Assembly: GCA_965242695.1 (NCBI GenBank)
Contig: CBDESU010000002.1
Coordinates: 736,001-800,000 of the forward strand
Source of the DNA: Cenarchaeum sp.
GTDB taxonomy: Archaea; Thermoproteota; Nitrososphaeria; Nitrososphaerales; Nitrosopumilaceae
DNA: 64,000 nucleotides
Direction: 5' to 3'
In this document: positions 1-64,000 of the stretch, piece by piece
Layout: each line of letters begins with the position of its first letter
Numbering within the stretch: position 1 is the first letter of the stretch
Made by a program: the position numbers and the translations under genes
Notes under the pieces: model-generated
Seen by the model: only the letters and a program-made list of their open reading frames with translations
What the model was told of the DNA's origin: nothing
Databases searched by the model: none

Positions 1-329
1 CCGACGACGACGGCAACGACACAGTACAGGCCATCACCGACACTGTCGGAGTGTCCGATAAGCTCGGTGCGTATCCAGAGTCCGTCGAGTTCAAGCGCCT
101 GTATCCAGAGCACATGGAGGATACCCTCATCACTTTGCCTTCGCACTACCTGTACGAGTTACGCGCATTAGACAAGGACGGCGGTGTTTTTGAAACCGAC
201 AGCCTCATTATCGATTACAATGCAGACACGGGCGAATCCACAATTACATACGTGTGCACCGAGCAAGATGGCGACCGCGTCAGCTACACACGTGACGACC
301 TGATAGAGGTTATGGCCGGCATGTGCTGA
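1..329 (+). CDS. hypothetical protein, 5'-truncated by the window edge
   Basis: Frame is open from position 3 (DDDGNDTVQAITDTVGVSDK...) to TGA at 329; acidic protein, no recognisable motif. Confidence 0.6.
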   Translation, partial: DDDGNDTVQAITDTVGVSDKLGAYPESVEFKRLYPEHMEDTLITLPSHYLYELRALDKDGGVFETDSLIIDYNADTGESTITYVCTEQDGDRVSYTRDDLIEVMAGMC

Positions 330-586
330 CAATCCTTGCGGTGCACGGTAGCGGTAACGCCTAATCGGGCGGTAACGCCTGCGGGCGCACTCGGTGAAAG
401 GATACGGAGAGTGTTATCTGTATGAGGCACTGTCACCAGATCTTAAGGTAGCGCGAGCCTATGCAACCGGCGTCCACACGTGCGACTGCCACACACACTT
501 CATCATTATGAAATGTGCAAGACATCCACATGTAGCATAAACACCACGATTTTGTGTTGCGCAAGTGGATATGTTGCCATTGAAGC

Positions 587-2041
587 CTAGCCGCCCTTGG
601 CATCGCCGTCCCGCACGAACCCGCCGTTGGGGGCCGCAGGAGCGGCCTGCTCCCCGCCCTCCGGTTTTTTGCCCCCCTTGCCGTCGTCCCGCACAAACCC
701 TCCCTCGGCCGCCTCGGGCGGCGGTATCCTCTTGGCCGAGCCTAGTCCCGCCGTCGTGATCACGACCGATGCGAGTATGATGAAGAAGACGATCTGCGGA
801 TACGCCTCGCCGTTGGGCAGGCCGAGCGTGAGGGGCATCGTGGCCAGCACGGCGGCGGCCAGGCCGCGCGGGATCATCACCTGCGTGACCTTCTTGTCTA
901 GCCTCGAGAACCTTGCGGTAAGGACGGCCCTTGCCACGGCCGTCCTGAGGATGAATATCGCGACGGTCGCGACGATGCCGAGCAGGATGTACTCGATCTG
1001 CCCAAAGCTTGCAAGCAGCCCGACGAAGACGAAGAAGAACGCCCTGACCAGGAACGCGAGCTGGTTGTGCGTCGGGTCGTCGCGCTCGATCATGCGCACC
1101 TTGAACCGGAACACGCGCGACAGGCTCGCCTTGTTGCCGAGCATGAGCCCAAAGACGAGCGCGGTGAGTGCGCCGGACTCGCCGAACGTGTTGGCCATGA
1201 AGAACAGGACGAACAGCATGCCGAGGGTGAGCATGTACGCGTGCTGCGCGTTGCCGAGCTTTGTCGTCACGTACATCCACGGTATGCCGACGCCGAGGCC
1301 GAGGACGAGCCCGACGACAACGGCCGTGCCGATCGTCTCGCTCAGCACGGCCAGGCTCAGCCCGCCGGCCAGCACGGCCTGGAACATGATGAACGCGATT
1401 ATCGTAGAGAGGATGTCCGTGAGGGCCGACTCGAAGCTGAGCATCGACTTTGCCGACTCGGACAGCCTGATGTTCCGCACCAGGCCGAACACGATGGCCG
1501 AGCTGCTGCCGCCGACTATCGAGCCGAGCAGTATGCTGTCGAGCAGGGGCCAGCCGATCCAGAGGTGGGCAAGCGCGGCGACCGCCGAGATGCTGGTCAC
1601 GAACCCGACGAGCGCCAGTCCGAAGGCAAAGTGGACCGTCCTGGCCATGGACCGCAGGTCCAGGCTCCTCCCGCCGTCGAACATGATTATGATCAGGGCC
1701 ACGGCCGCAAAGTACGGGACTACCGCAATGACGACGTCGTGCGAGATGATGCCGAGGACGGGCCCGATCACCACGCCGAGGATCATCAGGAACGCGACGT
1801 CGGGTATGCCCGTCCGCTTGAAGAACGCCTCGCCGGCCACGCCGAGGAAGACTACCGTGCCGGCGGCGAGCAGCACCACGGGGGCCGAAGCTATGCCCCC
1901 GTCTGCCGACAGCGACGAGACGGCGGCGATCATCTCGCGGAGCGGGCCGAGAACGGCGTCGGCCGCGCCGGGGCCGCCCGACGCCGCGCCGGCCAGCAGC
2001 TCGTCAAGTGACCCTAGGATGCTCAGCTGGACGGGTAGCAC
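587..2041 (-). CDS. cation:proton (Na+/H+) antiporter, CPA1/NhaP-like
   Basis: About 12 hydrophobic segments; motifs IIMFDGG, LSFESALTD, VMIPRGLAAAVLA typical of the Na_H_Exchanger family. Confidence 0.9.
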   Translation of the reverse strand: MLPVQLSILGSLDELLAGAASGGPGAADAVLGPLREMIAAVSSLSADGGIASAPVVLLAAGTVVFLGVAGEAFFKRTGIPDVAFLMILGVVIGPVLGIISHDVVIAVVPYFAAVALIIIMFDGGRSLDLRSMARTVHFAFGLALVGFVTSISAVAALAHLWIGWPLLDSILLGSIVGGSSSAIVFGLVRNIRLSESAKSMLSFESALTDILSTIIAFIMFQAVLAGGLSLAVLSETIGTAVVVGLVLGLGVGIPWMYVTTKLGNAQHAYMLTLGMLFVLFFMANTFGESGALTALVFGLMLGNKASLSRVFRFKVRMIERDDPTHNQLAFLVRAFFFVFVGLLASFGQIEYILLGIVATVAIFILRTAVARAVLTARFSRLDKKVTQVMIPRGLAAAVLATMPLTLGLPNGEAYPQIVFFIILASVVITTAGLGSAKRIPPPEAAEGGFVRDDGKGGKKPEGGEQAAPAAPNGGFVRDGDAKGG

Positions 2042-2130
2042 GCGCCCGTCCCCTGCCCGCTCCCGCTAATTAACCTGCGCCGCGCCACGCCGCCCGCACG
2101 TTTAAACGCCGACCCCCAGTGCCGCCCCGC

Positions 2131-2679
2131 GTGGGAACGGCCACCGACATGCTCCGCGAGGACCACAGGCACGCGATGCGCCTAGAGCGGGTGGTCGCCT
2201 CGTGCGCCGATGCGATCGCCGGAGGCGAGGACGTGCCGCCGGACGACGTCGAGAGGATCGCGCGCGTCATATCCGAGTTCTTCGACTCCATACACTACTC
2301 GCGCGAGGAGGACTCGTACTTTCCGTGCGCCGGCGCATCGGGCCGGTTCGCCGACGAGGTGCGCAAGTTCCTCATCGAGCACGAGTTCGGGCGCAACGTG
2401 GCAGCCCAGGTCTCGAGGCACCTTGCCCGCTGGCGGGACGGGGGCGGCGAGCAGGCCCGCGAGGCCGTCGCCCGGTTCCTGCGCACGTACTCGGTGTACC
2501 TCCGCGACCACATTGCAAAGGAGGACAAGTTCTTCGACGAGGCCGAGGGGGCCCTTGACGGGGCCGAAGAGGCCGAGATGGCCGAGTACTTTAGGGCCGC
2601 CATGGCCACGGCGCCGAGCATCGACCGCATCCTCGCCGAGATCTCATCCCTCGAGCGGAGCGGCTGGATGCGCGCCTAG
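2131..2679 (+). CDS. hemerythrin HHE cation-binding domain protein
   Basis: LREDH...HYSREEDSYFP...EHEFGR...HIAKEDKFF His/Glu pattern. TTTAAA box at 2101 favours GTG 2131 (ORF track start 2119). Confidence 0.85.
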   Translation: MGTATDMLREDHRHAMRLERVVASCADAIAGGEDVPPDDVERIARVISEFFDSIHYSREEDSYFPCAGASGRFADEVRKFLIEHEFGRNVAAQVSRHLARWRDGGGEQAREAVARFLRTYSVYLRDHIAKEDKFFDEAEGALDGAEEAEMAEYFRAAMATAPSIDRILAEISSLERSGWMRA

Positions 2680-2742
2680 CCGCCGCCGCGCGATCGCGCC
2701 GGCCCGCAAGGGCTTTTTAAGAGCCGCCCGGCCCGCCCCGCC

Positions 2743-3258
2743 GTGAAGCCGTTCGTGCTGTGGATGACGGGCCTGCCGTGCTCGGGCAAGACGACCATCG
2801 TGCGCGAGCTGCAAAAGCAGGTGCCGAACCTGGCCATACTCGACGGCGACGAGCTGCGCGAGTGGTTCTCACCAAAAGACTTTAGCAAGGCCGGCCGCGA
2901 CGAGCACAACCGACGCGTCGCGCACCTGGCCTCGCTGCTCCTCAAGCACGGCGTGCCGAGCTGCGTCTCGCTCGTCAGCCCGTACAGGGAGAACCGCTCG
3001 GCGGCGCGCCAGATACTCGACTGCGGCCCGGCGTTCGCCGAGTGCTACGTCAAGTGCTCGCTGGCCGAGTGCGAGCGGCGCGACGTAAAGGGCATGTACG
3101 CAAAGGCGCGCGCCGGCGAGATCAAGGGGTTTACGGGCATCGACGATCCGTACGAAGAGCCCGAGTCCCCCGACCTGCTGATCGACTCGGAGGGCGAGGA
3201 TGCCCCCGCATCGGCTGCGCGCGTCATGGACTTTCTGCGCTCGCGCGGCCTTGCCTGA
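2743..3258 (+). CDS. cysC: adenylyl-sulfate (APS) kinase
   Basis: TGLPCSGKTT P-loop, LDGDELR, RDVKGMYAKARAGEIKGFTGIDDPYEEP. Confidence 0.95.
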   Translation: MKPFVLWMTGLPCSGKTTIVRELQKQVPNLAILDGDELREWFSPKDFSKAGRDEHNRRVAHLASLLLKHGVPSCVSLVSPYRENRSAARQILDCGPAFAECYVKCSLAECERRDVKGMYAKARAGEIKGFTGIDDPYEEPESPDLLIDSEGEDAPASAARVMDFLRSRGLA

Positions 3259-4093
3259 GCACCACATCGTGCAGCGGCCCGTTGGTGGCCAGCACCCCGT
3301 TCATGTGCCTTGTGCCGGGGCCCTCGTACCCTAGGGGTGCGCCCCCGACGTCCGTCATGATGCCGCCGGCCTCGGCCAGTATGCACTCAGAGGCGGCCGT
3401 GTCCCACACGTGCATCTTGTCCGTGTAGGTCAGGTAGACGTCGGCTGACCCCTCGGCTATCCGGCATGCCTTGAGCGAGCTGCCGACCCCCTCGCGCCCG
3501 GCGATGCCGAGCGAGTCGAGCATGCCCCGCTCGCGGTCGGTCAAATGGTTTCGGCTGACGACGGCCGTGGCGCCGCGCAGGTCGGCCGTCTTGCTCGCGG
3601 CAATCCTCTCCCATGCAGTCCCGCCTGCCGCCAGTCGGAACGCGCCCCTGCCGGACTCGGCAATGTACGCGGCGCCGCTCCCGGCGCCGGCCGCCGGGCA
3701 GTTGATCACACCGACGGCGGGCCGCCCGTCCCTGACCAGCGCGATCATGACGGTGAACTCGCCGGTGCGCCCGACAAAGTCGGCCGTCCCGTCCAGCGGG
3801 TCGACAATCCAAGTCTCTCCATGCCGGCCGCCTTCCTGCGCCTTGCCGTTCCCCTCTTCGGACAGCACAGGGATTCCCGTCCTGGCCAGCAGCCCCGATA
3901 TGATGCGGTGGCTCGCAAGGTCCGCCTCGGTCAGCGGCGAGCCGTCCTCCTTTGCCTGCGACTCAAAGTCCGTCCCGTACACTTCCATGACGGACCTGCC
4001 GGCCCGGAGGGCCGCCGACAGGGCGGCAGCCGCGTTGCCGGACATGCCGGCCGGGGGCTGCATGCGGACCGGCTCCGCCCCTTCGCCGGTCAT
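3224..4093 (-). CDS. cysQ: 3'(2'),5'-bisphosphate nucleotidase (inositol monophosphatase family)
   Basis: SPLTEADLAS, LSEE, WIVDPLDGT, GSSLKAC, WDTAA. ATG at 4093 overlaps the stop of the upstream small ORF (ATGA). Confidence 0.9.
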   Translation of the reverse strand: MTGEGAEPVRMQPPAGMSGNAAAALSAALRAGRSVMEVYGTDFESQAKEDGSPLTEADLASHRIISGLLARTGIPVLSEEGNGKAQEGGRHGETWIVDPLDGTADFVGRTGEFTVMIALVRDGRPAVGVINCPAAGAGSGAAYIAESGRGAFRLAAGGTAWERIAASKTADLRGATAVVSRNHLTDRERGMLDSLGIAGREGVGSSLKACRIAEGSADVYLTYTDKMHVWDTAASECILAEAGGIMTDVGGAPLGYEGPGTRHMNGVLATNGPLHDVVLRQGRASAESP

Positions 4094-4329
4094 GTCGTCA
4101 GCTCGGGCCTGAGGGACCAGACCACGCCGAGGACGACGAACGGGATCGACATTATGCCGACGATGCCGAGCACCGTGTACAGCGACGACTCGGAGACGTC
4201 GGGGTTGCCGACAAGCCACGGCAGGGGCAGCGTGACGACGAACCATATAACGGCAAGCAGTATGACGAGGCGGAGCTTGCTCCTCTTCCTCACAGGCCCC
4301 GCATCCTGCCGTCCCTCCATGGGCGGCAA
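4090..4329 (-). CDS. small two-TM membrane protein
   Basis: 79 aa, two hydrophobic helices, translationally coupled to cysQ. Confidence 0.7.
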   Translation of the reverse strand: MPPMEGRQDAGPVRKRSKLRLVILLAVIWFVVTLPLPWLVGNPDVSESSLYTVLGIVGIMSIPFVVLGVVWSLRPELTT

Positions 4330-5196
4330 CGCACGGGCGCGCTATTATTTGGTGCGGCGGCTCCGCCGCCCTCCTTCCCGTATTCGCCCCCCGCCGGCTG
4401 TGCTAGTGTGCCGACTCTGCGGCCTGCATGCGACCGTCCTGCTGTCTGGCGCGATCGGCGCGGCCTGCGCCTAGCGTCTGCCGTCCTTTCCTCCCGCTTG
4501 CGCCCGCGCGCGCCTGCCCTGCCAGGGGCAAAATTTCACATAAAAACTGCCAATTTCTTGTAAGATCTTTGGTGAAGGCTTAAGTACAAGCGAGATATAC
4601 ACGATTCATGCCGATGGAAGCAGTTTCTATCGACTAACCGTGCGTGATCCCGCAGGACAGAAAGCGTACAAGACGCCCAAGGGCGGCTTGTCAGGGAGGC
4701 AGTCTCCCAACGTCCTGCAACATAGGGATCACGCCGTTTCATTGCAAGAACGGTGGGCAGTGCCCTTCCCGCTTGGCGGATGCATGGCGCCTTTCCCTGC
4801 CGGCAGTAGCGCCGGGTGGCGTCGGCCAATCTGCGAGCGGCCGCCGTATAGGGGCGCATGACGACGGCCTGCGCGCCCGCATCATGGGACGGAATGGACC
4901 ACCACTCGTACACTGCTCAACGTCGCCGGGCCCTGCCGGTGTGGGGCTAAGGCCATGGCAGGATCAGCGCACCGGCCGCTCCGCTAGCCTGTCATACGCC
5001 GCATTGCACCCGTGATCCGTTCTGCGCTGGCGCGGGGGCCGAGCCTTGGCGGTGCACCGGCACCGGTCGCTTAGGATTGGGCTCCTAGAACCCGACACAT
5101 CCCGCTTGGCTGGGCTCTCGATGTTTCCGCCGCCGCCACTCGCTCGGCTACCGTGCAGGACGTCATACGCTGTTTACATAGACGGCGCCCACCCAC

Positions 5197-8100
5197 TTGC
5201 TGTCTTGCGCCCGTTCACGCGGCGGTGATGTTATATCCGCGCGTTTGGCGCCGCCTCGTGTGATGCGGCTAGGTTTGGCCCTGCTGCTGGCCCTCGCTGT
5301 GGGGCTGGCCGTACTTCCCGCGGCGGTGGACATCGGATCGTATGCCATGCATGGCAGCGACGCGGCCGAGCCGCACGGTCAGGAGCCGGGCATTATTGCC
5401 GTGGCCGACACCGACAACCACCGCATCCTAGTGTTCCATTCCAACGGCACCTTTGCCCACAGCTTTGGGTCGTACGGCTCGATCCACGAAAAGTCCTCCT
5501 ACTTGACCTACGGCCAGTTTCACTCGCCGTCCGGCGCCGCCGTCGGCCCAGACGGGCGGATCGTCGTGGCCGACACCGGCAACCGCCGCATCCAGGTGTT
5601 CAGCGCTGACGGCACTTTTGTCAACGTCCTTTACTTCGGCCGGTATGACACGCCGTACGCCGCCGCATTTGCCCCCAACGGGAGCATCGTGGTGGCCTAC
5701 AGCGACAGCACGTACGTCAGCGGCAGCGGCCGCCAATACGAGAGCCGCATCCAGGTGTTCAACGCGGACGGGACGCGCACCCCTGGCTTCGGGCTGTACG
5801 GTGATGTCGTTCCCTCATCCCCGTCCGACATCGCCGTCGGCCCCGACGGCCAGATCGCGGTGTCACACAGCAACAGCCACACACACATCCACCGCATCCA
5901 AGTCTACCACCCCAACGGCACGCTTGCCATTGCGTTTGGGTCGTACGGAGTAGGACCCGGGCAGTTCCAATCTCCCTCAGGTGTTGCAATCGCCCCCGAC
6001 GGCCGGATCGCGGTGGCCGACACCGGCAACGACCGCATCCAGGTGTTCCACCCCAACGGCACCCTCGCACTTGCGTTTGGGTCGTACGGCGCCGGCCCTG
6101 GACAGTTCATATCACCGTCCGGCGTTGCAATCGCCCCCGACGGCCGGATCGCGGTGGCCGACACCGGCAACGACCGCATCCAGGTGTTCCACCCCAACGG
6201 CACGCTTGCCAGCGCCATTGGGACCGTTCCCGACGCAGGACGGGGCTATGCCGTTCCCGAAGTCGCCGTCGCCCCAGACGGGAAGATCGTGGTGGCAGAC
6301 GCCAACAACCACCGCATCCATGTCTACCACCCCAACGGCACCCTTGCCAGCGCATTTGGGTCGTTCGGTGAGGGGCGCGGGCAGATCCAAGATATGAAAG
6401 ACATTGCCGTCGCCCCCGACGGGAAGATCGTGGTGACTGACTCCCCCCACTCCAACGGATTGGCCAGGCGCATCCAGGTGTTCAACGCGGACGGCACACC
6501 CGACCTCGGCTTTGGGCCGCGCGGCGACGGGACTGCGTACTTGCGCCTGATATCCAACTATCCCTGCTACGTGCGTTCTTACGATGCCCCGCAGCCCATA
6601 TCCGCCCTCGCCGTCGCCCCCGACGGGAAGATCGTGGTGGCCTACAACAGCGGCAGCAGGAATTATATTCCAGACTACCATATACGAGTGCTCAACGCGG
6701 ACGGCACGTGCGACCTCGACTTTGGTTTGGATTTCCAAAGCACCGCGCGCACGGTATCCGTAGACGCCCTCGCCGTAGCCCCCGACGGGCGGATCTTGGT
6801 GGCCTACAGCGAGGGAGTCGATCGCCACCGCGAGGGCCGCATCCTAGTGCACAACGCGGACGGCACGCGCGCCGATCCGCCTCGCATTTCGGCGTATGCC
6901 GTTTGGCCCTCGCGGGTCGGGAATGTGATCGACATGGCAGTCGCCCCAGACGGGCGCATCGCGGTGACTCACGCCTACAGCAGCCGCATCCACGTGCTCA
7001 ACGCGGACGGCACGCCCGCCAATGTCTTTGCAACGTTCGGAGACTTTTTCCGTTGGGGGCCACGCCCGTCATCCATGGCCGTAGCCCCCGACGGGGGCAT
7101 CGTGACGGCCGACACCTACAACGATCACATCCAAGTGTTCCACCCCAACGGCACGCGCGCACTTGTCTTTCCATCGTCGCTCGCACGGGAGCCATGGACG
7201 ACCGACGCCGCCAGCGACGGCCCCCATCCACACGGCATGCCAGACCTCGACTTTGCGACGTCCCGCGTCGGCGCCTCGTCCGTCGCCGTCGCCCCCGACG
7301 GGAGCATCGTGACGGCAGATGCCAGCTACCACCGCATCCTAGTGCGCAACGCGAACGTCACGCCCGCCTTTTACATAGGGTCGTTCGGCGCCGGACCCGG
7401 GCAGTTCGACTACCCATCCGGCGTCGCCGTCGCCCCCGACGGCCGCATCGTGGTGTCCGACACCGGCAACCACCGCGTCCAGGTGTTCAGTGGCGACGGC
7501 ACGTATTCCTTTGGTTTTGGGTCGCGCGGCAACGGGACAGGGCAGTTCGACTACCCGTCCGGCGTCGCCGTCGCCCCCGACGGCCGCATCGTGGTGTCCG
7601 ACACCGGCAACCACCGCATCCAGGTATTCGACGCGGACGGCGCTCCAACCCTCATCATTGGGTCGACCGGCAACAGGTCTGGGCAGTTCGACTACCCGTA
7701 CAGCGTCGCCGTCGCCCCCGACGGCCGCATCGTGTCGGCCGACATCGGCAACGGAGTCCAGGTGTTCCACCCCAACGGCACGTTTGACCTGGGGTGGTAT
7801 GTGGGCGAAGTCAGGGGCGTGAACCACCCGACACCTCTGGCCGAAGTTGCTGTCGCCCCGGACGGAAAGATCGTCGTGGCAACCGTCATAGTACCCGGCC
7901 AACTTATGCCCTACGGTGTAGGAGTGTTCCACCCCAACGGCACGCGCGCCTTTGACTTTCTGTCCTACTACGGTTCTCCCCGCTATGGTGGCACCCCGAC
8001 AGGCGTAGCCGTCGCCCCCGACGGGAGGATCTTGGTGGCTGCCGGCAACCTCTACGGGTTCGACGCGGACGGCACACCCTCCTTTGCCTTTGGTGGACGT

Positions 8101-10416
8101 GGTGGATATGCCAATGAACCGTCCGGCGTGGCCGTCGCCCACGACGGAAAGATCGCGGTGTCCGACCATCACAGCCACCGCATCCGCGTGCTCGACGCGG
8201 GCGGCGCTCTGGTCCGCACCATTGGGTCGTTCGGTAGCGGGACGGGGCAGCTCCAATATCCCCAAGACATCGACATTGGCGGCCCCGACGGCCGGATCGC
8301 CGTGGTCGACGGCAGGCCATTATTCTGGGCCAACCCAGACCGCATCCAGGTGTTCCACCCCAACGGCACGTTCGCCTTTTCCATCGGGCCGCACGACGTA
8401 GACGACGAGGCGGCAGGGCCGTTCTACCCGAGCGACGTCGCCGTCGCCCCCGACGGGAGGATCGTGGCGGCCTACAACAACGACTACAGGGTCAGGGGGC
8501 CGTGGGGCCCCCTTGACCCACATGTCAGGGTGTTCGACGCGGACGGCACCTTCTCCTTTGCCTTTAGGCCGCCGCCCGACGGGCTGCCGTGTTCTTTGCA
8601 CGGCGTTGATGTTGCTCCAGACGGGAGGATCGTGGTGGCCACCTCTGCCAACTGCCTCGGCGGCGGCTCTCGTAGCAGCATTCAGGCCTACCACCCAAAC
8701 GGCACGTTTGACACCACCATCAAGTCGGGGGCATACTGGGACGTCGCTGTCGCCCCCGACGGGTGGATTGCTGCGGTGAACTACGTCGGCCACAGGGCGA
8801 ACTACCGCGCGAATATCCAGGTTTTCGACTCCAGTGGCGTGGGCCATTCTAACATTGGCACTAAGGGTGCGGGGGCCGGGCAGTTCTCTTGGGGCGTGCC
8901 AGACATTGCCGTCGCCCCCGACGGGAGGATCGTGGTGGCCGACAACAGCAACGATCGCATCCAAGTGTTTCAACGAGACGGCACGCTAGACCGCATCTTG
9001 GGGTCGTCCAACCTCGGCTTTGCCGCAGGCGCCGGGCCGCTGCGATCTCCAGCAGGAGTAGCCATTGGCCCTGCCCAGCCCCCCGTCGTCGTCGAGCCCC
9101 CGCCCCCGTTCAACGGCACCGGGCCGCCTCTGGCGCCCAACGGCACCGCTCCCCAGCCCCCCGTCGTCGTCGAGCCCCCGCCCCCGTTCAACGGCACCGG
9201 GCCGCCTCTGGCGCCCAACGGCACCGCTCCCCAGCCCCCCATCGTCGTCGAGCCCCCGCCCCCGTTCAACGGCACCGGGCCGCCTCTGGCGCCCAACGGC
9301 ACCGCTCCCCAGCCCCCCGTCGTCGTCGAGCCCCCGCCCCCGTTCAACGGCACCGGGCCGCCCCCTGCACCACCACCCCCGGCCGTCGCAGGACCGGGCG
9401 GCGGCATCGGGACGCCCGGCTTCGCCGGCGTCGGGGCCGCATCGCAGCTGGTAATCGACGTGGCGAGGCTGGCAGACTCTAGCGCCTCGCAGATCTCGGG
9501 CGACCCGAATGCGAGCACCGCGACGTTCCCGCCGCGCGAGACGGCCGTGGTTACGCCGTTTGTAGAGGTCACGTTCCCGCCCAGCGTGACGGCCTCGCGC
9601 GTGCCGTCCGATGGCTTGCTTGCCCTGAACGTCTCTGCAGAGGCGCCGCCCGACGAGCAGGTGCAGCGCGCACTTGCGTATGCAGGGTCGGGGCGCGTCG
9701 TACCGCAGAGGATTGTCGAGGTGGGCGGCTCTAACAGCGGCGGCGGAGCAGAGCGCGTCACGTTCGATCAGCCCGTCCGCATAGTCCTAGAGGGGCAGGC
9801 GGGAGGCCGCGCATTCTACATCCAGAGCGCGGGCGGCGCGATCATGCCCATTGACGCCGCCTGCGCTGCCGACGATACGGCCAGGGTGCACCGGCAGCTG
9901 GCCGGCGCCGGCGAGTGCTGGGTGGACTCTGCGGACGGCAACGACAAGATCATCTACACGTACCACTTTACCCGGTTTGGCACCGTGGTGTCCGAGAACG
10001 GGGCTCTGCCGCCCGTGGTCCACACGTGCTCGGCGCGCCTCGGAACGCCGAACCTAGACGTGAGCGCATCCCTCGGCGAGCAGTCGTCTCCCGTGCAGCA
10101 AGCGCTGATCAACTCGGGATCGCTGCCGTTCGCAAGAGTAGAGCTTGAGGCGACGCCGTGGTACGTTGACTGGGACGGTAGCGCCCCGCCCGCCGCGGGC
10201 CATCCGTCCCTGCCCTCCTCGATCTCCGAGGTGCTCTTCGAGGACGTCGACTTCGGCCATGTGGCAACGGCTGTCAATGGGACGGTGGTTGCACGCGGGC
10301 TCGGTGGCGGGGACATCGCGCCATTGTCGTTCGTGGCAGACCTGACTCCGTATGACGAAGTACAGGGCAGCGCACTTGTTCAGTATGTTACGTACCTAGC
10401 CCAATGCAGCCGGTAG
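5197..10416 (+). CDS. large secreted NHL-repeat (beta-propeller) surface protein with Pro-rich stalk and C-terminal domain
   Basis: Signal-like hydrophobic N-terminus (true start probably the MRLGLALL ATG); more than 20 NHL-type repeats (PSGVAVAPDGRIVVADTGNHRIQVF); Pro-rich tandem repeat; 1739 aa. Confidence 0.9.
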   Translation: MLSCARSRGGDVISARLAPPRVMRLGLALLLALAVGLAVLPAAVDIGSYAMHGSDAAEPHGQEPGIIAVADTDNHRILVFHSNGTFAHSFGSYGSIHEKSSYLTYGQFHSPSGAAVGPDGRIVVADTGNRRIQVFSADGTFVNVLYFGRYDTPYAAAFAPNGSIVVAYSDSTYVSGSGRQYESRIQVFNADGTRTPGFGLYGDVVPSSPSDIAVGPDGQIAVSHSNSHTHIHRIQVYHPNGTLAIAFGSYGVGPGQFQSPSGVAIAPDGRIAVADTGNDRIQVFHPNGTLALAFGSYGAGPGQFISPSGVAIAPDGRIAVADTGNDRIQVFHPNGTLASAIGTVPDAGRGYAVPEVAVAPDGKIVVADANNHRIHVYHPNGTLASAFGSFGEGRGQIQDMKDIAVAPDGKIVVTDSPHSNGLARRIQVFNADGTPDLGFGPRGDGTAYLRLISNYPCYVRSYDAPQPISALAVAPDGKIVVAYNSGSRNYIPDYHIRVLNADGTCDLDFGLDFQSTARTVSVDALAVAPDGRILVAYSEGVDRHREGRILVHNADGTRADPPRISAYAVWPSRVGNVIDMAVAPDGRIAVTHAYSSRIHVLNADGTPANVFATFGDFFRWGPRPSSMAVAPDGGIVTADTYNDHIQVFHPNGTRALVFPSSLAREPWTTDAASDGPHPHGMPDLDFATSRVGASSVAVAPDGSIVTADASYHRILVRNANVTPAFYIGSFGAGPGQFDYPSGVAVAPDGRIVVSDTGNHRVQVFSGDGTYSFGFGSRGNGTGQFDYPSGVAVAPDGRIVVSDTGNHRIQVFDADGAPTLIIGSTGNRSGQFDYPYSVAVAPDGRIVSADIGNGVQVFHPNGTFDLGWYVGEVRGVNHPTPLAEVAVAPDGKIVVATVIVPGQLMPYGVGVFHPNGTRAFDFLSYYGSPRYGGTPTGVAVAPDGRILVAAGNLYGFDADGTPSFAFGGRGGYANEPSGVAVAHDGKIAVSDHHSHRIRVLDAGGALVRTIGSFGSGTGQLQYPQDIDIGGPDGRIAVVDGRPLFWANPDRIQVFHPNGTFAFSIGPHDVDDEAAGPFYPSDVAVAPDGRIVAAYNNDYRVRGPWGPLDPHVRVFDADGTFSFAFRPPPDGLPCSLHGVDVAPDGRIVVATSANCLGGGSRSSIQAYHPNGTFDTTIKSGAYWDVAVAPDGWIAAVNYVGHRANYRANIQVFDSSGVGHSNIGTKGAGAGQFSWGVPDIAVAPDGRIVVADNSNDRIQVFQRDGTLDRILGSSNLGFAAGAGPLRSPAGVAIGPAQPPVVVEPPPPFNGTGPPLAPNGTAPQPPVVVEPPPPFNGTGPPLAPNGTAPQPPIVVEPPPPFNGTGPPLAPNGTAPQPPVVVEPPPPFNGTGPPPAPPPPAVAGPGGGIGTPGFAGVGAASQLVIDVARLADSSASQISGDPNASTATFPPRETAVVTPFVEVTFPPSVTASRVPSDGLLALNVSAEAPPDEQVQRALAYAGSGRVVPQRIVEVGGSNSGGGAERVTFDQPVRIVLEGQAGGRAFYIQSAGGAIMPIDAACAADDTARVHRQLAGAGECWVDSADGNDKIIYTYHFTRFGTVVSENGALPPVVHTCSARLGTPNLDVSASLGEQSSPVQQALINSGSLPFARVELEATPWYVDWDGSAPPAAGHPSLPSSISEVLFEDVDFGHVATAVNGTVVARGLGGGDIAPLSFVADLTPYDEVQGSALVQYVTYLAQCSR
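9076..9363 (+). repeat. 78-bp tandem repeat (about 3.7 copies) encoding QPPVVVEPPPPFNGTGPPLAPNGTAP
   Basis: Units start at 9076, 9154, 9232 and 9310 and are nearly identical in DNA. Confidence 0.95.
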
Positions 10417-10680
10417 CGCTGGCGGCCGGGCTGCGGGGCGTAGCGCCGGCCCGTGCAGCTAGCCTGCCGTACGCCGTATTACGCCCCACCTTCAACCTAG
10501 TTCGGTTCTGGGACCATAGCAGGCCCTGCCGGCGGCCGTCTCGGGCGGGTCACGGGACATGAGCCGCCCCCATCCGCCCGCCGGCGAAGGCCCGGGCCCT
10601 GCACACTTGCCGTCATGCACCGTATTACGCCCGAGGTCCGTTCACCGCCAGGTTGCGACACTGCTATGCACGGGCCGGCA

Positions 10681-11148
10681 TCAGGGCGCCGCGCCGATCA
10701 TGACCGAGACGGTCCCGATCACGTTGCCGTTCGGGTCTATCGTAATATCGACGCTCTGGCCTTCGGGCACCTCGAACGCCTTTTGCCCCTGGTAGTCCCA
10801 GGTGTAGTACTCGGAGATCGGCGACTTGTGCAGCGTGCCGTCGAGCTCAAAGTCGTCGGCGAACGAGAACGACTCGCCCTCCATGCTGATCGACAGGACG
10901 CGGGGGCTGTCGCCGTTGGGGACGAACTTGAACTCGTACCTGCCGGCCGCAATGTCAAACGTCCTCTCGTGGATGCCGTCGACGTACTCTTCCTCCCACA
11001 AGAGGGCGTGGAACGCAAAGCCCTGCCTGGCAGAGCCTGTCGTGTCCGAGGCGACGGTGTTGATGACGAACAGGGCGGCGATGGCGGCCACTGCCGCTAT
11101 TGCCGCGTACGCCGCCTTTTTCACGCCCCGCCCGCGGCGCCGGGCCAA
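10681..11148 (-). CDS. hypothetical protein with N-terminal membrane anchor
   Basis: 155 aa; hydrophobic N-terminus followed by a beta-rich soluble domain; codon usage like the core genes. Confidence 0.75.
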   Translation of the reverse strand: MARRRGRGVKKAAYAAIAAVAAIAALFVINTVASDTTGSARQGFAFHALLWEEEYVDGIHERTFDIAAGRYEFKFVPNGDSPRVLSISMEGESFSFADDFELDGTLHKSPISEYYTWDYQGQKAFEVPEGQSVDITIDPNGNVIGTVSVMIGAAP

Positions 11149-11906
11149 ATTAAGTCTTGCCGGCGGCCGGCCCGCGGATGGGAGCAGAGCGGGGCGGAGC
11201 CGCCGCCTGCCTCTTGGCTCGCAGTCGTTGCCGCCCCCGCCTTTTGCATGCGCGTACGCCGCCTGCCCTTGGCGGTGCCATGAACCGCGCCCCGACCCGA
11301 CCTGCCGGCTCGCCTTCCCGCTCGGGAGGCATCTGCCCGCGGGCCTCCGCCCCCGCCGCCCGGACGGCTAGGGAATGTCGATTCGTCCCTGCCTGTCCCA
11401 GCGCGGGAGTCGAGACAGCGGTGCGGGGCATGCCGCCGATGTCCAATGACGGCACGCCCGACGCACCGGCGCGAGTCCACGAAGGGCGGCATTAAGGCTA
11501 ACCCTGAGCCTGTCGGGATGCTAGGGTTGCCCGGCAGGAGGCGTCCACTGCCCTGCACAGCTTGCGTTTGGCGGCAATCATGCGGCCGTGCTTGAGTTGC
11601 CCGGCAGGAGGCGCCCGCCGCGCGGCACAACGGGGGCGATGACACTGCGGCCACCCTTGGCGCCGGGGCGCGGCAGGGGGAGGCGGCCAGAGACAAGGGC
11701 GCACCTCCCCCGATGCCTAGGCCGCCCCGCCGCAGCCCTCCCCGCCGCCCCGCCGGCGCGTGGCAGGGCGCCTCATCCCCCTCCGGCACCTGTGCGCCGC
11801 CAGGCCGCCCTCCGCCCCCCGTCGCCCGCGCCTTGTCGGCCATTGTTGACCAGTTGTCAACCGAACTTGACCCCCTCCATTAAGCCGCCGCCCGCCAGCA
11901 TGGGGC

Positions 11907-12569
11907 ATGACACGCTTTGAAGACACGTGGACGCGGCCCGTCTCGCCCGGCCTGACCGAGCGACTAGGCACCGCCGTCCACCCCCCGGGCCCCCTCAAGC
12001 CCAGGATAAAGACCGCCGTCCAAAGCATACAGCAGCAGGTCGGCAAGCTCGACGCCATCCTGGCAAAGCTCAAGGACAAGGACGCAAAGCTCTTCCAAAA
12101 GGTCGTCGCGGCCACGCAGCAGCACGACGCGCACGCGAGCAGGGTCCTGTCCAGCGAGCTTGCAGAGGTGCGCAAGGTCACAAAGGTCCTCGGCAACACG
12201 AGGATAGGCCTGGAGCAGATCGAGCTGCGGCTTACCACGTGCAGCGACATCGGGGACACAGTGATGACCATAATGCCCACCGTCGGCCTGATGAGGGGCA
12301 TACAGTCGTCCCTGGCCAGGTTCATGCCCGGCGCGGACCAGGAGATCGGCAAGATGACCGAGATGCTCGGCGGCCTCATGACCGAGACGTTCTCGGGAGA
12401 CTCGATGTTCGGCTCCGGCGAGGTCTCCAACGAAGAGTCCGACAAGATACTCCAAGAGGCCGCCGCGGTCGCAGAGAGCTCGGTCGGGACCAAGTTCCCG
12501 TCGACCCCGTTCGACCTCGACGAGCACGCAAAGGCGGCCGAGCAGCAGCAGCCAGGCAAGTTTGCCTAG
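11907..12569 (+). CDS. ESCRT-III/Snf7 family cell division protein, CdvB-like paralogue
   Basis: PLKPRI...DAKLFQKVV...LSSELAEVRKV...LEQIELRLTT...ILQEAAAVAE; paralogous to 51301-51969. Confidence 0.88.
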   Translation: MTRFEDTWTRPVSPGLTERLGTAVHPPGPLKPRIKTAVQSIQQQVGKLDAILAKLKDKDAKLFQKVVAATQQHDAHASRVLSSELAEVRKVTKVLGNTRIGLEQIELRLTTCSDIGDTVMTIMPTVGLMRGIQSSLARFMPGADQEIGKMTEMLGGLMTETFSGDSMFGSGEVSNEESDKILQEAAAVAESSVGTKFPSTPFDLDEHAKAAEQQQPGKFA

Positions 12570-12603
12570 CCGCAAACACCCACCCCCCTCTTCTATTTCT
12601 CTC

Positions 12604-13317
12604 CTAGGGTCCGGCTCCGGCCGCCGCCCCTCCCCCGTTCTGCGGCGCGGACACCGAGGCCGCCCGGGCCGACAGCTCGGCCCTGACGCTCTTTATCCTG
12701 CCGCCCTCGTCGTTGACGACCTCGTCGATGTTGGCCAGGCGGCCCCTCAGGTCGGTAATGATGGCGCCGACCTCGTCGGCCTCGCCCTCTACCATGGCGC
12801 GCTTCTCGGCCAGGTCGCGCATGCCCCTGCTCTCCTCGTCGATGTACTCCCTGATCTTGACGAGCTTTTCGCGCAGGTTCTTGATGTCGACGAGCTCGTC
12901 CTCAATGTCCTTTTCGAGCCGCGTCCGCTTGTCCTTTAGGTTCTTGATCATGACGCCGACGTAGTCTATGGCCTCTTCCAGCCGGGCGCGCTTGCCGATC
13001 AGCGCATCGATGCCAATGTCCGACGAGCCCTGCAGGGGAGCCTGCATGCCGCTTCCTCCTCCAGCCTCCTGCCCGGCCGCGGGCTGGGCCCCCTGCCCTG
13101 CGCCGTCCTGCCGCCCCGCCTCGGCGGCCACACTACCGCCGCCGCCCTCGCCGTACCCCGAGAACCGCTCCGGCCCGGCGGCCGCCGCCTCGGCCTGCCC
13201 CGCCGCCAGGCCGTACGGGTCGGCGGCCACACTACCGCCGCTGCCGCCCTGCTCGGCCAGCCCGGCCCCTTCCCCGCCATCCCCGTCCTTCTTGAAGCGG
13301 TCAAAGAGCCCAGCCAT
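12604..13317 (-). CDS. coiled-coil hypothetical protein
   Basis: Low-complexity N-terminus, then a long heptad-rich helix (LEEAIDYVGVMIKNLKDKRTRLEKDIE). Confidence 0.75.
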   Translation of the reverse strand: MAGLFDRFKKDGDGGEGAGLAEQGGSGGSVAADPYGLAAGQAEAAAAGPERFSGYGEGGGGSVAAEAGRQDGAGQGAQPAAGQEAGGGSGMQAPLQGSSDIGIDALIGKRARLEEAIDYVGVMIKNLKDKRTRLEKDIEDELVDIKNLREKLVKIREYIDEESRGMRDLAEKRAMVEGEADEVGAIITDLRGRLANIDEVVNDEGGRIKSVRAELSARAASVSAPQNGGGAAAGAGP

Positions 13318-13416
13318 TTAGCCCGGGGCGGGGCCGGATGTTATTAAACAGTCGTATCGGGCGCCGCCCGCGCCGCCCGATCAACCTTCATATTGCTAGC
13401 GCCGCGGCCGCCCAGC

Positions 13417-13611
13417 ATGGCATCCCGGGCCATCTGCGCCGGCGTCGGCATACCGATGATGGCAGTAGGCGCGCTCATCGCCGTCCTGTGGTCGCCGGCG
13501 GCCGCGGACCTTGCGGGCACGGTAGAGTTCGTCGGCGGCACTATAGGCATACTCGGGGCGGTCTTCTTCATCGCCGGCCTGTTCTACACGCGCGAGCCGG
13601 TCATGCGCTAG
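13417..13611 (+). CDS. small two-TM membrane protein
   Basis: MASRAICAGVGIPMMAVGALIAVLW...GAVFFIAGLFY; AT-rich box upstream. Confidence 0.65.
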   Translation: MASRAICAGVGIPMMAVGALIAVLWSPAAADLAGTVEFVGGTIGILGAVFFIAGLFYTREPVMR

Positions 13612-13673
13612 GCCCCCGCCGGACCGCGCCCCCTGCACGACCGGTTAAATTGAGCATCCCCCGTCCGGCCGCG

Positions 13674-14396
13674 TTGAAGCCGGTGCGCATCTCCGAGGTG
13701 TTCACGTCGCTAGAGGGCGAGGGCGTCCTGCTCGGCACCAAGACGCTGTTCGTCCGGCTAGCCGGCTGCCCGTTCAGGTGCGGCTACTGCGACACGGACT
13801 ATGCGCTGCCCATGGACTCTGGCACAGAGTACGGCATGGACGAGGCGTTCGAGCTCGTGCGCGGCTCGCTCGAGAGGGGCACGTTCAAGGTGAACTTTAC
13901 CGGCGGCGATCCGCTCGTGCAGCACGAGGCCGTCGCCGAGCTGGCCCGGCGCGTCCGCGGCGAGGCCGGCACGCCGACGTACCTAGAGTCGTCGTGCTAC
14001 GACGCGGCGCGGTTCAGGGCCGTCCTGCCCCACATGGACTACGTAAAGGCCGAGCTCAAGACGGCCGACTCGGGGTTCGTCGACGAGGCGCGCTACCCGG
14101 CCCTGCTCGAGAGCGCGCTCGAGTGCCTGCGCGCGTCCGTCGCCCTCGGCACGTTCACCTACGTCAAGATCGTCGTCGGCGCCTCGACGTCGGCGGCCCA
14201 CCTTGCCGACCTTGTCGGGAGGGCGCTAGAGGCGGCGCCCGGCGGCGCCGGCCTGTCCGGGATGGTCATCCAGCCGGTCACGGGGAGCGGCGCGCCGTCC
14301 CTCGGCCACCTGCTGCGCCTCTACGATGCGGCCCGGCCGCTGTACGAGGACGTCCGCGTCGTGCCGCAGCTGCACAAGGCGATCGGCGCGCCCTGA
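13674..14396 (+). CDS. queE: 7-carboxy-7-deazaguanine synthase (radical SAM)
   Basis: [28 protein letters not shown] (CxxxCxxC), FTGGDP, PQLHK; TTG start inferred. Confidence 0.92.
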
Positions 14397-14440
14397 GCGG
14401 CATTCCCACGACTTTTATAGGGCCTGCCCAGACGGGGGGC

Positions 14441-15007
14441 GTGGATGCGGACAGGGTGCGCAAGCTCGTGCGCGAGCTGATCATCGAGATCGGCGAGGAC
14501 CCGACGCGCGAGGGGCTGCGCGGGACGCCCGACCGCATAGCGCGCATGTACTCCGAGATATTCGGCGGGTACGAGTCGGACTCGGAGCTGTCCGTGCAGT
14601 TCTCCGAGGACTCTGACGTCGTCGTGGCACGCGACATCCAGTTCTACTCGATGTGCGAGCACCACATGCTCCCGTTCTTTGGGCGCGTGAGCATCGCGTA
14701 CGCGCCCAACGGCCGCGTGTTCGGCGTCTCAAAGCTCGTCAGGCTCGTCGAAAAGTACGCCCGCCGCCTGCAGATACAGGAGCGCCTCACCCGCGACATC
14801 GCCGACGAGCTGTACTCGCGCGGCGTCAAGGGCGTCGCCGTCGTGGCCGAGGCCGAGCACCTGTGCATGAAGATGAGGGGGGTGCGCAACGGGGCGCGGA
14901 TGACGTCGAGCGCGTTCCGCGGCACCTACCAAGAGGCCAGCGAGAAGGCCGCCGTCGTCTCGATGATCCGCCGGCCGTTCCACGGCCAGTCCCCCGACGC
15001 GGCGTAG
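14441..15007 (+). CDS. folE: GTP cyclohydrolase I
   Basis: [45 protein letters not shown]; GTG start at 14441. Confidence 0.95.
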
Positions 15008-15089
15008 CGGGCGCGCGCGCGGGAGGGGGTGCGCAGGCGCCGCCAGCCCGCCTTGAATAATTAAATACCGACCCGGCCGGCGCGCGGGC

Positions 15090-15434
15090 GTGACGGCGCA
15101 CGACAACGTCCACATACCGAGCGAGTCGTGGCCGAACTGGACGTGGTACGCCCTAGAGTTCGGCGTGGTCCTGGCCGTGTCCATGGTCATAGGCTGGAAG
15201 ATCTCGGATGCGATCCTAGGCGACGTGGCGGCCGTGCTCGGCCACGCCGGCGCCCTCGAGTCGTGGGCCGGCCTGACCGTGCACTCGACCGAGTTCAAGG
15301 CGCTCGACGATGCGATCGAGCGCAAGATCGTCGCCTACTCTAACTGGATATTCTACGGCATACTAGGCACGATATTCGGCGTGTGGTACCTCGTCATACG
15401 CGGGATCGTCCTCAAGAAGAGGATACTGCGCTAG
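15090..15434 (+). CDS. hypothetical membrane protein
   Basis: 114 aa, two TM segments, AT-rich TATA region at about 15055-15067. Confidence 0.75.
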   Translation: MTAHDNVHIPSESWPNWTWYALEFGVVLAVSMVIGWKISDAILGDVAAVLGHAGALESWAGLTVHSTEFKALDDAIERKIVAYSNWIFYGILGTIFGVWYLVIRGIVLKKRILR

Positions 15435-15455
15435 TAGGCGCCCGCCCCTCGCCGG

Positions 15456-16148
15456 CTAGGCCGGGCTCGCGTACCTCGTCCTGTCCTCGATGCCGGCGTC
15501 GGCGAACGCCGCGCGCCGGTTCCTGCACGACTCGCACCTGCCGCACTGCACCGTCTTGGGTCCTCCGTCGCCGTAGCAGCTCCACGTGCCGAACACGGCA
15601 TCGCCGAGCTCGGCGTGGCCTGCCCTGAGCAGGTCCGCCTTTGTCATGCCCTCCCTGTACGGGCTCCACACGGCAAGGCGCCTGCGCCGGCCGGATTCGA
15701 CCGCGTCGGCCTCGGCCTTGCCGAGGGCCGCCTCCATCGACCTTGCAAAGGCCGGCCTGCAGTCGGGGTACCTCGAGTCGCCCGCATGCGCGCCGTACGC
15801 GACCGTCCTTGCCCCGATCGAGTAGGCCCACGCCGATGCAATCGAGAGGAACACCGCATTGCGCGCGGGCACGACGATCGAGGGGCTGAACCTGCCGGGT
15901 ATGGCCGTTCCGGGATCGGTCAGGGCGTTGGACTTTCCGTACAGCCCGCGCATGAACCCGATGTCGGCCGTGCGGTGCTCGGCAAGGCCGGCCGCCCGGG
16001 CAAGCCGCGCGGCCGCCGCCGTCTCGGCCCCCGCGCGCTGCCCGTACGAGAATGTGATGCCGTGCAGCGAGTACCGCCGCCGCAGGACGGCGGCCGTGCA
16101 CGCCGAGTCCAGGCCGCCGCTGAACACGACGACGGCCCTTGCCTTCAC
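15456..16148 (-). CDS. queC: 7-cyano-7-deazaguanine synthase
   Basis: FSGGLDS, SYGQR, VPARNAVF, YPDCRPAF, TWSCY...CGRCESC; GTG 16148 overlaps the thrB stop. Confidence 0.95.
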   Translation of the reverse strand: MKARAVVVFSGGLDSACTAAVLRRRYSLHGITFSYGQRAGAETAAAARLARAAGLAEHRTADIGFMRGLYGKSNALTDPGTAIPGRFSPSIVVPARNAVFLSIASAWAYSIGARTVAYGAHAGDSRYPDCRPAFARSMEAALGKAEADAVESGRRRRLAVWSPYREGMTKADLLRAGHAELGDAVFGTWSCYGDGGPKTVQCGRCESCRNRRAAFADAGIEDRTRYASPA

Positions 16149-17101
16149 CGCGCCATCCCCTTTGGGTTCATGATCGTCGTCGCCCCGCCGCACGGCTTGC
16201 ACCTGACGGCACGGCTTGCGACGCCGGCGGCGGCAAACTCCCCGCGCATGGCCCTCCCCGCCGCGTTCCTCTTCGCCAGCGAGGTCGCAAACGCGACGAC
16301 CGACGGGCCGGCCCCGCTGATGGTCGCCCCGGATGCGCCGGCATCGAGCGCGGCTGCCTTTACCTCGCGGTACCCCGGTATCATGTGCTCGCGCGCCGGC
16401 TCGACGATGGCATCGCCGCTCGCGGCCCTCCCGGCCGCATCGGCATCGCCGCGCATCATGGCGGCGACGAGCATCGCCGCCGCGGCCAGGTTGTCGGTGC
16501 ACCCGGCGAGCGGGACGCGCCGCGGCACGGCGCCCCTCGAGGCGGCCGTCTTTGCCCTTGGCACGGGGATGCCGGGGATCGCGACGACCGCGTGCAGGCC
16601 GCGCGGCGCGTCGATGCGGACCGCCTCTAGCGGACTGGCGCTCTTGACTATGACGAACCCGCCGAGGATCGACGCGGCGACGTTGTCGTAGTGCGGCGCG
16701 CCGGCGCTAGCGGCCTCGCCTTCGCCCGCAAAGCGGACGAGCTCGGACGGCCCGAGCCCAAGCTTGAGCAGCCTGTTGAGCGCGACGGCCGCGGCGGCGG
16801 CCGATGCAGCGCTGCTGCCCATGCCGTACCCCGCCGGCACGCCCTTTTCGACGCGCACCCGCAGCTCGCCGCCGGCGGATCCGAACACCTCTGCCATCCT
16901 CTTGACCGTGAGCCCCGCAGTGTTCCTCCCCACCGCCGCCGGCATGCCCCTTCCGGGCTCGGACATTGTTACGCGCCCCTCCCTGCCGTCCGGGACGTGC
17001 TCGATCGTGACCGTATCGTGGAACGCGTTGAGTGCGAGCCCGAACACGTCGTACCCGGGGCCCAGGTTCGCGGTCGACGACGGCGCCCTTGCGGCCGCCA
17101 C
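16145..17101 (-). CDS. thrB: homoserine kinase
   Basis: APSSTANLGPGYDVFGLAL, GMGSSAAS, HYDNVAAS, ISGAGPS. Start uncertain (GTG 17101 or CTG 17158). Confidence 0.93.
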   Translation of the reverse strand: MAAARAPSSTANLGPGYDVFGLALNAFHDTVTIEHVPDGREGRVTMSEPGRGMPAAVGRNTAGLTVKRMAEVFGSAGGELRVRVEKGVPAGYGMGSSAASAAAAAVALNRLLKLGLGPSELVRFAGEGEAASAGAPHYDNVAASILGGFVIVKSASPLEAVRIDAPRGLHAVVAIPGIPVPRAKTAASRGAVPRRVPLAGCTDNLAAAAMLVAAMMRGDADAAGRAASGDAIVEPAREHMIPGYREVKAAALDAGASGATISGAGPSVVAFATSLAKRNAAGRAMRGEFAAAGVASRAVRCKPCGGATTIMNPKGMAR

Positions 17102-17154
17102 GCCGCCGGCCGTAACCTCGCCGCCCTTGCGGTCGCGCGCGTCCTGCTCGGCCG

Positions 17155-17925
17155 TCAGTCCTCGACCTCCTCTCCCAGGTTCAGGATGCGGCTGAGGGCC
17201 CCCCGCAGCGCCTCCATGCCCTCGCCCGTCACGTTGGACACGGGCAGGATGCCCTGGGCAAATCCCCCCTCGCCGAGGCCGCGCAGCATGCCGGCAGACA
17301 GCGCGTACGTCTCGCCGTCGCCGTCGGCGGCGAGCGCATCGGAGAGCAGGGCCGCGCTGGTAGTCCAGCCGAGGATGTCGCCTAGCCGCTCGGCGATAAG
17401 GTCGCGCTTTGTCAGGACGTTGACGGCGGGCAGGCCGAGGCGCAGCCTGATCGACGTGGCCAGCAGGGACACGGACACAAAGCTCGTCGGCGAGGACGCG
17501 AGGGCCCCGTCGAACAGGAACAGGCACACCCTCTCCTCGCGCGCCAGGTTCTCGGCTATGAACGGCCCGCTAGACCTGTACGCGAACAGCTCGACCTGCC
17601 CGGGCGTGTCCACGATGAGGTAGTCGGGGCTGACCGCATCGACCTGCTCTCGTATCTCGCCGATCTTCGAGGCCGCCAGGTCGGACGCCATGACCAGGGC
17701 CCCGTTCGGGCCGAGCTCGTACCTGCGCATCACCTGGACGACATCGACGTGGTCGCGCACGTCCACGTCGCACGCGTACGGGAGGCTCTCGGCGCCGGGG
17801 TCCATGTTGAGTATGGCCGCAAACGAGCCGCCTGCCGTGTAGTACTCGCTGATCTTCGAGGAGAGCAGCGACTTGCCCGATCCCGCCGTCCCGGTCACGA
17901 ACACGGTCTTCACGGGCTTGGCCAT
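17155..17925 (-). CDS. GPN-loop GTPase
   Basis: GTAGSGKS, NMDPG, LGPNGAL, DTPGQVELF, LTKRD. Confidence 0.93.
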   Translation of the reverse strand: MAKPVKTVFVTGTAGSGKSLLSSKISEYYTAGGSFAAILNMDPGAESLPYACDVDVRDHVDVVQVMRRYELGPNGALVMASDLAASKIGEIREQVDAVSPDYLIVDTPGQVELFAYRSSGPFIAENLAREERVCLFLFDGALASSPTSFVSVSLLATSIRLRLGLPAVNVLTKRDLIAERLGDILGWTTSAALLSDALAADGDGETYALSAGMLRGLGEGGFAQGILPVSNVTGEGMEALRGALSRILNLGEEVED

Positions 17926-17960
17926 TATTCGCTTATATTTGAACCTGCGAAAAGCGCGCG

Positions 17961-20246
17961 ATGAACTGGCGCCTAGCGGCCGTGCCTGCGAGCATGGTGC
18001 CGATCGCCGTCATAGCCGTCCAGTTCGACGTGAGCCTCGAGGACGTGCTCGCCGTCGGCGCCGTCCCGTTCGCCGCTGCCGCCCTCGTCATGATGGCCAA
18101 GCTCGGCGTGCAGGGGGCAAAGTTCACGTACATCGCGCGGCACTACCTGGGCCCCATCGACACGGTCTGGCGCATGTCCGGCGTGCGCGTAGGCAGCGAG
18201 TTCATCAAGTTCACGACGCCGATGTTCGTCGGCGCCGAGTTTGTCGTCATATACTGGATGCACAAGAAGGGCGTGCCCCCGTCCAAGGCGATGTGGGTCG
18301 CGATCCTCGACATCGTCACCGAGGTCCTCGCCGGCGGCCTGCTGTCCATCATGGCCGGCGTCGTCGCGCTGCTCGCCGGCGCGTACGTCGTCGCCGCCAT
18401 CATACTGGCCACGAGCGTGTCGGTCACGTCGGCGTGGGTCGTGATGTTCTTCCTGTCGTCCAAGCGCACGTTCCAGACGCCGCGCGCGATCGCGCGCCTT
18501 GCGGCCCGCATCGGCGGCGAGCGCATCGCCTCGTACGTCAAGGAGGCCGACAAGTGGATGGCCGAGGTCTGCGCGATGAGCCGCGAGAACATGTCGACGC
18601 GCGACTCGAAAAAGGTGTTTGCCGGCGGGCTGGCCCTGTCGACCGTATCGTGGCTGTTCTACGGCATATCGTTCATGATCATCGCGGCCGGGGTCGGCTA
18701 CTCGGTCGGCGCGTTCGACTCGGTCATGGCCGTCATGGGGGCCAATGCGATAGGAAACCTGCCCATTACGGTCGGCGGGTCGGGGCTTGCCGAGTTTGGC
18801 ATCGTCGCGTACCTGGAGAACCACAACCCGTTCGCGTTCGACGTCTCCGAGGGGGCCCTCGAGTGGGACGCGGTGATTGCGTGGAGGATCGCGACGTACT
18901 ATGTGCCGATCGCCGTGACGTGGTTCCTGCTGATGCGCCTTGCCCTGGGCAAGTACGAAAAGGTGAAGACGGCCGCTGCCGTGGCGGGAGGCGGCGCCAG
19001 CAGCGCCAGCGCATCCGGCGCCAGCAGCGTCGGCAACGCGGACGCGGGCGGCGAGCCTGCGGGAGGCGTCAGCGCTAGCGCCGGCAGCAGGAGCAGCGCC
19101 AGCGCATCCGGCGCCGGCACACCGGGCGCCAGCAGCGGCGATGCATCCCGCCGGGCCGCTCCGTCCGCCTTTACGGCCCGGCTTGCAGAACGAGAGCGGC
19201 GGGAAAACGTCGAGCTCATACTGCGCGTTGCCAAGGGCGAGCGCAAGCGCCGCGCCCGCGCCCGCGCCCGCGCCGGCACCGAACCCAAGACCACGCTTTA
19301 CCAAGACGTCGTCCACCAGATCCGGCACTGGTGCGACGACATTCCCGAGGACCAGATCCGGGCCGTGATGCAAGAGCATTCGCTCCTGCCTGCCGGCGAC
19401 GGCGACGGCGACGCCAGCTCTAGCTCCAGCGCTGGCGACGGCGACGCCGACGCCGACGATGCATCCCGCCCTGCCCCTCCGCCCGACTCCGCGTACTCGC
19501 TTGCCAAGCGCCTCGACCGCAGGTGGAACGTCCAGACGATCAAGAACGTCGTCGAGAGGGAGCGCAAACGCCGCGAGGAGTGGGGCACCAGGGGGCTTAC
19601 GCTCGAGCAGGCAGTCGTACGCCAACTCAAGCACTGGCGCCCCGACATCCCCGAGGACGACATCCGCAAGGTGATGCGGGGCGAGACCCTCCCTGCCGGC
19701 GGCGGTGATGGCGGCGGCGGCGTTGCCGGACAAGACGGAGGCGGAGACGGCAACACGGGCAGCGGCATTGACAGCACTGACAACGGGAGAGAGACCAATG
19801 GCGACTGCGACGCCAGCGGCGATGCCTCCCGCCCCGCCCCGCCGATGGCGTCCAAAGTCAGCAAGTCCCTCTCGCTGGCCATGGCAGAATGGGACAAGGA
19901 GACCAACACCGAGGTCATCCTGGGCATCGCCAAGAAGATGCGGCGGCTGCGCGAGCGCGATCTTCTCAGGGACCCCGACTACAAGCATACGACTACCCTC
20001 GTACAGGACACCATTCACCACGTACGGCACTGGCGCGACGACATCTCCGAGGCCGACATCCGCAAGGTGATGAGGGGCGAGTCGCTCCTGCCTGCCGGCG
20101 ACGGCGACGATGCAGGCGACAGCGGCACTGCCGGGCGGGGCGGAGGCGGCGACGGCAACGCGAGCAGCGGCACTGATAGCACTAGCGGCGGGAGAGGGCC
20201 CAATGGCAGCGGAGATGGCGGCGGCGGAACAGACGGCCGGCAGTGA
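17961..20246 (+). CDS. lysylphosphatidylglycerol-synthase-TM (flippase-like) protein with a long C-terminal extension of three novel repeats
   Basis: N-terminal ~330 aa polytopic, with LPITVGGSGLAE and WRIATYY; C-terminus has three copies of HW..DI.E..IR.VM..E.LLPAG.GDG. Confidence 0.8.
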   Translation: MNWRLAAVPASMVPIAVIAVQFDVSLEDVLAVGAVPFAAAALVMMAKLGVQGAKFTYIARHYLGPIDTVWRMSGVRVGSEFIKFTTPMFVGAEFVVIYWMHKKGVPPSKAMWVAILDIVTEVLAGGLLSIMAGVVALLAGAYVVAAIILATSVSVTSAWVVMFFLSSKRTFQTPRAIARLAARIGGERIASYVKEADKWMAEVCAMSRENMSTRDSKKVFAGGLALSTVSWLFYGISFMIIAAGVGYSVGAFDSVMAVMGANAIGNLPITVGGSGLAEFGIVAYLENHNPFAFDVSEGALEWDAVIAWRIATYYVPIAVTWFLLMRLALGKYEKVKTAAAVAGGGASSASASGASSVGNADAGGEPAGGVSASAGSRSSASASGAGTPGASSGDASRRAAPSAFTARLAERERRENVELILRVAKGERKRRARARARAGTEPKTTLYQDVVHQIRHWCDDIPEDQIRAVMQEHSLLPAGDGDGDASSSSSAGDGDADADDASRPAPPPDSAYSLAKRLDRRWNVQTIKNVVERERKRREEWGTRGLTLEQAVVRQLKHWRPDIPEDDIRKVMRGETLPAGGGDGGGGVAGQDGGGDGNTGSGIDSTDNGRETNGDCDASGDASRPAPPMASKVSKSLSLAMAEWDKETNTEVILGIAKKMRRLRERDLLRDPDYKHTTTLVQDTIHHVRHWRDDISEADIRKVMRGESLLPAGDGDDAGDSGTAGRGGGGDGNASSGTDSTSGGRGPNGSGDGGGGTDGRQ

Positions 20247-21165
20247 GCGCCGCCCCCTCCGCCGCGGCCGCACCGGCCGCGCCGACGACGGCCGCACCGG
20301 CAAGCCGGCGGAGCCGCGGCAGCCTTCAGGGTCCCCGCCGCGCAAGGCCCCCCGCACGGTGGCCATTACGGGCGCCTCGTCGGGCATCGGCGCGGCCGCC
20401 GCGGTCGAGTTTGCCCGGCGCGGCGCCTCCCTTGCACTGCTCGCCCGGCGCGGCGCCGAGCTGGAGCGCGTGTGCGCCTCGGCCAGGGCCGCCGGCGCCC
20501 CCTCCGCCGCGGCCGTCCTGTGCGATGTGTCCGACGCCGCCGCGGCCAAGGCGGCGTGCTCCCGGGCCGCGTCCGAGCTCGGAGGCCGCATCGACATCCT
20601 GGTCAACAACGCCGGGTTTGCGGTGTACGGCCGAGTCGCGGACATGGCAGTCTCCGACATAGAGGCGCAGATGGCGACCAACTACATGGGGATGGTCCAC
20701 TGCACAAAGGCCGTCCTGCCGGCCATGCTCGGCCGCGGCTCGGGCCATATTGTCAACGTGGCCTCGGTAGCAGCGAGCATGGGCCTGCCGGGAATCGCCC
20801 CGTACTGCGCGTCAAAGGCGGCCATGCTGTCCTTTTCCGAGGGCCTCAAGCACGAGCTCGCCGGAACCGGCGTCGGCATTACGGTCGTCAGCCCCGTAAT
20901 GGTCCGCACGCCGTTCTTTGACGGCCCGTCGTTCCGGGGCATGCCGCGGCCGTCGGGCCGCTCGGCGACCTCGCTCTCGCCGGAGACGGTCGCCCGGGCG
21001 ATAGTGCGCGCCTCGTCGTCGCCGCGCCTCGAGATCATCGTGCCGCAGGTCGTGCGCGCCGCCGTGTGGTCAAAGCAGACCTTTCCGTATCTGGTCGGCC
21101 CCGTCGTCGGGTCGGCATTTTCCCGCATGATGGAGCGCGCAGAGCGCGAGCAGGGTGGCCGCTGA
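20110..21165 (+). CDS. short-chain dehydrogenase/reductase
   Basis: ITGASSGIG, LVNNAG, YCASK. True start is probably downstream of 20110. Confidence 0.92.
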   Translation: MQATAALPGGAEAATATRAAALIALAAGEGPMAAEMAAAEQTAGSERRPLRRGRTGRADDGRTGKPAEPRQPSGSPPRKAPRTVAITGASSGIGAAAAVEFARRGASLALLARRGAELERVCASARAAGAPSAAAVLCDVSDAAAAKAACSRAASELGGRIDILVNNAGFAVYGRVADMAVSDIEAQMATNYMGMVHCTKAVLPAMLGRGSGHIVNVASVAASMGLPGIAPYCASKAAMLSFSEGLKHELAGTGVGITVVSPVMVRTPFFDGPSFRGMPRPSGRSATSLSPETVARAIVRASSSPRLEIIVPQVVRAAVWSKQTFPYLVGPVVGSAFSRMMERAEREQGGR

Positions 21166-21196
21166 GGCGCCGCCCTTCACCCCCCCGCGCCCTCCC

Positions 21197-21604
21197 CTAC
21201 TCGTCCAGGTCGTCGCCGGCCGCGCCGCCGCCGGCCTCCTCGTACTCCCTCAGGACGAACTTGTACACGGCGTTCATGTCCACGCCCATCTCGGAGCGGA
21301 GGTACTCGGCGGCCTTGCCGCTCAGCGGCGCCTTGAACTCGTCTATCGCGAACTCGTACAGGACGCCTCGCTGCAGCTCGCCGATCCTGATCTCGGGGGC
21401 CACGTCCATCGTCACTATATGCCTGCCGTCCTCGACCGGATCGTCGAGCTGCGCGTCGATCTTGCCGTCCGCGACGTACGTGTCGAGCACGTGCCCCGTC
21501 CTCTTGACCGCGGCGGGCCTGCCGAACTTGGCCGTCTGCACCTCGTCGGCGACCCATTGGGGGATGCCCTTTCGACTGCCGCCCTTGCCGCCGCCGCCCG
21601 CCAT
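21197..21604 (-). CDS. hypothetical protein
   Basis: 135 aa ORF in an apparent operon with 21617-21937; typical codon usage. Confidence 0.75.
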   Translation of the reverse strand: MAGGGGKGGSRKGIPQWVADEVQTAKFGRPAAVKRTGHVLDTYVADGKIDAQLDDPVEDGRHIVTMDVAPEIRIGELQRGVLYEFAIDEFKAPLSGKAAEYLRSEMGVDMNAVYKFVLREYEEAGGGAAGDDLDE

Positions 21605-21616
21605 AGCTGATTCCGC

Positions 21617-21937
21617 CTACCCTTCTTCGGCCTTGTCCCGCTTGCTCTTGGACCACCACTCTTGGTACTCGTACTGCCTGTCCTCCTTTGTCTTGACCCT
21701 CTTGTTGAGGCGGGCCCTGATGTCGCCAATCTGCTCGCGCGTCGCGTACAGGCCGCAGATCGTGCACACGTAGTGCTTTGTGCGAGGCTCCAGCTTCATC
21801 GGTATGCTGATCTCGTCGAACATGCGGAACAGGTCGTCCCGGTTGCGATCCTCCTCCTCGGGCACGGCCTCTTCATATTCCTCCTCCATCTTTTTCTTCT
21901 CGCGTGCGACGCACTCGGGGCAGTTGGGCAACGGCAC
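21617..21937 (-). CDS. hypothetical Zn-binding protein
   Basis: CPEC and CTIC pairs. Confidence 0.75.
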   Translation of the reverse strand: MPLPNCPECVAREKKKMEEEYEEAVPEEEDRNRDDLFRMFDEISIPMKLEPRTKHYVCTICGLYATREQIGDIRARLNKRVKTKEDRQYEYQEWWSKSKRDKAEEG

Positions 21938-22237
21938 GGGCCCCCTGATTTTTCCTTAAAAGCGTTGCCGGCGCCCGGCTACCGCCGTTAGTCTAGCCTA
22001 ACCCGCGCCGCCGCCCGGCTCGGCGCGATAACCGGACGCGCGGACTATATCGTCATCCCTCTCGGTCAGTTCGCCCATCGAACTGCCGCGCGCCCGGCGG
22101 GCCGCCAGGCGCCCGGCGCGGGTTTATCTGTTGGCAGGCAGGGCCTGTGCTCTCCGGCAGTGGACGGCCTGGGACGGCCGGGGCCGCCGGGTCGGGCCGC
22201 CCGGCGTGCGGCGGCAGCGGCCCCCTGCCGTCTCGGG

Positions 22238-23332
22238 CTACTTTGGCTCTTCTAGGCCGCCCCTTGCATGGCTGCCGCGGTAGGGGGAGCTGCCCTTCCC
22301 TAGATGCCTCATGCCCTCCTCTTCCTCGTCGTCGAGCATGCCGGCCTTTCTGAGCGCGTCCCCGACCTTTTTCTTGATCGCATCCGTGTTGCCGATATCC
22401 TCGTCCGTCAGCCCAAGCACGTCGGCCACGCCCACGGAGCGGAGGCACTCGATCGAGCAGCGGTGGCCCGCGGCGCTGTCCGGGTTCAGCCTCAAGAGCT
22501 CCATGCTGCTCTCGAGGCCCTCAGAGTACATTCCCGCCTCTATGTACAGCTTGCACAGCCTCTCGCGCTTCTCCTCGCTCGAGGGGTCGGCGCGCACGGC
22601 CCTTTTGGCCGCCTTGATCTCGTCGGACGGCGCCTCGCGGCCTGGCTTTTCCGCCGGGCCGGAACCTGCGTCGGAACCTGCGTCGGAACCGGCGTCGGGG
22701 CCCTCTCCCTCCTTGTCGCCTTCCCGATCGAGCCTCATCATCTTGTGGTAGCATGCGGCCGCCTTTTCCAGGCGCCCGAGCCTGCACAGCGACTCGGCCT
22801 TGTGGTAGTAGTAGTACGACGCGTCGGGGTCGAGCCTGATGGCCCTGTTGTACCACTTGACGGCCCTCCTGTGGCGCCCCATGTCGGCCAGGACGCTCCC
22901 CACGTTGTCGCAGATGTCGCCGTCGCCGGGGTCGAGCTCGGCGGCCCTCTTGTACGCCTTGAGCGCCGCCTTGTAGCGCTTCATTTCGTGCAGCACAATC
23001 CCCTTGTCGTTGTGGGCTCCCGCCATGTCGGGGTCCACCCCGATTGCGGTCTCGAACGCCTGCAGGGCCTCTTCGTTTCGCTTGAGCTCGTGCAGCGAGT
23101 GGGCCATGTAGTAGTACGTGGCGTACATGTCCGGCTTGAGCCTGGCGGCCGCCGCGTAGTGGTCGAGCGCCTCCTCGTGCCTGCCAAGGTCGGCCAGCGT
23201 CATGGCCGTGTCCAGGTACGGGGCAAAGTCTCCGGGCCTCTCCTCGGCCATCCTCTTGAAGTACTGCAGATCCTCCTCGGTCCTCTTCGGGCCCATCCCC
23301 CACATGCTTTCCTCCTCTTCGCCGTCGCCCAT
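22238..23332 (-). CDS. tetratricopeptide repeat protein
   Basis: Repeated LG.HEEAL..Y..A..L.P motifs. Confidence 0.88.
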   Translation of the reverse strand: MGDGEEEESMWGMGPKRTEEDLQYFKRMAEERPGDFAPYLDTAMTLADLGRHEEALDHYAAAARLKPDMYATYYYMAHSLHELKRNEEALQAFETAIGVDPDMAGAHNDKGIVLHEMKRYKAALKAYKRAAELDPGDGDICDNVGSVLADMGRHRRAVKWYNRAIRLDPDASYYYYHKAESLCRLGRLEKAAACYHKMMRLDREGDKEGEGPDAGSDAGSDAGSGPAEKPGREAPSDEIKAAKRAVRADPSSEEKRERLCKLYIEAGMYSEGLESSMELLRLNPDSAAGHRCSIECLRSVGVADVLGLTDEDIGNTDAIKKKVGDALRKAGMLDDEEEEGMRHLGKGSSPYRGSHARGGLEEPK

Positions 23333-23356
23333 GCCTGCGGCACCGTATGGCGCGCT

Positions 23357-24634
23357 TTATTCGTTGGGGGCCGCCCTGCGCGGCGCGCGTGCGCCCCGCC
23401 CCTCCAGCTCCCGCAGGGCCGCATCCGCCGCCCTGCCGGCCCCGCCCCCGTCGAACCCGCCGGCAAACTCGGCCAGCCTGGCCGCATACGCGTCGCGCTC
23501 GCCGCGCACGCGGGCCACAGCCCTTGCTATACCGCGCGCGTCGCGCGCGAGCACGCCCAGCCCCCTCTCCTCGGCCCACCGCACCTGGTTGGTGTGCTCG
23601 TCGTACACGGGCACGCCCACCACGGGCTTTGCCGCGCCGCCCATGACCTCGCCCATTACCGTGTGCGAGCCGTTGACGACGGCGTACGCGCACCCCGCCA
23701 GGACGGCCTCCCTGTCCACATCGGACAGGAACCCGACGTCTATCTGCACCCAGTCGACCCCCTTCTCGCGCGCCTCTGCTATCGCGTACGTGCGCCCGTC
23801 CGCTCCGGTCACGCGGTCGACCGACGCGTCCCTCCTGGCGTGCGACACGACCCTCTTCTCGCCCCTCAGCTCGTCCGTGGCAAAGGCCTCTTCGTACCTC
23901 CTGCCCGTCCCCTCGTTGGTCGAGCGGTCGCCCGTGCGCATCCAGTACCCGTAGTCCGCCCCCTCGATCAGCCCCGCAAGGTCCGCCCTGGGCGCGCCGC
24001 CGGCCGCCTTGGCCCTGCCGGAAAAGTGCCCCACGTACTCTACCCTGCCCGCAACGTCGGCCGGAAAGTTGAGGTTGTACTCGCAGATGCAGTGGGGGGG
24101 AGGAGAGTCGGCCACGAGTATCCTTGACGCCTTTGCGATCTGCCTCGAGACGAACAGCAGGCCGGGGTACAGGTACGCCCTGGACGCCCAGAGGCGCGGC
24201 CTGAACTGGTTCGTGACGAACAGGCACGGGATGTTCCGGTTGCGCGCGAGCACGTTCGTCCCCATGTCCCCGTCGCTGATCACCAGGTCGAACCCGATCG
24301 TGTCGTACAGGCGCCTCTCCTCGCGCAGGTACGCGGCTATCTGGGAGACGAGCGGCCTGTTTCCGGCCGCCGGCAGCAGCACGTTGAGCAGCGAGCGGGG
24401 CAGGTCGGGCCCCCGCCTGCCGTCTATCGGCGTCGGCATCTGCACCTCGTGCACCTTGTCCGGCCCGCTTGGGTGCTCGGCAAGCAGGCGGCCGTAGATC
24501 GGCTGCTTGCTTGCCGCGTGTATGTCCATGTCGCCGTCCCCGAGGCGCCTCCGCAGCTCGGCATCGAGCCGCATCATCCTCGTGTAGTGGCCGCCGCCCC
24601 AGGGATAGACGAACTCGGCGATCCTTTGCGCCAT
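23357..24634 (-). CDS. GT-B glycosyltransferase (GT28/MurG-like)
   Basis: WGGGHYTR, DLVISDGD, VNGSHTVMGE, VPVYDEHTNQ. Confidence 0.8.
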   Translation of the reverse strand: MAQRIAEFVYPWGGGHYTRMMRLDAELRRRLGDGDMDIHAASKQPIYGRLLAEHPSGPDKVHEVQMPTPIDGRRGPDLPRSLLNVLLPAAGNRPLVSQIAAYLREERRLYDTIGFDLVISDGDMGTNVLARNRNIPCLFVTNQFRPRLWASRAYLYPGLLFVSRQIAKASRILVADSPPPHCICEYNLNFPADVAGRVEYVGHFSGRAKAAGGAPRADLAGLIEGADYGYWMRTGDRSTNEGTGRRYEEAFATDELRGEKRVVSHARRDASVDRVTGADGRTYAIAEAREKGVDWVQIDVGFLSDVDREAVLAGCAYAVVNGSHTVMGEVMGGAAKPVVGVPVYDEHTNQVRWAEERGLGVLARDARGIARAVARVRGERDAYAARLAEFAGGFDGGGAGRAADAALRELEGRGARAPRRAAPNE

Positions 24635-24635
24635 G

Positions 24636-25892
24636 CTATGCGGGCGCCCCCCTCCGGCGCCCCTTATTGCCCCTATTCCCGCCGCCGATCACGGCGTTCA
24701 GCATCTCGTGGACGGTGTTGGGGCCGGCGCGGACGCTGACCTGCATGCGCCGGGCCCCGGCCGCCATCTCCTCGGCGCGGGACAGGATGCCATGAACCGC
24801 CTTTGTCCCGTCCTTTCGAGCACTGGCGTCTGTCGTCGCCGCCGTAGCCGCCAGCCGGGCGGCTTCTTGGGCAAACCCCTCGAACCCGGCCGCCGCCGCG
24901 TTGGCGAATATCTCGTCCTCGAGCGCCCCGAGCGGGGCGTACGCGGCGATGCCCCTGCGGGCCAGCTCGCCTGCCGCCGCGTCGATTGCGGCCTGCGAGT
25001 CTACGACGGGCGAGACGGGCAGGACGGCCCGCTTGATCCCGCCTCCTTCGGCCATCTTTGCGGCCAGCAGGCACGAGGCGAGCAGGCGCACGGCGCGGCC
25101 GCCCGGCGCCTTTTTGATCCGGATGAACTCGATGCCTACCGGCTCTCCTCCGAGCAGGGATGCGGCGGTGCGCGGCACCAGCCTGCCGGCCGCCTTGGCA
25201 AGCCTCCGCAGCTCTGCCTCGGTCGAGTACGCCACGGACATGCGCACGTCGTACCCCTGCCTGATCGCCTCGAGGCATGCGGCCGCCGAGAGGCCGTCGA
25301 ACATGCAACATGCGACGGGCTCGGGGTGCGTGCCGGCTGGCACTCCACCCACCCCCCTGTCCGCAAACAGGCACGCGTACGAGTGCCTGGCCGTAACATA
25401 TGCGTACAGCTCGCGGTCGTGCCTTGCGGGCGTGCCCGGCTTGGCGCCGATGCCCGCATGCTTTTCGATAATCGACGAGGTTGCGGCCATCTCCAGATCG
25501 CCGGGAACGTACCCCCTTGGCCGCCCCTCGGCCTTCACCAGATACATCTCGCCCTCGAGCAGGATGCTCCCTGCCACCTGCGATACGGCCTCGGCGGCGT
25601 CCGCCAGCGTTGCGCCGGCCCGCCGCGCAATGCCGACCCTTTGTACGCCCGACAGCATGCCGACGGCCGCCGAGGCCAGTACGGGGTCCGCGGCCCCCTC
25701 CACTACGACGAGCGAGCCATCCCTAGCGATCGACTTGAACGGCTGGCCGGCCGACTTGAGAGCCGACCTGACGTTGCGAGCAAGCGACACCGTTTTTTTT
25801 TTGGCAAACACGGTGGGCACGGCTATTACAAAGAGTGAGCTACATGGTCCAGCCGACCAGCCATCGTTTTTTTCAGGCATCTGATTATCCAT
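24636..25892 (-). CDS. ThiI-like THUMP-domain protein with degenerate PP-loop
   Basis: SGVQRVGIA, THUMP-like middle, GVGGVPAG, then CCMFDGLS where SGGxDS is expected. Start uncertain. Confidence 0.65.
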   Translation of the reverse strand: MDNQMPEKNDGWSAGPCSSLFVIAVPTVFAKKKTVSLARNVRSALKSAGQPFKSIARDGSLVVVEGAADPVLASAAVGMLSGVQRVGIARRAGATLADAAEAVSQVAGSILLEGEMYLVKAEGRPRGYVPGDLEMAATSSIIEKHAGIGAKPGTPARHDRELYAYVTARHSYACLFADRGVGGVPAGTHPEPVACCMFDGLSAAACLEAIRQGYDVRMSVAYSTEAELRRLAKAAGRLVPRTAASLLGGEPVGIEFIRIKKAPGGRAVRLLASCLLAAKMAEGGGIKRAVLPVSPVVDSQAAIDAAAGELARRGIAAYAPLGALEDEIFANAAAAGFEGFAQEAARLAATAATTDASARKDGTKAVHGILSRAEEMAAGARRMQVSVRAGPNTVHEMLNAVIGGGNRGNKGRRRGAPA

Positions 25893-26111
25893 TTTCTACA
25901 CCTAACAAACTTTTTTCTGGTCAACATTGTTACTGGGCATTAGATTTTTGTACGTGACACCAGTAATATATCAAAGCGCAAAGATTTTGAACACTTTTTG
26001 TATTAGACATGTTACGCTTTAGAAGCACTTCATATTTATAATTATGATTGTGTCGGCAAACTACCTCGAGATTTAAAGTCACCCCTACCCTCTCCCACAA
26101 ACAACAAATAT

Positions 26112-27524
26112 TTATTTTTCTTTTTGCGTGTACACATCAATGATATATGGGATCGCCCTTACTATATCACTGTTGTTGATTATTTTAGATCGATATTTAC
26201 CATGCCCGCCTACCATGTTGATTTTTTTGCCATTTTTAATCATGTACTTAACAAAGCCCATATCATCTTCAGCCACATCCAGCTGTCCAGTAATATAGAT
26301 GACATTTAGTGATTTTTTAAGTACTTCTATCACGCAGAACAACCTGCCAGATGTCGATGAACGCCAACCGATATATCTCACCGTTGCCTTGATTTCGACT
26401 CCTGGAATATTTGTACCTAGCCTACCCCGCAGTTCTCTGTAAAGCGCCCGTGTTTCGTTAGATCCGTGTGTACTCAAGTAGCCTTCTTCACTATACTGCT
26501 CCAATGATCTCGATCCTAGATTCCTTCCGTGTCCATGCCTGTTACTAGCGTTTTTGTTCTCTCCGTCATGAACTTGTTTGACGTAGCGAATTGCTCTTGT
26601 CACGCCATCTTCATTTTCTATTTTAGATCTATAATGACCAGAACCACGACTGCCAATTTTCGTGCCGTCAGGCCTAACCATGTGTTGTACAAAAGATCTG
26701 TCTTTGTGTTCTATGATTAGGCGTTTCGTTGTATAGCTTAGCTCTAATGATTTTTTTCGTACTTCAACTGTACAAATTATCTTGTCATGCTCATTCACCA
26801 TATTAATGACATACTTCATTGATTTTATTTTTAAGTCTGGCATGTTTTTAGCGAGGTCTGCCTTAAGTTTATTATAGAGATTATGTGTTTCGGCAGAGGC
26901 TTTTTTCAAATGTGTATTCTCGGGGGTTGTTTTTTCAATGGGCAATACATCTTCTTGTTTTTGATGAGTAGCATCTTCTTGTTTTTGATGAGTAGCATCT
27001 TCTTGTTTTTGATGAGTAGCATCATTTAACGTCATGACGCCATTCTCGTACCTTATAATTTGATACAATTCTACTGGTTCACCCCCTCCCCTCGCTGCAG
27101 AAAGCTGGTGTTCAGTAAAAGATGGTGATATTATAATAGCCCTGCTTTTATCCCACGCAATATCATTTTTAGTAAAATTTTTACCGCGTTTTTCATGGTA
27201 TAGCTGTAGAAAGTCAGCTTTTCTCTCAGTCATCAGACTTAAATAGCTTTTTACTTGTTCTATTGCCCCCTGCATCTTATTTTTCTTATACTCGATAAGC
27301 ACAAAGGTCTTAGATTTTATGTTGAACGCAACGGTGTCTATTCTCTGATTTGCTATTACAAATTCACGCTTCACAAATTCATGGTCGGGGAATATCACGC
27401 TTAGGTTCTCCTCGATCAGATCCTGTATGGCCCTCTCATCGCCAAATCCGCCCTTCGTTTTCTTGATCTCTTCTAGGCTGCCTTCTGTTCCTTTGAAGAT
27501 CGCCCGGAATATTCTTGCCGCCAC
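26112..27524 (-). CDS. NucS/DUF91-like PD-(D/E)xK nuclease with two tandem DUF5655-like domains
   Basis: ERAIQDLIEENL...RIDTVAF...LIEYKK, then two similar ~120-aa domains each ending G.G.YRSKI. GTG 27524 lies about 25 nt from a TATA-like box. Confidence 0.7.
   Translation of the reverse strand: MAARIFRAIFKGTEGSLEEIKKTKGGFGDERAIQDLIEENLSVIFPDHEFVKREFVIANQRIDTVAFNIKSKTFVLIEYKKNKMQGAIEQVKSYLSLMTERKADFLQLYHEKRGKNFTKNDIAWDKSRAIIISPSFTEHQLSAARGGGEPVELYQIIRYENGVMTLNDATHQKQEDATHQKQEDATHQKQEDVLPIEKTTPENTHLKKASAETHNLYNKLKADLAKNMPDLKIKSMKYVINMVNEHDKIICTVEVRKKSLELSYTTKRLIIEHKDRSFVQHMVRPDGTKIGSRGSGHYRSKIENEDGVTRAIRYVKQVHDGENKNASNRHGHGRNLGSRSLEQYSEEGYLSTHGSNETRALYRELRGRLGTNIPGVEIKATVRYIGWRSSTSGRLFCVIEVLKKSLNVIYITGQLDVAEDDMGFVKYMIKNGKKINMVGGHGKYRSKIINNSDIVRAIPYIIDVYTQKEK
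26948..27023. repeat. 24-bp tandem repeat x3 (DATHQKQE linker)
   Basis: CATCTTCTTGTTTTTGATGAGTAG at 26948, 26972 and 26996. Confidence 0.95.
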
Positions 27525-27832
27525 GACTCCGCCCCGCCATGAGGCGTTAATATAGTTTGGTCTGACCTGATGGGCGTTGCTCGCTCTTTGGCGGTTAGGC
27601 ATGTCGCGTGGCACTGCCGCCTTGGTATGCCACACAAGTACCAGAGGGGCCTGATCGTGCTACCTAGCGGAACGCCACTGGCTTGCTCGGTTGTGGGCGC
27701 AGTCCCTCGTTGTAATGGTTATAAACCCCTGCTGTTTGCGCGCACTGACGAAATGCCTAAGCGAGGTCGCCGTGCACTTGTTGGCCTTGTTTCAAACGTC
27801 CTGGATTACCTAACAGTATCGGGAGGATCAAA

Positions 27833-29239
27833 ATGCCCAATTTAGGAAAGGACACACTGCGAAAACAGAGCCTTCGACGCAGCGCCAACGTCCGCGTACC
27901 TCTTAAAACCACTGCCGAGGCAAACAGTGACTGGACATTTCGAGACATAAGCACTCAAAAGTATACCCATGGCATACATCTGTACCCTGCTAGGATGCAT
28001 CCAGAAATTGCTCGGCGTGTTATTTCCAAATATGCCCATCCATCTGATGTAGTATTTGATCCATTTATGGGGTCGGGTGGGGTCCTCCTTGAATCAATTT
28101 TGCATGGTAATAACGCAGTAGGGCTAGACATAAATCCGCTGGCAGTTCTTATATCTAAAGTTAAGACAACAATTTTTAAAAATAACAAAATTTCGTTAAT
28201 ACCAAAGTTTCTGGAAACAATTTTATCAGACAGTAACCACGCATTTAAACGGGGGGGGGGGGGGAGACAATGGGATAATCAACCAAATTTATTATGCTCT
28301 AATAACTTGTATCCAAGTGAATACGATACAACTGGATGGTTTGATACTCATACATTGATCCGTCTTGGTCTATTAAAACGAAGTATGATCAAAGTTACTG
28401 ACGATGACATTTTAAATTTTTTTAAGATCTGTTTTTCGTTAACAGTTAGAAAATCTAGCTGGCAACGCAGTGGTTCATGGAAAATTCATAGAATTCCAGA
28501 ATTGGATCGTTGTGGAGCCAGTCCTGATCCATTTGCTATTTTTAACAATGTATGTAACGCTAATATTAAAAAAATCAAAAATTTGGCTATGATGCATCCC
28601 GTCGGACGAGCGTATCCTCTGCTCGGAAACACCAAAGAAGTTGACCTGAATTTTAAACGCGTAACACATATACTTCAAGACAAAAAAGCAAACCTCGTCG
28701 TCACGTCACCTCCATATGGAGACCACAAAACAACGGTTGCATACGGGCAATTTTCGCGCCATTTGAGTCACTGGCTAGATCTTCCCGTTGATGAAGTTCG
28801 AACCGTTGACAGTATGGGATTAGGTGGGAAAAATTATAAAACAAATAATGATCTTGAATCGCCAGCTTTAGGCCACACACTCACTAAGATACAAAAAAAT
28901 GATGTTAAACTGACAAAAAACAAAAAACCATGCAGGGACCGTGAAGTTTATGCATACTTTTATGACCTTGATCAATGTTTGGAACAGATTTCTCAATGTC
29001 TCGTGACCGGCAAAAGTCATGCATGTTTTGTTGTGGCCAACCGAACCGTCAGGCGCATCACTATCCCTACCGACACAATATTGATTGAACTTGGACGCAA
29101 GTACGGATTTGTCGTCAAAAACACAATGCAACGACAGATTCCAAACAAGCGAATGCCAATCCGTAATGCTCCCGAAAACATAACAAATGCGGTTGGCAAA
29201 ACGATGACCCAAGAGTCTATTATTATTATGAGGTGTTAA
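27833..29239 (+). CDS. N4-cytosine DNA methyltransferase, alpha class, M.MvaI-like
   Basis: THGIHLYPARM, motif I DPFMGSG before motif IV TSPPY, VVANRTV; adjacent to an MvaI/BcnI-type REase. Confidence 0.88.
   Translation: MPNLGKDTLRKQSLRRSANVRVPLKTTAEANSDWTFRDISTQKYTHGIHLYPARMHPEIARRVISKYAHPSDVVFDPFMGSGGVLLESILHGNNAVGLDINPLAVLISKVKTTIFKNNKISLIPKFLETILSDSNHAFKRGGGGRQWDNQPNLLCSNNLYPSEYDTTGWFDTHTLIRLGLLKRSMIKVTDDDILNFFKICFSLTVRKSSWQRSGSWKIHRIPELDRCGASPDPFAIFNNVCNANIKKIKNLAMMHPVGRAYPLLGNTKEVDLNFKRVTHILQDKKANLVVTSPPYGDHKTTVAYGQFSRHLSHWLDLPVDEVRTVDSMGLGGKNYKTNNDLESPALGHTLTKIQKNDVKLTKNKKPCRDREVYAYFYDLDQCLEQISQCLVTGKSHACFVVANRTVRRITIPTDTILIELGRKYGFVVKNTMQRQIPNKRMPIRNAPENITNAVGKTMTQESIIIMRC
28251..28264 (+). 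repeat. G14 homopolymer within the methyltransferase ORF
   Basis: aaacGGGGGGGGGGGGGGagac, in frame as KRGGGGR. Confidence 0.9.
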
Positions 29240-29241
29240 AG

Positions 29242-29952
29242 ATGCAAGAATATGCACAATTAGTTGACCAGTTGCCTTATATTGAAGCAATGGGATATGT
29301 TCGTACACATCGCAGTGGCGATACCGGCGTGGGTAAAACACTAGAAGATCTTTTGCACATACGAGAGAACAATTTTGCGGGACCCAATGGTCATATGACA
29401 GAGTTAAAATCTGGCCGAAAAAATGCAACAGGGATGCTTACTTTATTTACAAAGTCTCCTCTACCACGTAAGATCAATAGGCAGTTAGTTGAAAAATTTG
29501 GAACACGTGATCAAAACGGTAGATTAAAATTACATACGACGATAAACGCTCTTTCTAGAAATACGTTGTATGGCAATTCCGGTTTTATTATAAAAGTGAT
29601 GCAAGCTACGATTGTTTTAGATCATCCTCAATATGCAGATTTGCCTGTTCCATATTGGAATCGAGATGATCTCGAGAAAGCTTTTACCAAAAAATACCCC
29701 CAAAATTTATTATATGTTAAAGCTGACCACAAGGGACATGGCATCGACGAAGAATTTCACTATAATGAGGCGTGGCTTATGTCTGGATTTAGCTTTAGTC
29801 GCTTTATTGATCTACTGATGAGCCGACAAATTTTGGTCGACATTAGACTAGGTCGTCACCCTGACGGTAGGCTACATGACCATGGAACAGGCTTCCGTGT
29901 CACTAAGAGCAATTTAGATTTGTGCTTTGAGCATAGAAAGCAAGTCCTTTGA
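29242..29952 (+). CDS. MvaI/BcnI family restriction endonuclease, possibly inactive (PD changed to PN)
   Basis: GDTGVGKTLEDLL..ENN...PNGHMTELK, LTLFTKSP, HDHGTGFR. GAGGTG Shine-Dalgarno before ATG 29242 (alternative GTG 29233). Confidence 0.88.
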   Translation: MQEYAQLVDQLPYIEAMGYVRTHRSGDTGVGKTLEDLLHIRENNFAGPNGHMTELKSGRKNATGMLTLFTKSPLPRKINRQLVEKFGTRDQNGRLKLHTTINALSRNTLYGNSGFIIKVMQATIVLDHPQYADLPVPYWNRDDLEKAFTKKYPQNLLYVKADHKGHGIDEEFHYNEAWLMSGFSFSRFIDLLMSRQILVDIRLGRHPDGRLHDHGTGFRVTKSNLDLCFEHRKQVL

Positions 29953-30040
29953 TTGCCAACTTTTAGCGCGCCCCTGAGCGGCGTGCTTGCTTTTAGGATG
30001 GTTCATAATAGTTATAACCTGCACATGTGGCGCCGGCTCG

Positions 30041-30790
30041 TTGGCAGGGCTCACGCAGGCGCAGGTCGACGGCCTCAACTCGACCATCCGCACCGCCGAC
30101 GAGGCCCTGCGGTGGGCCTCGGACAACCTCCACCCCCGGGTGGCCAAGGCGTCGAGCTTTGGGGCCGAGGATGCGGCCGTCACGGACATGATGGTGCAGA
30201 TCAACCCAAGGTTCAGGTTCTTCACGCTCGACACGGGTCGCCTGCCAAAGGAGACGTACGAGGCCATGGACGCCGTCCGCAAGAGGTACGGCATAGACCT
30301 AGAGGTGCTGTTCCCCGACGCGACAGAGGTCGAGGAGATGGTCCGCACCAAGGGCGTCAACCTGTTCTACGACAGCGTAGAGAACCGCCGGCTGTGCTGC
30401 GCCGTGCGCAAGGTCCACCCGACGGCCCGCATCCTCAAGACGCTCGACGGCTGGATAACCGGGTTGCGGCGCGACCAGACGCCCGACCGCGCCGACGCCC
30501 GCATGTTCGAGCTCGACGAGTCGCGCGGCGGTCTGCTCAAGATCAACCCCATCATAGACTGGTCGCTGGAGCGGGTTTGGGATTATATTAGGAGCCGCGG
30601 GGTTCCCTACAACAAGTTGCTCGACGAGGGATACCCCAGCATTGGCTGCGCGCCGTGCACGCGCGCAGTAAAGCCCGGCGAGGATACGAGGGCCGGCCGG
30701 TGGTGGTGGGAGCAGGACGACCACAAGGAGTGCGGCCTGCACGTGGGGCCGGCCGGGCAACTCGAGCGCGGGGGCGAGGGCAGTGGCTGA
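30041..30790 (+). CDS. cysH: adenylyl-sulfate/phosphoadenylyl-sulfate reductase (Fe-S, APS type)
   Basis: [46 protein letters not shown] start inferred from TTATAA at about 30012. Confidence 0.93.
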
Positions 30791-31931
30791 CGCCGCCTCC
30801 GCCCAGGGCATCAGGCCGCACGGCGGCCGGCTCGTGGACCGCCACTCCTCGACCGACACGTCCGGCATGGAGGCGTTCGACATACCGGCCGACCTGTCCA
30901 ACGACGTCGAGAATATAGCCGACGGCATATTCAGCCCGCTCGAGGGCTTTCTCACACGCGGCGACCTAGAGAGCGTGGTGAATGGCGGCCGCCTAGCGGA
31001 CGGGACGGCCTGGACCATACCGATCGTCCTCGACGCCGATGCGCAGGAGGCGGCCCGCATGCGGGACGCCGGCGACGTGCTGCTGCGCGGAGCCAACGGC
31101 GGCGAGGCCGTCCTGCACGTGGAGGAGTCGTACCCGTACGACAAAAAGGCCGTCGCGCTCGGCGTGTACGGGACGGACGACCCCGACCATCCGGGCGTGG
31201 CCCGCACGATGTCGATGCGCGACACGCTAGTCGGCGGCCGCATAGACCACACCCGCCGGCCGGCGGCGGACGAGTCGCGCCGGTACAGGCTCACCCCGAG
31301 CCAGACGCGCGCGGCCTTTGCCGAGTCCGGCTGGAAGACCGTATCGGCGTTCCAGACGCGCAACCCGCCGCACGTGGCCCACGAGATGCTCCAAAAGGCG
31401 TCCATTGCGACCAGGGACGGCGTGTTCGTCAACCCACTCATAGGCAGGAAGAAGGCCGGCGACTTTGCCGACGACGTGATCGTAAGGTGCTACGAGGCCG
31501 TCATCGAGCACTACTACCCGAGGGACAGGTGCAGGATGGCCACGCTGCACACGGAAATGCGCTACGCGGGGCCAAAGGAGGCCATACACCACGCGATAAT
31601 GAGGCAGAACTACGGCTGCACGCACATCATCATCGGCAGGGACCACGCCGGGGTGGGCAGCTACTACGACCCGTTCGCCGCGCACCGCATATTCGACGAC
31701 TATGGGGACCTGGATATCGAGCCGATATTCTTCCCCGCCTTCTTCTACTGCCGCAGGTGCCTGACGTACACCAACCCAAAGGCATGCCCGCACGGCGACG
31801 GCGACAGGGAGCAGATCAGCGGGACAAAGCTGCGGCAGATGATACAGGACGGGCAGGCGCCGAGCGAGTACATACTGCGCCCCGAGGCGTCCAGGATCAT
31901 ACTCGAGCACCCGGCGCCGTTCGTCTCCTAG
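30783..31931 (+). CDS. sat: sulfate adenylyltransferase
   Basis: [50 protein letters not shown]. Confidence 0.96.
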
Positions 31932-31957
31932 CTCCGCGCGGATGGGCCGCCTTCTTC

Positions 31958-32542
31958 CTATCCGGCAAACCGCTCGTCCAGCCTGTAGGCGTCGACTACC
32001 TCGACGTTGAACATGGCGTCGATCTCGTCGGCGAACACGATAAAGTCGGCGTCGCGCGTCCAAAGCTCCACGCGTCGCCGCCTTGCATTCTGCGCGGCAG
32101 TCGACAAGATTATTGGATCGTTGCCCGAGCCGAGCGTTGGACGTGCCACATGGCGGCTTTTCCTCGAGTGCCACTCGGCAAACTTTCGGCTTTTCGGGTT
32201 GCTTCGCATCGCTTCGGACATTTCGTGCACCGCGTCGATAAGCGCGGGGTTGTTTAGACACACGCTGCCTCTTAGCCGGTCATTGATCACCGACCTGGCT
32301 CGGAGCCACACTATATCGGCGTGGTCTTTGTCTACCGTGTTTAGTATATCTTTGCGCAAGTTGTTCCGTGCCTCGTTGCACGCTGCGGCGGGGACGGACA
32401 CACAGTTTTTCCCCAGAAACTCCCCTAGATGCTTCCTTAGAATGGCAGCTTTGCTGTTTGTGCTTTGAAGGCCAAGTTCGAGCAACGCACGCTCCCGCGC
32501 ATAGTCGATTACCGCATTGGCATCAGTGTAGATTTCGGCCAT
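31958..32542 (-). CDS. PIN-domain (VapC-like) protein
   Basis: IYTDANAVI at the N-terminus, NDPIILSTA and LWTRDADF near the C-terminus give the PIN acidic pattern. Confidence 0.7.
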   Translation of the reverse strand: MAEIYTDANAVIDYARERALLELGLQSTNSKAAILRKHLGEFLGKNCVSVPAAACNEARNNLRKDILNTVDKDHADIVWLRARSVINDRLRGSVCLNNPALIDAVHEMSEAMRSNPKSRKFAEWHSRKSRHVARPTLGSGNDPIILSTAAQNARRRRVELWTRDADFIVFADEIDAMFNVEVVDAYRLDERFAG

Positions 32543-32600
32543 TGGATAACCGCCTTGTACGGCTCGCGCGTGCGACGTTCGGGGCGACCACCGGCTCGCA

Positions 32601-33971
32601 TCAGGGCGGATCGGCCGACAGTACCTCGGCCAGTGCGGCTTTTTCACGCTCGGTCAGTATCTCAGACAGCGGCCGATCGATCGGATCGTCGGCCAGGCCG
32701 CGGCACTTGCAGTATTCCGCCAGGCAGTAGTACAGGTCGCTGATCGAGGCCGGCAGCTCCCCCACGTAGAGCCGCCACTTTTGCCGCATCTTTGCGTACA
32801 GCACCCCTTCCTCGCCCACTTTTTCCCGCTCTGCCTCCGGCGGGGCATCGCTTATTTTCTGGCCTAGCCGCCTGAGCTGACCATGCATTTTTCCGATCAG
32901 AGCGCGCAACACTTGGCCGTCCCTTTTGCTGGACAATTTGGCGTCACACACAATTTCATAAACCGTCTTGATGGTGCCCGTGACAAAAAACACGTGATCG
33001 AACCGCGCCAATTCGATGTCGTCCTTGCACTTCGAGGTTGGATCAAGTCCAGCCAGAACCGCATCCTTTGGGTTGGTCGGCGCCTGGTGCCCGCCGCCCC
33101 TGCGGCTGCCCCAGGCGCGGATCAGCCCGTCTAGATCGGCCCTGATGCTGTCCATTGTGCGCGGACGGCGGCAGAGGCCGCATGCCTCTTCAAGAATGTC
33201 CGGGACGGCCTTGTCCGAGAGCCCCGCCGCGGCCCTGACGGCCGCCCTAGGCCATGGCGCCCTGTCCCCCTTGACGTATTCCAAGGCGTTTCTGCCCTCG
33301 TCGGTCAGGTCGTAGTAGTGCGGCTCGTTGAGCGGAAGCATCTCGGGGTCTACGTCGCCTATGATCCACCTCTGGTGGCCCCTCGGCGCCCGGCCCATCC
33401 TGCCGCCCAGCGGATCGTACGCGGCCGGATCGAATCGCACCCTGCCGTACATCTTCCGGCCAGCCTCCGCATCAACCACGGCGGCGGCGGCGCTCAGCAC
33501 CGCCCGCGAGTGGACGGGCCCGACGGAGTCGAGGGCAAGCATGGCGGCCCACATCCAAGGCGGTACGCTGCGTGGCTCGGGAGGAACGGCATCGACGGGC
33601 TCGGTTTTCAGTATGCGGCTCACCTCCCTCCCTAGGCTCGCCGCGATCTTCTTTTCGGCCTCCAGCTGGGCTCTGCTGGCAACGCCCGTCATGTAGTCGT
33701 ACACGGAGCAGGTTCGCGCCTCCTTTACCCATTCGGCCATTCCCGTATCCGGGTACAGCCTGCCGAGTAGCCATCCGCGCGCCCTGAGCCGGTGCTCTCG
33801 CATCTTGGTCCTTTTGGCCCGCGCCCCACTGTAGTAGTCTAGCGCCTTGCGGTACCCGCCGCGGGAGATGGCATCGCGCATGTAGGTGCCTATGAACTCG
33901 TCGTCGAGCACCGGCCTGCCGTACTGCTCCTGTAGCCTTGCGCGCGCCATGGCCCCGCCCCCGCCCGGCAT
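32601..33971 (-). CDS. hypothetical protein with a possible winged-helix segment
   Basis: 456 aa; YYDLTDEGRNAL resembles a wHTH wing motif; lies directly upstream of the PIN gene. Confidence 0.65.
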   Translation of the reverse strand: MPGGGGAMARARLQEQYGRPVLDDEFIGTYMRDAISRGGYRKALDYYSGARAKRTKMREHRLRARGWLLGRLYPDTGMAEWVKEARTCSVYDYMTGVASRAQLEAEKKIAASLGREVSRILKTEPVDAVPPEPRSVPPWMWAAMLALDSVGPVHSRAVLSAAAAVVDAEAGRKMYGRVRFDPAAYDPLGGRMGRAPRGHQRWIIGDVDPEMLPLNEPHYYDLTDEGRNALEYVKGDRAPWPRAAVRAAAGLSDKAVPDILEEACGLCRRPRTMDSIRADLDGLIRAWGSRRGGGHQAPTNPKDAVLAGLDPTSKCKDDIELARFDHVFFVTGTIKTVYEIVCDAKLSSKRDGQVLRALIGKMHGQLRRLGQKISDAPPEAEREKVGEEGVLYAKMRQKWRLYVGELPASISDLYYCLAEYCKCRGLADDPIDRPLSEILTEREKAALAEVLSADPP

Positions 33972-34080
33972 TCTATGAACCTACTGCCCGCCCCGCCTAA
34001 GCCTGATCTCCGCCCTGCACCGCCCAAGGCAGAGTCCGCGGCCGCCCTAGATATTTATCGCCGCGGGCCGGCCCCGTTCC

Positions 34081-34809
34081 GTGCGGACTACAGGCGGGCG
34101 CATCTCCGCTGCCGCCGTTCTGGCGCTTTTCCTTGCAGCGGCCGCCACCGCCGCCCTGCCGGAGCACCTGCCCCCCCTTCCGGCCGCCTCGGCCCAGGAT
34201 GTCAAGAACCCTTCCCTGTCGATCGAGACTGTCGAGCTGCGCGCGGCCGACTTTGGCACCACGGCGCGCGACGCGCCGGCCGAGGCGCTCGGCAGGGACC
34301 ACGCCGTCAGCTGGCAGGTGACGATAAGGAACTCGCTGCTCTACGAGCGGCCCGACGCCATCGCCGCCGTGAGGTTGCACGATGCGGCAGTCGACGGAAA
34401 GTTCATCGAGGTCGGCATGGGCAGCCCGCCGGACCGCAGGTTCTGGGTCGCAGTCCAGATACCCGGCGAGGAGGGCTACGTCGTGGTCCACCGAAACGCC
34501 GAGCGGGGGTGGAACCCTGACACGAACACGATAATCTCGTACACCGACCGCGCCGGCATGACGGTCAACAACGGCATGCGCATCGTCGTCTCGAACCTGG
34601 ACATCGGCGAGTTTGCCGTCGCCTCGTACTCTGCGTACGGGCTGGAGGGATCGGGCGACCCGCGTCCGGTCAACTCGGGGACGATGGCAGTCGAGTTCCT
34701 GTCGGGCGACCCTGCCGAGAACGTGTTCGCGTTCTTCCCGTTCTACGTGACGGCGGCCGTCGGCGCGCTCGTCGGCATCCTGTACCTGTCCAAGAAGAGG
34801 CAGGCGTAG
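34081..34809 (+). CDS. secreted protein with C-terminal membrane anchor
   Basis: Signal peptide, beta-rich domain, C-terminal TM followed by SKKRQA. Confidence 0.8.
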   Translation: MRTTGGRISAAAVLALFLAAAATAALPEHLPPLPAASAQDVKNPSLSIETVELRAADFGTTARDAPAEALGRDHAVSWQVTIRNSLLYERPDAIAAVRLHDAAVDGKFIEVGMGSPPDRRFWVAVQIPGEEGYVVVHRNAERGWNPDTNTIISYTDRAGMTVNNGMRIVVSNLDIGEFAVASYSAYGLEGSGDPRPVNSGTMAVEFLSGDPAENVFAFFPFYVTAAVGALVGILYLSKKRQA

Positions 34810-34836
34810 CGGCCGGGGCCGCGGCTCCCCCGCCCC

Positions 34837-35940
34837 TCAGGGCGCCGCGCCCGCGGGCTGCTCGCAGTCGACCGGCTCGAGCTTGAACAGTATGGTCTCT
34901 TCGGGGCCGCGATAGTACATTTCGCGGTTTGTCAGCGTCTCGTGCGAGCGGTACCGGAGGCACGACTTGAAGACGACGTCGTCGCTCCCGGCGGCGCGCT
35001 CGAAGAGCAGGATCGGGTACCCCTCCGGCCCCGAGTCGCGGATGGCGCGGTTCATCTTGACCATGCTCTGGTCGTAGCGCCCCTCGCCGGCGCACATGAC
35101 GATCCCGTCCTTTTCGTACGTCCTCCGGTCCCTGCGCTCCCGCACTATGAGAATGACGTGGTTCTTGACGCTCCTGCCGATCCGGCCGAGCATCAGCAGC
35201 CCGAACCGCCCCCTGAACTCCTCCAGGGTGAGGCGCTCGCCCTTGCGCGGCATGATCTTGCGAAGGTGTGCGGCCCGCTCGGCCATCTCCGCCGCCGTGG
35301 GCTCGCGCACGACGCGCTGCGCATCAATGATGCGCAGCCTGCCTCCCGTCGCCTCTTCGATCTCGGCGGCGAACGCGAGCAGGTTGCTCCTTATCGTGAC
35401 GAGGTCCGCCCCGGCGCCTCCCGCCCTTTCGGCCGCGCCGGCCGCCTCGGCCGCCTCCCGCCGGTCGCCCTCGGCGTGCGAGTACAGCAACTTGAAGATG
35501 GCGTCCGCCGCCGCCTTGTCGTCGGGGTACTTTTGCTCGTGGACGGAGTCGAGCAGCACGTCCACTCGGAGGTCCGCCCACCTCTCCATCGCCTTGTACT
35601 GCGGATCGTCGAGGGCCGCGTGGTACACGGCATCTATCCTGCCCTGCCACCGCTCGTGGCTCTCGCCGCCGGCCGCATCGCGCATCCGGGCCAGCTCTCC
35701 GAGCAGGAGGGGGCGCCTCTTGCCCCTCGGGCCACCCCGCGCCTTCGCATAGGCCACGGAGATTTCCCTCCCGCTCTTGGTGAGCGCGATCCTGTCGATG
35801 TTCGCCTCTACGTACTCGTAGAAGCGGTCGGGCAGGAACGCGTATACCGAGTTTGGCATCTTGCGCTTGATTGCGACCGTTGCGGCAAGGACGTCGCCGA
35901 GGATCACGATGCGCTCGCCGCCCGCCGCCCGCCCCTGCAT
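34837..35940 (-). CDS. hypothetical protein with C-terminal SRA-like domain
   Basis: YEKDGIVMCAGEGRYDQSMVKMNRAIRDS..GYPILLFE; ATG lies 1 nt after the stop of the last TPR gene. Confidence 0.6.
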   Translation of the reverse strand: MQGRAAGGERIVILGDVLAATVAIKRKMPNSVYAFLPDRFYEYVEANIDRIALTKSGREISVAYAKARGGPRGKRRPLLLGELARMRDAAGGESHERWQGRIDAVYHAALDDPQYKAMERWADLRVDVLLDSVHEQKYPDDKAAADAIFKLLYSHAEGDRREAAEAAGAAERAGGAGADLVTIRSNLLAFAAEIEEATGGRLRIIDAQRVVREPTAAEMAERAAHLRKIMPRKGERLTLEEFRGRFGLLMLGRIGRSVKNHVILIVRERRDRRTYEKDGIVMCAGEGRYDQSMVKMNRAIRDSGPEGYPILLFERAAGSDDVVFKSCLRYRSHETLTNREMYYRGPEETILFKLEPVDCEQPAGAAP

Positions 35941-35941
35941 C

Positions 35942-37525
35942 CTACCTCCCGCCTCCCCCTGCGCCCCCCGGCCCGCGGCCCGCAAGCGCGGCGGCCGCGT
36001 TGTCCAGCAGGGCCCCCGTCTTGGCGTCTATGGTGCCGGCTATGCCGGGGCAGGACTTCTTGGCGTCCTCCCAGTGCCCCAGGGCCTCTTTCATGCGGCC
36101 TGCCCGCAGCTCGGCGGCGATTCGCGCCATCTGCGCGGCCCGGTTGCCCGGATCCATCTCGACCGCCCTCTCGCAGCAGGCCAGCGCCTCCCCCGGGCGA
36201 TCCGAGCCGATCAGCGCGGCCTTCATGGCCAGCGCCATTGCGTTGCCCGGCTCGATCCCGAGGGCCCTGTCTATGCACTCGAGGGCCTCCCTGTTCCGGC
36301 CCAGCCCGCCGAGCGCGTCGGCCCTCGTCGTCAGTACGCCGGCGTTGCCCGGCTCGATCTTGTCGGCCTTGTCGGCCCACTTGAGGGCCGCCTTGTGCCT
36401 GTCCCGCTTGTTGAGTATCTCCGCCTTTAGCTTGTACGCCTGCGCGCGGCTCGCGCCGGCCTTGACGGCCCCGTTGCAGCATGCCAGGGCCTCTTTTGCC
36501 AGGCCCTCGCCGAGCAGGATCACCGCCCTCGCCTGGTAGGCGGGCCAGTACCTTGGGTCCGCCCTGATGGCCCTGCCGAGCCACACGAGCGCCCTTTGGC
36601 GCCGCCCGAGCCTGTCTAGCGCGGCGCCGCCTGCAATGAGCGCCTGTGCGTTGCGCGGGTTGATCTTGAGGGCCCTGCGGGCCTCCGCGAGGGCTCCGTC
36701 ATAGCGCCCAAGGATCAGCAGCGAGCCGGCCATGCCGGTGTGCGCGTGCACAATGTCGGGGTCGGACTTGGCTGCCCTGCGGTACGCCCTGGCTGCCCTG
36801 CGGTACGACTTGACGGCCTCTTCGTGGCGGCCGGCCCCTGCAAGCATGTTGCCCAGGGTCCGGTGCGCAATCGCAGAGTCGGGGCTGTCCCTTGCCGCGG
36901 CCCTGCACCCCTCAACGGCCTCTTCGTGGCGGCCGAGGGCCAGCAGCGAGAGGCCCCTTATGCCGTGCAGCGTGTTTTCGGACTCTGCTACAAGGCCCGT
37001 GCCGCACCTCTTGATCCCCTCGTCGCAGCATGCGATGGCCTCTTCGTGCCTCTCCGCATCCATGAGGCACTCGGCCTTTTCTCCCCAGAACCGCGTGCTC
37101 GTCGGGTTGTTCTCGATTCCCCCGTCGCAGTACCCTAGCACCTCGTCGTCGGCCGCGCCGGATTTTGCCAGCGCGTCTACCAGGACCCATCGGGCGTCCT
37201 CGTTGCCGGGATCCATTTCCAAGGCCCTCCTGCCGTACCTCGCGGACACTTCGCAGTCGTCCCCCCAGTAGTACGCATCGGCGCAGGCGGCCAGCGAGTC
37301 GGCATCGCTCGGCTCGAGCCTGGCCGCCTCGCGCATCGCCTCGGCGGCCTCCTCCGGCCGGTTCATGGCCCACAGGGCGCGCGACCTTCCGGCATGCGCG
37401 AGGGCCATGCCCGGGTCGGCCTTTACGGCCCTGTCGCAGGCGGCGAGCATCTTTTCATGCTCCGCCTCCCGTGCCCACGCCTTGATCTTCTTGGCCAGCC
37501 CTTTGGCGTCGGCCTTTCCGCCCAT
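35942..37525 (-). CDS. TPR repeat protein (array copy 4)
   Basis: Multiple TPR motifs; paralogue of the three upstream genes. Confidence 0.9.
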   Translation of the reverse strand: MGGKADAKGLAKKIKAWAREAEHEKMLAACDRAVKADPGMALAHAGRSRALWAMNRPEEAAEAMREAARLEPSDADSLAACADAYYWGDDCEVSARYGRRALEMDPGNEDARWVLVDALAKSGAADDEVLGYCDGGIENNPTSTRFWGEKAECLMDAERHEEAIACCDEGIKRCGTGLVAESENTLHGIRGLSLLALGRHEEAVEGCRAAARDSPDSAIAHRTLGNMLAGAGRHEEAVKSYRRAARAYRRAAKSDPDIVHAHTGMAGSLLILGRYDGALAEARRALKINPRNAQALIAGGAALDRLGRRQRALVWLGRAIRADPRYWPAYQARAVILLGEGLAKEALACCNGAVKAGASRAQAYKLKAEILNKRDRHKAALKWADKADKIEPGNAGVLTTRADALGGLGRNREALECIDRALGIEPGNAMALAMKAALIGSDRPGEALACCERAVEMDPGNRAAQMARIAAELRAGRMKEALGHWEDAKKSCPGIAGTIDAKTGALLDNAAAALAGRGPGGAGGGGR

Positions 37526-37541
37526 GCGGCCGCCCCCGCCA

Positions 37542-37563
37542 GCGGGCCGGTATAACCATACCG
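37542..37563 (-). promoter_or_regulatory. conserved promoter with TATA box inside an inverted repeat
   Basis: GCGGGCCGGTATAACCATACCG; TTATA about 25 nt upstream of ATG 37525. Confidence 0.75.
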
Positions 37564-37583
37564 GCGCGGACGCAGCCCCCGCC

Positions 37584-39542
37584 CTACTTTTCGGCGGAGC
37601 CCTTGCCGGCCGCCTCGGCGGCCTCGTCCATCTCGGCGGCCGCCTCGGCCCCCATGGCCTCGGCTATGTCGGGGCAGGCCTTCTTGGCCTCCTTCCAGTG
37701 GCCTATCGCATCGTCCATCCGGTCCAGCTTCATCTCGGCGGCGATCCGCATTACATGCGCGCTGGTGCTGAGCGGATCCGCGCCGATCGCCCTCTCGCAG
37801 CAGGCCAGCGCCTCCTCACCCCGATCCAGGCCAATCAGCGCGCCGGCCTTTATGGCCAGCGCGTTGGCGCCGTCCGGCGCCGTCTTGGCCACCCTGTCTA
37901 TGCACTCGAGCGCCTCTTCGTTCCGGCGCAGGCTGCAGAGTATGTCGGCCCTCGTCGTCAGGATGCTGGGGTTGTCGGGCTCGAGCCGCGCCGCCCTGTC
38001 CACCCATACGAGCGCCTTTGCGCGCCTGCCCATCTTGCCGAGTATGATGGCCTTTAGCTCGCACGCCTGCGCGGGCCCCGCGCCCGCCTTTATGGCCCTG
38101 TTGCAGCACTTGAGCGCGGCCCCCATGTCCCCCTCCGCCAGCAGGATCGTCGCCCTGTCCCGGTAGGCCGGCCATTGCTTTGGCTTTGCCCTTATGGCCC
38201 TGCCGAGCCACGCGAGCGCCTTTCGGCGCCGGCCGAGCACGAGCAGCGCAGCCGCGCCCGTAACGTGCGCGTGGTCGTTTCGCGGGTCGAGCTTTGCGGC
38301 CCTGCGCGCCTCGCCGAGGGCCTCCTTGGTCCGGCCCTGCGCGATCAGCGAGCCGGACAGCCCGACGTACGTCTCGGACAGGCTGGGATCCACCTTGGCT
38401 GCCGCGCGGAACGACTCGGCCGCCTCTTCGTGCCGCCCGGCCCCTGCGAGCACGGTTCCCAGGGAAAAGTGCGCCGCCGCCGCAATGTCGGGCTCGGCCT
38501 TCTCCGCGGCCGCCCTGCACAGCTCGATTGCCTCCTCGTGCCGGCCGAGCTTTGAGAGCGCGTTGCCCTTGATCATCAGATCCCTGGCGCCGCCGGAGTC
38601 TGCCCCCCCGGTCCTGCCCGCCTCGAGCGCCTCCTCGTGCCGGCCGAGCATCGAGAGCAGGCACGCCCTCAGGGTGGGCGCCTCGTGCAGCTTTGGGTCC
38701 AGCTCAAGCGCCCTGTCGACGCTTTTTAGCGACTCCTTGAGGCGGCCGAGCCCCATGAGGGGGCCGGCCAGCGAGTACTGCGCCTGGGCATCGCGCGGGG
38801 CGATCCTCACGGCCTCTTCGGCATCCCTGAGCGAGTCCTTGTGGCGCCTCAGCTTGTACAGAGAGTACGACCTGGACATGCGCATGTGCAGGCCCGTGTC
38901 TCCGGCCGCAATCGCCTCGTCGTAGGCCTTGACCGCCTCCTCGTGCCGGTCGCTGTCCCGCAGCGCCAGGCCCCTTATGGTGTGCAGCGAGTCGCCGCCC
39001 CCGTCCACCAGGGCCGTGCCGCACGCGACGGCGGCCTCTTCGCAGCACTCGACGGCCTCGTCGTACCGATCTGCATTCCTGAGCTGCTCGGCCTTTCTGG
39101 CCCGGAACCGCGCGCTGGTCGGGTTGTTCTCGATCCCCTCCTCGCAGCACCGCAGTATCTCTTCGGTCTCGGCCTTGGATGCCGCCAGCGCCCATATCAG
39201 GGCCTCGCGGGCGTCCTCGCTGCCGGGATCCGCCCCTAGGGCGCTCTTGGCGTACTTGACGGCCTCTTCGCCGTCCTTTCCCATGCTGCAGGCGTTGGCG
39301 CAGAACGCAAGCGCATCGGCATCGGCGGGCTCGAGCCTGGCTGCCTCGCGCATCGCCTCGGCGGCCTCCTCCGGCCTGTTCGCCGCCCGCAGCGCGATCG
39401 ACCTTGCGGCATGCGCGAGGGCCAGGCTCGGGTCGGCCTTGATGGCCTTGTCGCAGGCGGCCAAGAGGCCCTCGTGGTCCCTCTCTTGGATCATCCGCCT
39501 GGCCCTTTGGGCCAGCTCCCCCGCATCGGACTCCCCGCCCAT
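37584..39542 (-). CDS. TPR repeat protein (array copy 3)
   Basis: MGGESDAGE start fixed by promoter spacing; TPR motifs throughout. Confidence 0.9.
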   Translation of the reverse strand: MGGESDAGELAQRARRMIQERDHEGLLAACDKAIKADPSLALAHAARSIALRAANRPEEAAEAMREAARLEPADADALAFCANACSMGKDGEEAVKYAKSALGADPGSEDAREALIWALAASKAETEEILRCCEEGIENNPTSARFRARKAEQLRNADRYDEAVECCEEAAVACGTALVDGGGDSLHTIRGLALRDSDRHEEAVKAYDEAIAAGDTGLHMRMSRSYSLYKLRRHKDSLRDAEEAVRIAPRDAQAQYSLAGPLMGLGRLKESLKSVDRALELDPKLHEAPTLRACLLSMLGRHEEALEAGRTGGADSGGARDLMIKGNALSKLGRHEEAIELCRAAAEKAEPDIAAAAHFSLGTVLAGAGRHEEAAESFRAAAKVDPSLSETYVGLSGSLIAQGRTKEALGEARRAAKLDPRNDHAHVTGAAALLVLGRRRKALAWLGRAIRAKPKQWPAYRDRATILLAEGDMGAALKCCNRAIKAGAGPAQACELKAIILGKMGRRAKALVWVDRAARLEPDNPSILTTRADILCSLRRNEEALECIDRVAKTAPDGANALAIKAGALIGLDRGEEALACCERAIGADPLSTSAHVMRIAAEMKLDRMDDAIGHWKEAKKACPDIAEAMGAEAAAEMDEAAEAAGKGSAEK

Positions 39543-39557
39543 GCGGCCGGCGGGCAC

Positions 39558-39579
39558 GCGGGCCGGTATAACCATACCG
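39558..39579 (-). promoter_or_regulatory. conserved promoter with TATA box inside an inverted repeat
   Basis: Identical 22-mer, TATA about 25 nt upstream of ATG 39542. Confidence 0.75.
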
Positions 39580-39692
39580 CCCCGCCCGCCCGCTGCCGCC
39601 GCGGGGACGCTGCCCCGCCCCGCGCCAGCCGCGGCGGCCGCCCGCCCGCCCGCCCGCCGCTGATCGGCCCCCGCCGCTTCTACCTGCGCCGC

Positions 39693-41732
39693 TTAGGCCC
39701 CCGGTTTCCAGCCCCCTTCCCCGCCCGCGTCCAGGCCCGCGGCGACGGCGTCCAGGTCGGCCGCCGCCTCGGCCCCCATTATGTCGACCACGTCGGGGCG
39801 GGACTCCCTGGCCTCCTTCCAGTGCAGCGCGGCCTCTTTTATGCGGCCCGTCTTCACCTCTGCGACGATCCGCACCATATGCGCGAATGCGTTGCCCGGG
39901 TCCAGCCCGACTGCCTTCTCGCCGCAGGCCAGCGCCTCCTCCGGACGCCCGGCGCCAACCAGCGCGCTGGCCTTTATGGCCAGCGCCGCAGCGCCGTCCA
40001 GCCCCGCCTTGGCGGCCCCGTCTGCGCACTTGATCGCCTCTTCGTTCCGGCCCAGGCCGCACAGTGCGCTGGCCATTGTCGACAGGATGTCGGCGTTGTC
40101 GGGATCGAGCCTGGCGGCCCTGTCTGCGCACTCGAGGGCCTTTTCGTGCCTGCCCAGCTTGTCGAGGATGACGGCCTTTAGGTGGTACGCCTGCGCCGGA
40201 CTTGCGCCGGCCTTTACGGCCCTGTTGCAGCATGCCATCGCCGCCTTTGCCCTCCCCCTGCCGAGCAGGACCACCGCCCTGGCCTGGTAGGCGGACCAGC
40301 GCTTTGGGTCGTCCCGAATGGCCCTGCCGAGCCATGCGAGCGCCTTTCGCGGGCGGCCGAGGGACTTCATGGCGCAGGCCCCGGCAACGCGCGCGCGGTA
40401 GCTGTCCGGCTCGGACTTGAGCGCCCTGCGCGCCTCGTCGAGCGCCTCGGCGTACTGGCCAAGCATGTACAGCGCATCGGACAGCCCGATGCGCGACTGC
40501 GCACCGCCGGGATTGGCCGCAATGGCCCTGCGGTACGACTCGGCGGCCTCCTCGACGCAGCCAACCTCTACAAGCTCGACCGCCAGGACGTGGTGGGCCG
40601 CCGCAAGGCCGGGATTGCGTTCGGCCACCGCCCTGCACAGCTCGACGGCCTCTTCGTGCCGGCCGAGATCCGCTACCGCGCACGCCCTGTCCAGCTGCTC
40701 TTCCGCGTTGCCGGGTCCGGCCCTTTCGAAGGCGTCAAGGGCCTCCGCGGCGCGCCCAAGCCTCGAGAGCAGGGACGCCCTCGACCGCGCCGCCCCGTCC
40801 ATGCTGGGATCCAGCTCGAGGGCCCTGTCGGCGCTCTCCAGCGCCTCCTCCAGCCGCCCCAGGCCCGCGAGGGGGCCCACCATTGCATAGTGCGCCGCGG
40901 CCCCGCGCGGCGTCTCCCTTGCGGCCTCCTTGGCCTCCTCGAGCGCCTCCTCGCGCCGCCCCAGAGCGAGCAGCGAGTCGGACCTGTTCACGCGCACGAA
41001 CGTGCCGGCATCGCCGGCCGCAATCGCCTCGTCGTACGCCCTGGCGGCCTCTTCGTGGCGGCCGAGGGACCGCAGCGAGTCCGCCCTTATGGCGTACGGC
41101 GAGTCGCTGTACCCGGTGCCCGCCGGGCCCGTCATGCACACCCTGATCCCCTCGTCGCAATACGTAGCCCGATCTCGGCCGCGTCGATCTGGGGCGCGAT
41201 TGCCGCACACCCTGATCCACTCGTCGCAGCACGCAACGGCCTCTTCGTGCATCTCCATGTCCGCGAGGCGTCTGGCCTTTTCCCTCCAGAACCGCATGCT
41301 CGCCGGGTTCCTCTCTATTCCCTCGTCGCAGCACTCTAGGATCTCGCTGAATGCGGCGCTGGATCCCGACAGGGCGTTTATCATGACCTCGCGGGCGTCC
41401 TCGTCGCCGGGATCCATCTCGAGGGCCCTCTTGCCGTACCTCACGGACTCTTCGTAGTCGCTCCCCCAGTAGTAGGCGTTGGCGCAGAGCGCGAGCGTGT
41501 CCGCATCGGCGGGCTCGAGGCCGGCGGCGGTGCGGATCGCCTTGGCGGCCTCCTCCTGCCGGCCCGTGGCAAGCAGCGCGATCGACCTTGCGGCATGCGC
41601 GGCGGCCAGGTTCGGGTTCGCCTTGATGGCCTTGTCGCAGGCGGCCAAGACGCCCCTGTGGTCGTGCCTTTGGACCAGCCGCTTGATCTTCTCGGCCGCC
41701 TCTTCGCCGCCAGCGCCTCCCTTCCCTTCCAT
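39693..41732 (-). CDS. TPR repeat protein (array copy 2)
   Basis: MEGKGGAGG start; TPR motifs; small internal duplication (CDEWIRVC/CDEGIRVC). Confidence 0.9.
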   Translation of the reverse strand: MEGKGGAGGEEAAEKIKRLVQRHDHRGVLAACDKAIKANPNLAAAHAARSIALLATGRQEEAAKAIRTAAGLEPADADTLALCANAYYWGSDYEESVRYGKRALEMDPGDEDAREVMINALSGSSAAFSEILECCDEGIERNPASMRFWREKARRLADMEMHEEAVACCDEWIRVCGNRAPDRRGRDRATYCDEGIRVCMTGPAGTGYSDSPYAIRADSLRSLGRHEEAARAYDEAIAAGDAGTFVRVNRSDSLLALGRREEALEEAKEAARETPRGAAAHYAMVGPLAGLGRLEEALESADRALELDPSMDGAARSRASLLSRLGRAAEALDAFERAGPGNAEEQLDRACAVADLGRHEEAVELCRAVAERNPGLAAAHHVLAVELVEVGCVEEAAESYRRAIAANPGGAQSRIGLSDALYMLGQYAEALDEARRALKSEPDSYRARVAGACAMKSLGRPRKALAWLGRAIRDDPKRWSAYQARAVVLLGRGRAKAAMACCNRAVKAGASPAQAYHLKAVILDKLGRHEKALECADRAARLDPDNADILSTMASALCGLGRNEEAIKCADGAAKAGLDGAAALAIKASALVGAGRPEEALACGEKAVGLDPGNAFAHMVRIVAEVKTGRIKEAALHWKEARESRPDVVDIMGAEAAADLDAVAAGLDAGGEGGWKPGA

Positions 41733-41747
41733 GGAGCCGGCTCGCCC

Positions 41748-41769
41748 GCGGGCCGGTATAACCATACCG
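41748..41769 (-). promoter_or_regulatory. conserved promoter with TATA box inside an inverted repeat
   Basis: Identical 22-mer, TATA about 25 nt upstream of ATG 41732. Confidence 0.75.
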
Positions 41770-41927
41770 CCGCGCGCCCGCATGCCTGTGGTAACGGGAG
41801 GGGGGGAGGCGCCCGCGGCAGGTGATCACGGCCCTCCGCCCTCCCATTCCGCCCCGCGGCCGTCACGCGCGGCAGCTCCTGCACAGGCCCTCCGCTCGGC
41901 CCCATGGCATCCGCGGTTCGTCATCGC

Positions 41928-43853
41928 CTACGTGTTCCCGAGCAGGGCGTCCAGCTTTTCCGCCTCGGCCCCAATGGCATCGACTATGTCGGGACGGGAC
42001 TTCTTGGTGTCCTTCCAGTGCTCTAGGGCCTCTTTCATCCGGCCCATCTCCACGTTTGCGGCGATCCGCGCCATATGCGCGTTCGTATTGCCCGGATCCA
42101 GCGCGATCGCCCCCTCGCAACAGGCCAGCGCCTCCTCCGGACGCCCGGCGCCCGCCAGCGCGCTGGCCTCTATGCCCAGCGCCGCGGCGTCGCTCGGCGA
42201 CGCCTTGGCCACCCTGTCGATGCACTCGATGCACTCCTTGTGCCTGCCCAGGATGCAGAGCATCTCGGCCCTTGTCGCCAGGATGCCGGGGTTGTCCGGC
42301 TCGATCTTGGCGGCCCTGTCGGCCCATGCAAGGGCCCTTTTGTGCCTGCCCTGCCTGCCGAGGATAATGGCCTTTAGATCGCACGCCTGCGCCGGCCTTG
42401 CGCCGGCCCTTATGGCCCTGCTGCAGCACCTCAGGGCCTCTTCCGTCCTGCCCCCCTTGAACAGGATTATCGCCTTGGACTGGTAGGCCGGCCAGTGCCT
42501 TGGGTCGTCCCGAATTGCCCTGTCGAGCCAGGCGAGCGCCTTCCGCCGGCGGCCGAGCTTGCGCATTGCGTCGGCCCCGACAGAGCGCGCGCGGGCGTCG
42601 CCTAGATTTGCCTTGAGCACCCTGCGCACCTCGGCGAGCGCCTCCGCGGGGCGGCCGAGCATCCCCAGCGAGTCGGCCATCCCGATGCGCGACTCCGCCC
42701 TGCCGGGATCGGCCTTGGTGGCCCTGCGGTACGACTCGACTGCCTCCTCGTCCCGCCCCGCCTCTGCAAGCACGGTCCCCAGGGAATGGTGCGCCGCCGC
42801 AAGGCCGGGATTGCGGTCCGCCACCGCCCTGCACAGCTCGACCGCCTCTTCGCGCCGGCCAAGATCCGACAGCGCGTACGCCCTGCCCAGCTGCTCACCC
42901 ACCCCGCCAGGGCCGGCCCTTTCGAAGGCGCCAAGGGCCTCGGCCGGGCGGCCCATCTTCAGGAGCAGATGGGCCCTCGCGTGGGCGGCCCCGTCCATTC
43001 CGGGGTCCAGCTCAAGCGTCCTGTCGATGCCGCCCAGCGCCTCTTCGAGGCGGCCGAGCTCCGTGAGCGGCCCGACCGTTGCATAGTGCGCATAGGCCTT
43101 GCGCGGCGCCTCCCTTGCGACCTTCTCGGCCTCTTCGAGCGCCTCTGCATGGCGCCCCATCCTGTGCAGCGAGTCGGATCTGCACGCGCGCGCGTACGCG
43201 CCGGCATCCCCCTCTGCGATCCCCTCGTCGTACGCCCCGACGGCCTCTTCGTGGCGGCCGAGGGCCCGCAGCGAGGCGGCCTTTATGGCGTGCAGCGAGT
43301 CGCCGCCCCCGTCTACCAGGCCCGTGCCGCACTCTTTGATCCCCTCCTCGCAGCATGCAACGGCCTCTTCGTGCATCTGCATGGCCAGAAGGCGGCCGGC
43401 CTTTTCGGCCCGGAACCGCGTGCCCTTTGGGTTCCGTTCGATCCCCTCCTCGCAGCACCTCATGACCTCCTTGAACGAGGCGCGGCATCTGACCAGGGCC
43501 CTTACCAGGACCCCGCGGGCGTCCTCGTTGCCGGGATCCATCTCGAGGGCCCTCCTGCCGCACCTCGCGGATTCTTCGTAGCTCTGCCCCCGGTAGTAGG
43601 CGTTGGCGCAGAGCGCGAGCGTGTCCGCATCGGCGGGGTCGAGGCTGGCTGCCGTGCGTACCGCCTCGGCGGCCTCTTCGGGCCGGCCCGCGGCATGCAG
43701 CGCGATCGACCTTGCGGCATGCGCGAGGGCGAGGTTCGGGTTCGACTCGATGGCCGCATCGCAGCCGGCCAGTAGGCTCTCGCGGGTCGACTTTCGAACC
43801 AGCCGCTTGATCTTTTCGGCCGCCTCTTCGCACCCGCCGCCCTTCCCGCCCAT
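41928..43853 (-). CDS. TPR repeat protein (array copy 1)
   Basis: MGGKGGGCEE start; TPR motifs. Confidence 0.9.
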   Translation of the reverse strand: MGGKGGGCEEAAEKIKRLVRKSTRESLLAGCDAAIESNPNLALAHAARSIALHAAGRPEEAAEAVRTAASLDPADADTLALCANAYYRGQSYEESARCGRRALEMDPGNEDARGVLVRALVRCRASFKEVMRCCEEGIERNPKGTRFRAEKAGRLLAMQMHEEAVACCEEGIKECGTGLVDGGGDSLHAIKAASLRALGRHEEAVGAYDEGIAEGDAGAYARACRSDSLHRMGRHAEALEEAEKVAREAPRKAYAHYATVGPLTELGRLEEALGGIDRTLELDPGMDGAAHARAHLLLKMGRPAEALGAFERAGPGGVGEQLGRAYALSDLGRREEAVELCRAVADRNPGLAAAHHSLGTVLAEAGRDEEAVESYRRATKADPGRAESRIGMADSLGMLGRPAEALAEVRRVLKANLGDARARSVGADAMRKLGRRRKALAWLDRAIRDDPRHWPAYQSKAIILFKGGRTEEALRCCSRAIRAGARPAQACDLKAIILGRQGRHKRALAWADRAAKIEPDNPGILATRAEMLCILGRHKECIECIDRVAKASPSDAAALGIEASALAGAGRPEEALACCEGAIALDPGNTNAHMARIAANVEMGRMKEALEHWKDTKKSRPDIVDAIGAEAEKLDALLGNT

Positions 43854-43868
43854 GGGATTGGCGCCCCC

Positions 43869-43890
43869 GCGGGCCGGTATAACGATACCG
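43869..43890 (-). promoter_or_regulatory. conserved promoter with TATA box inside an inverted repeat
   Basis: GCGGGCCGGTATAACGATACCG (one mismatch, in the spacer), TATA about 25 nt upstream of ATG 43853. Confidence 0.75.
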
Positions 43891-43936
43891 CCGCGCCCCG
43901 GCAATGGTTATACCGCCGCCCCGGCGCCCCCGCCCG

Positions 43937-44620
43937 ATGGGAAAAAGGGCCCCCGCGCAGGACGCCCTTGGCGAGCTCAACGCCAGGATCGTCGCGTGCA
44001 AGAAGTGCCCCCGCCTGTCGGCGTACATACGGGAGGTGGCGCGCACAAAAGTCAGGCGCCACGCGTCCGAAGAGTACTGGGGCCGGCCGTTGCCCGGGTT
44101 CGGCGACCCGCGAGCCGCACTCCTCGTGGTCGGCCTCGCACCCGCCGCGCACGGCGGCAACCGGACGGGCCGCATGTTCACCGGCGACAGCTCGGGCGAC
44201 TGGCTGGCTAGGGCCATGCACGCGCACGGCTTTGCATCGCAGCCGGCGAGCGAGTCTGCCGGCGACGGCCTCGTCCTGCGCGGCGCGTACGTTACGGCCG
44301 CCGTCAGGTGCGCCCCGCCGGGCAACAAGCCCCTGCGCGGCGAGTTCGACAGGTGCCACCCCTACCTAGAGGAGGAGCTTGCCGCCCTGTCCCGCGTGCG
44401 CGTCATACTCTGCCTCGGCCGCATCGCGCACGCCTCCGTATGCCGCCTGCTCGGCGTCCGGCCGTCGGCCGAGCCGTTCGCGCACGGCCGCGCGTTCCGG
44501 GCCGGCAGGTACGACGTCGTCTGCTCGTACCACCCGAGCCGCCAGAACACGCAGACCGGGCGCCTCTCGCGCGAACAGTTCGAGTCCGTATTCGCGCTTG
44601 CCCGGCGGCTCGCGTCATGA
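43937..44620 (+). CDS. uracil-DNA glycosylase, family 5 (UdgB-like, Fe-S)
   Basis: CKKCPRL, PGFGD, GLAPAAHGGNRTGRMFTGDSSG, RCAPPGNKP, YHPSRQN. Confidence 0.93.
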   Translation: MGKRAPAQDALGELNARIVACKKCPRLSAYIREVARTKVRRHASEEYWGRPLPGFGDPRAALLVVGLAPAAHGGNRTGRMFTGDSSGDWLARAMHAHGFASQPASESAGDGLVLRGAYVTAAVRCAPPGNKPLRGEFDRCHPYLEEELAALSRVRVILCLGRIAHASVCRLLGVRPSAEPFAHGRAFRAGRYDVVCSYHPSRQNTQTGRLSREQFESVFALARRLAS

Positions 44621-46185
44621 TCCGTACACTGCGGCGCGCCGCGCCCCTGCGCGCGCTTGCCCGGCGCTCCGCGCCGCCCGGCGCCCACCGCGCCGTACTG
44701 GCCGCCACACTCTTGCTCTCGGCGTACGTCCACCTGTGGAACCCCGTCGGGTTCCCCGACATCTTCTTCGACGAAGGCGTGTACATGCGCCGCGCGATGC
44801 ACCTTGCCGAGACGGGAGACCCGCAAGAGTCGCACCTGTACGACCACCCATACTTTGGGCAGATCGTCCTTGCCGGGTTCCTAAAGGCCGCCGGCTTTCC
44901 CGAGTCGGCCGCCGCATCGCCCGATGCGCCGTACCTGGCGCCGCGCATACTCATGGGGCTCCTTGCCGTCCTGGACACGTACCTGGTCCACCGCATAGTC
45001 GGCGCAAGGTTTGGCCGCCGCGCCGCCATACTCGCCGCCGTCCTGTTCGCGGCCATGCCGATGACCTGGATGCTGCGGCGCATCGTGCTTGACGGCCTGG
45101 CACTGCCCCTAGTGCTGTCCTCGATCCTGCTTGCGCTCCACTCGGGAGGCGGCTCTGCGCGCCGCGGCGGCGCGCTCGTGCTGTGCTCGGCCGCCCTGCT
45201 CGGCCTTGCCGCCTTTACGAAACTGACGGCGGTCTCGATGGTCCCCGTCGTCGCGTACATTGTCGTGTCGGCGCGAGGCTGGCGCGCGCTGCCCATGTGG
45301 CTCGCGCTGGCGGCCGCCGTGCCGGCCATGTGGCCTGCCGCCGCGCTGCGCGCCGGCGAGGCCCGCCTGTGGCTCGACGGCGTCCTCTGGCAGGCCGGCC
45401 GGCAGGCCGGCGCGGCCGGCGAGCTGCTCGCGGCCGCAACGGCGGCCAACTTTGCGGCCGACCCCGTGCTCATGGGGCTCGGGCTTGCGGGCGCCGCGTA
45501 CGCGGCGGCGCGCAGGCGCCTGTTCCTTGTCCTCTGGATCGGCCCGTTCGTGCCGCTTGCCGCGGCGACCTACTTTCAGTACTTTCACTACATACTGGTG
45601 CTGCCGGCCATGTGCGCCTCGGCTGCGTTCATGATCGACGACATCGTCTCTCGCCGCATCGCGCGCCCGCGCGCGCAGAGGGCCGCGGTAGCCGTCGCGG
45701 CCGCCGCCCTTGCCGCCGCCGGCATGGCGTGGTCGGGCGCGCTCGTCTCCGAGGACGCCTCGTCGGCGCAGCTCGCCGCCGTCTCGCACCTGGCCTCGGG
45801 CCCGTACAACAACATGACCGTGCTCGCGCCGCCTGCCTATTCCTGGGTGCTGTCCGACGTGCACGGCATGCCGCATGTGGCGCCCGACTACTCGCACGTC
45901 CTGTTCTATCCGGTCGAGACGGACCGGTACGTCCTGGTGTACGACTCGCACCTTTTGCACGACCTGGGCCGCGGCGAGCGCCTGGCCGATGCGTACGCCC
46001 GCTCCGAGCCTGTCTGGGAGGCCGGCTCGCATCTGGACTGCGGCCCCGGCGGCGCCGTTGCCGTGGCCGCCGCGGGGCTCGTCTGGAGCCCGTGCGCCGG
46101 CGCAATGCACCTTGCCGCCCCCGAGGGCGCGCTCGTGCAGGTGCGCATCGGGCACGCGGGGCCGCTTGCCGAGCCGCCCGCCTAG
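44617..46185 (+). CDS. GT-C glycosyltransferase (PMT/ArnT, GT39-like)
   Basis: FFDEGVY, YDHPYFG, multiple TM segments, FTKL; ATGA-coupled to the UDG gene. Confidence 0.82.
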   Translation: MIRTLRRAAPLRALARRSAPPGAHRAVLAATLLLSAYVHLWNPVGFPDIFFDEGVYMRRAMHLAETGDPQESHLYDHPYFGQIVLAGFLKAAGFPESAAASPDAPYLAPRILMGLLAVLDTYLVHRIVGARFGRRAAILAAVLFAAMPMTWMLRRIVLDGLALPLVLSSILLALHSGGGSARRGGALVLCSAALLGLAAFTKLTAVSMVPVVAYIVVSARGWRALPMWLALAAAVPAMWPAAALRAGEARLWLDGVLWQAGRQAGAAGELLAAATAANFAADPVLMGLGLAGAAYAAARRRLFLVLWIGPFVPLAAATYFQYFHYILVLPAMCASAAFMIDDIVSRRIARPRAQRAAVAVAAAALAAAGMAWSGALVSEDASSAQLAAVSHLASGPYNNMTVLAPPAYSWVLSDVHGMPHVAPDYSHVLFYPVETDRYVLVYDSHLLHDLGRGERLADAYARSEPVWEAGSHLDCGPGGAVAVAAAGLVWSPCAGAMHLAAPEGALVQVRIGHAGPLAEPPA

Positions 46186-46964
46186 CCGCCTTTGGCTGCG
46201 GCCGCCCCTTGCTTTGCCGCCTCGGCCGCCGCTTCGTTCTCGAGCTCGTCCCTCATGTCGCCGGCCCACTCCCTCGGGTACTTTCCCCACTCGTCCCTGT
46301 TCCTGCCCAGGTCGGCCGGCGGCCCGGCCGCCAGGCACCTGTCGATCATTTCGACCAGCCTCTCCCTGTCGCCCCGCGTCCGGCACGCATTCTCGAGCGC
46401 CGCCCAGTACTCGTCGAGCCACAGGCCGTCCGTGTCCTCTAGCATCCTGTCGACGAGGTACTGCACTATGCGCATGCGCGCCCCCGAGTCGCCCGCCTTT
46501 TCCGCGCACCCGCCGACGGCCAGTATGCAGCGGCTGGCCTTGTCGCGGAACCTGCCGGCCACGCTGAATATGCGCGGGAGGTACTCGATTATGGCCTCTG
46601 CAGTCTGCCCGTACATGAGCGCGGCCTCTTCGTACTCGCCCGCCCTTTCGCGCGCCTTTGCGTCCCGAGTGATGCCGGCGAGGCTGACGTACGGGGTGCG
46701 GTGCGATATGAAGCCGCCGCCCGATCCCCCGTCGAGCACCTCGAAGACCGCCGCCCGGTAGTCCGCCCCGCGCGTGTCGGACAGTATCTTGCGCACGCGC
46801 GCCTCGAACCGGCCCAGCAGGGCGCCGTTCCCGCGCAGCTCGGCGGCCAAAAACTCCCTGACGTCGGCGACGGGCACCGCACTGACGGCCCTCCTGGCCT
46901 CGGCCACGGTGGGCATGCGTGGCCTTCGCGCCGCGCCCTTTGCCGCGCGGAGGGCGGTAGCCAT
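46182..46964 (-). CDS. helical hypothetical protein (paralogue 3 of 3)
   Basis: Shares FLA.ELR, SRGADY, KDA..RE..G.Y.EAA..YGQ.A and CILA.GGCAEKA with its two neighbours. Confidence 0.8.
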   Translation of the reverse strand: MATALRAAKGAARRPRMPTVAEARRAVSAVPVADVREFLAAELRGNGALLGRFEARVRKILSDTRGADYRAAVFEVLDGGSGGGFISHRTPYVSLAGITRDAKARERAGEYEEAALMYGQTAEAIIEYLPRIFSVAGRFRDKASRCILAVGGCAEKAGDSGARMRIVQYLVDRMLEDTDGLWLDEYWAALENACRTRGDRERLVEMIDRCLAAGPPADLGRNRDEWGKYPREWAGDMRDELENEAAAEAAKQGAAAAKGG

Positions 46965-47018
46965 GCGCGCCCCGCCGCGCAGTGCGATAAAAGGGCGCCG
47001 CGCCCGCCTTCCCTCGGG

Positions 47019-47759
47019 CTAGCCGGCGTCGCTTTCGCCCTGCCGGCTCCCCTTGCCCTCGCCGTACTCTTTGAGGCGCCTTCCCCACTCGGCCCGCCTG
47101 TCCCTGCCGAGTACGCCCGGCGGCCCCCCGGACAGGACCTCTTCGATGACGCCGCGCAGCCTCTTTTTGTCGCCCGGCTTTTGTGGAACCTTGCCGAGCG
47201 CCTCCTCGTACTCGATATCGCACGCGCCCTTGTAGTCGCGGGCGTACCCCTCGGCCAGGTGCCTTGCTATGCGCATGCGCACGCCCGCCTCGGCCGCCTT
47301 TTCCGCGCAACCTCCCATTGCCAGTATGCACGCGCCGGCCTGCTCGCGAAGCTCGTCCGGCACGACGAACACGTTTGGAAGCCAGTCGATTATGGCGGAG
47401 GCTATCTGCCCGTATATGCGCGCCGCCTCGGCGTAGTCGCCGACCCCCTCGCGCACCCTTGCGTCTTTTGTGACTTTGGTGAAGGCGATGAACGGCCTGC
47501 TGTCCGATATGCGGCCGCTGTTCAGGCCCCTTCCGATCAGCCTCTCGACCTTTGCATAGTGGTCGGCCCCGCGCGACTTGGCCAGGAACCGGCCCGCGAG
47601 CTCCTCGAACCGCCCCATCATCTCCTCGTCCCTGCGGAGCTCGGACGCCAGGAACCTCTTGACGTCGGCGTCGGGGACTGCCTTGATCACCTTCCCGATC
47701 TCGGCTACGGTGGGGCCCTTCCGCTTCTTGGGAGCGCTCCTTGGCGCCGCTCGGGCCAT
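47019..47759 (-). CDS. helical hypothetical protein (paralogue 2 of 3)
   Basis: MARAAPRS start, TTTTAT box about 25 nt upstream; same motifs as neighbours. Confidence 0.8.
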   Translation of the reverse strand: MARAAPRSAPKKRKGPTVAEIGKVIKAVPDADVKRFLASELRRDEEMMGRFEELAGRFLAKSRGADHYAKVERLIGRGLNSGRISDSRPFIAFTKVTKDARVREGVGDYAEAARIYGQIASAIIDWLPNVFVVPDELREQAGACILAMGGCAEKAAEAGVRMRIARHLAEGYARDYKGACDIEYEEALGKVPQKPGDKKRLRGVIEEVLSGGPPGVLGRDRRAEWGRRLKEYGEGKGSRQGESDAG

Positions 47760-47823
47760 GCGGGCCGGGCCGAGGGGCACGATAAAAGGATGCCGCGCCC
47801 GCCGTTCCCCGCCGGCCGCGCCG

Positions 47824-48549
47824 CTAGTCCCCCATGTCGTCGCCGTACTCTTTGAGGTATTTTCCCCACCCGTCCAGCTCGTACTTGTCCAGGCCGGCAG
47901 GGGGCCCCGCCGCCAGCACCTTTTCGATTACCTTGCGCAGCCTCTCCTTGTCGCCCTGCTTTTGGACCACCTTGTCAAGCGCATCCTCGTACTCGTCCGT
48001 CCACATGCCGCCGTAGTCGCGGACGTACCCGGCCGCCAGGTACCTTGCTATGCGCATGCGCACCCCCGTGTCGCCCGCCTTTTCCGCGCACCCTCCCATT
48101 GCCAGTATGCACCGGCTGGCCTGGTTGCGGAAGCGCTCGGTCACGCTGAATATGTGCGGAAGGTGGTCGATTATGGCATCCGCTATCTGCCCGTATATGC
48201 GCGCCGCCTCGGCGTAGTCGCCGATCTTTTCGCGCGCCTTTGCGTCCTTTGTGACGCTGACGAGGCTGATGTACGGGGTATGGTGCGATATGAGGCCCCT
48301 GTCCGAGCCCTTTTCGAGCAGCCTCTCGACCTTTGCATAGTAGTCGGCCCCGCGCGAGTCGGACAGGGACCGGCCCGCTAGCGCCCCGAACCGCCCCAGC
48401 ATGTCCCCGTCCCTGCGAAGCTCGGCGGCCAGGAACTTTTTGATGTCGGCCTCGGATACGACGTTGATCATCTTCCTGATCTCGGCCGCGGCGGGCTGCC
48501 GCTGCCCCTGTTGCCGCTTGCCCGCACTCTTTGGCGCCGCTCGGGCCAT
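47824..48549 (-). CDS. helical hypothetical protein (paralogue 1 of 3)
   Basis: MARAAPKS start, TTTTATA box upstream; same motifs as neighbours. Confidence 0.8.
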   Translation of the reverse strand: MARAAPKSAGKRQQGQRQPAAAEIRKMINVVSEADIKKFLAAELRRDGDMLGRFGALAGRSLSDSRGADYYAKVERLLEKGSDRGLISHHTPYISLVSVTKDAKAREKIGDYAEAARIYGQIADAIIDHLPHIFSVTERFRNQASRCILAMGGCAEKAGDTGVRMRIARYLAAGYVRDYGGMWTDEYEDALDKVVQKQGDKERLRKVIEKVLAAGPPAGLDKYELDGWGKYLKEYGDDMGD

Positions 48550-48948
48550 GGGGGGCGGGCCGCGCAGCCCGATATAAAACGGTGCGTCGCCATTGGCGTG
48601 CCTGAGATCGGCACGTTCCGGCTAGATGGGTCGTTACCCTCGCCAACCCCCTTCTTTCCTGTATGAGTCATGGCAGGGTGCATTGTCGCTTGTGTGGAAA
48701 TATAAGGCGAACTTGATCGGCCTGTCGGCAGAGCTCTGTCGTTTACCCTGGCGAATCTCACGTCTGCGTCAACGTCTTCCTAGGTTCACACTTGGCTTCT
48801 GCGCCGCACCGCTCATTTTACGCCCTCGTATTTCTTAGACTAAAAAACTACTCATGCATTCTAACCCACACACTTCAGGCGATTTGCGCGCAACGGAGGA
48901 GAAGGGGTGCAGATATTGTTCTGCATTGCCGTGCTTGTGACTGGCGTG

Positions 48949-49803
48949 TCAGAGATTCCAGTCATTCACAAGCTCGTCAACGTTCTTTTTGCCCAGAAAA
49001 TAGGACCCGTCCTTTAAGGCGAACCGTACTTGGTACCCTGCTTTATTCTTGGTTATGCTTCCATCTTTAATCCTGTTTTTCATTTCTTTGTTAGAAATAG
49101 TGATATATTTGATAACGTTGTTGCGATTACGAAGGACAAAGATATAGTACACATTTGGGCCGCTTGCTCTTTCGAACGCCTCTGGTCTAATTGTAATGAC
49201 GAAAGTTTTACCATCTTTACCTTCAGTCACAGTCTTAACTTGGATTTCGTACACATTCTTGCCCTTGGTGGCTCTTATGTCGATACCGCTATCGATTGTA
49301 ATGCGATCTGCGTTGTAGCCGCGCAGTAGCAGCTCGCTCATCACCCTGAACTCGCCGGCAGCGCCGATCCTCCTCTGATGATCTTTCCCGCCCGACTTGC
49401 CGATCTCTTCGCTGTCTTGGCCCCCGCCTGGCTTGATCGCTCCCATTGTCTGCCCGTCGCGATCATCCGGCGTCTTGTCGGTAGATGGTACGGTGTGCTC
49501 TCCTGCTCCCGTCCCACCGCCTTGGTCGTCGTTGCCCGACAGGGGCGCGTCCACGCCGCTCAGCTTGAACAATCCGGGTCCATCCTTGGCGAACCTTGAG
49601 CGCCCGCGTGCTATGTCGGTGTACAGCATGGCTCCCATGGTCGTCGCTGGAGTATCGCCCTTGGTCGTGATCCTACATGTCTCCGACGCCCTCTCGAGTA
49701 TCTCGGCAGCAGTGAGGGACTTGCCGGCCTCCTGTAGAACTGCATAAGCGGCATCACGATACTTCGACACGACGAGCGGGCGCCCGCGGTCTGCTATATG
49801 CAT
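48949..49803 (-). CDS. HARE-HTH plus PD-(D/E)xK nuclease fusion
   Basis: YRDAAYAVLQEAGKSLTAAEI...GDTPATTMGAMLY...F...GPGLFKL (HARE-HTH); IGAAGEFRVMSELL...GIDI...EIQVKT (nuclease). Start uncertain. Confidence 0.78.
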   Translation of the reverse strand: MHIADRGRPLVVSKYRDAAYAVLQEAGKSLTAAEILERASETCRITTKGDTPATTMGAMLYTDIARGRSRFAKDGPGLFKLSGVDAPLSGNDDQGGGTGAGEHTVPSTDKTPDDRDGQTMGAIKPGGGQDSEEIGKSGGKDHQRRIGAAGEFRVMSELLLRGYNADRITIDSGIDIRATKGKNVYEIQVKTVTEGKDGKTFVITIRPEAFERASGPNVYYIFVLRNRNNVIKYITISNKEMKNRIKDGSITKNKAGYQVRFALKDGSYFLGKKNVDELVNDWNL

Positions 49804-49888
49804 TGCCTCGTCCTCGACCCCGCGCGCCGCCGACCTTCCCTCCCAGTGTGGGAGGGGCACGTGCAGGGGTGCACGGATGGTCCTCGAC

Positions 49889-49995
49889 CCCGCTCCCCCC
49901 TCGACCCCGCCGCGACCGATCGCCCTGCTCACCAGCGTCAGCGTCATGTCGTTCGCCTCCCGCTCCCCCCTCGACCCCGCCGCGACCGATCGCCC
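49889..49995. repeat. 37-bp direct repeat x2, 70-bp period
   Basis: CCCGCTCCCCCCTCGACCCCGCCGCGACCGATCGCCC at 49889 and 49959; partial copy at about 49811. Confidence 0.85.
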
Positions 49996-50035
49996 GCCCG
50001 CAACGCTTAATAGCGCGCCGCCTAGGCCGCGCCGC

Positions 50036-51214
50036 ATGGCATACGGCGGCAGCGGCGCCCCCCGCGGCCCCGCCCAGGTCTCCATACTAGTGCCGACCTA
50101 CAACGAGTCGCAGAACATCGTCGGGCTGCTCCGGTCGGTCGCCGAGCACCTCCCAAAGAACCTCCGCGTCGAGACGATCGTCATAGACGACAACTCGCCC
50201 GACGGGACGGGCCGCATCGTAGAGGACTACATCCGCAACGTCCAGCGGGCCGCCAACCACGCCATCGGCATAGTCCACCGCAGGGCCCGCGAGGGCCTCG
50301 GCTCGGCCATACTAAAGGGCCTGCAGCACTCGACGGGCAGCTCTATCGTCGTCCTAGACAGCGACTTTTCCCACCCGCCGAGCCTCATACCAAAGCTCAT
50401 CGAGGCCATCCGGCGCCCCCACTGCGACATAGCCGTCGCCTCGAGGTACGTAGAGGGCGGGGCCGTAAAGGGCTGGCCGCTGCGCCGCAAGTTGCTAAGC
50501 CGCGTGGCCACCCGCATAGCAAAGACCGGCCTGGGCGTAGAGCAGGACGACCCGATGTCCGGATTCTTTGCCTTCAAGAAGAGCGTCGTGGCCGGCCTAA
50601 AGCTCGACGGCCTCGGCTACAAGATGCTCCTCGAGATACTCGTAAAGGCGCGCGGCGCGAGCGTCCTCGAGATACCCTACACGTTCACGGACAGGCGCGC
50701 CGGCAGCAGCAAGCTCGGCGCCGGGACGGTCCTGGACTACGGCCGCTCCGTGTGGAGGCTGTACCGGTACGGCAAGAGGGAGAAGAGGGCCCCCGAGGAG
50801 CACCGCTCCGTCCGGTTCGTCTCGAAGGCGGCGCGGTTCTACACGGTCGGCGCGCTCGGGCTGCTCGTAAACTACGCCCTCTCGCTGCTGTTCGCCGGCG
50901 CGCTCGAGCAGGTGTGGTACCTGCACGCCAACCTAGTCGGCATTGCGGCCTCGATGACGTCGAACTTTGCGCTCAACAAGTACTGGACGTTCGAGGACCG
51001 CGACTTTTCGCTGCGCCACACCGCATCGCAGTACGGCAAGTTCGTCCTGTTCAGCTCGGCAGGCGCGCTCGTCCAGCTCGGCATGGTGTACGGCTTGGTC
51101 GAGGCGTACTCGGTGCCGTACCCGGCCGCGCTCGTCCTCGCCGTCATGACGGCCGCGTTTGGCAACTTTGTGCTAAACAAAAGGTGGACGTTCCGCGAGA
51201 GGCTGTGGTCCTGA
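50036..51214 (+). CDS. dolichol-phosphate mannosyltransferase-like GT2 with C-terminal GtrA domain
   Basis: VPTYNES, IDDNSPDGT, LDSDFSHPP, DPMSGFF, DRRAGSSKL; GtrA motif NFALNKYWTF. Confidence 0.92.
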   Translation: MAYGGSGAPRGPAQVSILVPTYNESQNIVGLLRSVAEHLPKNLRVETIVIDDNSPDGTGRIVEDYIRNVQRAANHAIGIVHRRAREGLGSAILKGLQHSTGSSIVVLDSDFSHPPSLIPKLIEAIRRPHCDIAVASRYVEGGAVKGWPLRRKLLSRVATRIAKTGLGVEQDDPMSGFFAFKKSVVAGLKLDGLGYKMLLEILVKARGASVLEIPYTFTDRRAGSSKLGAGTVLDYGRSVWRLYRYGKREKRAPEEHRSVRFVSKAARFYTVGALGLLVNYALSLLFAGALEQVWYLHANLVGIAASMTSNFALNKYWTFEDRDFSLRHTASQYGKFVLFSSAGALVQLGMVYGLVEAYSVPYPAALVLAVMTAAFGNFVLNKRWTFRERLWS

Positions 51215-51300
51215 CCGCGGCGGCGCAGGGGAGGGGCCGGGGCCGCGGCTCCCCCACCGCCCGCCAAGAAAAACAAAAGAGGGCCGCGGCGGCGCCGCGG

Positions 51301-51969
51301 CTATTCGTACGTGGTGCCCGTCGACGACGCCGCCGCGTCCGATGCCAGGCCAGTCGGGGTCGGCACGGAGGGGAACCGCGCTCCGATCTGCTGCTCGGCG
51401 ACCGCGCTGGCCTCCTGCAGGATCTTGTCGGTCTCCTCGCTCGACATGTCCGACTCCATGCTGAACGAGTCGCCGGCTAGCGACTCCATCATCAGGCCGT
51501 TGAGCGTCTGCGTCATCGAGCTCATCTCGGCGTCGGCCTCCGGCATGAACTTGCCGAGGGACGACTTGAGGCCCTTCATCGTCGTCATGGCCGGCCCGAT
51601 GGCTACCATGGCGTCGCCCAGGTCGTGTATGGTCGTGAGCCTGAGCTGGACCTGCTCGAGTGACATCCTCGCGTTGCTGAGCATCTTCGTGACCTTGCGT
51701 ATCTCGGCGAGCTCGTTGGAGAGCACCTTGCTGGCGCTCGTGTCGTGCTGCTGGAGGGCCGTCACGACCCGCTGGAAGAGGCGCTGGTCCCTCTCTCGCA
51801 GCTTTGCCAGCATGGCGTCCATCTTGCTAGTCTGTATCTGCAGCTTGTTCACCGCAGTCTGGATGCGCGGCTTGAGCGCTCCCTGGGGCCTGACGGCCTC
51901 TTGGAGCTTTGTCGTCATGCCTGGCCCCTCTTGTCGGGACCAGTTCTTGTCAAAGCTAGTCATGCCCAC
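51301..51969 (-). CDS. ESCRT-III/Snf7 family cell division protein, CdvB-like paralogue
   Basis: LKPRIQTAV...LSNELAEIRKV...LEQVQLRLTTIHDLGDAMV...ILQEASAVAE. Confidence 0.88.
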   Translation of the reverse strand: MGMTSFDKNWSRQEGPGMTTKLQEAVRPQGALKPRIQTAVNKLQIQTSKMDAMLAKLRERDQRLFQRVVTALQQHDTSASKVLSNELAEIRKVTKMLSNARMSLEQVQLRLTTIHDLGDAMVAIGPAMTTMKGLKSSLGKFMPEADAEMSSMTQTLNGLMMESLAGDSFSMESDMSSEETDKILQEASAVAEQQIGARFPSVPTPTGLASDAAASSTGTTYE

Positions 51970-52006
51970 GCCTGCCTCCGGCGCGCCTTAATCCGGGGGG
52001 TGCAAT

Positions 52007-52885
52007 TTGCTAGACATGGACGTAAATTTAGCTGACCTGGCGGGCCGCGCGATGGGCGGCGGCGGGGGCGCCGGCAGCGCCAGCGGGGGCGCCGGGGGCG
52101 GCTCCGGGGGCGTGGCCGTGTTCGACTCGGGCCTCGGCTCGCTGTCGGTCATACGGCGCATCAGGCGGGCCGTCCCGGCGGCGCCCGTCGTGTACCTGGC
52201 GGACACGGCCAACTACCCGTACGGTACGAGGTCGCCGCCCGCGCTGCGCCGCATCGTAGAGGGGCGGATACGCCTGCTCAGGGACAGGTTCAGGCCGGAC
52301 GTCATAGTAGTCGGCTCGATCACGCCGACCCTGCTGCTCCCCGACCTGTTCGCCGGCGGTGCCGTGGTCGGCGTGGCCCCGCCCCTGCGCCGCGCCGCAC
52401 GGGCCACTCGCACGGGCCATGTCGGCGTACTGGCCACGCGGTCCGTGGTGGGGCGCTGCCGTACCGGGGAGATTGCGGCGGGGCTGGAGGTGCCGGCCGG
52501 GGTGCGCCTGCACCCGATAGACGCATCGCCGCTCGTCGACCTGGTAGAGTCGGGGGCGTTCCTTGACGACGGGGAAGAGTGCGCCAAGAGGCTGGCCAGG
52601 CTCGGCCCCGTCCTGTCCGAGAACAGGATAGACTCGCTCGCGCTGTCGAGCACGCACCTGCCGTTCCTTGTCGAGCGGCTTGCCGAGGCGTTTCCGAGGG
52701 TGCGGCTTGCCGACCCCGGCGAGGATGCGGCCGAGGCCGTGCGCAGGCGCATCGGCGCAGGTGCGGGAGGGGCGAGCCAAAAAGAGGCGCCGATGCGGGT
52801 GTTCGCGTCCGGCGATCCCGTTCCGCTAGAGGGCAGGCTGCGCCGCCTCGGCGTGCGCGAAGCAGTGCAGCGGCTTGACGGCTAG
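52007..52885 (+). CDS. glutamate-racemase (MurI)-fold protein with both catalytic Cys replaced by Ser
   Basis: VFDSGLGSL, YLADTANYPYG, GVLAT; VGSITP and LSSTHLP where ACNTA and LGCTHYP are expected. Confidence 0.8.
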   Translation: MLDMDVNLADLAGRAMGGGGGAGSASGGAGGGSGGVAVFDSGLGSLSVIRRIRRAVPAAPVVYLADTANYPYGTRSPPALRRIVEGRIRLLRDRFRPDVIVVGSITPTLLLPDLFAGGAVVGVAPPLRRAARATRTGHVGVLATRSVVGRCRTGEIAAGLEVPAGVRLHPIDASPLVDLVESGAFLDDGEECAKRLARLGPVLSENRIDSLALSSTHLPFLVERLAEAFPRVRLADPGEDAAEAVRRRIGAGAGGASQKEAPMRVFASGDPVPLEGRLRRLGVREAVQRLDG

Positions 52886-53691
52886 GCCTTTGCCGTTGGG
52901 CTGTCCTTGCCAGAGGCCTTTCTGTACCCGTGGCTGAACTCCTTGTCGTACAGGCGCGAGAACTCGTAGGAACTGGGCCTTACGACGTCGCCTATTACGA
53001 CGATCGCCGTGCGCGTAATGCCGGCCGCCCGGGCCTTTTCGGCAATGTCGGCTAGCGTTCCCTGCACGATCTTTTCGTCGGGCCAGCTCGCGCGCTGGAC
53101 GACAGCGGCAGGAGTGTCCTTGGAGTAGCCGCCCTCCACGGCCTCCTTTGCTATGTTGCCGAGGAGGTGCACGCTCAGGTAGAATACCATCGTCGCGCCG
53201 TGCCGCGCCAGGTCGGCGACCGACTCGGCGCCGGGCACGGCCGTCCGCGACGGGGCCCTCGTCAGTATTATCGTCTGCGTCACGCCGGGCAGCGTCAGCT
53301 GCGCGCCGAGCGAGGCCGCCGCGGCCAGGAACGACGTCACGCCGGGCACCACCCTGCACTCGATTCCCGCGGACTCGAGGGCGTCGGTCTGCTCGCGGAG
53401 GGCGCCGTATATCGTGGGGTCGCCGTCGTGGAGGCGCACCACGGTGCGGCCGCCGGCGGCGCCGACGCGCAGCGCCTCCGTAATCTGCTCGCGCACCATC
53501 CCCGACGCGTCGCGCATTGCCGCCCCATCGCGGCACATGGCGAGTATCCCCTCGGGTATGAGCGAGCCAGAGTACACTACGGTGTCGGCCTCGCGCAGCA
53601 GCCGGGCGGCCCTGACCGTCATCAGCCCTGGGTCGCCGGGCCCGCAGCCGACGAACCACACCGTCCCTCCTTCCCGCGCGTCGCTAGGCAC
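52882..53691 (-). CDS. cobM: precorrin-4 C11-methyltransferase (CobM/CbiF)
   Basis: VGCGPGDPGL, YSGSL, RLHDGDPTIYGA, LTLPGVTQTIILTR, RASWPDE, SRLYD. Confidence 0.95.
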   Translation of the reverse strand: MPSDAREGGTVWFVGCGPGDPGLMTVRAARLLREADTVVYSGSLIPEGILAMCRDGAAMRDASGMVREQITEALRVGAAGGRTVVRLHDGDPTIYGALREQTDALESAGIECRVVPGVTSFLAAAASLGAQLTLPGVTQTIILTRAPSRTAVPGAESVADLARHGATMVFYLSVHLLGNIAKEAVEGGYSKDTPAAVVQRASWPDEKIVQGTLADIAEKARAAGITRTAIVVIGDVVRPSSYEFSRLYDKEFSHGYRKASGKDSPTAKA

Positions 53692-54409
53692 GCTTGACCA
53701 CCAGTATGGAAAAGTACTTTGATGCGAGCGAGCCGCCGGCGGCCTCGCCGAGCGTCATCTTTTGGATGATCTCCTTGTCGGTGCCCAGGTCCTGGCCTAT
53801 GGCGAACACAGAGTCGTCCGGGAACCCCGACTCGCGCAGCAGCGCGACTACCTGGTCAAAGTAGCGGCCGTCCTTGAGGAAGACGAGCGACTCTGCGTGC
53901 TTTGCCATCTCGGCGACCGACGAGAGGTCGTAGCAGGACGGTATGATGGCGACCTTTTCGGACCCCTCTGCTATGCTCACGCCGACCTTGGCGGCGAACG
54001 TGAACGGCGAGACTATGCCGGGCACTACGCTCACGTCCATGCCGGGGTGCCTCTTGCGTATGCGCCTCTGCATGTATATCCACGTGCTGTACAGGTGGGG
54101 ATCGCCTACCGTCACGTACACGACGCGGCGGCCGGCGAGGACCTTGTCGGCCATGGCGACCGCGTTCTCGTCCCATGTACGCCTGAGGACGTCCTCGTCG
54201 CGCGTCATCGGGAACACGAGCTTTACGACCTCCTTTTGGGACGTGTCGATCATGCCCGATATGATCGACAGCGCGATGCTCGGCCTGTCGGCGGCGGACG
54301 CGGGGCACATGACCGTGTCGGCGCTTTCGATGGCCCGCACTGCCCTGACCGTGAGCAGGTCGGCCTCGCCGGGGCCCACGCCTATCCCCGTCAGGCTTCC
54401 GGGCGCCAT
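53684..54409 (-). CDS. cobI: precorrin-2 C20-methyltransferase (CobI/CbiL)
   Basis: GIGVGPGEADLLT, FPMTRD, GDPHLYST, VPGI, YFS. Confidence 0.93.
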   Translation of the reverse strand: MAPGSLTGIGVGPGEADLLTVRAVRAIESADTVMCPASAADRPSIALSIISGMIDTSQKEVVKLVFPMTRDEDVLRRTWDENAVAMADKVLAGRRVVYVTVGDPHLYSTWIYMQRRIRKRHPGMDVSVVPGIVSPFTFAAKVGVSIAEGSEKVAIIPSCYDLSSVAEMAKHAESLVFLKDGRYFDQVVALLRESGFPDDSVFAIGQDLGTDKEIIQKMTLGEAAGGSLASKYFSILVVKRA

Positions 54410-54440
54410 ACCTGCGGCGCGGGCGGGCGCCGATTAAAAC

Positions 54441-55127
54441 CTAGGCTGCGCCGGCCGGTGGCTGCCCCGCCGTTGCCGGGGAGCCGGCCGCCCGCGTCGC
54501 CGACACTATGCCGACAGGGTTGCGCGCTAGCATCATCGTGCCCGTCGACGTCTGCCTGCCCTTTGCGACGATGAGCTGGGCCACGTCGATATCCTCGAAC
54601 GGGCCGCCGCGCAGGGCCTCGACCACGGCGGCGAGCGTCTCGACCTGCACCGTCCCCGCGACGATCCTGCCCGTACCGGGTGCTAGCTTTTCCGAGCACA
54701 GCCGCACGATCTCGGCCGTCGCGCCGCCGGTCCCCCCGATGATGGCCGCACCAATCCCGCCGGGCAGGCCCCGTATGGTATCGCGCGCATCGCCGGCCAC
54801 CACCTCGACGTTGGCTATTCCGAACCGCTCTAGGTTGCGGCCGGTCAGTGCTACTGCCTCGGGGTCGGAGTCGACCGCATAGACCCTGCCCGAGGGCCCA
54901 ACGCGCATCGCCGCCTCGACGGATACCGAGCCGCTGCCGCACCCGATGTCGTACACGGTCGCGCCCTCGTCGAGCCGCGCCTTGCTCAGCTGCACGGCCC
55001 TTGCCTCCTCCTTTGTTATCGGGACGGAGCCGGACCTCTCGAACATCTCGTCGGGTATTCCGGGGACGGCGTGCGGCCACCTAGTCTCGCCCGCCGTTTG
55101 GCCGTTCGGATCCACGGCCGCCACCAT
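54441..55127 (-). CDS. cbiT: precorrin-6Y C5,15-methyltransferase (decarboxylating), CbiT subunit
   Basis: GIPDEMF, PITKEE, DIGCGSGSVSVE, MLARNPV. Confidence 0.93.
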   Translation of the reverse strand: MVAAVDPNGQTAGETRWPHAVPGIPDEMFERSGSVPITKEEARAVQLSKARLDEGATVYDIGCGSGSVSVEAAMRVGPSGRVYAVDSDPEAVALTGRNLERFGIANVEVVAGDARDTIRGLPGGIGAAIIGGTGGATAEIVRLCSEKLAPGTGRIVAGTVQVETLAAVVEALRGGPFEDIDVAQLIVAKGRQTSTGTMMLARNPVGIVSATRAAGSPATAGQPPAGAA

Positions 55128-55130
55128 CCC

Positions 55131-55670
55131 CTACGGGATCGGCGAGGCGATGATCCCCGCCTCTGGCATGTTCACTAGCGTGTACGACACTATCCACATG
55201 AACAGGTACAGGAAGATGTAGCTGCCGATCCCCTGCGTGACGAGCTTTTTCCTGTCCGACGAAGGCAGGCGGATGTTCATCATCTTGCCGAATATGGCGG
55301 TGCCGATGAACACGACGATCATGAACCCTATCGAGGCCCACCGCCGCTCCTCGCCGGCGACCGGCTCGAAGATGAACGTTGCGGCTACGCCGGCGACGAC
55401 GGCCACGCCGACGCGCACCCAGAACAGCCTGCTGAGCTTTGCCTTTTGCGTCGGGTCGAGGGTCTCTCCCTGGCCGCCCGCCTTGCCGCCCTTCTTGGGG
55501 CCGGGCGGCGGCTCGGTCGGGGGGGCGCGCGAGGTGGGCCTTGCCGGGGGCGGCGGCGCGCCGTGGGGGTGCTCCTTGCCGCCTCCGTCGCCGCCCGCGG
55601 CCTCTGCCCCCTCTCTTGCCGGGGCCGTGTCCCGCGTCGGCTCCGACCTGCGCCTCTTGTGCTTGGCCAA
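55131..55670 (-). CDS. three-TM membrane protein, possibly EMC6-like
   Basis: Basic, Pro-rich N-terminus; three TMs ending GIGSYIFLYLFMWIVSYTLV; TTG start inferred from a TTAAA box. Confidence 0.65.
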   Translation of the reverse strand: MAKHKRRRSEPTRDTAPAREGAEAAGGDGGGKEHPHGAPPPPARPTSRAPPTEPPPGPKKGGKAGGQGETLDPTQKAKLSRLFWVRVGVAVVAGVAATFIFEPVAGEERRWASIGFMIVVFIGTAIFGKMMNIRLPSSDRKKLVTQGIGSYIFLYLFMWIVSYTLVNMPEAGIIASPIP

Positions 55671-56023
55671 GCTGTACGGCGCGCCGGGCCGCCGTGCTTG
55701 TTTAAGTGCTTTGAAGGGGGGCGCGCCGCGCGGCCCTGCGTACCGGCGCGGAAAGGGCCAATGGCGCACCGTGGATTTCACTCCGTTGGCTACGGCAGGG
55801 GCCGACCTTTGCCCAAGAAGGCCAAGAGGGTGGTTAATATACCCACAGAATTGCGGCCCCCCGACATGGCCTGCTTGGCTCGCGCTTGCAGTTTCCACAT
55901 AGGCGATCCCTTATGTACTAGTGGTGGGGCCGCCCGTATGGTTTCCATGACTTACGCTGACCCTCTTGGGCGTCCAAGCACACCGTCCACGGTTTCCACC
56001 CTCGCGCCCACGCCGACTCTAAC

Positions 56024-56037
56024 GGGGGGGGGGGGGG
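56024..56037 (+). repeat. G14 homopolymer upstream of the island operon
   Basis: ctaacGGGGGGGGGGGGGGcaaaa, about 125 nt before the first gene. Confidence 0.9.
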
Positions 56038-56160
56038 CAAAAATTGGAGCGTCACTGTTAGCAACATGTTAAACACCCAACACAGCCATACCGACACCAC
56101 TATAGTTACAACCCACAATGTCTGTGTCGTGGCCGAACTTTTCGATCGGGAGTGGTTGCC

Positions 56161-57987
56161 ATGCTTCTGAAGTGGACATTTCCGCCCACGGGTGGGGGTG
56201 TTGCACACGGTTTTAACGATAGTGCACAAGAGCACTTTAGAAATGACGCATGGAAGCATACCATACGAGAGCTAATTCAGAACTCTCTTGATGCTGTTCG
56301 CAACAAGGGCCAGCCAGTTGTTGTTGAGATATCGCTAATTGACGTGCCGTCAATCGAACTAGGTGCACTCGACCTTGCTAAACATGTAAAAGAAGCATTA
56401 AAACGAGCTAAAAAACAGGGCGAGAAACACGGCGAAAAATTCTATACTGATGCATTAAAGATTTTGAAAAGAAAGAAAATTAAAACACTAGCAGTAAAAG
56501 ATGCAAACACCACGGGTCTTATTGATGGAAAATGGAGTGCCCTAGTATTCAGCGAAGGGGCCACTGATAAAGGTGGCATGAGTGCAGCCGGCGGGAGTTT
56601 TGGAATAGGTAAAAGCGCCCCCTATTTAGTGTCTGAACTTAAAACTGTATGTTACTCTACGTACTACGCCCGGCCTGGAAGAGAGGAACGATTTATTGCG
56701 CGCTGCAAGCTAATCGCACACAATGATCCACAGGGACGAGACGGTGAGCTTCAACACATTGGATTCGGTACGAAAGGAAGAGTCCAGCGTAACAAACGCC
56801 CGCACCCCACACGAGGTCAAAACATCTACAGTGACTTTCGACTTGGTGGTATTGGCAGTGGCATATTTATCGCTGGATTTAATCCATTATCAAAAGATTG
56901 GCTAAAGGTTGCCGAAAAATCCATTGCAGAGAGCTTTTTTGAGGCAATACATACAGAAAAGTTAAGCATAAAGTTAGATGGTCAATTAATAACACGCGAT
57001 ACGCTTGATGAAATTTTTGATCAAGATCCAGATAACGATTCGTCGTACTACTACCATGTAATCCGAGGCGATCCCAATGTAAAAACTGAATATATCAAGA
57101 CGGACTTAGGGGAGTTTACTCTAAAGTTCTATATCGGGCAAGATGGAATGCCAAACCGAATTGCTTATGTCAACAGGAGGGGCATGCTAGTTACAGACAC
57201 AAGACAGCGTAATAAAAATCCCTTTCACAAAGCAGTAGGTCGAGGCTGGGCCAAGTACGTGGCAGTTGTCACGGCTTCAAATGATGAAACAGATACAAAA
57301 ATACGTGAAATGGAGCCTCCCAACCACGGTACAATTGAACCCGGCCGCATCATTGATCCTGTTAGGCGTGACGAAATGGAAGCAGCACTGGCCAGTATAA
57401 GGGAGAAAATTGCTACGGTAATAGGTGATGCACTGCGGCTTAGCATCCAAGACCAAGAGATTAACGTATCTGAACTCGCAGGGATCATACCAATTGATGG
57501 GGACAACAGTGATGGTAAGGACGAAGAAAGTCAAAACGACGAAGTCGAGCTTAAGGTTCGAAAGCTCAAAGCACCAACACCTGGAGAGAGCTATACTGAG
57601 CAGAAAGGTCCAAGTAAAGGTCGGGGATCAACCGGTAAAAAGCGTGGCAAAAAACGTGAACAGAAAGAAGAACGTACCGGGGCACTTAATAAAATACGTA
57701 TAATGCGCATCGATGACAAGATGCGAGTGGCATTTACACCCACAGCATCTATGGAAGATATTCGCTTTTTGATTAGGCCCGCAGGTGAAGAGCGAATGCG
57801 AGAGCATGCTATTACGATTAGTAAGGCTAGAGCATTACACAGCAACACTTCTGTTCGTGCAGACGGCAAAACCGTGATCGTCTCTCCTCAAAATACAGAT
57901 AGGATAACAATGGATCTTACAGTGGGTAAGGCTAAAGCATACACAGGATATGAAATAGCCTGTGTTTCTCAGGAGGAGCAAAAATGA
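56161..57987 (+). CDS. GHKL (HATPase/MORC-like) ATPase
   Basis: RELIQNSLDA (N box), VKDANTTGL (G1), GGSFGIGK (G2), EPPNH. GGGAG before ATG 56161 (alternative GTG 56152). Confidence 0.82.
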   Translation: MLLKWTFPPTGGGVAHGFNDSAQEHFRNDAWKHTIRELIQNSLDAVRNKGQPVVVEISLIDVPSIELGALDLAKHVKEALKRAKKQGEKHGEKFYTDALKILKRKKIKTLAVKDANTTGLIDGKWSALVFSEGATDKGGMSAAGGSFGIGKSAPYLVSELKTVCYSTYYARPGREERFIARCKLIAHNDPQGRDGELQHIGFGTKGRVQRNKRPHPTRGQNIYSDFRLGGIGSGIFIAGFNPLSKDWLKVAEKSIAESFFEAIHTEKLSIKLDGQLITRDTLDEIFDQDPDNDSSYYYHVIRGDPNVKTEYIKTDLGEFTLKFYIGQDGMPNRIAYVNRRGMLVTDTRQRNKNPFHKAVGRGWAKYVAVVTASNDETDTKIREMEPPNHGTIEPGRIIDPVRRDEMEAALASIREKIATVIGDALRLSIQDQEINVSELAGIIPIDGDNSDGKDEESQNDEVELKVRKLKAPTPGESYTEQKGPSKGRGSTGKKRGKKREQKEERTGALNKIRIMRIDDKMRVAFTPTASMEDIRFLIRPAGEERMREHAITISKARALHSNTSVRADGKTVIVSPQNTDRITMDLTVGKAKAYTGYEIACVSQEEQK

Positions 57988-58823
57988 CCCGCGATAAGCT
58001 CCTCCTGCCTCATCCGGTGCTACGACCGGGCGGCGGACTGGATTACAACGAAAGCTGCAATTTTGGGCTGGAAATAAAGCCTGGAGCCTCTAGACGTACA
58101 TCGGAAGGGGTCGTAGAAATTAAAGCATCATTCACGCTTGTTAGCCCTACTTTAGAAGAGATGGTAAAGGAGGGCAAGGCTCAGTACCTTGTATTGGCGA
58201 CATGCGCAAAAACATACTATCGACTTGCAACATCTTTTGATGTCCAACAAATATTGCTAGAATTTCCTGTTAAAAATTTGGCTGGTACTCTTCGATTAAC
58301 ACCTTATATTGTAACAACTAAAGAAATAGAGTGGTTTATTGCACCAGAACACGATCCTGAAATAAAAATATTTCAAGGATTTGGCAAGATCCCGCCAGGA
58401 TCAATACTTGCCATAGGTGCCCCGCACGAAATTGAAATGGAACAAATTGGGACTGTTATGTCTGCAATAAAACTGGTTCCAAACGCAAACATTATGGAAG
58501 GGCGTTACACAATAAACGATGAAGGTGATTTTATAATGATTGAACTAAATAATAAAACATACACAGATATTGCACGCATGAGGACCCACATAAAAAATCT
58601 ACTCTACCCTTCTATCTATCAGGCAGCTATTGAGTATGCCCTACGTAAAGCTACTGAAGAAGCAGATAGTAAGTGGGCCAAAGCTTTACAAAAAACGCTA
58701 GAAGAACATGGTCTTAGTAACGATAATATTGAAGAAAAAGCGAATGAATACGCCCAAATAATAATGGGGGACCCGTTAGGGCAAATGCTCGAATGGTGCA
58801 ACAGGAGTGTTTCATTTGACTGA
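57984..58823 (+). CDS. hypothetical protein, partner of the GHKL ATPase
   Basis: 279 aa; PHPVL N-terminus, PGSILA; ATGA overlap and AGGAGG Shine-Dalgarno. Confidence 0.8.
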   Translation: MTRDKLLLPHPVLRPGGGLDYNESCNFGLEIKPGASRRTSEGVVEIKASFTLVSPTLEEMVKEGKAQYLVLATCAKTYYRLATSFDVQQILLEFPVKNLAGTLRLTPYIVTTKEIEWFIAPEHDPEIKIFQGFGKIPPGSILAIGAPHEIEMEQIGTVMSAIKLVPNANIMEGRYTINDEGDFIMIELNNKTYTDIARMRTHIKNLLYPSIYQAAIEYALRKATEEADSKWAKALQKTLEEHGLSNDNIEEKANEYAQIIMGDPLGQMLEWCNRSVSFD

Positions 58824-60513
58824 CACCATACGGCTACATAGGCTCACCGGTGATGCATTTGTGAGTTTGCGTAACTATGCGAGCAACCACCCTGATGCTT
58901 ATTGTGACCCTAATGCCGACTTTGGGAAGATTCTTGAATCATGTTGTGATAAAAGCTATTCAAACCCTGTAAACATTACCCTAGATTCTGCCCTGTCCCT
59001 AAAGGAACCACTAGAATATAGTAAAAGCAATGCCAAACGTCATCTTGCAGACAAACAAGCTTTAGATTTCTATAAATCTTTGAAGGGCATGACGCCCAGA
59101 CTGGCCTCTGATCCTTATATTTTAGCCTACATAAACCACTTTTATCTTCATAAATATGGTATCCAGAGATGGCCTATAAGTAAAGAAAAACAGGCGCCAG
59201 CCACTGAGCAAGCGGCACCTACATCGACTAGTGCGCCATTAGGACTGAGCAAGAGAGCATCTCACATTCGGCTACACTGGTTGACCTCTAGTAACCAGCG
59301 TCAACAGATATGGAATGCCAGTATTGCTGGCCGTACATGGTGGATTGCACATGTAGCGATTAAAGCGGCTGATGCTTCAGGAGGGGCCTTTACAGCTAAA
59401 GATGCGTTGGATCTTTTTGCGGAGACGCCCGAGTATTACCACAGAACAATGGAGTATGTAGTTCTCAGGAATCCAGTTCTCCTAGCAGAGTGTGTCCGCG
59501 CACTAATGAATGAAGCTCGTGGGATTAATCGCAGTGGATATAGAGAAATGGGAATGGAACTAAACCGTGAAGCCGGCGCGCGAGTGCTTGATTCACTTAA
59601 CCGAAACGACCTACGAAGGCTTGTTCATCGATCTGCCGATCGTCTTATGCGCATGAAAGACTACGTAAACGATCGCCATCACCTCGTTGGTGTCGACAAG
59701 TTCAATGTACTTAGCCTCGGGGCAGGCGCACAATCGACGGTGCTTGCACTCATGGCAGAGGAGGGGTGGGAAGGCTTAGAAAAACCCGATCTCGCGATAT
59801 TCGCTGATACGCAATGGGAACCACGTGCGGTGTATGATCACCTAAAATGGCTTAAGAGCCAATTGTCCTATGAGGTAGTTACGGTTACGGCCGGTGACAT
59901 AAAAGACAACATGCTTCACGGCGTCAACCCTGATGGTGACAAGTTCCTTGACGTACCGGTATTCTTACGCAATGCGGACGGAACTAAGTCCGTGGCAGCT
60001 AGGCAATGCACCACTCACTACAAAATAATACCCATACACAAAGAAATCCGAAAAAGACTTAAAATCCCTGCTGGCAAGCGTGTTCCTAAAGACGTCCAAG
60101 TCGTGATGTGGTTAGGAATAAGCGCAGACGAGTCAACTAGAATGAAGCCTAGCAGGGATGAATGGATAGACAACCGATACCCGCTAGTTGAGATGAGCAT
60201 GACTCGAGCCGATATATACAAGTGGTTTGGAGATCGCTACCCTGATCGACATCTACCCCGCAGTGCTTGCGTGGGTTGCCCGTACCACGACGATATGGAG
60301 TGGAAATGGATCAAGGACAACGAACCCGAGTCATTCAAGGATGCTGTGAACATTGATTGGTCTTTGCGCAATGTGCCTGCCGCACGTGGTTCACTACGCG
60401 GGGAGGCATACCTACACAAGTCGAGAATGCCGCTAAGTGACATTGACTTTTCGCAAACTCGTGACTATGATGACTACATGGCAACTGAATGTGAGGGGTT
60501 GTGCGGTGTCTAA
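58807..60513 (+). CDS. DUF6339-like domain fused to a PAPS-reductase-like (PP-loop) Cys-rich domain
   Basis: N-half: ASDPYILAYINH...RW...GRTWW...LNREAGARVLDSL. C-half: LSLGAGAQST, FADTQWE, RQCTTHYKIIPI, GISADESTR, SACVGCPYH, ECEGLCGV. Confidence 0.75.
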   Translation: MFHLTDTIRLHRLTGDAFVSLRNYASNHPDAYCDPNADFGKILESCCDKSYSNPVNITLDSALSLKEPLEYSKSNAKRHLADKQALDFYKSLKGMTPRLASDPYILAYINHFYLHKYGIQRWPISKEKQAPATEQAAPTSTSAPLGLSKRASHIRLHWLTSSNQRQQIWNASIAGRTWWIAHVAIKAADASGGAFTAKDALDLFAETPEYYHRTMEYVVLRNPVLLAECVRALMNEARGINRSGYREMGMELNREAGARVLDSLNRNDLRRLVHRSADRLMRMKDYVNDRHHLVGVDKFNVLSLGAGAQSTVLALMAEEGWEGLEKPDLAIFADTQWEPRAVYDHLKWLKSQLSYEVVTVTAGDIKDNMLHGVNPDGDKFLDVPVFLRNADGTKSVAARQCTTHYKIIPIHKEIRKRLKIPAGKRVPKDVQVVMWLGISADESTRMKPSRDEWIDNRYPLVEMSMTRADIYKWFGDRYPDRHLPRSACVGCPYHDDMEWKWIKDNEPESFKDAVNIDWSLRNVPAARGSLRGEAYLHKSRMPLSDIDFSQTRDYDDYMATECEGLCGV

Positions 60514-60847
60514 TCTGACAAATTTTCTCACGAGAGATTTTATGTCGTTTGGCCATGGTTGCCACGAGGTGATTGATCCTGGGCCGGGATTGTATGCAAT
60601 GTGGTTGCGCGGCCAGTGCATATACGTGGGAATGAGCGAGGATCTTCACAGACGCATTTTTCAGCATGTGGCCTCCGAGGACAACCAGGATCTTGCCAAT
60701 TATTACCGACAATTTCCTGGCGAGATTCGAATAGCTATCGTGCACGTGGATGCCAAAGCAGATCAACTCCGTCGACTTGAGTCTGAGGCCATTGAAAAAC
60801 TCCGACCTATCGTTAACAAGCGTGGTGGAGGTGGCACACGGCAATGA
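60506..60847 (+). CDS. minimal GIY-YIG nuclease
   Basis: GLYAMW...IYVGMS..LHRRIFQH...ESEAIEKLRPIVN; GTG overlaps the upstream stop. Confidence 0.82.
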   Translation: MSNLTNFLTRDFMSFGHGCHEVIDPGPGLYAMWLRGQCIYVGMSEDLHRRIFQHVASEDNQDLANYYRQFPGEIRIAIVHVDAKADQLRRLESEAIEKLRPIVNKRGGGGTRQ

Positions 60848-62154
60848 CCAGCTGTCATCCTGCACTTCGAGGAAAATTCGGGAAAACAGAATATTTTTTG
60901 ACCGTTATGCCGGTAGGCGATCTGGTAAACCGCGTGAAATTTCCTGTTGAGATGCCGGAATGGAAAGAGTATACTATCGAAGAACGCTACCAGCGTAGCC
61001 TTAATATGAAACGCATTATAGAAGAAATGGCCCCGTACTTTGCTCAAGACGATAACCGGTTCACGGGTTCGTTAGTCTTGGCCGTCCAAAATGATGAAAA
61101 CATGGAGTTTGAGCACCTGTCTAAGCTAACGGGAGACTTGGGCGCACTTCCTACCATGTACAAGAGTGCTTCGTCCGAAATGGGGTTTGTTGTCATGTCT
61201 GGGCAAGAAGTACTAGTTCCACTAGATGGGCAGCACCGTGCCAAGGCGTTCAAGATGGCTATTGAAGGCCACGCCCGAAACGATCGTGAACCTCCCGTGA
61301 TACTACCCAACGTAAGTTTTGCTCGCGATATGGTGGCGGTAATACTTGTGCGTTTTGACAAAAAGCTATCACGATACATATTTAACAAGATTAATCGCTA
61401 TGCTAAACCAACCGTCAAGGGGGACAAACTAATCACCGATGACGATGACGCAGTTGCAGTCATGACTCGGGCTCTGATAAGAGACGGTGTGATCCCTGCT
61501 AGGCTAGTCAAGGTTAGCGGTAATACACTCAACCTACGTGCGATCGAATTTACAACACTATCTACTTTCTACGAAGCGAATAAAAAACTCGTCTCAGCAT
61601 TGCCGATTCCTCTTGCGGACAAGCCAGAAAAAATGAATTTAGGTGAACGAGAAAAACGCCTTAAGGAGCTTCAAATTGAGTGGAGGCGTCTATTGTCTGG
61701 TGTCACAGAATGGAAAAGAGCACTTACCGCCTCTGATCAAGGTGGAGACGCGACGCGGATCAAGTTGCGTGAAATTTCCTTGCTTGCCAGGCCCGTTGGG
61801 CAGGCAGCCTTAATTAATGGCTATACATTGGCATGTATGAAAGACAGAACTCGTGCAGACAAAGATGAGCTGGTGGCAAGGATCAATAAGATAGATTGGG
61901 GTGTCAAAGCAGAGCTGTGGAAGGGTTTGCTGGTAGGTCCAAATAACAAAATATTCTCTAGCATGCCTGCAGCTAGGAACGCAGGCTTGATGACTGCACA
62001 CATGATCGGTATCGCATTGACCCGTAAGGAAAAGGAACGCGTCATAAAATTTGTCTACGGTAATGCTTCTATGAACCGCAATTTGCCCAAGCCTATAGCA
62101 CTTTCCCGCTACGAACTAGACGAACATAAGCAACAAGCAAGGGATGGTCTATAA
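60844..62154 (+). CDS. dndB: DGQHR-domain / DndB-family protein
   Basis: YQRSLNMKRI, RFTGSLVLA, PLDGQHRAKA, IFNKINRYAKPT; GGAGGTG Shine-Dalgarno and ATGA overlap. Confidence 0.88.
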   Translation: MTSCHPALRGKFGKTEYFLTVMPVGDLVNRVKFPVEMPEWKEYTIEERYQRSLNMKRIIEEMAPYFAQDDNRFTGSLVLAVQNDENMEFEHLSKLTGDLGALPTMYKSASSEMGFVVMSGQEVLVPLDGQHRAKAFKMAIEGHARNDREPPVILPNVSFARDMVAVILVRFDKKLSRYIFNKINRYAKPTVKGDKLITDDDDAVAVMTRALIRDGVIPARLVKVSGNTLNLRAIEFTTLSTFYEANKKLVSALPIPLADKPEKMNLGEREKRLKELQIEWRRLLSGVTEWKRALTASDQGGDATRIKLREISLLARPVGQAALINGYTLACMKDRTRADKDELVARINKIDWGVKAELWKGLLVGPNNKIFSSMPAARNAGLMTAHMIGIALTRKEKERVIKFVYGNASMNRNLPKPIALSRYELDEHKQQARDGL

Positions 62155-62352
62155 GCGCTGATGCCAGACCCTTGCATTGCCGTTGATAGACCCGCGTCAA
62201 TGCCCGACATTTCGTGGGCGGTGATGTTGATCTAAGCAAGGCACGACTGCGACGTTGTGGCCGCATTATGACTAACCTTTTGTAAACCTGAACCCGAGCT
62301 GTCCCACCCTACGCCCCACAACAGTTATTATCGCACGCGCTCCGTGCCGTGC

Positions 62353-64000
62353 ATGAACATAGCAGGCATCGAGCTGCGCTACCTGACATCCTCGCTCAAT
62401 GAGAAGACCATGGGGTACTACGTGAGCAACATCTACGGCGTCTCGCGGCAGAGCCTCCTGCTCAAGCTGCACCACCCGGACAAGCCCGACATCATGCTCA
62501 TGTTCTCGACCATGGGCCTGTGGGAGAGCGCCGTGCGCATAGGCCAGATCGAGCCGAACAGGCTGCTCGCCCGCCTCCGGCGCGACCTTGCCAGGCTGCG
62601 CGTCGAGGCCGTCGAGCAGCCCGGCACCGAGCGCATGGCGTACGTGCGGTTCGGCGGCTTTGGGCGCGAGCGCGTGCTCGCCGGCGAGTTCTTCGGCGAC
62701 GGCAACATAGTGCTGTGCGACGGCGACATGAAGATACTCGCGTTGCTCCACTCGCTCGAGGTGCGGCATCGAAAGCTCGCAGTAGGACTTGAGTACGTGC
62801 CTCCTCCTCCGAACAGCGCCGACGTCCTTGCAATTACGGGCGGGCAGCTCGGCGAGGCGCTTCGGAGCGCGGGAGGCGCCGGCGGCGGCAGCCGCCTGCA
62901 GGCCGACCGCTGGCTCGGGCGCACCCTGGGCCTGCCGGCCAGGTACGTCGGGCGCATGCTAGAGCTTGCCGAAATAGATCCGGCCGCTCCGTGCTCGGGC
63001 CTGTCGGATGCAAGCCTTGACGCCATAGCAGAATCTGTGCGGAAGATTGCCGGCGACGTTGCCGCCGGCCGCCACGATCCGGCCGTCGTCGCGTCAGGCG
63101 GAACAGGAAGCGGCGGCGCAGAGGTGCACCCCGTCGTGCTGTCCGGCAAGCCGGAGGCTGAAGGTAACCTGCGCACCCCTCTCGGCACGTTTGAGGAGGG
63201 CTTGGATCGCCTGTTTACCGAGCAGATACTAGAGGCCGGCAGGGCCGGCCAGTCTAGCGGCTCGGACTCGCGCATCGGCGAGCTGCGCGCGCAGATCAAG
63301 GACCAGACTGACGCGGCGGCAGCCGTCCGGGAAAGGGCGGCGAGGATATCGTCGCTCGCCGGGGCCCTCCAGGCAACGGCCGCATCGGCCCGGTCCCTGT
63401 CCGATCCCGCCGCCGCGGGCATCCTGGCGGGGCACGGCGCCGAGCGGCTCTCCGACAGGGGCGCCCCCGTCGTACAGGTAGCAGGCGTGCGCATTGCGGT
63501 GGATCCCGCCGCATCGCTGCACTCGACCGCATCGCGCCTGTACGACGAGGCCAAGCGCCAGTCGGCTGCGGCCCCGCGCATCGAGGCGCTGCGCAAAAAG
63601 GCCGAGCGGCGGCTGGCCGAGCTGCAGGACCGCTCAGAGGCCGAGCGCCAGTCCGTCACATTCACCGAGGTCCGCAAGAAGGCGTGGTACGAGAGGTACC
63701 GCTGGTTCTTTACGACCGGCGGCCTGCTCGCCGTAGGCGGCCGCGACTCGTCGTCGAACTCGTCGATCATACGCAAGCACCTCGAGCCCGGAGATGCCGT
63801 GTTCCACGCCGAGGTAGGCGGCTCGCCGTTCTTTGTCCTAAAGGGGGCGCTCGCGCGGGGCCGGCCGGCGCAGCCGCAGCAGCAGGGCCGGAGGCACCAC
63901 CGGGAGGAGCAGGCGCGCGACGCGGCGGCCGCCACAACGGCCGCGGCGGCCGCATCGGCGCAGTCTAGCATCGAGGAGGCGGCCCACGCGACGGTCTGCT
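62353..64000 (+). CDS. rqcH: NFACT/Rqc2 (RqcH) ribosome quality-control protein, 3'-truncated
   Basis: Read directly from the DNA: MNIAGIELRYL...YYVSNIYG...EFFGDGNIVL...WYERYRWFFTTGGLLAVGGRDSSSN...FHAEVGGSPF. Missing from the ORF track because there is no stop in the window. Confidence 0.9.
   Translation, partial: MNIAGIELRYLTSSLNEKTMGYYVSNIYGVSRQSLLLKLHHPDKPDIMLMFSTMGLWESAVRIGQIEPNRLLARLRRDLARLRVEAVEQPGTERMAYVRFGGFGRERVLAGEFFGDGNIVLCDGDMKILALLHSLEVRHRKLAVGLEYVPPPPNSADVLAITGGQLGEALRSAGGAGGGSRLQADRWLGRTLGLPARYVGRMLELAEIDPAAPCSGLSDASLDAIAESVRKIAGDVAAGRHDPAVVASGGTGSGGAEVHPVVLSGKPEAEGNLRTPLGTFEEGLDRLFTEQILEAGRAGQSSGSDSRIGELRAQIKDQTDAAAAVRERAARISSLAGALQATAASARSLSDPAAAGILAGHGAERLSDRGAPVVQVAGVRIAVDPAASLHSTASRLYDEAKRQSAAAPRIEALRKKAERRLAELQDRSEAERQSVTFTEVRKKAWYERYRWFFTTGGLLAVGGRDSSSNSSIIRKHLEPGDAVFHAEVGGSPFFVLKGALARGRPAQPQQQGRRHHREEQARDAAAATTAAAAASAQSSIEEAAHATVC

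Follow-up and report, generated by a model that had tools for sequence, protein, structure and literature searches.

An MvaI-family Type II R-M cassette, located on a strain-variable, low-GC defence island of an archaeal genome, carries within its methylase gene an uninterrupted run of 14 G residues (G14; 28251..28264, + strand) that is probably a slippage-prone contingency tract. All positions are those of the window, the 64-kb stretch of DNA that was analysed. The evidence supports a tract in the methylase gene with the behaviour of a simple-sequence repeat that is conserved and varies in length. It is read as an on/off slippage switch because the run is in frame here, the same run is mostly out of frame in relatives, and six other R-M genes of the genome also carry runs.

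The host is an ammonia-oxidising archaeon of the Nitrosopumilaceae kind. With 1450.5 bits, its 16S fits the archaeal model better than the bacterial one (1085.6 bits), and archaeal amoA and orc1/cdc6 are present in the genome, which bears out the archaeal origin given in a preliminary description of this DNA. A symbiont lifestyle is plausible from the genome GC content of 67 %, the family relatives of 1–2 Mb and passages of PMC7848895.

The methylase gene and its poly-G tract

The gene (27833..29239, + strand) encodes a Type II DNA methylase of 468 aa, which matches Pfam N6_N4_Mtase (E 5.3e-14) and PADLOC MTase_II (E 1.3e-104) and has 5555 homologues. The order of its motifs, FxGxG, variable region and TSPPY, is that of the alpha type. 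Upstream of the tract lies the AdoMet-binding motif DPFMGSGG (aa 76–83; 28058..28081, + strand), in which D76, P77, F78, G80, S81 and G82 are invariant across 48 homologues; downstream lies the catalytic motif TSPPY (aa 291–295; 28703..28717, + strand), with S292, P293, P294 and Y295 invariant in the homologue alignments. Foldseek searches of the PDB with the methylase returned generic methyltransferases alone (Dam, Trm11; TM ≤0.32 by query), and a sequence search of the PDB gave weak matches. Judged from its sequence, the enzyme is probably an N4-cytosine methylase. The label ‘m4C methyltransferase’ used in the preliminary description is thus a fair one, given the N6_N4_Mtase and MTase_II matches, the SPPY motif and the adjacent MvaI_BcnI endonuclease, although it stays a predicted specificity.

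The tract is preceded by C and followed by A. R140 is encoded by CGG at 28250–28252, so that the run supplies part of this codon, and G141–G144 extend to 28264; the reading frame continues through the tract as ...AFKRGGGGRQWDN... With one extra G the frame reads ETMG and then TAA, a stop after four codons, while with one G fewer it reads G-DNGIINQ...LILIH and reaches TGA 30 codons on. Both stops precede TSPPY, and gain or loss of a single G therefore truncates the protein after the AdoMet-binding motif and before the catalytic one. The window sequence, the ORF translation and the shifted frames agree on each of these points with what had first been proposed, namely an intact ORF with G14, a TAA four codons later with G15 and a TGA about 30 codons later with G13, both before the catalytic TSPPY.

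Six G12 matches are present in the window, all derived from two G14 tracts, compared with a mean of 0.08 in 100 dinucleotide shuffles. A chance origin of the G14 tract is excluded; the GC content of the 4 kb around it is merely 38–47 %. The run is of slip-prone length, lies within an ORF and is over-represented relative to chance, as is characteristic of the repeat of a contingency locus.

Full-length alignment places the tract in a 12-residue insertion (RGGGGRQWDNQP; 28250..28285, + strand) that is common only to the window protein and its closest full-length homologue, P0002; the other 9 of the 11 full-length sequences in the alignment lack it. Whether the Gly run is an insertion, a point raised in the preliminary description, is thereby answered in the affirmative. 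In an AF2 model of the methylase (pLDDT 82) the insertion is predicted to form a coil after helix 117–140, with a local pLDDT of 66–68.

The endonuclease partner

A gene for an MvaI/BcnI-family restriction endonuclease of 236 aa (29242..29952, + strand) follows immediately; its ATG at 29242 is 2 nt past the methylase stop codon and the gene is intact. The protein matches MvaI_BcnI (PF15515) over its full length (E 1.2e-45, profile positions 3–227 of 227), R.MvaI (2oa9) with E 7.5e-27 and R.BcnI with E 4.9e-07. Close homologues of the endonuclease are likewise full length, at 236 aa in nine of the ten best clusters. A full-length PF15515 endonuclease next to an amino-methylase with AdoMet and S/D-PPY motifs is the make-up of an MvaI/BcnI-type Type II R-M system, and the methylase is the M half of this Type II pair, neither an orphan nor a Type III mod. 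Observed/expected ratios for CCWGG and CCSGG are both 0.85, similar to those of control words and thus uninformative on site avoidance. Since a separate intact endonuclease exposes the genome to cutting, loss of M alone should be harmful, and a clean OFF state is therefore problematic.

Strain variation in public contigs

Sample data consisted of four public runs in the form of assembled short-read contigs. Contig ends fall at 28264 and contig starts at 28251 in X2 (depth about 410–440), and at 28262 and 28252, respectively, in X4. Among the contigs listed, none bridges G14 in either run, whereas T10 at 25793–25802 is bridged in both. The contigs of the two runs thus break inside G14 at different G counts, and no length variants were read across the tract; a break of this kind can reflect a true mixture of lengths, but slippage during sequencing or PCR can also produce it. 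One X4 contig (depth 89) joins 27170 to 30050 and skips the R-M cassette, so that the segment 27171..30049 is missing in a co-occurring variant. Depth over the cassette island in X4 is 57–91, versus 477–741 in the flanks.

The tract site in relatives

Eleven distinct relatives retain the tract at this site. Their Gly runs are 2–5 residues long, and in most of them the tract is out of frame. All nine of the best N-terminal-fragment ORFs (P0121–P0129, 62–81 % identity) stop 1–25 residues past a Gly run of 2–5 residues at the aligned site, although some of these fragments may end at contig ends instead of stops. In its tail, P0121 has DNGIFNQTY, a match to DNGIINQIYY in the −1 frame of the window. 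Five close homologues are C-terminal-only ORFs (P0003, 91 %; P0009, 83 %; P0023, 72 %; P0101, 68 %; P0102, 67 %), of which P0023 begins 8 residues and P0003 about 14 residues beyond the site of the tract. Reading through the tract is confined to the window protein and P0002. The N piece P0122, the C piece P0009 and the intact endonuclease P0182 come from source contigs of identical size (4897), as do P0129 and P0101 (3459); equal contig size alone is the ground for placing N piece, C piece and endonuclease together. Thus tract length differs among relatives and shifts the frame, as in contingency loci, on the basis of protein predictions from others' assemblies, in which homopolymer length is error-prone.

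An in-frame share of 2/11 does not exceed the third that random lengths would give, and the gene may thus be decaying.

A protein search of genome and metagenome contigs found no DNA of close relatives, and a degenerate pattern for the subclade-specific peptide had no match in the same contigs. The best orthologues in 60 relatives' genomes are 49–57 % identical and lack the insertion. In the same-genus genome G002 the orthologue is 54 % identical, the endonuclease is intact, and G11 and G13 runs are located within an N-terminal extension, a different place from the window's tract; the G002 orthologue has gained its poly-G tracts independently, at another site. The Type III mod of G002 has a G13 run after a leader similar to that of the G002 orthologue. 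The ‘MTAARRP’ leader of G002 gave chance matches only when sought in the window's genome.

Poly-G tracts across the genome

The genome contains 252 G/C runs of at least 9 nt. Counts by length (46 of 8 nt, 29 of 9 nt, 53 of 10 nt, 54 of 11 nt and 47 of 12 nt) reveal a second mode at 10–13 nt. Eleven runs are intragenic, defined as having at least 100 open codons on both sides, and seven of these are hosted by DNA-methylase or R-M genes (Type II, IIG, ISP and III). Four of the seven are in frame (the window gene, a Type III mod with a G22 run, a Type ISP gene and an MmeI-like IIG gene) and in three genes the frame shifts precisely at the tract (an N6_N4 methylase, a Type ISP gene and an MmeI-like IIG gene); of the MmeI-like genes, L018 is the one in frame and L019 the one shifted. 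The other four intragenic tracts are in a ResIII/DEAD helicase, a glycosyltransferase, a giant NHL/Ig surface protein and an unknown gene. Additionally, 10 of 22 PF01555 matches lie within 1.5 kb of a tract, versus 20 % of random segments. Tracts are thus concentrated in R-M, surface and glycosylation genes, as is typical of contingency loci. A regular expression for a repeated promoter-like element returned 1 copy, the pattern being too strict.

The wider distribution raises the possibility, considered unlikely, that the run is a by-product of a genome-wide poly-G process which happened to land in a tolerant methylase loop, the frame breaks of relatives then being decay of a selfish R-M cassette. 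Of the 252 tracts, 225 lie in predicted intergenic DNA, an approximate figure because gene calling was crude, used codon usage only and misses low-GC islands. A two-half strand pattern, which flips near the single orc1/cdc6 gene, is followed by 198 of the 223 runs of at least 10 nt. The large-genome congeners G002 and G004 are equally tract-rich, with 464 and 552 G11 windows versus 12–33 in three smaller relatives. The scarcity of in-frame relatives and the absence of the cassette from a co-occurring strain would also fit such a by-product. However, the intragenic tracts are non-random in the genes that they occupy, those outside R-M and methylase genes including classes typical of bacterial contingency loci, and the tract persists at one site down to about 62–68 % identity, where an unselected homopolymer should acquire substitutions. 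The gain of tracts elsewhere in the G002 orthologue and the full length of the endonuclease homologues likewise argue against passive accumulation and decay.

Cumulative GC skew is weak, with extremes at 770 kb and 2.19 Mb of C1 and at 680 kb and 1.38 Mb of C2; these match the flips in tract orientation only at C2, at about 0.55–0.7 Mb. With tracts mostly intergenic and oriented by chromosome half, a genome-wide mutational or replication-linked process could place tracts without a selected function.

Extension of the contingency-locus reading beyond the window gene is tentative and somewhat doubtful. Large-genome, high-GC ammonia-oxidising archaea, including at least two congeners, may possess a contingency-locus system like those of bacterial pathogens, with hundreds of replication-oriented tracts. 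Stochastic switching would then affect seven or more R-M or methylase genes (Type II, IIG, ISP and III), and the symbiont population within each host would be mixed in methylome and defence repertoire.

Proposed switching of the cassette

Under the contingency reading, slipped-strand mispairing at replication would alter the run length at high frequency, and with the run length the methylase would alternate between its complete and its truncated form. The endonuclease start is 2 nt past the methylase stop in the same operon, and translation of the endonuclease would therefore probably drop together with that of M, such that the whole R-M system, and not M alone, may be switched. The outcome would be a symbiont population mixed in defence and methylation state. 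ON/OFF epigenetic switching as first proposed is partly supported: the length-variable tract at one site, the mostly broken frames of relatives, the contig breaks and the six further R-M tracts speak for a simple-sequence repeat of the contingency kind, on which ON/OFF mixtures within one population would build. The pairing of a Type II methylase with a separate endonuclease differs from the Type I and III phasevarions.

In a second, quite improbable alternative, expression is independent of frame: transcriptional slippage would restore the frame, or split halves would assemble, the tract tuning the level while M activity persists. An intact endonuclease beside a split methylase, as suggested for P0182 with P0122 and P0009, would be hard to survive with M off, but their co-location is taken from equal contig size only. 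The break does fall in a loop that separates the AdoMet-binding part from the remainder of the protein, and RNA polymerase slippage on long homopolymers is established in bacteria. Aside from this alternative, transcriptional slippage on long G runs may blur the ON and OFF states of a switch.

It is very improbable that the tract has in reality one fixed, in-frame length in all genomes, with the out-of-frame relatives and the breaks being sequencing or assembly homopolymer errors. Such an artefact would fit the error-prone nature of G runs of 12–17, the contig breaks in both deep runs and the single consensus length given by the window assembly, but the Gly runs of relatives correspond to roughly 7 to 17 nt, a spread far above a 1-nt error, at least nine distinct sequences are out of frame, and in the same assembly three other R-M genes are split exactly at tracts and four are not.

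Comparison with known systems

Slippage-driven phase variation of R-M systems is textbook bet-hedging of host-adapted bacteria. Cj0031 of Campylobacter jejuni is a poly-G phase-variable Type IIG R-M enzyme. It resembles the window gene in having poly-G of about 9–14 nt in an R-M gene, within a genome with many tracts in R-M, glycosyltransferase and surface genes. However, Type IIG enzymes join R and M in one polypeptide, whereas two genes are present here, and the closer analogues of Cj0031 in this genome are the two MmeI-like genes. Unlike those of C. jejuni, the 252 tracts are mostly intergenic and strand-oriented by chromosome half.

M.MvaI is an N4-cytosine methylase of CCWGG. The likeness to the MvaI system (R.MvaI structure 2oa9/2oaa) lies in an endonuclease that matches R.MvaI over its full length and a partner amino-methylase with SPPY; the thaumarchaeal homologue P0130 bears the UniRef name ‘Modification methylase MvaI’. 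The shared specificity and m4C product are predicted from sequence, and most full-length family members aligned lack the poly-G insertion of the window gene.

The phase-variable Type III mod phasevarions of Haemophilus and Neisseria (Srikhanta/Atack/Jennings) are cited in passages of PMC12707154 and PMC5909438. As in those systems, the repeat is inside a methylase ORF, slippage would shift the frame and truncate the enzyme, and the organism is plausibly host-associated; the window's genome has, in its mod with an in-frame G22 run, a Type III candidate of its own. In contrast, the window gene encodes a Type II M whose endonuclease is a protein of its own, and OFF is therefore not automatically harmless; the host is archaeal, and the repeat lies mid-gene in an inserted loop instead of at the 5′ end; the candidate switch is known from its sequence. 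Passages of a 2025 review call phase-variable methylases of Type I and Type III phasevarions. A phasevarion presupposes that loss of the methylase is tolerated, with restriction dependent on Mod or HsdM or with an orphan methylase, whereas a full-length endonuclease adjoins the methylase here. The term ‘phasevarion’ proposed for this locus denotes a phase-variable methylase that controls a regulon, which here would mean that methylation at CCWGG-like sites steers gene expression; it fits poorly with a Type II M accompanied by an intact endonuclease.

Full-text literature searches and passages from archaeal and epigenetic reviews yielded no archaeal case of a phase-variable R-M system, and two surveys of phase-variable Type I and Type III systems across REBASE do not use the word ‘archaea’. 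One preprint mentions in passing that contingency loci have been studied in archaea. If the genome-wide contingency reading is true, no earlier phase-variable methylases would be known from archaea, and possibly no earlier phasevarions, and translational coupling would make a Type II pair switch as one. An uncultured archaeal symbiont would then use a bacterial bet-hedging solution genome-wide, and defence heterogeneity, virus–host dynamics and possibly epigenetic regulation of symbiotic archaea would become testable from long-read metagenomes. The problem posed is how self-killing is avoided when a Type II pair switches whose endonuclease is encoded separately.

Neighbouring defence genes

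Rfam and tRNA scans of the 64-kb window were empty. Divergent from the cassette is a candidate defence gene (26112..27635, − strand; PADLOC PDC-S18) that is DUF5655/NucS-like and contains a 3-copy peptide repeat. A second low-GC defence island has the other G14 tract of the window (56024..56037, + strand) at its 5′ edge; about 115 nt separate this tract from the first ORF of the island, which lies downstream. This island (56152..62154, + strand) consists of PDC-M33 A, B and C, of which C has an SspD-like part, together with a DndB-like gene.

The G14 tract and its methylase gene

Read directly, positions 28250–28265 of the window are C, 14 G and A, and the run is held in frame by an ORF at 27833..29239 (+ strand, 468 aa) whose translation includes ...AFKRGGGGRQWDN.... 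A PADLOC Type II methylase model covers residues 31–467 (E 1.3e-104), and Pfam N6_N4_Mtase matches the N-terminal part, residues 23–107 (E 5.3e-14). The AdoMet motif DPFMGSGG (aa 76–83) precedes TSPPY (aa 291–295), an alpha-type motif order, and the tract (aa 140–144) sits between the two. In the +1G frame the tract is followed by ETMG and a stop, and in the −1G frame by 30 codons to TGA; the preliminary description was thus right both in placing the run in frame and in its frame arithmetic.

The next gene (ATG 29242 to 29952, 236 aa) starts 2 nt past the methylase stop and encodes a full-length MvaI/BcnI-family endonuclease (Pfam, E 1.2e-45), nearer to R.MvaI (E 7.5e-27) than to R.BcnI (4.9e-07). 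Given this partner, m4C chemistry and a CCWGG-like site, both predicted only, are reasonable inferences for the restriction-modification (R-M) pair. The endonuclease appears to be maintained, as 9 of its 10 closest homologue clusters are full length.

Whether the Gly run is an insertion was answered in the affirmative by an alignment of 11 full-length methylase sequences. The 12-column stretch containing it is occupied only in the window's protein and in P0002, the closest full-length relative (74 % identity, KAGGGAQ at the tract site), and is a gap in the other 9 homologues (50–60 % identity). An AlphaFold model (48-sequence alignment, pLDDT 82, pTM 0.84) places G141–G144 in coil directly after helix 117–140, with a local pLDDT of 66–68. 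Lying in an insertion modelled as coil, the run should tolerate whole-codon changes.

Tract length in relatives and reads

Frame states in relatives were taken from protein gene calls on third-party assemblies, in which contig ends may have cut some fragments short. Among the best matches to the methylase are C-terminal-only ORFs of 284–315 aa (clusters P0003, P0009, P0023, P0101 and P0102, with 91, 83, 72, 68 and 67 % identity, respectively), and the distance from the tract site to the ORF start is 8 residues in P0023 and ~14 in P0003. A second homologue search, with methylase residues 1–175 as query, gave the counterpart: all 9 of the best N-terminal fragments (P0121–P0129) have the conserved N-terminal part, a Gly run of 2–5 at the aligned site, and an end 1–25 residues on. 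The tail of the closest fragment, DNGIFNQTY, is that of the window's −1 frame (DNGIINQIYY), and the break therefore falls at the tract. P0122, P0009 and an intact 236-aa endonuclease (P0182, 92 % identity) are all on contigs of 4897 nt, and P0129 and P0101 are both on contigs of 3459 nt; these equal sizes suggest that the split methylase pieces are collinear.

Public sequencing runs were compared as assembled Logan contigs. Contigs stop at 28264 and begin at 28251 in run X2 (depth ~410–440), and stop at 28262 and begin at 28252 in run X4; in run X5, 28166–28297 is uncovered by the listed pieces. None of the contig records listed bridges G14, and a T10 at 25793–25802 is bridged by contigs in both X2 and X4. 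Since 14 nt fit within a single 31-letter word of the index of these runs, the break is taken as a branch, meaning that the reads contain several lengths. This is consistent with length variation rather than decisive for it, since sequencing slippage at G14 could make the same branch.

The orthologue in the congeneric genome G002 (54 % identity), where the endonuclease is intact, has no such insertion; a G11 and a G13 are found instead within an extension at the N-terminus of its ORF, to all appearances an independent gain. In G002 this MvaI-type methylase and an unrelated Type III mod both start with the leader MTAARRP followed by poly-G (L005:1330–1440, L025:1446–1500), and identity is 76 % over ~110 nt, TATA-like box included. 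Leader and tract together look like a portable start-plus-tract module; this module was not found in the window's genome.

Proposed mechanism and self-restriction

Slipped-strand mispairing on G14 would be the obvious mutational route, and a change of one G would lose everything beyond residue 144, TSPPY included. Loss of the methylase while the endonuclease is active should be harmful. The favoured way out is that endonuclease translation would be coupled to that of the methylase across the 2-nt spacing, so that both would drop together, although the classical dilution problem would persist even then. A second possibility is that some methylase activity might be preserved, either by slippage during transcription or because the two halves assemble, and a third that a costly switch might be tolerated in a large population.

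Tracts in other genes

With intragenic tracts defined as those having at least 100 open codons on both sides, the genome contains 11, all of which were examined; 7 are in DNA-methylase or R-M genes. The reading frame is kept at the G14 of the window's Type II methylase, at 22 nt in a Type III mod (L016, 880 aa), at 11 nt in a Type ISP enzyme (L020, 1679 aa) and at 10 nt in an MmeI-like IIG enzyme (L018, 1030 aa). An N6_N4 methylase (L021) is split exactly at a G10 (profile positions 2–36 / 40–221), a Type ISP gene (L017) is split at a G13 into 320 + 1273 aa (PADLOC profile 4–311 / 319–1636), and an MmeI-like IIG gene (L019) is split at a G12, with its downstream piece matching the L018 C-terminus (E 3e-45). 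The remaining four tracts are in genes for a ResIII/DEAD helicase, a GT2 glycosyltransferase and a giant NHL/Ig-like surface protein, and in an unknown large gene. In the last, within a region of 50 % GC, a G13 (C1:868157; L015:2258–2270) splits the frame into 594 + 440 aa, and Pfam and PADLOC give no match for either half. This gene spectrum is that of bacterial contingency loci, which argues against the intragenic tracts being a random by-product of the intergenic class. Of the genome's 22 PF01555 matches (21 places), 10 have a tract no more than 1.5 kb away, compared with 20 % for random segments; of its 22 PF02384 matches, 3 do. Its DNA-methylase complement is very large, with several big IIG/ISP-type enzymes and three paralogues at C1:228–236 kb.

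No description of a phase-variable methylase in archaea emerged from full-text literature searches. In passages of PMC10609329 and PMC13076061 phase-variable systems come up for bacteria only, the word 'archaea' is absent from PMC5909438 and PMC7383803, and in passages of PMC12707154 phasevarions are linked with systems of Type I and III. Contingency loci are said, in part of a preprint (10.1101/2025.10.21.683753), to have been studied in archaea. The interpretation of G14 as an ON/OFF epigenetic switch finds partial support: the run is real and conserved, its length apparently varies, and it belongs to a set of tracts in R-M genes. The locus is not classed as a phasevarion, the candidate status first proposed for it, because regulon control remains a conjecture here.

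Genome-wide G/C runs

Runs of G or C of at least 9 nt number 252 in this genome; the longest is 34 nt, and 13 are at least 20 nt. Run counts are 46 at 8 nt, 29 at 9 nt, then 53, 54 and 47 at 10, 11 and 12 nt, and given this second mode (10–13 nt) long G/C runs form a distinct class. A crude gene call from codon usage (79 % coding) places 225 of the 252 in predicted intergenic DNA. A strand pattern in two chromosome halves is obeyed by 198 of 223 runs of at least 10 nt. On contig C1, runs are mostly G from 0 to 1.0 Mb (64 G, 5 C) and mostly C beyond (70 C, 10 G); on contig C2 they are mostly C from 0 to 0.5 Mb (17 C, 1 G) and mostly G beyond (47 G, 9 C). The C2 flip, at ~0.55–0.7 Mb, adjoins the single orc1/cdc6 (701 kb) and a GC-skew extreme (680 kb), from which we infer that G runs would lie on the nascent leading strand. 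G11 windows number ~554 here (computed from run lengths), 464 and 552 in the large congeners G002 and G004, and 12–33 in three smaller relatives.

At least four loci (C1:135658, 150343, 266171 and 828696) have a TATA-like box TAAATA(A/G)AT, directly after it G12–G18 and conserved CGCCAACGGAGC, and a second run, G10–G13, ~100 nt downstream; together these form a recurrent promoter-like element that carries two tracts.

Genome setting and defence islands

The genome (3.89 Mb, 2 contigs, 67–68 % GC) is archaeal: its 16S reaches 1450.5 bits with the archaeal model and 1085.6 with the bacterial one, and it carries archaeal amoA and one orc1/cdc6 gene. Genomes of its family-level relatives are mostly 1–2 Mb. 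Where homologues of the R-M pair are named, they belong to a Cenarchaeum sponge symbiont and to Nitrososphaeria; for sponge-associated Thaumarchaeota, passages of PMC7848895 give 47–67 % GC in 7 of 11 and an enrichment of R-M domains. On these grounds a symbiont lifestyle is plausible.

The R-M pair is inside a 4-kb island of 38–47 % GC in surroundings of ~68 % GC, with a PDC-S18 candidate defence gene on the opposite strand. One X4 contig, at depth 89, connects 27170 straight to 30050, and depth in that run is 57–91 over the island versus 477–741 in the flanks; strains without the R-M cassette (window 27171–30049) therefore co-occur. The bypass contig has other sequence in place of 25785–27056 and is only ~80 % alike over 27057–27170. 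The PDC-S18-like gene (26112–27635, − strand) contains a three-copy peptide repeat, ATHQKQED (~26880–27030), at which public contigs also break (26970–27023); its copy number may vary.

A second G14 in the window (56024–56037) borders another low-GC island (56152–62154) on its 5′ side, ~115 nt upstream of the first ORF. Encoded there are PDC-M33 A/B/C, of which C has an SspD-like part, and a DndB-like protein, and both long G tracts of the window are located at defence islands.

Follow-up and report, generated by a model that had tools for sequence, protein, structure and literature searches.

A mobile, probable five-gene defence island in Cenarchaeum sp. with a putative DNA-modifying PAPS-reductase-fold enzyme

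Among the systems described for phosphorothioate (PT) modification of DNA, tdpC on its own is reported to be enough for PT synthesis, and brxP/C are described as making PT (PMC12914056). SspE and DndB are taken in PMC10853773 as equivalents within the ParB superfamily, and the same source places GIY-YIG/URI nucleases next to Dnd modification genes. Phage PAPS reductases were predicted to be homologues of DndC and SspD, and one of them reportedly aids evasion of host Dnd (PMC13551039, citing Piel 2022). PADLOC further lists a bioinformatic candidate, PDC-M33, a name that a full-text search of the literature found in no paper. We analysed a window of 64,000 nucleotides (the whole stretch of DNA under study) from Cenarchaeum sp., contig CBDESU010000002.1, in which an original prediction made from the letters alone had proposed a new DNA-modification defence system in an archaeon. 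The host is indeed an archaeon, of the sponge type. The cassette in question consists of five genes (g1 to g5, Table 1), which most likely mark the host's own DNA and attack unmarked invader DNA, and the mark is probably sulfur.

All five ORFs lie on the plus strand of an AT-rich island and overlap their neighbours, as had been predicted. ATGA overlaps join g1 to g2 at 57984 and g4 to g5 at 60844, and the GTG start of g3 at 58807 lies inside the end of g2 (58823). The overlap of g4 with the end of g3 (60513) also stood, but the predicted g4 start, GTG 60506, is uncertain, as GTG 60437 and ATG 60467/60470 are in frame too. Shine-Dalgarno-like sites were found before g1 (GGGAG, 8 nt upstream of ATG 56161), g2 (AGGAGG, 8 nt upstream of the start), g3 (GGAG abutting GTG 58807, or 8 nt upstream of the alternative TTG 58816) and g5 (GGAGG upstream of the start). 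Such a motif occurred in 5/40 host ORFs of the window versus 13.8% of random host 15-mers, a count that varies with the start codons picked.

Table 1. Features of the island, in positions of the window
Feature	Position	Strand	Remarks
Island left edge	55721..56150	.	non-coding leader, poly-G run 56024-56038, AT-rich stretch before g1
g1, putative GHKL-type ATPase	56152..57987	+	611 aa from GTG 56152 (608 from ATG 56161); PADLOC PDC-M33A 3.8e-84
g2, protein of unknown function	57984..58823	+	279 aa; PADLOC PDC-M33B 3.7e-29
g3 N-half, DUF6339	58807..59670	+	Pfam DUF6339 3.1e-17; PADLOC PDC-M33C 1.2e-16
g3 C-half, PAPS-reductase-fold (adenine nucleotide alpha-hydrolase) enzyme	59671..60513	+	PHROG 424 7.4e-43; PADLOC SspD 4.6e-15
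g4, minimal GIY-YIG nuclease	60467..60847	+	~113-136 aa; start 60437, 60467 or 60506
g5, DGQHR-domain protein, ParB/Srx fold	60844..62154	+	436 aa; DndB-like, not DndB equivalog
Island right edge	62155..62346	.	reaches host NFACT gene, start 62344

The 6.6-kb island (55721-62346) has a GC content of 0.42-0.50 versus 0.66-0.72 in its surroundings and is located between a CbiT-like methyltransferase gene and the NFACT gene. Homology with the locus of the closest relative stops at 55720 and picks up again at 62347. The leader may contain a putative promoter. Its poly-G run is three G longer in the contig of one run, and minor contigs of runs X1 and X6 depart left of 62351. Three genomes of the same genus (G001, G002, G003) have an empty site with the flanking genes 0.6-0.85 kb apart, while the closest relative (G004) encodes other defence cargo there, namely a DUF499 / DUF1156-methylase / SNF2-helicase trio and a transposase. 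The insertion site is a defence hotspot. The identical five-gene order was present in five other thaumarchaeal genomes (L001, L002, L003, L097 and the cut locus L004/L098) at other sites, with different flanks and protein identities of 29-69%. We read the cassette as a mobile island for defence. It is a conserved unit moving between genomes, and its defence character had been anticipated. Chance debris of unrelated neighbouring genes is hardly credible as an explanation: the low GC and the lack of mobility genes to account for the insertion (no replication, integration or transfer genes were found in the island) would suit it, but it is contradicted by the synteny shared with five other genomes, where the cassette lies at other sites, and the translationally coupled overlaps as well as the monophyly of the five-gene clade in the enzyme tree (support 0.996) argue against it.

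The enzyme domain of g3 contains a GAGxQS loop (residues 305-310), D334 and five cysteines (C401, C488, C491, C562, C566), arranged as a CxxC plus a C-terminal CxxxC tail. D334 and all five cysteines were invariant in 120/120 cellular and viral sequences, and the loop was the same in all of them, save for gaps in 5 aligned rows whose N-termini are incomplete. Structural comparison (VIA) gave matches to the PP-loop/PAPS-reductase fold at Z 10.4-11.7, with PAPS reductase 7rge at 11.7, APS reductase at 10.8 and the [4Fe-4S] sulfur transferases LarE and NcsA tied with them at 10.5. The amidating or thiolating PP-loop enzymes GMP synthetase, TilS, NAD synthetase and QueC were found at similar Z. 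SspD was the sole family matched by 34 enzyme relatives in PADLOC (34/34), the match of g3 itself being weak (~1e-15); g3 matched none of the DndC, BrxP and NCBIfam models (SspD included), and no sequence relative was found in the PDB at E<=10 except one PP-loop fragment. A divergent DndC was considered and rejected, the enzyme being a member of a very large, mostly phage- and plasmid-borne stand-alone family. The alignment further showed that the nucleotide loop is not the SGGxDS of ATP pyrophosphatases, so that ATP-dependent adenylation by g3 is not assured. We regard it as fairly probable that g3 modifies DNA, whereas PT as the nature of its mark stands at about even chances. The same logic of self-marking and restriction might instead use base thiolation, adenylate-dependent amidation or a PAPS/APS sulfonate-derived group. 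This is rather unlikely: the deviating loop, the fold common to the four amidating or thiolating enzymes and the position of g3 outside the DndC, BrxP and NCBIfam SspD models speak for another mark, but the invariant cysteines favour sulfur or Fe-S chemistry, SspD is the only defence model that the enzyme matches, and the SspE and Pbe-like neighbours of its relatives are PT-associated.

Relatives of the enzyme were found in at least 593 cases in viral contigs, and 79/80 of the viral loci kept were without any partner gene. Viral copies tend towards replication genes, as judged from PHROG matches of recurrent neighbour clusters (DNA helicase, polymerase, primase and methyltransferase families). 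The g3 enzyme shared 43-50% identity with the 80 kept viral-contig relatives and 31.0-42.7% with cultured-phage records among 25 listed of 44. There were also 172 plasmid records with the enzyme. One plasmid copy, located near traG, adjoins genes of anti-restriction type, which encode an ArdC-like zincin and a ParB-N protein. The stand-alone form suggests that the enzyme may be able to act alone. Given this preference for phages and conjugative plasmids, the two canonical dndB-dndC clusters with desulfurases and the PbeA encoded in the host genome, and the reported evasion of Dnd by a phage enzyme (PMC13551039, citing Piel 2022), the island might be a selfish or anti-defence element, in which a phage-type PAPS reductase shields island or incoming DNA from host Dnd/Pbe and the nucleases form an addiction module. 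We consider this quite improbable, as the island lacks replication, integration and transfer genes, the viral clade (support 0.954) is apart from the cellular enzyme clades, and the partners are typical defence components at a defence hotspot.

Partner genes were compared in loci that had been retrieved with the enzyme as bait from defence-rich genomes, so that some adjacency could be coincidence: among 35 loci with a fused enzyme (L001-L035), 19 encoded immediately downstream of it DGQHR/DndB-like (7), GmrSD-like (10) or full-length SspE proteins (2), and PbeA/PbeC-like genes were located <=7 kb away in 5/35. Both SspE genes (L016 and L027) are bona fide (1e-236 and 9e-240) and follow homologues of the g1-g2-g3 triad, with no SspB, SspC or SspD within 7 kb. 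Immediately downstream of the stand-alone enzyme, 22 loci encode an SF2 helicase, a GHKL ATPase and a PLD nuclease (from ORF clusters), and 11 encode GIY-YIG and DGQHR proteins (from tblastn). Groups in the enzyme tree largely follow the partner set (support 0.95-0.999), with L058, L037, L068 and L070 as intruders. The main fused clade comprises 36/37 fused sequences (support 0.963), the downstream partner varying within it, and the g4+g5 pair accompanies the enzyme in two distinct clades. The cassette is modular, with the triad, the PAPS-fold enzyme and the GIY-YIG + DGQHR pair as its parts. Across related loci the enzyme has alternative sets of partners, many of which include ParB-fold/nuclease proteins familiar from PT systems, and a PT-type modification-restriction role is suggested by the SspE, GmrSD-like and Pbe genes found next to relatives of the cassette.

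The earlier call of g1 as a GHKL-type ATPase is weakly supported: the protein had no Pfam match and 1/29 relatives matched HATPase_c_3 at 0.022, but hhalign against the HATPase_c_3 family gave E 2e-4 (probability 46.6%), and Topo VI-B was the top match of a PDB profile search (E 0.16), aligned at the N-box. Residues N44, D117, T120, G122, G148, G151, G153 and K154 were invariant in the 29 relatives, with E40 and D47 nearly so, and a basic low-complexity linker lies around residues 470-530. The AlphaFold model of g2 (pLDDT 89.2) has a beta-sandwich N-part and a C-terminal helical bundle; it had no Foldseek match at E<=1e-3 and just generic FnIII/Ig-like structural matches (VIA best Z 9.2 over 81 residues), and no catalytic motif was recognised. 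The DUF6339 half of g3 was modelled as all-helical (pLDDT 87), and no structural match was found for it. DUF6339 is fused to the enzyme here and is a separate gene in other loci, with the order of triad then PAPS gene in L067, L071, L076, L077 and L080. PDC-M33 A/B/C triads without a PAPS domain are present on Lactococcus and Ligilactobacillus plasmids in R-M/Abi islands. The triad can therefore work without the enzyme, and there is more to PDC-M33 than a replacement of DndD/SspC. These plasmid triads and unfused loci, together with a CysH-like accessory protein of Type IV-B CRISPR described as thought not to make PT (PMC8175902), are what one would expect if the triad were a self-sufficient abortive or sensor defence, the PAPS-like domain regulatory or sensory, the DNA unmodified and g4+g5 an independent effector. 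Such an arrangement is unlikely, since the invariance of cysteines and loop, stand-alone viral copies included, argues for catalysis, the same enzyme clades occur with other nuclease/helicase sets where the triad is absent, and the enzyme is accompanied by g4+g5 in two distinct clades.

The domains originally named for the remaining genes were recovered with matches of 26.9 bits for GIY-YIG in g4 (Pfam 6.2e-6, cut-off 22.6) and 95.1 bits for DGQHR in g5 (TIGR03187, cut-off 58.85), as were DUF6339 and the PAPS-like domain (Table 1). Numbered from 60506, residues Y30, Y40, G42, R50, H54, N60, E92 and N104 of g4 were invariant in 10 relatives, and DGQHR (residues 128-132) of g5 in 14. g5 also matched Pfam DndB (1.5e-32), with a DndB equivalog score of 70.9 bits versus a cut-off of 328. 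We propose g5 as a sensor/NTPase partner of g4, and the case that both together form the effector seems to us evenly balanced. A split SspE/GmrSD-like effector would fit better than the nicking or regulatory part in the modification step that had been suggested for them.

Taken together, we hold with about equal belief and doubt that the cassette is a PT-type modification-restriction system in which g3 sets the mark and g4+g5 are a split SspE-like effector. In such a system the C-domain of g3 would mark host DNA by replacing a non-bridging phosphate oxygen with sulfur, which a housekeeping cysteine desulfurase might supply through a Cys/Fe-S relay (C401, C488, C491 and the C562/C566 tail); the host has sulfur donors, with 9 Aminotran_5 matches. 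The ParB-fold subunit g5 would read the mark or the nucleotide state, and g4 would nick or cut DNA without the mark, the pair being a split counterpart of SspE/GmrSD. The ATPase g1, g2 as adaptor and DUF6339 could form an ATP-driven DNA-engaging complex. Through it the fused enzyme might reach its sites, supposedly also the task of SspB/C or DndD/E, or else the complex might itself provide a second arm for restriction. As the host already has two dnd clusters, a third PT system would require a specificity of its own. The predicted absence of DndD, DndE, SspB, SspC, desulfurase and methyltransferase held, with no match among the five ORFs. The PT-type contexts also support the original view of a non-canonical, possibly sulfur-based system, and that no named system has this combination holds for the full five-part set; the combination is not wholly unnamed, however, because three of its five functions are catalogued as PDC-M33 A/B/C.

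Judged from its genes, the complete set of parts appears to be without match among described systems. PDC-M33 A/B/C correspond, with order and strand conserved, to g1, g2 and the N-terminal half of g3, but here C is fused to a PAPS-fold enzyme and followed by GIY-YIG and DGQHR genes, while the plasmid triads have no PAPS domain. With DndABCDE + DndFGH/PbeABCD it shares a conserved-cysteine PAPS-reductase-fold enzyme and a DGQHR/DndB-like protein, and PbeA/C-like genes adjoin homologous triads in the five loci mentioned above; in contrast to Dnd, g3 has no DndC (TIGR03183) match, a DndD/DndE pair is missing, g5 is far under the DndB equivalog cut-off, and the genome has its true dnd clusters elsewhere. 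TdpABC (An et al. 2025) is another of the closest systems. The GHKL triad and the GIY-YIG + DGQHR partners of the cassette differ from TdpA and TdpB. PT synthesis by tdpC alone, as described in PMC12914056, nevertheless fits a stand-alone enzyme with variable partner sets. BREX type 4 (BrxP/BrxC) likewise has a PAPS-reductase domain fused to a DNA-engaging domain and is described as making PT with an ATPase (PMC12914056), but the fusion partner here is DUF6339 and not DUF4007, and PADLOC found no BrxP, BrxC, PglZ or BrxL in the cassette. In sequence the g3 enzyme comes closest to the stand-alone phage/plasmid 'PAPS reductase' PHROG 424, with identical loop and five cysteines, whereas phage and plasmid copies are single genes without defence partners (79/80 viral loci) and the cellular clades are apart from the viral clade. 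Compared with SspABCD-SspE, the cassette has no SspA, SspB (DUF4007) or SspC, its ATPase is GHKL-like and not of the SspC type, and its proposed effector is divided between two proteins, the nuclease being of the GIY-YIG and not the HNH/DUF1524 type. The likeness to this system lies in SspD as the sole defence-model match of the g3 enzyme, in the SspE genes that follow the triad in L016 and L027, and in the shared logic of g4+g5 and SspE, a ParB-fold part combined with a nuclease.

Five plus-strand ORFs (g1 to g5) were found on an island of low GC content (0.42-0.50 versus 0.66-0.72 outside), encoding a putative GHKL ATPase, a second protein without an assigned name, a fusion of DUF6339 with an enzyme of the PAPS-reductase fold, a GIY-YIG protein and a DGQHR protein. 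The strand, the base composition and the original prediction's observation as a whole were confirmed. Its claim that all neighbours overlap held for the ATGA junctions g1/g2 and g4/g5 and for the end of g2, which is overlapped by the start of g3. The overlap of g4 with g3 also stood, but the exact g4 start was not fixed, with several candidate positions within the final 8-77 nt of g3. The g4 N-terminal extension is conserved, but this carries no independent weight, the same stretch being the other frame of the conserved g3 C-terminus. Shine-Dalgarno-like motifs preceded the island genes and, as had been claimed, distinguished them from host genes: such a motif was found in 5 of 40 host ORFs of the window, the level of random host 15-mers (13.8%).

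DNA homology to the closest same-genus genome (85-86% protein identity) ended on one side of the cassette and restarted on the other, which sets the borders of the island (see table). It is flanked by a cluster of a CbiT-like methyltransferase and cobalamin methylases on one side and an NFACT gene on the other, and these flanking genes lay only 0.6-0.85 kb apart in three same-genus genomes. The closest genome had a 12.3 kb gap at the same site with other low-GC cargo, namely a DUF499 protein, a DUF1156/N6_N4 methylase, an SNF2/NOV_C helicase and an adjoining DDE transposase. The site is a variable defence hotspot. The DUF499/methylase/helicase trio presumably resembles an Hma-type system. Neither a tRNA gene in the window nor convincing island-flanking repeats were found. 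A second GC dip upstream of the cassette (0.52-0.60 versus about 0.70) suggests another inserted segment.

Public sequencing runs were compared as contigs only. A 12.5-kb contig from one run covered the island and both flanks, the sole difference being three extra G in a poly-G run. The poly-G run comprises about 15 G and sits upstream of g1, at the left edge of the island; it reflects either a sequencing error in a homopolymer or true length variation close to the operon promoter. Low-depth contigs from two runs (X1 and X6) matched the NFACT gene and diverged just left of position 62351, and in X6 the depth was 0-4.5 over the island versus about 10-18 over the flanks. The site appears to be polymorphic in natural populations.

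The host genome (3.89 Mb) further encoded two canonical dndB-dndC clusters on one contig (C1), which carries both true DndC genes, each cluster with a cysteine desulfurase nearby. PbeA (7.6e-180) followed the first of them, and 11 genes of the genome matched GmrSD_N. The host probably already phosphorothioates its own DNA.

By structure comparison the C-terminal half of g3, hereafter the enzyme, has the PAPS/APS-reductase fold, with Z values reaching 11.7 and [4Fe-4S] sulfur transferases scoring equally well. The PHROG 424 'PAPS reductase' profile matched residues 10-280 of the enzyme domain (7.4e-43). D334, C401, C488, C491, C562 and C566 of g3 were unchanged in all 120 aligned cellular and viral sequences, and the loop GAGxQS was conserved in every row covering it, with gaps in five N-terminally incomplete rows. 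One PADLOC SspD model matched g3 weakly (4.6e-15 over residues 301-518), no NCBIfam match was obtained at E<=0.1, and no 'Tdp'-named family was returned among the libraries searched. A profile search of PDB sequences with the enzyme gave nothing relevant to TdpABC. The predicted likeness of g3 to PAPS reductases was upheld by fold and PHROG profile, but the SspD match was weak and DndC was not matched.

An enzyme-domain profile returned 6,293, 4,056 and 1,997 representative clusters at E<=1e-3, 1e-10 and 1e-30, respectively, the family thus comprising about 2,000 clusters at 50% identity and the strictest of these thresholds. Most clusters were about 275 aa long; 13 of the best 150 had at least 500 aa. 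Viral contigs encoded at least 593 relatives, 79 of the 80 kept being without any partner gene, and representatives of the recurrent neighbour clusters matched PHROG DNA helicase, polymerase, primase and methyltransferase families. The enzyme was also found in 44 cultured-phage records, among them phages of Pelagibacter, Thermus and Geobacillus, and in 172 plasmid records, and one copy adjoined an ArdC-like zincin protein near traG. The family is mostly carried by mobile elements. On a Mesorhizobium plasmid a PAPS-like match fell within a coding sequence whose annotation is DNA cytosine methyltransferase, adjoining a P4-alpha primase gene, a possible case of the enzyme joined to a second DNA-modifying domain.

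The remaining part of the fusion belongs with g1 and g2. These three matched the PADLOC candidate PDC-M33 (A, PDLC04582, 3.8e-84; B, PDLC04583, 3.7e-29; C, PDLC04586, 1.2e-16), so the view that the gene combination is no recognised named system did not stand for this triad, which is already catalogued as an untested candidate. As in that candidate, the A, B and C genes were adjacent and co-directional, here on the plus strand and overlapping; the C component, in contrast, is a stand-alone DUF6339 protein of about 250-310 aa in PDC-M33 (247-312 in the models) and the N-terminal half of a 568-aa fusion here. Stand-alone DUF6339 forms occurred in three loci (L100, L101 and L071), and Lactococcus and Ligilactobacillus plasmids carried the triad but no enzyme. 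We found no literature on 'PDC-M33' or 'DUF6339'; supplements of papers on archaeal defence and PADLOC candidates may list PDC-M33.

The GHKL assignment of g1 is tentative: motif-like residues (N-box ExxxNxxD, G1 DxGxG, G2 GxxGxG) were invariant or nearly so among relatives, but family matches were weak; hhalign to HATPase_c_3 gave E 2e-4 at 46.6% probability, the g1 profile reached the Topo VI-B N-box in the PDB at E 0.16, and a Pfam search returned no match for g1 and one at 0.022 for one of 29 relatives. For g2 a beta-sandwich plus helices was predicted (pLDDT 89), with only generic beta-sandwich matches in structure searches (Foldseek, VIA) and no Pfam, NCBIfam or PHROG match. A structure search with the model of complete g3 found no counterpart for its DUF6339 part. 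From the ESM Atlas no usable entry came up for DUF6339, and the g1 matches there were all clusters without a name. Searching PDB sequences with g1, g5 and profiles A1, A3 and A5 yielded nothing significant.

The assignment of g4 to GIY-YIG proved correct (PF01541, 26.9 bits versus a cut-off of 22.6), g4 being a minimal nuclease of this family, with Y30, Y40, R50, E92 and N104, which we take to be the catalytic residues of such nucleases, all present and invariant in 10 relatives. The DGQHR part of the claim for g5 was likewise borne out (TIGR03187, 95.1 bits, cut-off 58.85; motif D128-R132 invariant in 14 relatives), but g5 is not a DndB equivalog (TIGR03233, 70.9 bits, cut-off 328). A predicted g5-g4 complex scored 0.25 against a mark of 0.32, which counts neither for nor against pairing.

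A word-index search within a length window returned 609 relatives of the fused g3. Relatives were encoded at no fewer than 563 places in 185,579 species genomes; 80 loci were kept (4 thaumarchaeal and 76 bacterial MAG records), mostly from uncultured metagenome-assembled genomes, and architectures were derived by tblastn and ORF clustering on loci retrieved with the enzyme as bait. The check for a conserved neighbourhood was positive: the full five-gene order recurred with unrelated flanks in L001, L002, L003, the cut locus L004/L098 and L097 from a same-genus genome, which speaks against random island debris. These cassette-bearing loci are thaumarchaeal, the nearest kin being recorded as Cenarchaeum, Nitrosopumilus or Thaumarchaeota. 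A haloarchaeal host, which the GC content of 70% had brought to mind, was rejected because these loci and the related genomes are thaumarchaeal. Signs of decay were seen in L002, where g1 was in two tblastn pieces, and in L042, L044 and L057 the DGQHR gene downstream of the GIY-YIG gene was split into two ORFs.

Partner sets varied around the enzyme. All 35 fused loci (L001-L035) contained g1-g2-g3. The gene directly 3' of the fusion encoded a GmrSD-type protein in 10 of them, a DGQHR protein in 7 and full-length SspE in 2; neither SspE gene had SspB, SspC or SspD within 7 kb. PbeA/PbeC-like genes lay nearby in 5 of the 35. An unfused order (triad, DUF6339, then enzyme) occurred in five loci. 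The stand-alone enzyme was accompanied by GIY-YIG and DGQHR genes in 11 loci and by an SF2 helicase, a GHKL protein (HATPase_c_3) and a PLD nuclease in 22, and the latter trio followed the fused form in 4 more. The recurring four-gene cluster of PAPS-like enzyme, SF2 helicase (ResIII/DEAD), GHKL ATPase (weak MzaB match) and PLD-like nuclease was not strongly matched by any PADLOC model and is perhaps another system not yet described.

Some fused loci carried other genes. In three Dehalococcoidia loci the position between g3 and the DGQHR gene was filled not by GIY-YIG but by a 168-177-aa protein without family match, and in two others a 789-826-aa protein, its sole match a sigma-70 region-4 HTH, lay between g3 and the PbeA/PbeC-like genes. 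A second, divergent PDC-M33A-like gene was located near the SspE-linked triads (1e-24 in L016, 2.5e-25 in L027) and a further g1-like ORF in L034, a locus without SspE; in L016 and L034 the next two ORFs, of about 260-330 aa, were without annotation. Paralogous triads may cooperate in these loci.

Coordinates of features in the window, the host genome and homologous loci (L-numbers)
Feature	Sequence or locus	Coordinates	Strand
Five cassette ORFs	window	56152-62154	+
End of homology to closest genome	window	55720	
Restart of homology to closest genome	window	62347	
Poly-G run	window	56024-56038	
Second GC dip	window	about 48000-49500	
Host dnd clusters	C1 (L118-L121, L082, L083, L110)	about 1,473,000-1,482,200 and 1,493,600-1,499,800	
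DUF499/methylase/helicase trio	L123 (closest genome, G004:C2:432900-447700)	4461-13099	
g1 in two pieces	L002	7333-9145	
168-177-aa protein	L018	11655-12164	
168-177-aa protein	L023	11719-12252	
168-177-aa protein	L025	11654-12160	
789-826-aa protein	L019	11653-14022	
789-826-aa protein	L022	11502-13982	
Extra g1-like gene region	L016	3178-6863	-
Extra g1-like gene region	L027	16720-18630	+
Extra g1-like gene region	L034	11713-15487	-
PAPS-like match in methyltransferase CDS	L206	4542-5861	
Helicase-GHKL-PLD trio (22 loci)	L036, L040, L041, L045, L046, L048, L051, L053-L056, L059-L061, L063-L066, L069, L072-L074		

In the enzyme tree well-supported groups largely tracked the partner set, with L058, L037, L068 and L070 as intruders; the five-gene clade (support 0.996) lay inside the main fused clade (0.963). 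The window g5 showed 42-49% identity to DGQHR proteins of the three-gene loci (stand-alone enzyme, GIY-YIG and DGQHR) versus 21-24% to those of other fused loci, and g4 was likewise much closer to its three-gene counterparts than to the partners in other fused loci. The five-gene cassette therefore appears to have arisen by the joining of two modules with a common enzyme.

We consider the chances about even that the cassette is a phosphorothioate (PT)-type modification-restriction defence, partly catalogued as a PADLOC candidate. The proposed modification system was partly supported, by the conserved unit and the fit with self-marking, but not by the occurrence of the triad without the enzyme. 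Phages and plasmids carry the enzyme by itself, and in cells it is joined to exchangeable sets of nucleases and ATPases, a pattern that fits a self-marking enzyme with variable restriction arms. Backbone sulfur is favoured as the mark because of the cysteine set and the SspD-only model match, the SspE, GmrSD and Pbe neighbours, and the literature (PMC12914056, PMC10853773, PMC13551039). Caution on the PT reading is advised, as the nucleotide loop departs from the canonical form, the score against SspD was low, the triad is independent of the enzyme and the loci were retrieved with the enzyme as bait.

A tentative extension, which we regard as possible yet rather doubtful, is a fifth family of PT immune systems, in which a stand-alone five-cysteine phage-type 'PAPS reductase' would form a hub that marks DNA self-sufficiently and serves interchangeable restriction arms. 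These arms would be the GHKL-B-DUF6339 triad, the SF2 helicase-GHKL-PLD trio, a split GIY-YIG and DGQHR effector, and SspE/GmrSD. If so, the thousands of 'PAPS reductase' genes in viruses and plasmids, commonly taken for auxiliary genes of sulfur assimilation, would instead encode enzymes that mark DNA and counter restriction. Should g3 mark DNA, the backbone-modification immune systems would gain a modular family of the size counted here, DUF6339 and PDC-M33 would gain a function, and the very common phage and plasmid genes a testable explanation. The split GIY-YIG and DGQHR pair offers a simple model for asking the role of DndB-like ParB-fold proteins.

According to PMC12914056, backbone-modification immune systems so far comprise dnd, ssp, tdp and BREX type 4, PT being made by tdpC alone and by BrxP/C. 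The cassette differs from each of those compared. For Dnd, the DndC model (TIGR03183) was not matched by g3 and the DndD/DndE pair was not found among the five ORFs; the same was true of SspA, SspB and SspC, so the claimed absence of DndD, DndE and SspB/C held. BrxP, BrxC, PglZ and BrxL of BREX type 4 were unmatched in PADLOC at E<=0.1. The island contains no SspE (DUF262 plus nuclease), which in L016 and L027 follows homologous triads; SspE and DndB are described as ParB-superfamily equivalents in PMC10853773. With PP-loop ATP pyrophosphatases the enzyme has the fold in common but not the SGGxDS loop, g3 having GAGxQS where GMP synthase has SGGVDS. Likeness extends to the phage PAPS reductases of PHROG 424, whose profile covers the g3 enzyme domain; in PMC13551039 phage PAPS reductases are predicted DndC/SspD homologues, one of which is reported to evade Dnd.

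Follow-up and report, generated by a model that had tools for sequence, protein, structure and literature searches.

A conserved fusion of a predicted docking subunit with a PAPS-reductase-like enzyme in an archaeal operon suggests a new way of marking the cell's own DNA

In a 64,000-nt stretch of DNA from Cenarchaeum sp. (contig CBDESU010000002.1), referred to as the window, we found a five-gene operon in which a DUF6339 domain is fused to a PAPS-reductase-like PP-loop enzyme. This conserved fusion of a predicted docking subunit with an enzyme akin to those that insert sulfur into DNA suggests a new way of marking the cell's own DNA. We consider it somewhat probable that the enzyme serves a restriction-like system as the 'writer' that marks the cell's own DNA; sulfur (phosphorothioate) chemistry, which we infer, is the likeliest route. 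The genes follow the order GHKL-like ATPase A, protein B, fusion, GIY-YIG nuclease and DndB-like DGQHR protein, at these positions of the window:

55950..62250, no strand: low-GC island with the five-gene operon (GC profile)
56152..57987, + strand: protein A, 611 aa, GHKL-like ATPase (PDC-M33A; PADLOC PDC-M33A 3.8e-84)
57984..58823, + strand: protein B, 279 aa (PDC-M33B; PADLOC PDC-M33B 3.7e-29)
58807..60513, + strand: fusion ORF, 568 aa, GTG start (ORF list)
58807..59676, + strand: DUF6339 domain (PDC-M33C), fusion residues 1-290 (Pfam and PADLOC)
59677..60513, + strand: PAPS-reductase-like PP-loop enzyme with five invariant Cys, fusion residues 291-568 (profiles, fold, motifs)
60437..60847, + strand: small GIY-YIG nuclease-domain protein, up to 136 aa (Pfam GIY-YIG 6.2e-6, 26.9 bits, cut-off 22.6, residues 53-127)
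60844..62154, + strand: DndB-like DGQHR-domain (ParB-superfamily) protein, 436 aa (Pfam DndB 1.5e-32)

The island was horizontally acquired and is of foreign origin. Its G+C content is 45% in an archaeal genome of 69%, with a fraction of 0.42-0.50 over positions 56000-62000 against 0.66-0.73 on either flank, and it was strongly matched in only two of four congeners and one of 20 other genomes of the same family. A tRNA search between 48000 and 64000 and a search for direct repeats flanking the island found none, and promoter-like and terminator-like counts at the locus were not above those of shuffled controls. No RNA run occurred among the sequencing datasets listed as carrying the locus. In a run labelled sponge metagenome, only 0.20 of the sampled words were present. 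The five genes are translationally coupled, with starts and stops overlapping by 4 nt (A and B), 17 nt (B and the DUF6339 domain), up to 77 nt and finally 4 nt (GIY-YIG and DndB-like genes); the true start of the GIY-YIG protein may lie later than 60437. The DndB-like translation shows the DGQHR motif and scored 95.1 bits with the NCBIfam DGQHR domain model (cut-off 58.85), but stayed below the DndB equivalog TIGR03233 (70.9 bits, cut-off 328), and its comparison with PDB sequences returned chance matches only.

The preliminary description had reported a single 568-aa ORF with a junction, and sequencing runs agreed. Logan contigs of four runs from two studies, some of which may be the source sample, span positions 58700-60600, and four Logan records cross the junction near 59677 with no gap or indel; a C>A change at 60171, seen in a single run, was the sole difference. 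The junction is no assembly artefact. The ORF carries HHLVGVDKFNVLSLGAGAQST, RQCT (residues 399-402), ACVGCP (487-492) and CEGLC (562-566). A search for full-length relatives yielded 609 database matches, and the 120 listed are 503-567 aa long, cover 92-100% of the query at 48-83% identity and all contain PF19866. Of the best 80 loci in species-representative genomes, 35 encode the fused form, and fused-length proteins made up 13 of the best 150 family representatives at 50% identity. The ORF is a genuine, widely conserved two-domain protein, and the fusion, initially called unusual, is carried by a minority of the enzyme family yet forms a large lineage of its own.

The N-terminal half is DUF6339, in agreement with what had been proposed: Pfam PF19866 matched residues 86-273 (3.1e-17, 63.3 bits, cut-off 23.2), PADLOC PDC-M33C matched residues 10-281 (1.2e-16) and the AlphaFold model is mostly helical (pLDDT 89.3). 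Only 17 short proteins were found as stand-alone close relatives of this domain in a word-limited search. The accompanying suggestion of a DNA-recognition domain was not borne out, as Foldseek gave no match (best E 1.4) and a wide VIA structure search reached a best Z of 5.9 over residues 200-290 only, with generic helical bundles; as modelled, the domain resembles no known fold in these searches, nor do they indicate a new one. It is instead a predicted binder of B. The modelled complex had an ipSAE of 0.85 against 0.01 for the best control, a mark that 58 of 80 solved complexes attained, as did 2 of 110 mismatched pairs, and three runs, fed with author-made alignments, shared at least 83% of contacts at a partner pLDDT of at least 80. 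Docking on B is thus predicted with high confidence and is probably the main role of DUF6339.

Protein A matched nothing in Pfam and NCBIfam, and only a nanobody, by chance, among PDB sequences. Three of its motifs, at least 90% conserved in 40 homologues, stand in GHKL order (R39-E40..Q43-N44..D47; D117..T120.G122; G148-S149.G151.G153-K154), and hhalign aligned residues 107-170 with a HATPase_c_3-bearing cluster (probability 75%, E 2.5e-5, 60 columns). The ESM atlas returned only unnamed 'hypothetical protein' clusters for A and B, and neither profile nor atlas searches recognised a nuclease or other effector domain in them. Proteins A, B and the fusion match the three PDC-M33 profiles as neighbouring genes on one strand, ordered A-B-C, each start overlapping the stop before it; we take the PADLOC label 'PDC' to denote a phage-defence candidate of putative function. 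In canonical PDC-M33, C stands alone with about 250-270 aa, whereas here C bears a 278-aa enzyme and is followed by the GIY-YIG and DndB-like genes.

The same A-B-DUF6339 triplet was found in plasmid loci of Ligilactobacillus, Lactococcus, Planococcus, Arthrobacter and Paenarthrobacter. DNA methylases lie within about 6-7 kb in five of six inspected plasmid loci with the triplet, but upstream or downstream and on either strand, and in three of the six they are accompanied by a type II endonuclease of their own. The proposed association of DUF6339 with GHKL ATPases beside methylases therefore holds for the GHKL-like partner and for methylase proximity, not for a fixed position. Likewise, from the suggestion of a writer in the methylase slot, the writer fits all the context evidence and the slot does not. 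We found no paper on DUF6339 or PDC-M33 and nothing linking 'PAPS reductase' with MORC and restriction, and none of the matches listed for DGQHR, PAPS reductase and GIY-YIG described the operon. A link to MADS, which passages of PMC13662399 describe with P-loop/Toprim modules, methyltransferases and kinases, was considered and dropped, since nothing ties it to DUF6339.

The best profile match of the enzyme domain was phrog_424 (7.3e-43), a 'PAPS reductase' of phages and plasmids. At E<=10 its only PADLOC match was SspD (PDLC02782; 6.2e-16, 56.9 bits, profile positions 3-200 of 277), a modest match from a library without curated cut-offs. The domain missed the Pfam PAPS_reduct threshold (PF01507; 13.5 bits against 22.5) and matched neither TIGR03183 and the PADLOC DndC profiles, nor PADLOC BrxP at E<=10, a search in which HMMER filters may drop very weak matches, nor the NCBIfam CysH, APS-reductase, PAPS-reductase and CysD models at E<=1, while the family profile found nothing among PDB sequences at E<=1. 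The AlphaFold model (pLDDT 87; C-terminal tail below 50) predicts a PP-loop ATP-pyrophosphatase-type fold, in line with the preliminary description. By this model it is closest, among solved folds, to PAPS/APS reductases (Z 10.4-11.7, rmsd 3.4-4.3 Å, 165-183 residues), on a par with the [4Fe-4S] sulfur transferases LarE, NcsA and TtuA, which like GMP synthetase reached a Z of about 10. None of the 50 structure matches listed was named TdpC, DndC or SspD.

We aligned 83 domains, including fused and unfused forms and two phage proteins. The PP-loop residues G305, G307, Q309 and S310 and the cysteines C401, C488, C491, C562 and C566 are identical in all 83, and S303 in 81, so the variant PP-loop and five motif cysteines noticed earlier are indeed there. 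Because the catalytic residues are identical throughout, the same chemistry should be expected in fused, unfused and phage forms. The order of motifs (DT motif, RQC, CxxC, Cys-bearing C-terminal tail) resembles that of APS reductase in an hhalign alignment, itself non-significant, which places C401 opposite the CC motif of the APS reductase encoded in the window. Five invariant cysteines in such an arrangement point to sulfur chemistry over plain ATP hydrolysis. Adenylation is uncertain because the PP-loop is of the degenerate PAPS-reductase type (SLGAGxQS) and not of the ATP-pyrophosphatase type (SGGxDS).

The window also has a housekeeping CysH (ORF 29987-30790; NF002537 270.9 bits, cut-off 154; TIGR02055 260 bits, cut-off 235.3), followed by a sulfate adenylyltransferase gene. 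As anticipated, the enzyme domain is unlike it, with no detectable sequence similarity (hhalign E 0.25). With assimilatory reductases the enzyme shares the nearest solved fold and an analogous motif order, but its own context is non-metabolic. The explanation that it serves assimilatory sulfonucleotide reduction or auxiliary sulfur metabolism, and was fused by chance to a neighbouring ORF, is taken up below.

The enzyme family comprises 1181 sequence clusters at E<=1e-30, and 4163 clusters (50% identity) at E<=0.001. Stand-alone enzymes of about 265-300 aa, without A, B or DUF6339, were found in 50 phage and 196 plasmid records, confirming that this subtype occurs in phages; the phage proteins share 31-43% identity with the enzyme domain across 88-99% of its length, and phage homologues sit within early or replication modules. 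A tree of 81 domains has clades that correspond to the gene architectures. Fused enzymes form one clade (36 rows and one disrupted copy, aLRT 97) and enzymes encoded beside A-B-DUF6339 as a separate ORF another (7 rows, aLRT 100); further clades have GIY-YIG and DndB only (aLRT 96-99) or lead a cassette of SF2 helicase, HATPase_c_3 and PLD-like proteins (23 rows, aLRT 99). In one locus (L026) the fused gene itself lies directly ahead of the latter cassette, and the GIY-YIG gene is kept downstream of the enzyme in loci L001-L003 and in the unfused GIY/DndB class. Overall, 22 of 80 loci have a dedicated nuclease cassette downstream of the enzyme. This swapping is the pattern of a modification gene co-evolving with changing restriction modules.

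Homologues of A and B precede the fusion on the same strand in all 35 fused loci, and 29 of these have no DndB-like gene nearby. GmrSD/SspE-like genes follow the fusion in 12 of the 35, PbeA/PbeC homologues adjoin it in five loci, and no homologue of DndC, DndD or DndA was found in any of the 80 loci. These neighbours are typical of phosphorothioate systems, here without a nearby Dnd writer. GmrSD-like and DndB-like genes accompany other DNA modifications too, and neighbours in a defence island can be coincidental.

To our knowledge, modification of the DNA backbone is known only from defence systems that rely on PAPS-reductase homologues, namely Dnd, Ssp, BREX type 4 and Tdp. Passages of PMC12914056 and PMC12839542 describe BrxP of BREX type 4 as a PAPS-reductase domain fused to DUF4007, which makes phosphorothioate with BrxC, and state that the characterised DNA-associated homologues DndC, SspD and BrxP are all phosphorothioate makers. 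In the passages of PMC12914056, known phosphorothioate systems combine such a homologue with a P-loop/ABC ATPase (DndD, SspC or BrxC), a type not present in our operon, which has a GHKL-like ATPase only. The fusion resembles BrxP in joining a PAPS-reductase-like enzyme to a non-catalytic, system-specific module in a multi-gene defence operon where the methyltransferase is replaced. It differs in its partner (DUF6339, not DUF4007), in its GHKL-like rather than P-loop ATPase and in the BrxP profile, which failed to match the enzyme though it matched the genome's own DndC; no operon gene matched a Brx profile (BrxC, PglZ, BrxL). SspD is the only defence profile matching the enzyme domain, and SspE-like GmrSD genes follow the fusion in the 12 fused loci, but the match is partial and the five window genes matched no SspA, SspB or SspC profile. 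With DndC the enzyme shares the superfamily, a DndB-like gene in the operon and, in the five related loci, Pbe-like restriction genes; the two true DndC genes of the genome (479.6 and 494.3 bits) represent a protein of about 470-510 aa, against about 280 aa for the enzyme with its SLGAGxQS loop. With the phage/plasmid 'PAPS reductase' (phrog_424) the enzyme has all catalytic residues in common, as seen in the two aligned phage proteins, the difference being that these proteins stand alone.

A phage PAPS reductase reportedly acts against Dnd (Piel et al. 2022), and a citing passage in PMC13551039 has such an enzyme helping to evade Dnd. Stand-alone phage and plasmid proteins of this kind are called metabolic genes or possible DNA modifiers in passages of papers that include PMC13551039 and bioRxiv 10.64898/2026.02.18.706556, the latter also showing that phage copies are routinely annotated as PAPS reductase. 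The anti-Dnd protein JSS1_004 was set aside, being a kinase/shutoff protein without relevance here. According to citing passages of PMC12914056, TdpC of the Tdp system is a single-gene phosphorothioate writer acting via an adenylated DNA intermediate; DNA phosphorothioation can thus be the work of one protein, which would fit the stand-alone phage and plasmid copies.

Other explanations have to be weighed against a DNA writer. The PP-loop domain could modify a protein or small molecule of the system, such as A, B or a nucleotide, by adenylation or conjugation, and the fusion would then place the enzyme beside its protein substrate. The QueC-like enzyme Cap9 acts in this way on its CD-NTase in CBASS. 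The Cap9-CdnD complex was among our structure matches (9nto_B, Z 9.8), the enzyme is tethered via DUF6339 to a predicted protein partner and structure searches recognised no DNA-binding domain in the fusion. We nevertheless regard this as rather unlikely: the same catalytic residues recur in phage and plasmid copies without A, B or DUF6339 and the enzyme heads quite different cassettes, which makes a system-specific protein substrate unlikely, and its recurrent partners (DndB-like protein, GIY-YIG, helicase, PLD nuclease) are DNA-directed. Somewhat less probable still is an effector that, once A-B-C senses infection, attacks invader DNA or drains ATP and so halts replication. With no effector domain recognised in A or B and 29 fused loci devoid of a nearby DndB-like gene, the three-gene core must hold the active principle; but in phages and plasmids the enzyme gene lies within their early or replication regions, a placement suited to protection and not to self-harm, the invariant cysteines suggest sulfur chemistry rather than ATP hydrolysis, and dedicated nuclease cassettes already follow the enzyme in more than a quarter of the loci. 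The sulfur-metabolism explanation is very improbable despite the reductase-like fold, motif order and phage annotations, given that no CysH-type model matched, that the window's own CysH passes two cut-offs beside sulfate adenylyltransferase and that the gene belongs to a putative defence operon on a foreign low-GC island, with links to defence or DNA in its fusion partner and in every recurrent neighbour.

How would a DNA-marking enzyme work in this operon? The variant PP-loop and DT motif may bind ATP or an adenylated DNA phosphate, and sulfur would be delivered jointly by an Fe-S cluster on C401, C488 and C491 and the flexible C-terminal ECEGxC tail, leaving a phosphorothioate-type mark on DNA. 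No cysteine desulfurase is encoded on the island; the genome has nine Aminotran_5 matches elsewhere, and therefore sulfur donors exist in trans. A-B-C may form an ATP-driven restriction or surveillance complex in which the fusion would hold writer and reader in one particle, with the GIY-YIG nuclease and DndB-like protein as probable accessories that would help in nicking, in access to sites or in regulation. Against this, the genome already carries a canonical dnd-pbe system, so that the need for a second phosphorothioate writer is less obvious. Tentatively, we also raise the broader possibility that the short 'PAPS reductase' of phages, plasmids and the fusion is a self-sufficient DNA modifier, placing a phosphorothioate or another mark via an adenylated intermediate without a DndD/SspC/BrxC-type ATPase, and is joined here to a GHKL-ATPase surveillance complex through DUF6339.

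The locus connects a fifth branch of the enzyme family with the GHKL-ATPase candidate system PDC-M33, both as yet uncharacterised, and offers each a testable role. The branch is common in phages and plasmids and usually read as a sulfur-metabolism gene, an annotation puzzle that knowing its mark would settle. The restriction cassettes swapped around one writer provide a clean natural experiment on the assembly of restriction-modification systems, and the enzyme could yield a compact single-protein tool for marking DNA. If true, a self-sufficient writer would represent a fifth, mechanistically distinct sulfur-based restriction-modification system, and the 1181 clusters, in which phage members often bear the label of a 'cysH' auxiliary metabolic gene, would be re-read as DNA-marking or anti-restriction genes.

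The fusion protein is encoded by a single ORF of 568 aa with a GTG start, and all the sequence strings quoted in the preliminary description were found within it in the ORF listing of the window. It is the third of five co-directional genes, which together occupy the whole of a low-GC stretch (42-50% over approximately 56000-62000 vs 66-73% in the surrounding genome):

56152-57987, + strand, protein A, a GHKL-like ATPase
57984-58823, + strand, protein B
58807-60513, + strand, fusion of DUF6339 (residues 1-290) and a PAPS-reductase-like PP-loop enzyme (residues 291-568)
60437-60847, + strand, small GIY-YIG protein
60844-62154, + strand, DndB-like protein

Each gene's stop overlaps the next start (4, 17, up to 77, and 4 nt, in order), so the five form one translationally coupled operon. 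A run of 11-12 G (56026-56037) separates the high-GC host sequence from the start of gene A at the island's left edge. Contigs assembled from four public runs, which belong to two studies, cover the region 58700-60600 without gaps; some of the runs are possibly the source of the window itself. Four records bridged the junction, the sole difference being one C>A at position 60171 in one run. At the level of assembled contigs, the check across the junction called for by the preliminary description revealed no break, and the fusion junction is no artefact. In the host rRNA operon, archaeal models scored best (1450.5 bits for the SSU over its full length, the archaeal LSU model matching as well). 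Across 40 genomes related to the host, strong matches were limited to two of the four congeners and one of 20 further genomes from the same family, with none in the 16 genomes of other families. This patchy occurrence, together with the GC contrast, points to horizontal acquisition of the island, which is of foreign origin.

Two other stretches of the window also looked foreign. A second low-GC island (26000-29952, GC 0.40-0.43), directly 5' of the housekeeping cysH, is probably a type II restriction-modification (R-M) system plus an extra nuclease, and the 48-50 kb stretch, where GC drops to 0.52-0.60, may be a third foreign insertion:

26112-27635, - strand, protein of 507 aa showing signals of a NucS/Shedu-like nuclease and of DUF5655
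27833-29239, + strand, N6/N4 DNA methylase
29233-29952, + strand, MvaI/BcnI-family restriction endonuclease (1.2e-45)
48949-50085, - strand, HARE-HTH-domain protein (3.2e-12) of 378 aa

The only defence profile matched by the enzyme domain (the 278 C-terminal residues) was SspD (6.2e-16, profile positions 3-200 of 277), and the match to the phage family phrog_424, named "PAPS reductase", was far stronger (7.3e-43). The Pfam PAPS_reduct model stayed below threshold (13.5 vs 22.5 bits). AlphaFold modelled the whole fusion protein confidently, with a pLDDT of 87 and a pTM of 0.76, and the C-terminal domain was nearest to PAPS/APS reductases (Z 10.4-11.7), bearing out the PP-loop/PAPS-reductase-like fold proposed earlier. 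The [4Fe-4S] sulfur transferases LarE, NcsA, and TtuA and the ATP-pyrophosphatase domains of GMP synthetases (Z ~10) were statistically tied with these reductases; Foldseek E-values were 2e-3 at best. Several residues were invariant in all 83 domains compared, two phage proteins included: G305, G307, Q309, S310, D334-T335, R399, C401, K406, E442, C488, C491, C562, and C566; S303 was identical in 81 of the 83.

In the N-terminal half, residues 86-273 matched Pfam DUF6339 (63.3 bits vs a cut-off of 23.2) and residues 10-281 matched PDC-M33C (1.2e-16), a component of the PADLOC candidate defence system PDC-M33. The two genes 5' of the fusion matched PDC-M33A (3.8e-84) and PDC-M33B (3.7e-29). Protein A carries GHKL motifs in the canonical order, at least 90% conserved among 40 homologues, and aligned with a HATPase_c_3-bearing cluster over 60 columns (probability 75%, E 2.5e-5). 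It had no match in Pfam or in PDB sequence searches, and for this reason we call it GHKL-like. No family was recognised for protein B in profile searches or in the atlas. The separately modelled N-domain (pLDDT 89.3) had no convincing solved fold relative in structure searches. Within it, an Ala/Pro/Thr/Ser-rich insertion of about 20 residues (59180-59260, fusion residues ~125-150, pLDDT <50) sets the window protein and its nearest relative apart from the 17 other aligned homologues, which lack it.

When B and the DUF6339 domain were modelled as a complex, the outcome was clearly positive, with ipSAE values of 0.85, 0.83, and 0.85 over three runs (best control 0.01). In the calibration, which is only rough because custom alignments were used, 58 of the 80 solved complexes attained this mark, as did 2 of the 110 mismatched pairs. 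Contacts agreed by at least 83% between runs, with a partner pLDDT of at least 80, and the predicted interface comprises conserved N-domain stretches 96-102 and 257-264 as well as the invariant R80 of B. The prediction supports docking of B on the DUF6339 domain, which had been regarded as a possible DNA-recognition domain; it supports recasting DUF6339 as a docking subunit instead of a DNA reader.

Contigs from one genome per species yielded 561 stretches confirmed as related. We retained the best 80, called and clustered their ORFs and annotated the cluster representatives; 35 of these best 80 of 561 loci encode the fused protein.

Architectures among the best 80 loci
35/80: fused gene, with A and B upstream in all 35
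22/80: enzyme, then SF2 helicase, HATPase_c_3 GHKL ATPase, and PLD-like nuclease
10/80: enzyme, then GIY-YIG and/or DndB-like genes only
8/80: A-B-DUF6339 plus a separate enzyme gene
5/80: other architectures

Within ~6 kb, the 35 fused loci contained a GmrSD/SspE-like gene in 12 cases, a DndB-like gene in six and a helicase/GHKL/PLD cassette in four. DUF6339 and enzyme are genuinely separate ORFs in L074 and L075, and L033 looks like a disrupted fusion. In seven loci (L070, L074, L075, L076, and L078-L080), the two are adjacent separate genes behind A and B, with enzymes forming one clade (aLRT 100), so their partnership also exists unfused. The helicase class is a four-gene cassette with its own enzyme clade (within L041-L073; e.g., L054 8001-12438 and L073 8001-10077), in which the helicase is of the ResIII/DEAD type, the ATPase weakly matches MzaB, and the nuclease weakly matches DrmC. 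No PADLOC system profile spans this whole cassette.

The enzyme and its cassettes have co-evolved. In a maximum-likelihood tree of 81 enzyme domains (quick search, SH-aLRT support only, midpoint rooting, five long-branched rows), the architecture classes came out as clades, with aLRT values of 97 (fused), 99 (helicase), 96-99 (GIY/DndB), and 100 (split). The architecture labels required six changes, the minimum being four, vs 39.5 for shuffled labels. With its constant chemistry and its co-diversification with swappable helicase, nuclease, and ATPase modules, the enzyme behaves as a modification component of R-M systems would.

A word-indexed search returned 609 proteins, of which the 120 listed were 503-567 aa long and 48-83% identical over 92-100% of the query; source names among these 120 were few ("DUF6339 family protein" or "hypothetical protein"). 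Searched exhaustively, the enzyme domain alone matched 4163 clusters (50% identity) at E≤0.001 and 1181 at 1e-30. Thirteen of the best 150 of the 4163 clusters were of fused length, most others being stand-alone proteins of 250-310 aa. Near stand-alone relatives of the N-domain were scarce (17 short matches in a word-limited search). The fusion is a minority architecture within a big enzyme family, and the fused lineage is large and old in its own right. Unfused enzyme homologues were carried by phages (50 records; replication or early regions) and by plasmids (196 records, 110 from Agrobacterium). Among the features under or beside the plasmid matches (e.g., records H41 and H60) are a DNA cytosine methyltransferase and proteins with P4 alpha zinc-binding and zincin-like metallopeptidase domains. 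These plasmid copies may help plasmids to become established or to counter restriction.

Six plasmid loci with A homologues were inspected, all with a B-sized gene following A. The next gene was annotated DUF6339 in five of the six (~250-270 aa where apparently intact, 345 nt in L103). Within the 6-7 kb shown, five of the six loci encode a DNA methyltransferase, upstream or downstream, which in three loci is paired with its own type II endonuclease. The idea that the enzyme occupies a methylase slot is not supported as first described: an association with methylases is real among these few loci, yet the variable position and the paired endonucleases define no slot. A hypothetical ORF of ~60-80 aa just upstream of A in five of the six loci (L083, L084, L103, L104, and L106) may be a regulator.

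The last operon gene encodes a DGQHR protein that passed the domain model (95.1 vs 58.85 bits) and was far under the DndB equivalog cut-off (70.9 vs 328). PbeA and PbeC homologues adjoin the fusion in five loci (L010, L017, L018, L024, and L025). With the proteins of the host's own dnd-pbe cluster as queries, none of the 80 loci yielded a DndC, DndD, or DndA homologue (E≤1e-6). Elsewhere in the host genome lies a canonical phosphorothioation island of archaeal type (contig C1, 1466000-1505800) encoding a DndB-like domain protein, DndC, DndD, DndA, PbeA, and PbeC, with an inverted second DndC/DndD pair ~20 kb away. The fusion would thus add to the PAPS-reductase-type systems of this host rather than being its sole one. 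Three papers (PMC12914056; PMC12839542; PMC12707154) describe DndC, SspD, and BrxP as writers of phosphorothioate, with BrxP a fusion of PAPS reductase and DUF4007; the cysteine desulfurase is often provided in trans, and a P-loop NTPase is needed by Dnd, Ssp, and BREX-4. The fusion operon, in contrast, is without this last component. Sulfur donors are available in trans, since the host genome has nine Aminotran_5 matches. Citing passages in PMC12914056 (to An et al. 2025) report that for Tdp a single gene is enough and that DNA is adenylated first.

We lean, somewhat cautiously, toward a restriction-like defence system in which the fusion enzyme is the DNA writer. The enzyme would mark DNA; its putative APS-reductase-like layout (DT motif, C401 with C488-x-x-C491, mobile C-terminal ECEGxC tail) would suit attack of a sulfur nucleophile on an AMP-activated phosphate, yielding a phosphorothioate, although this specific mark is proposed only tentatively. 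Proteins A and B with the DUF6339 subunit would read or enforce the mark using ATP, and the GIY-YIG and DndB-like proteins would assist or regulate. Modification of a protein or small molecule seems unlikely to us. Slightly less probable still is an infection-triggered effector. Ordinary sulfur metabolism is very improbable, as the enzyme half is unlike the housekeeping CysH, just as first described: the window CysH (29987-30790) exceeded the curated cut-offs of two models and has sulfate adenylyltransferase encoded next to it, downstream, whereas the enzyme domain matched no NCBIfam CysH, APS reductase, PAPS reductase, CysD, or DndC model at E≤1. Profile comparison of the fusion family with this CysH was not significant (E 0.25), and the same alignment pairs SLGAGxQS with SFGAED, DTxWEP with DTGRLPKE, and RQCTxHYKxxP with a 12-residue CysH segment.

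Our literature search found no paper on DUF6339 or PDC-M33; supplementary neighbourhood tables of phosphorothioate/BREX surveys, outside this search, may list the architecture. Phage PAPS reductases are regarded as unexplained in three papers (PMC11437467; PMC13551039; bioRxiv 10.64898/2026.02.18.706556). With its uncharacterised partners, the locus would belong with the known PAPS-reductase-based modification-restriction systems.
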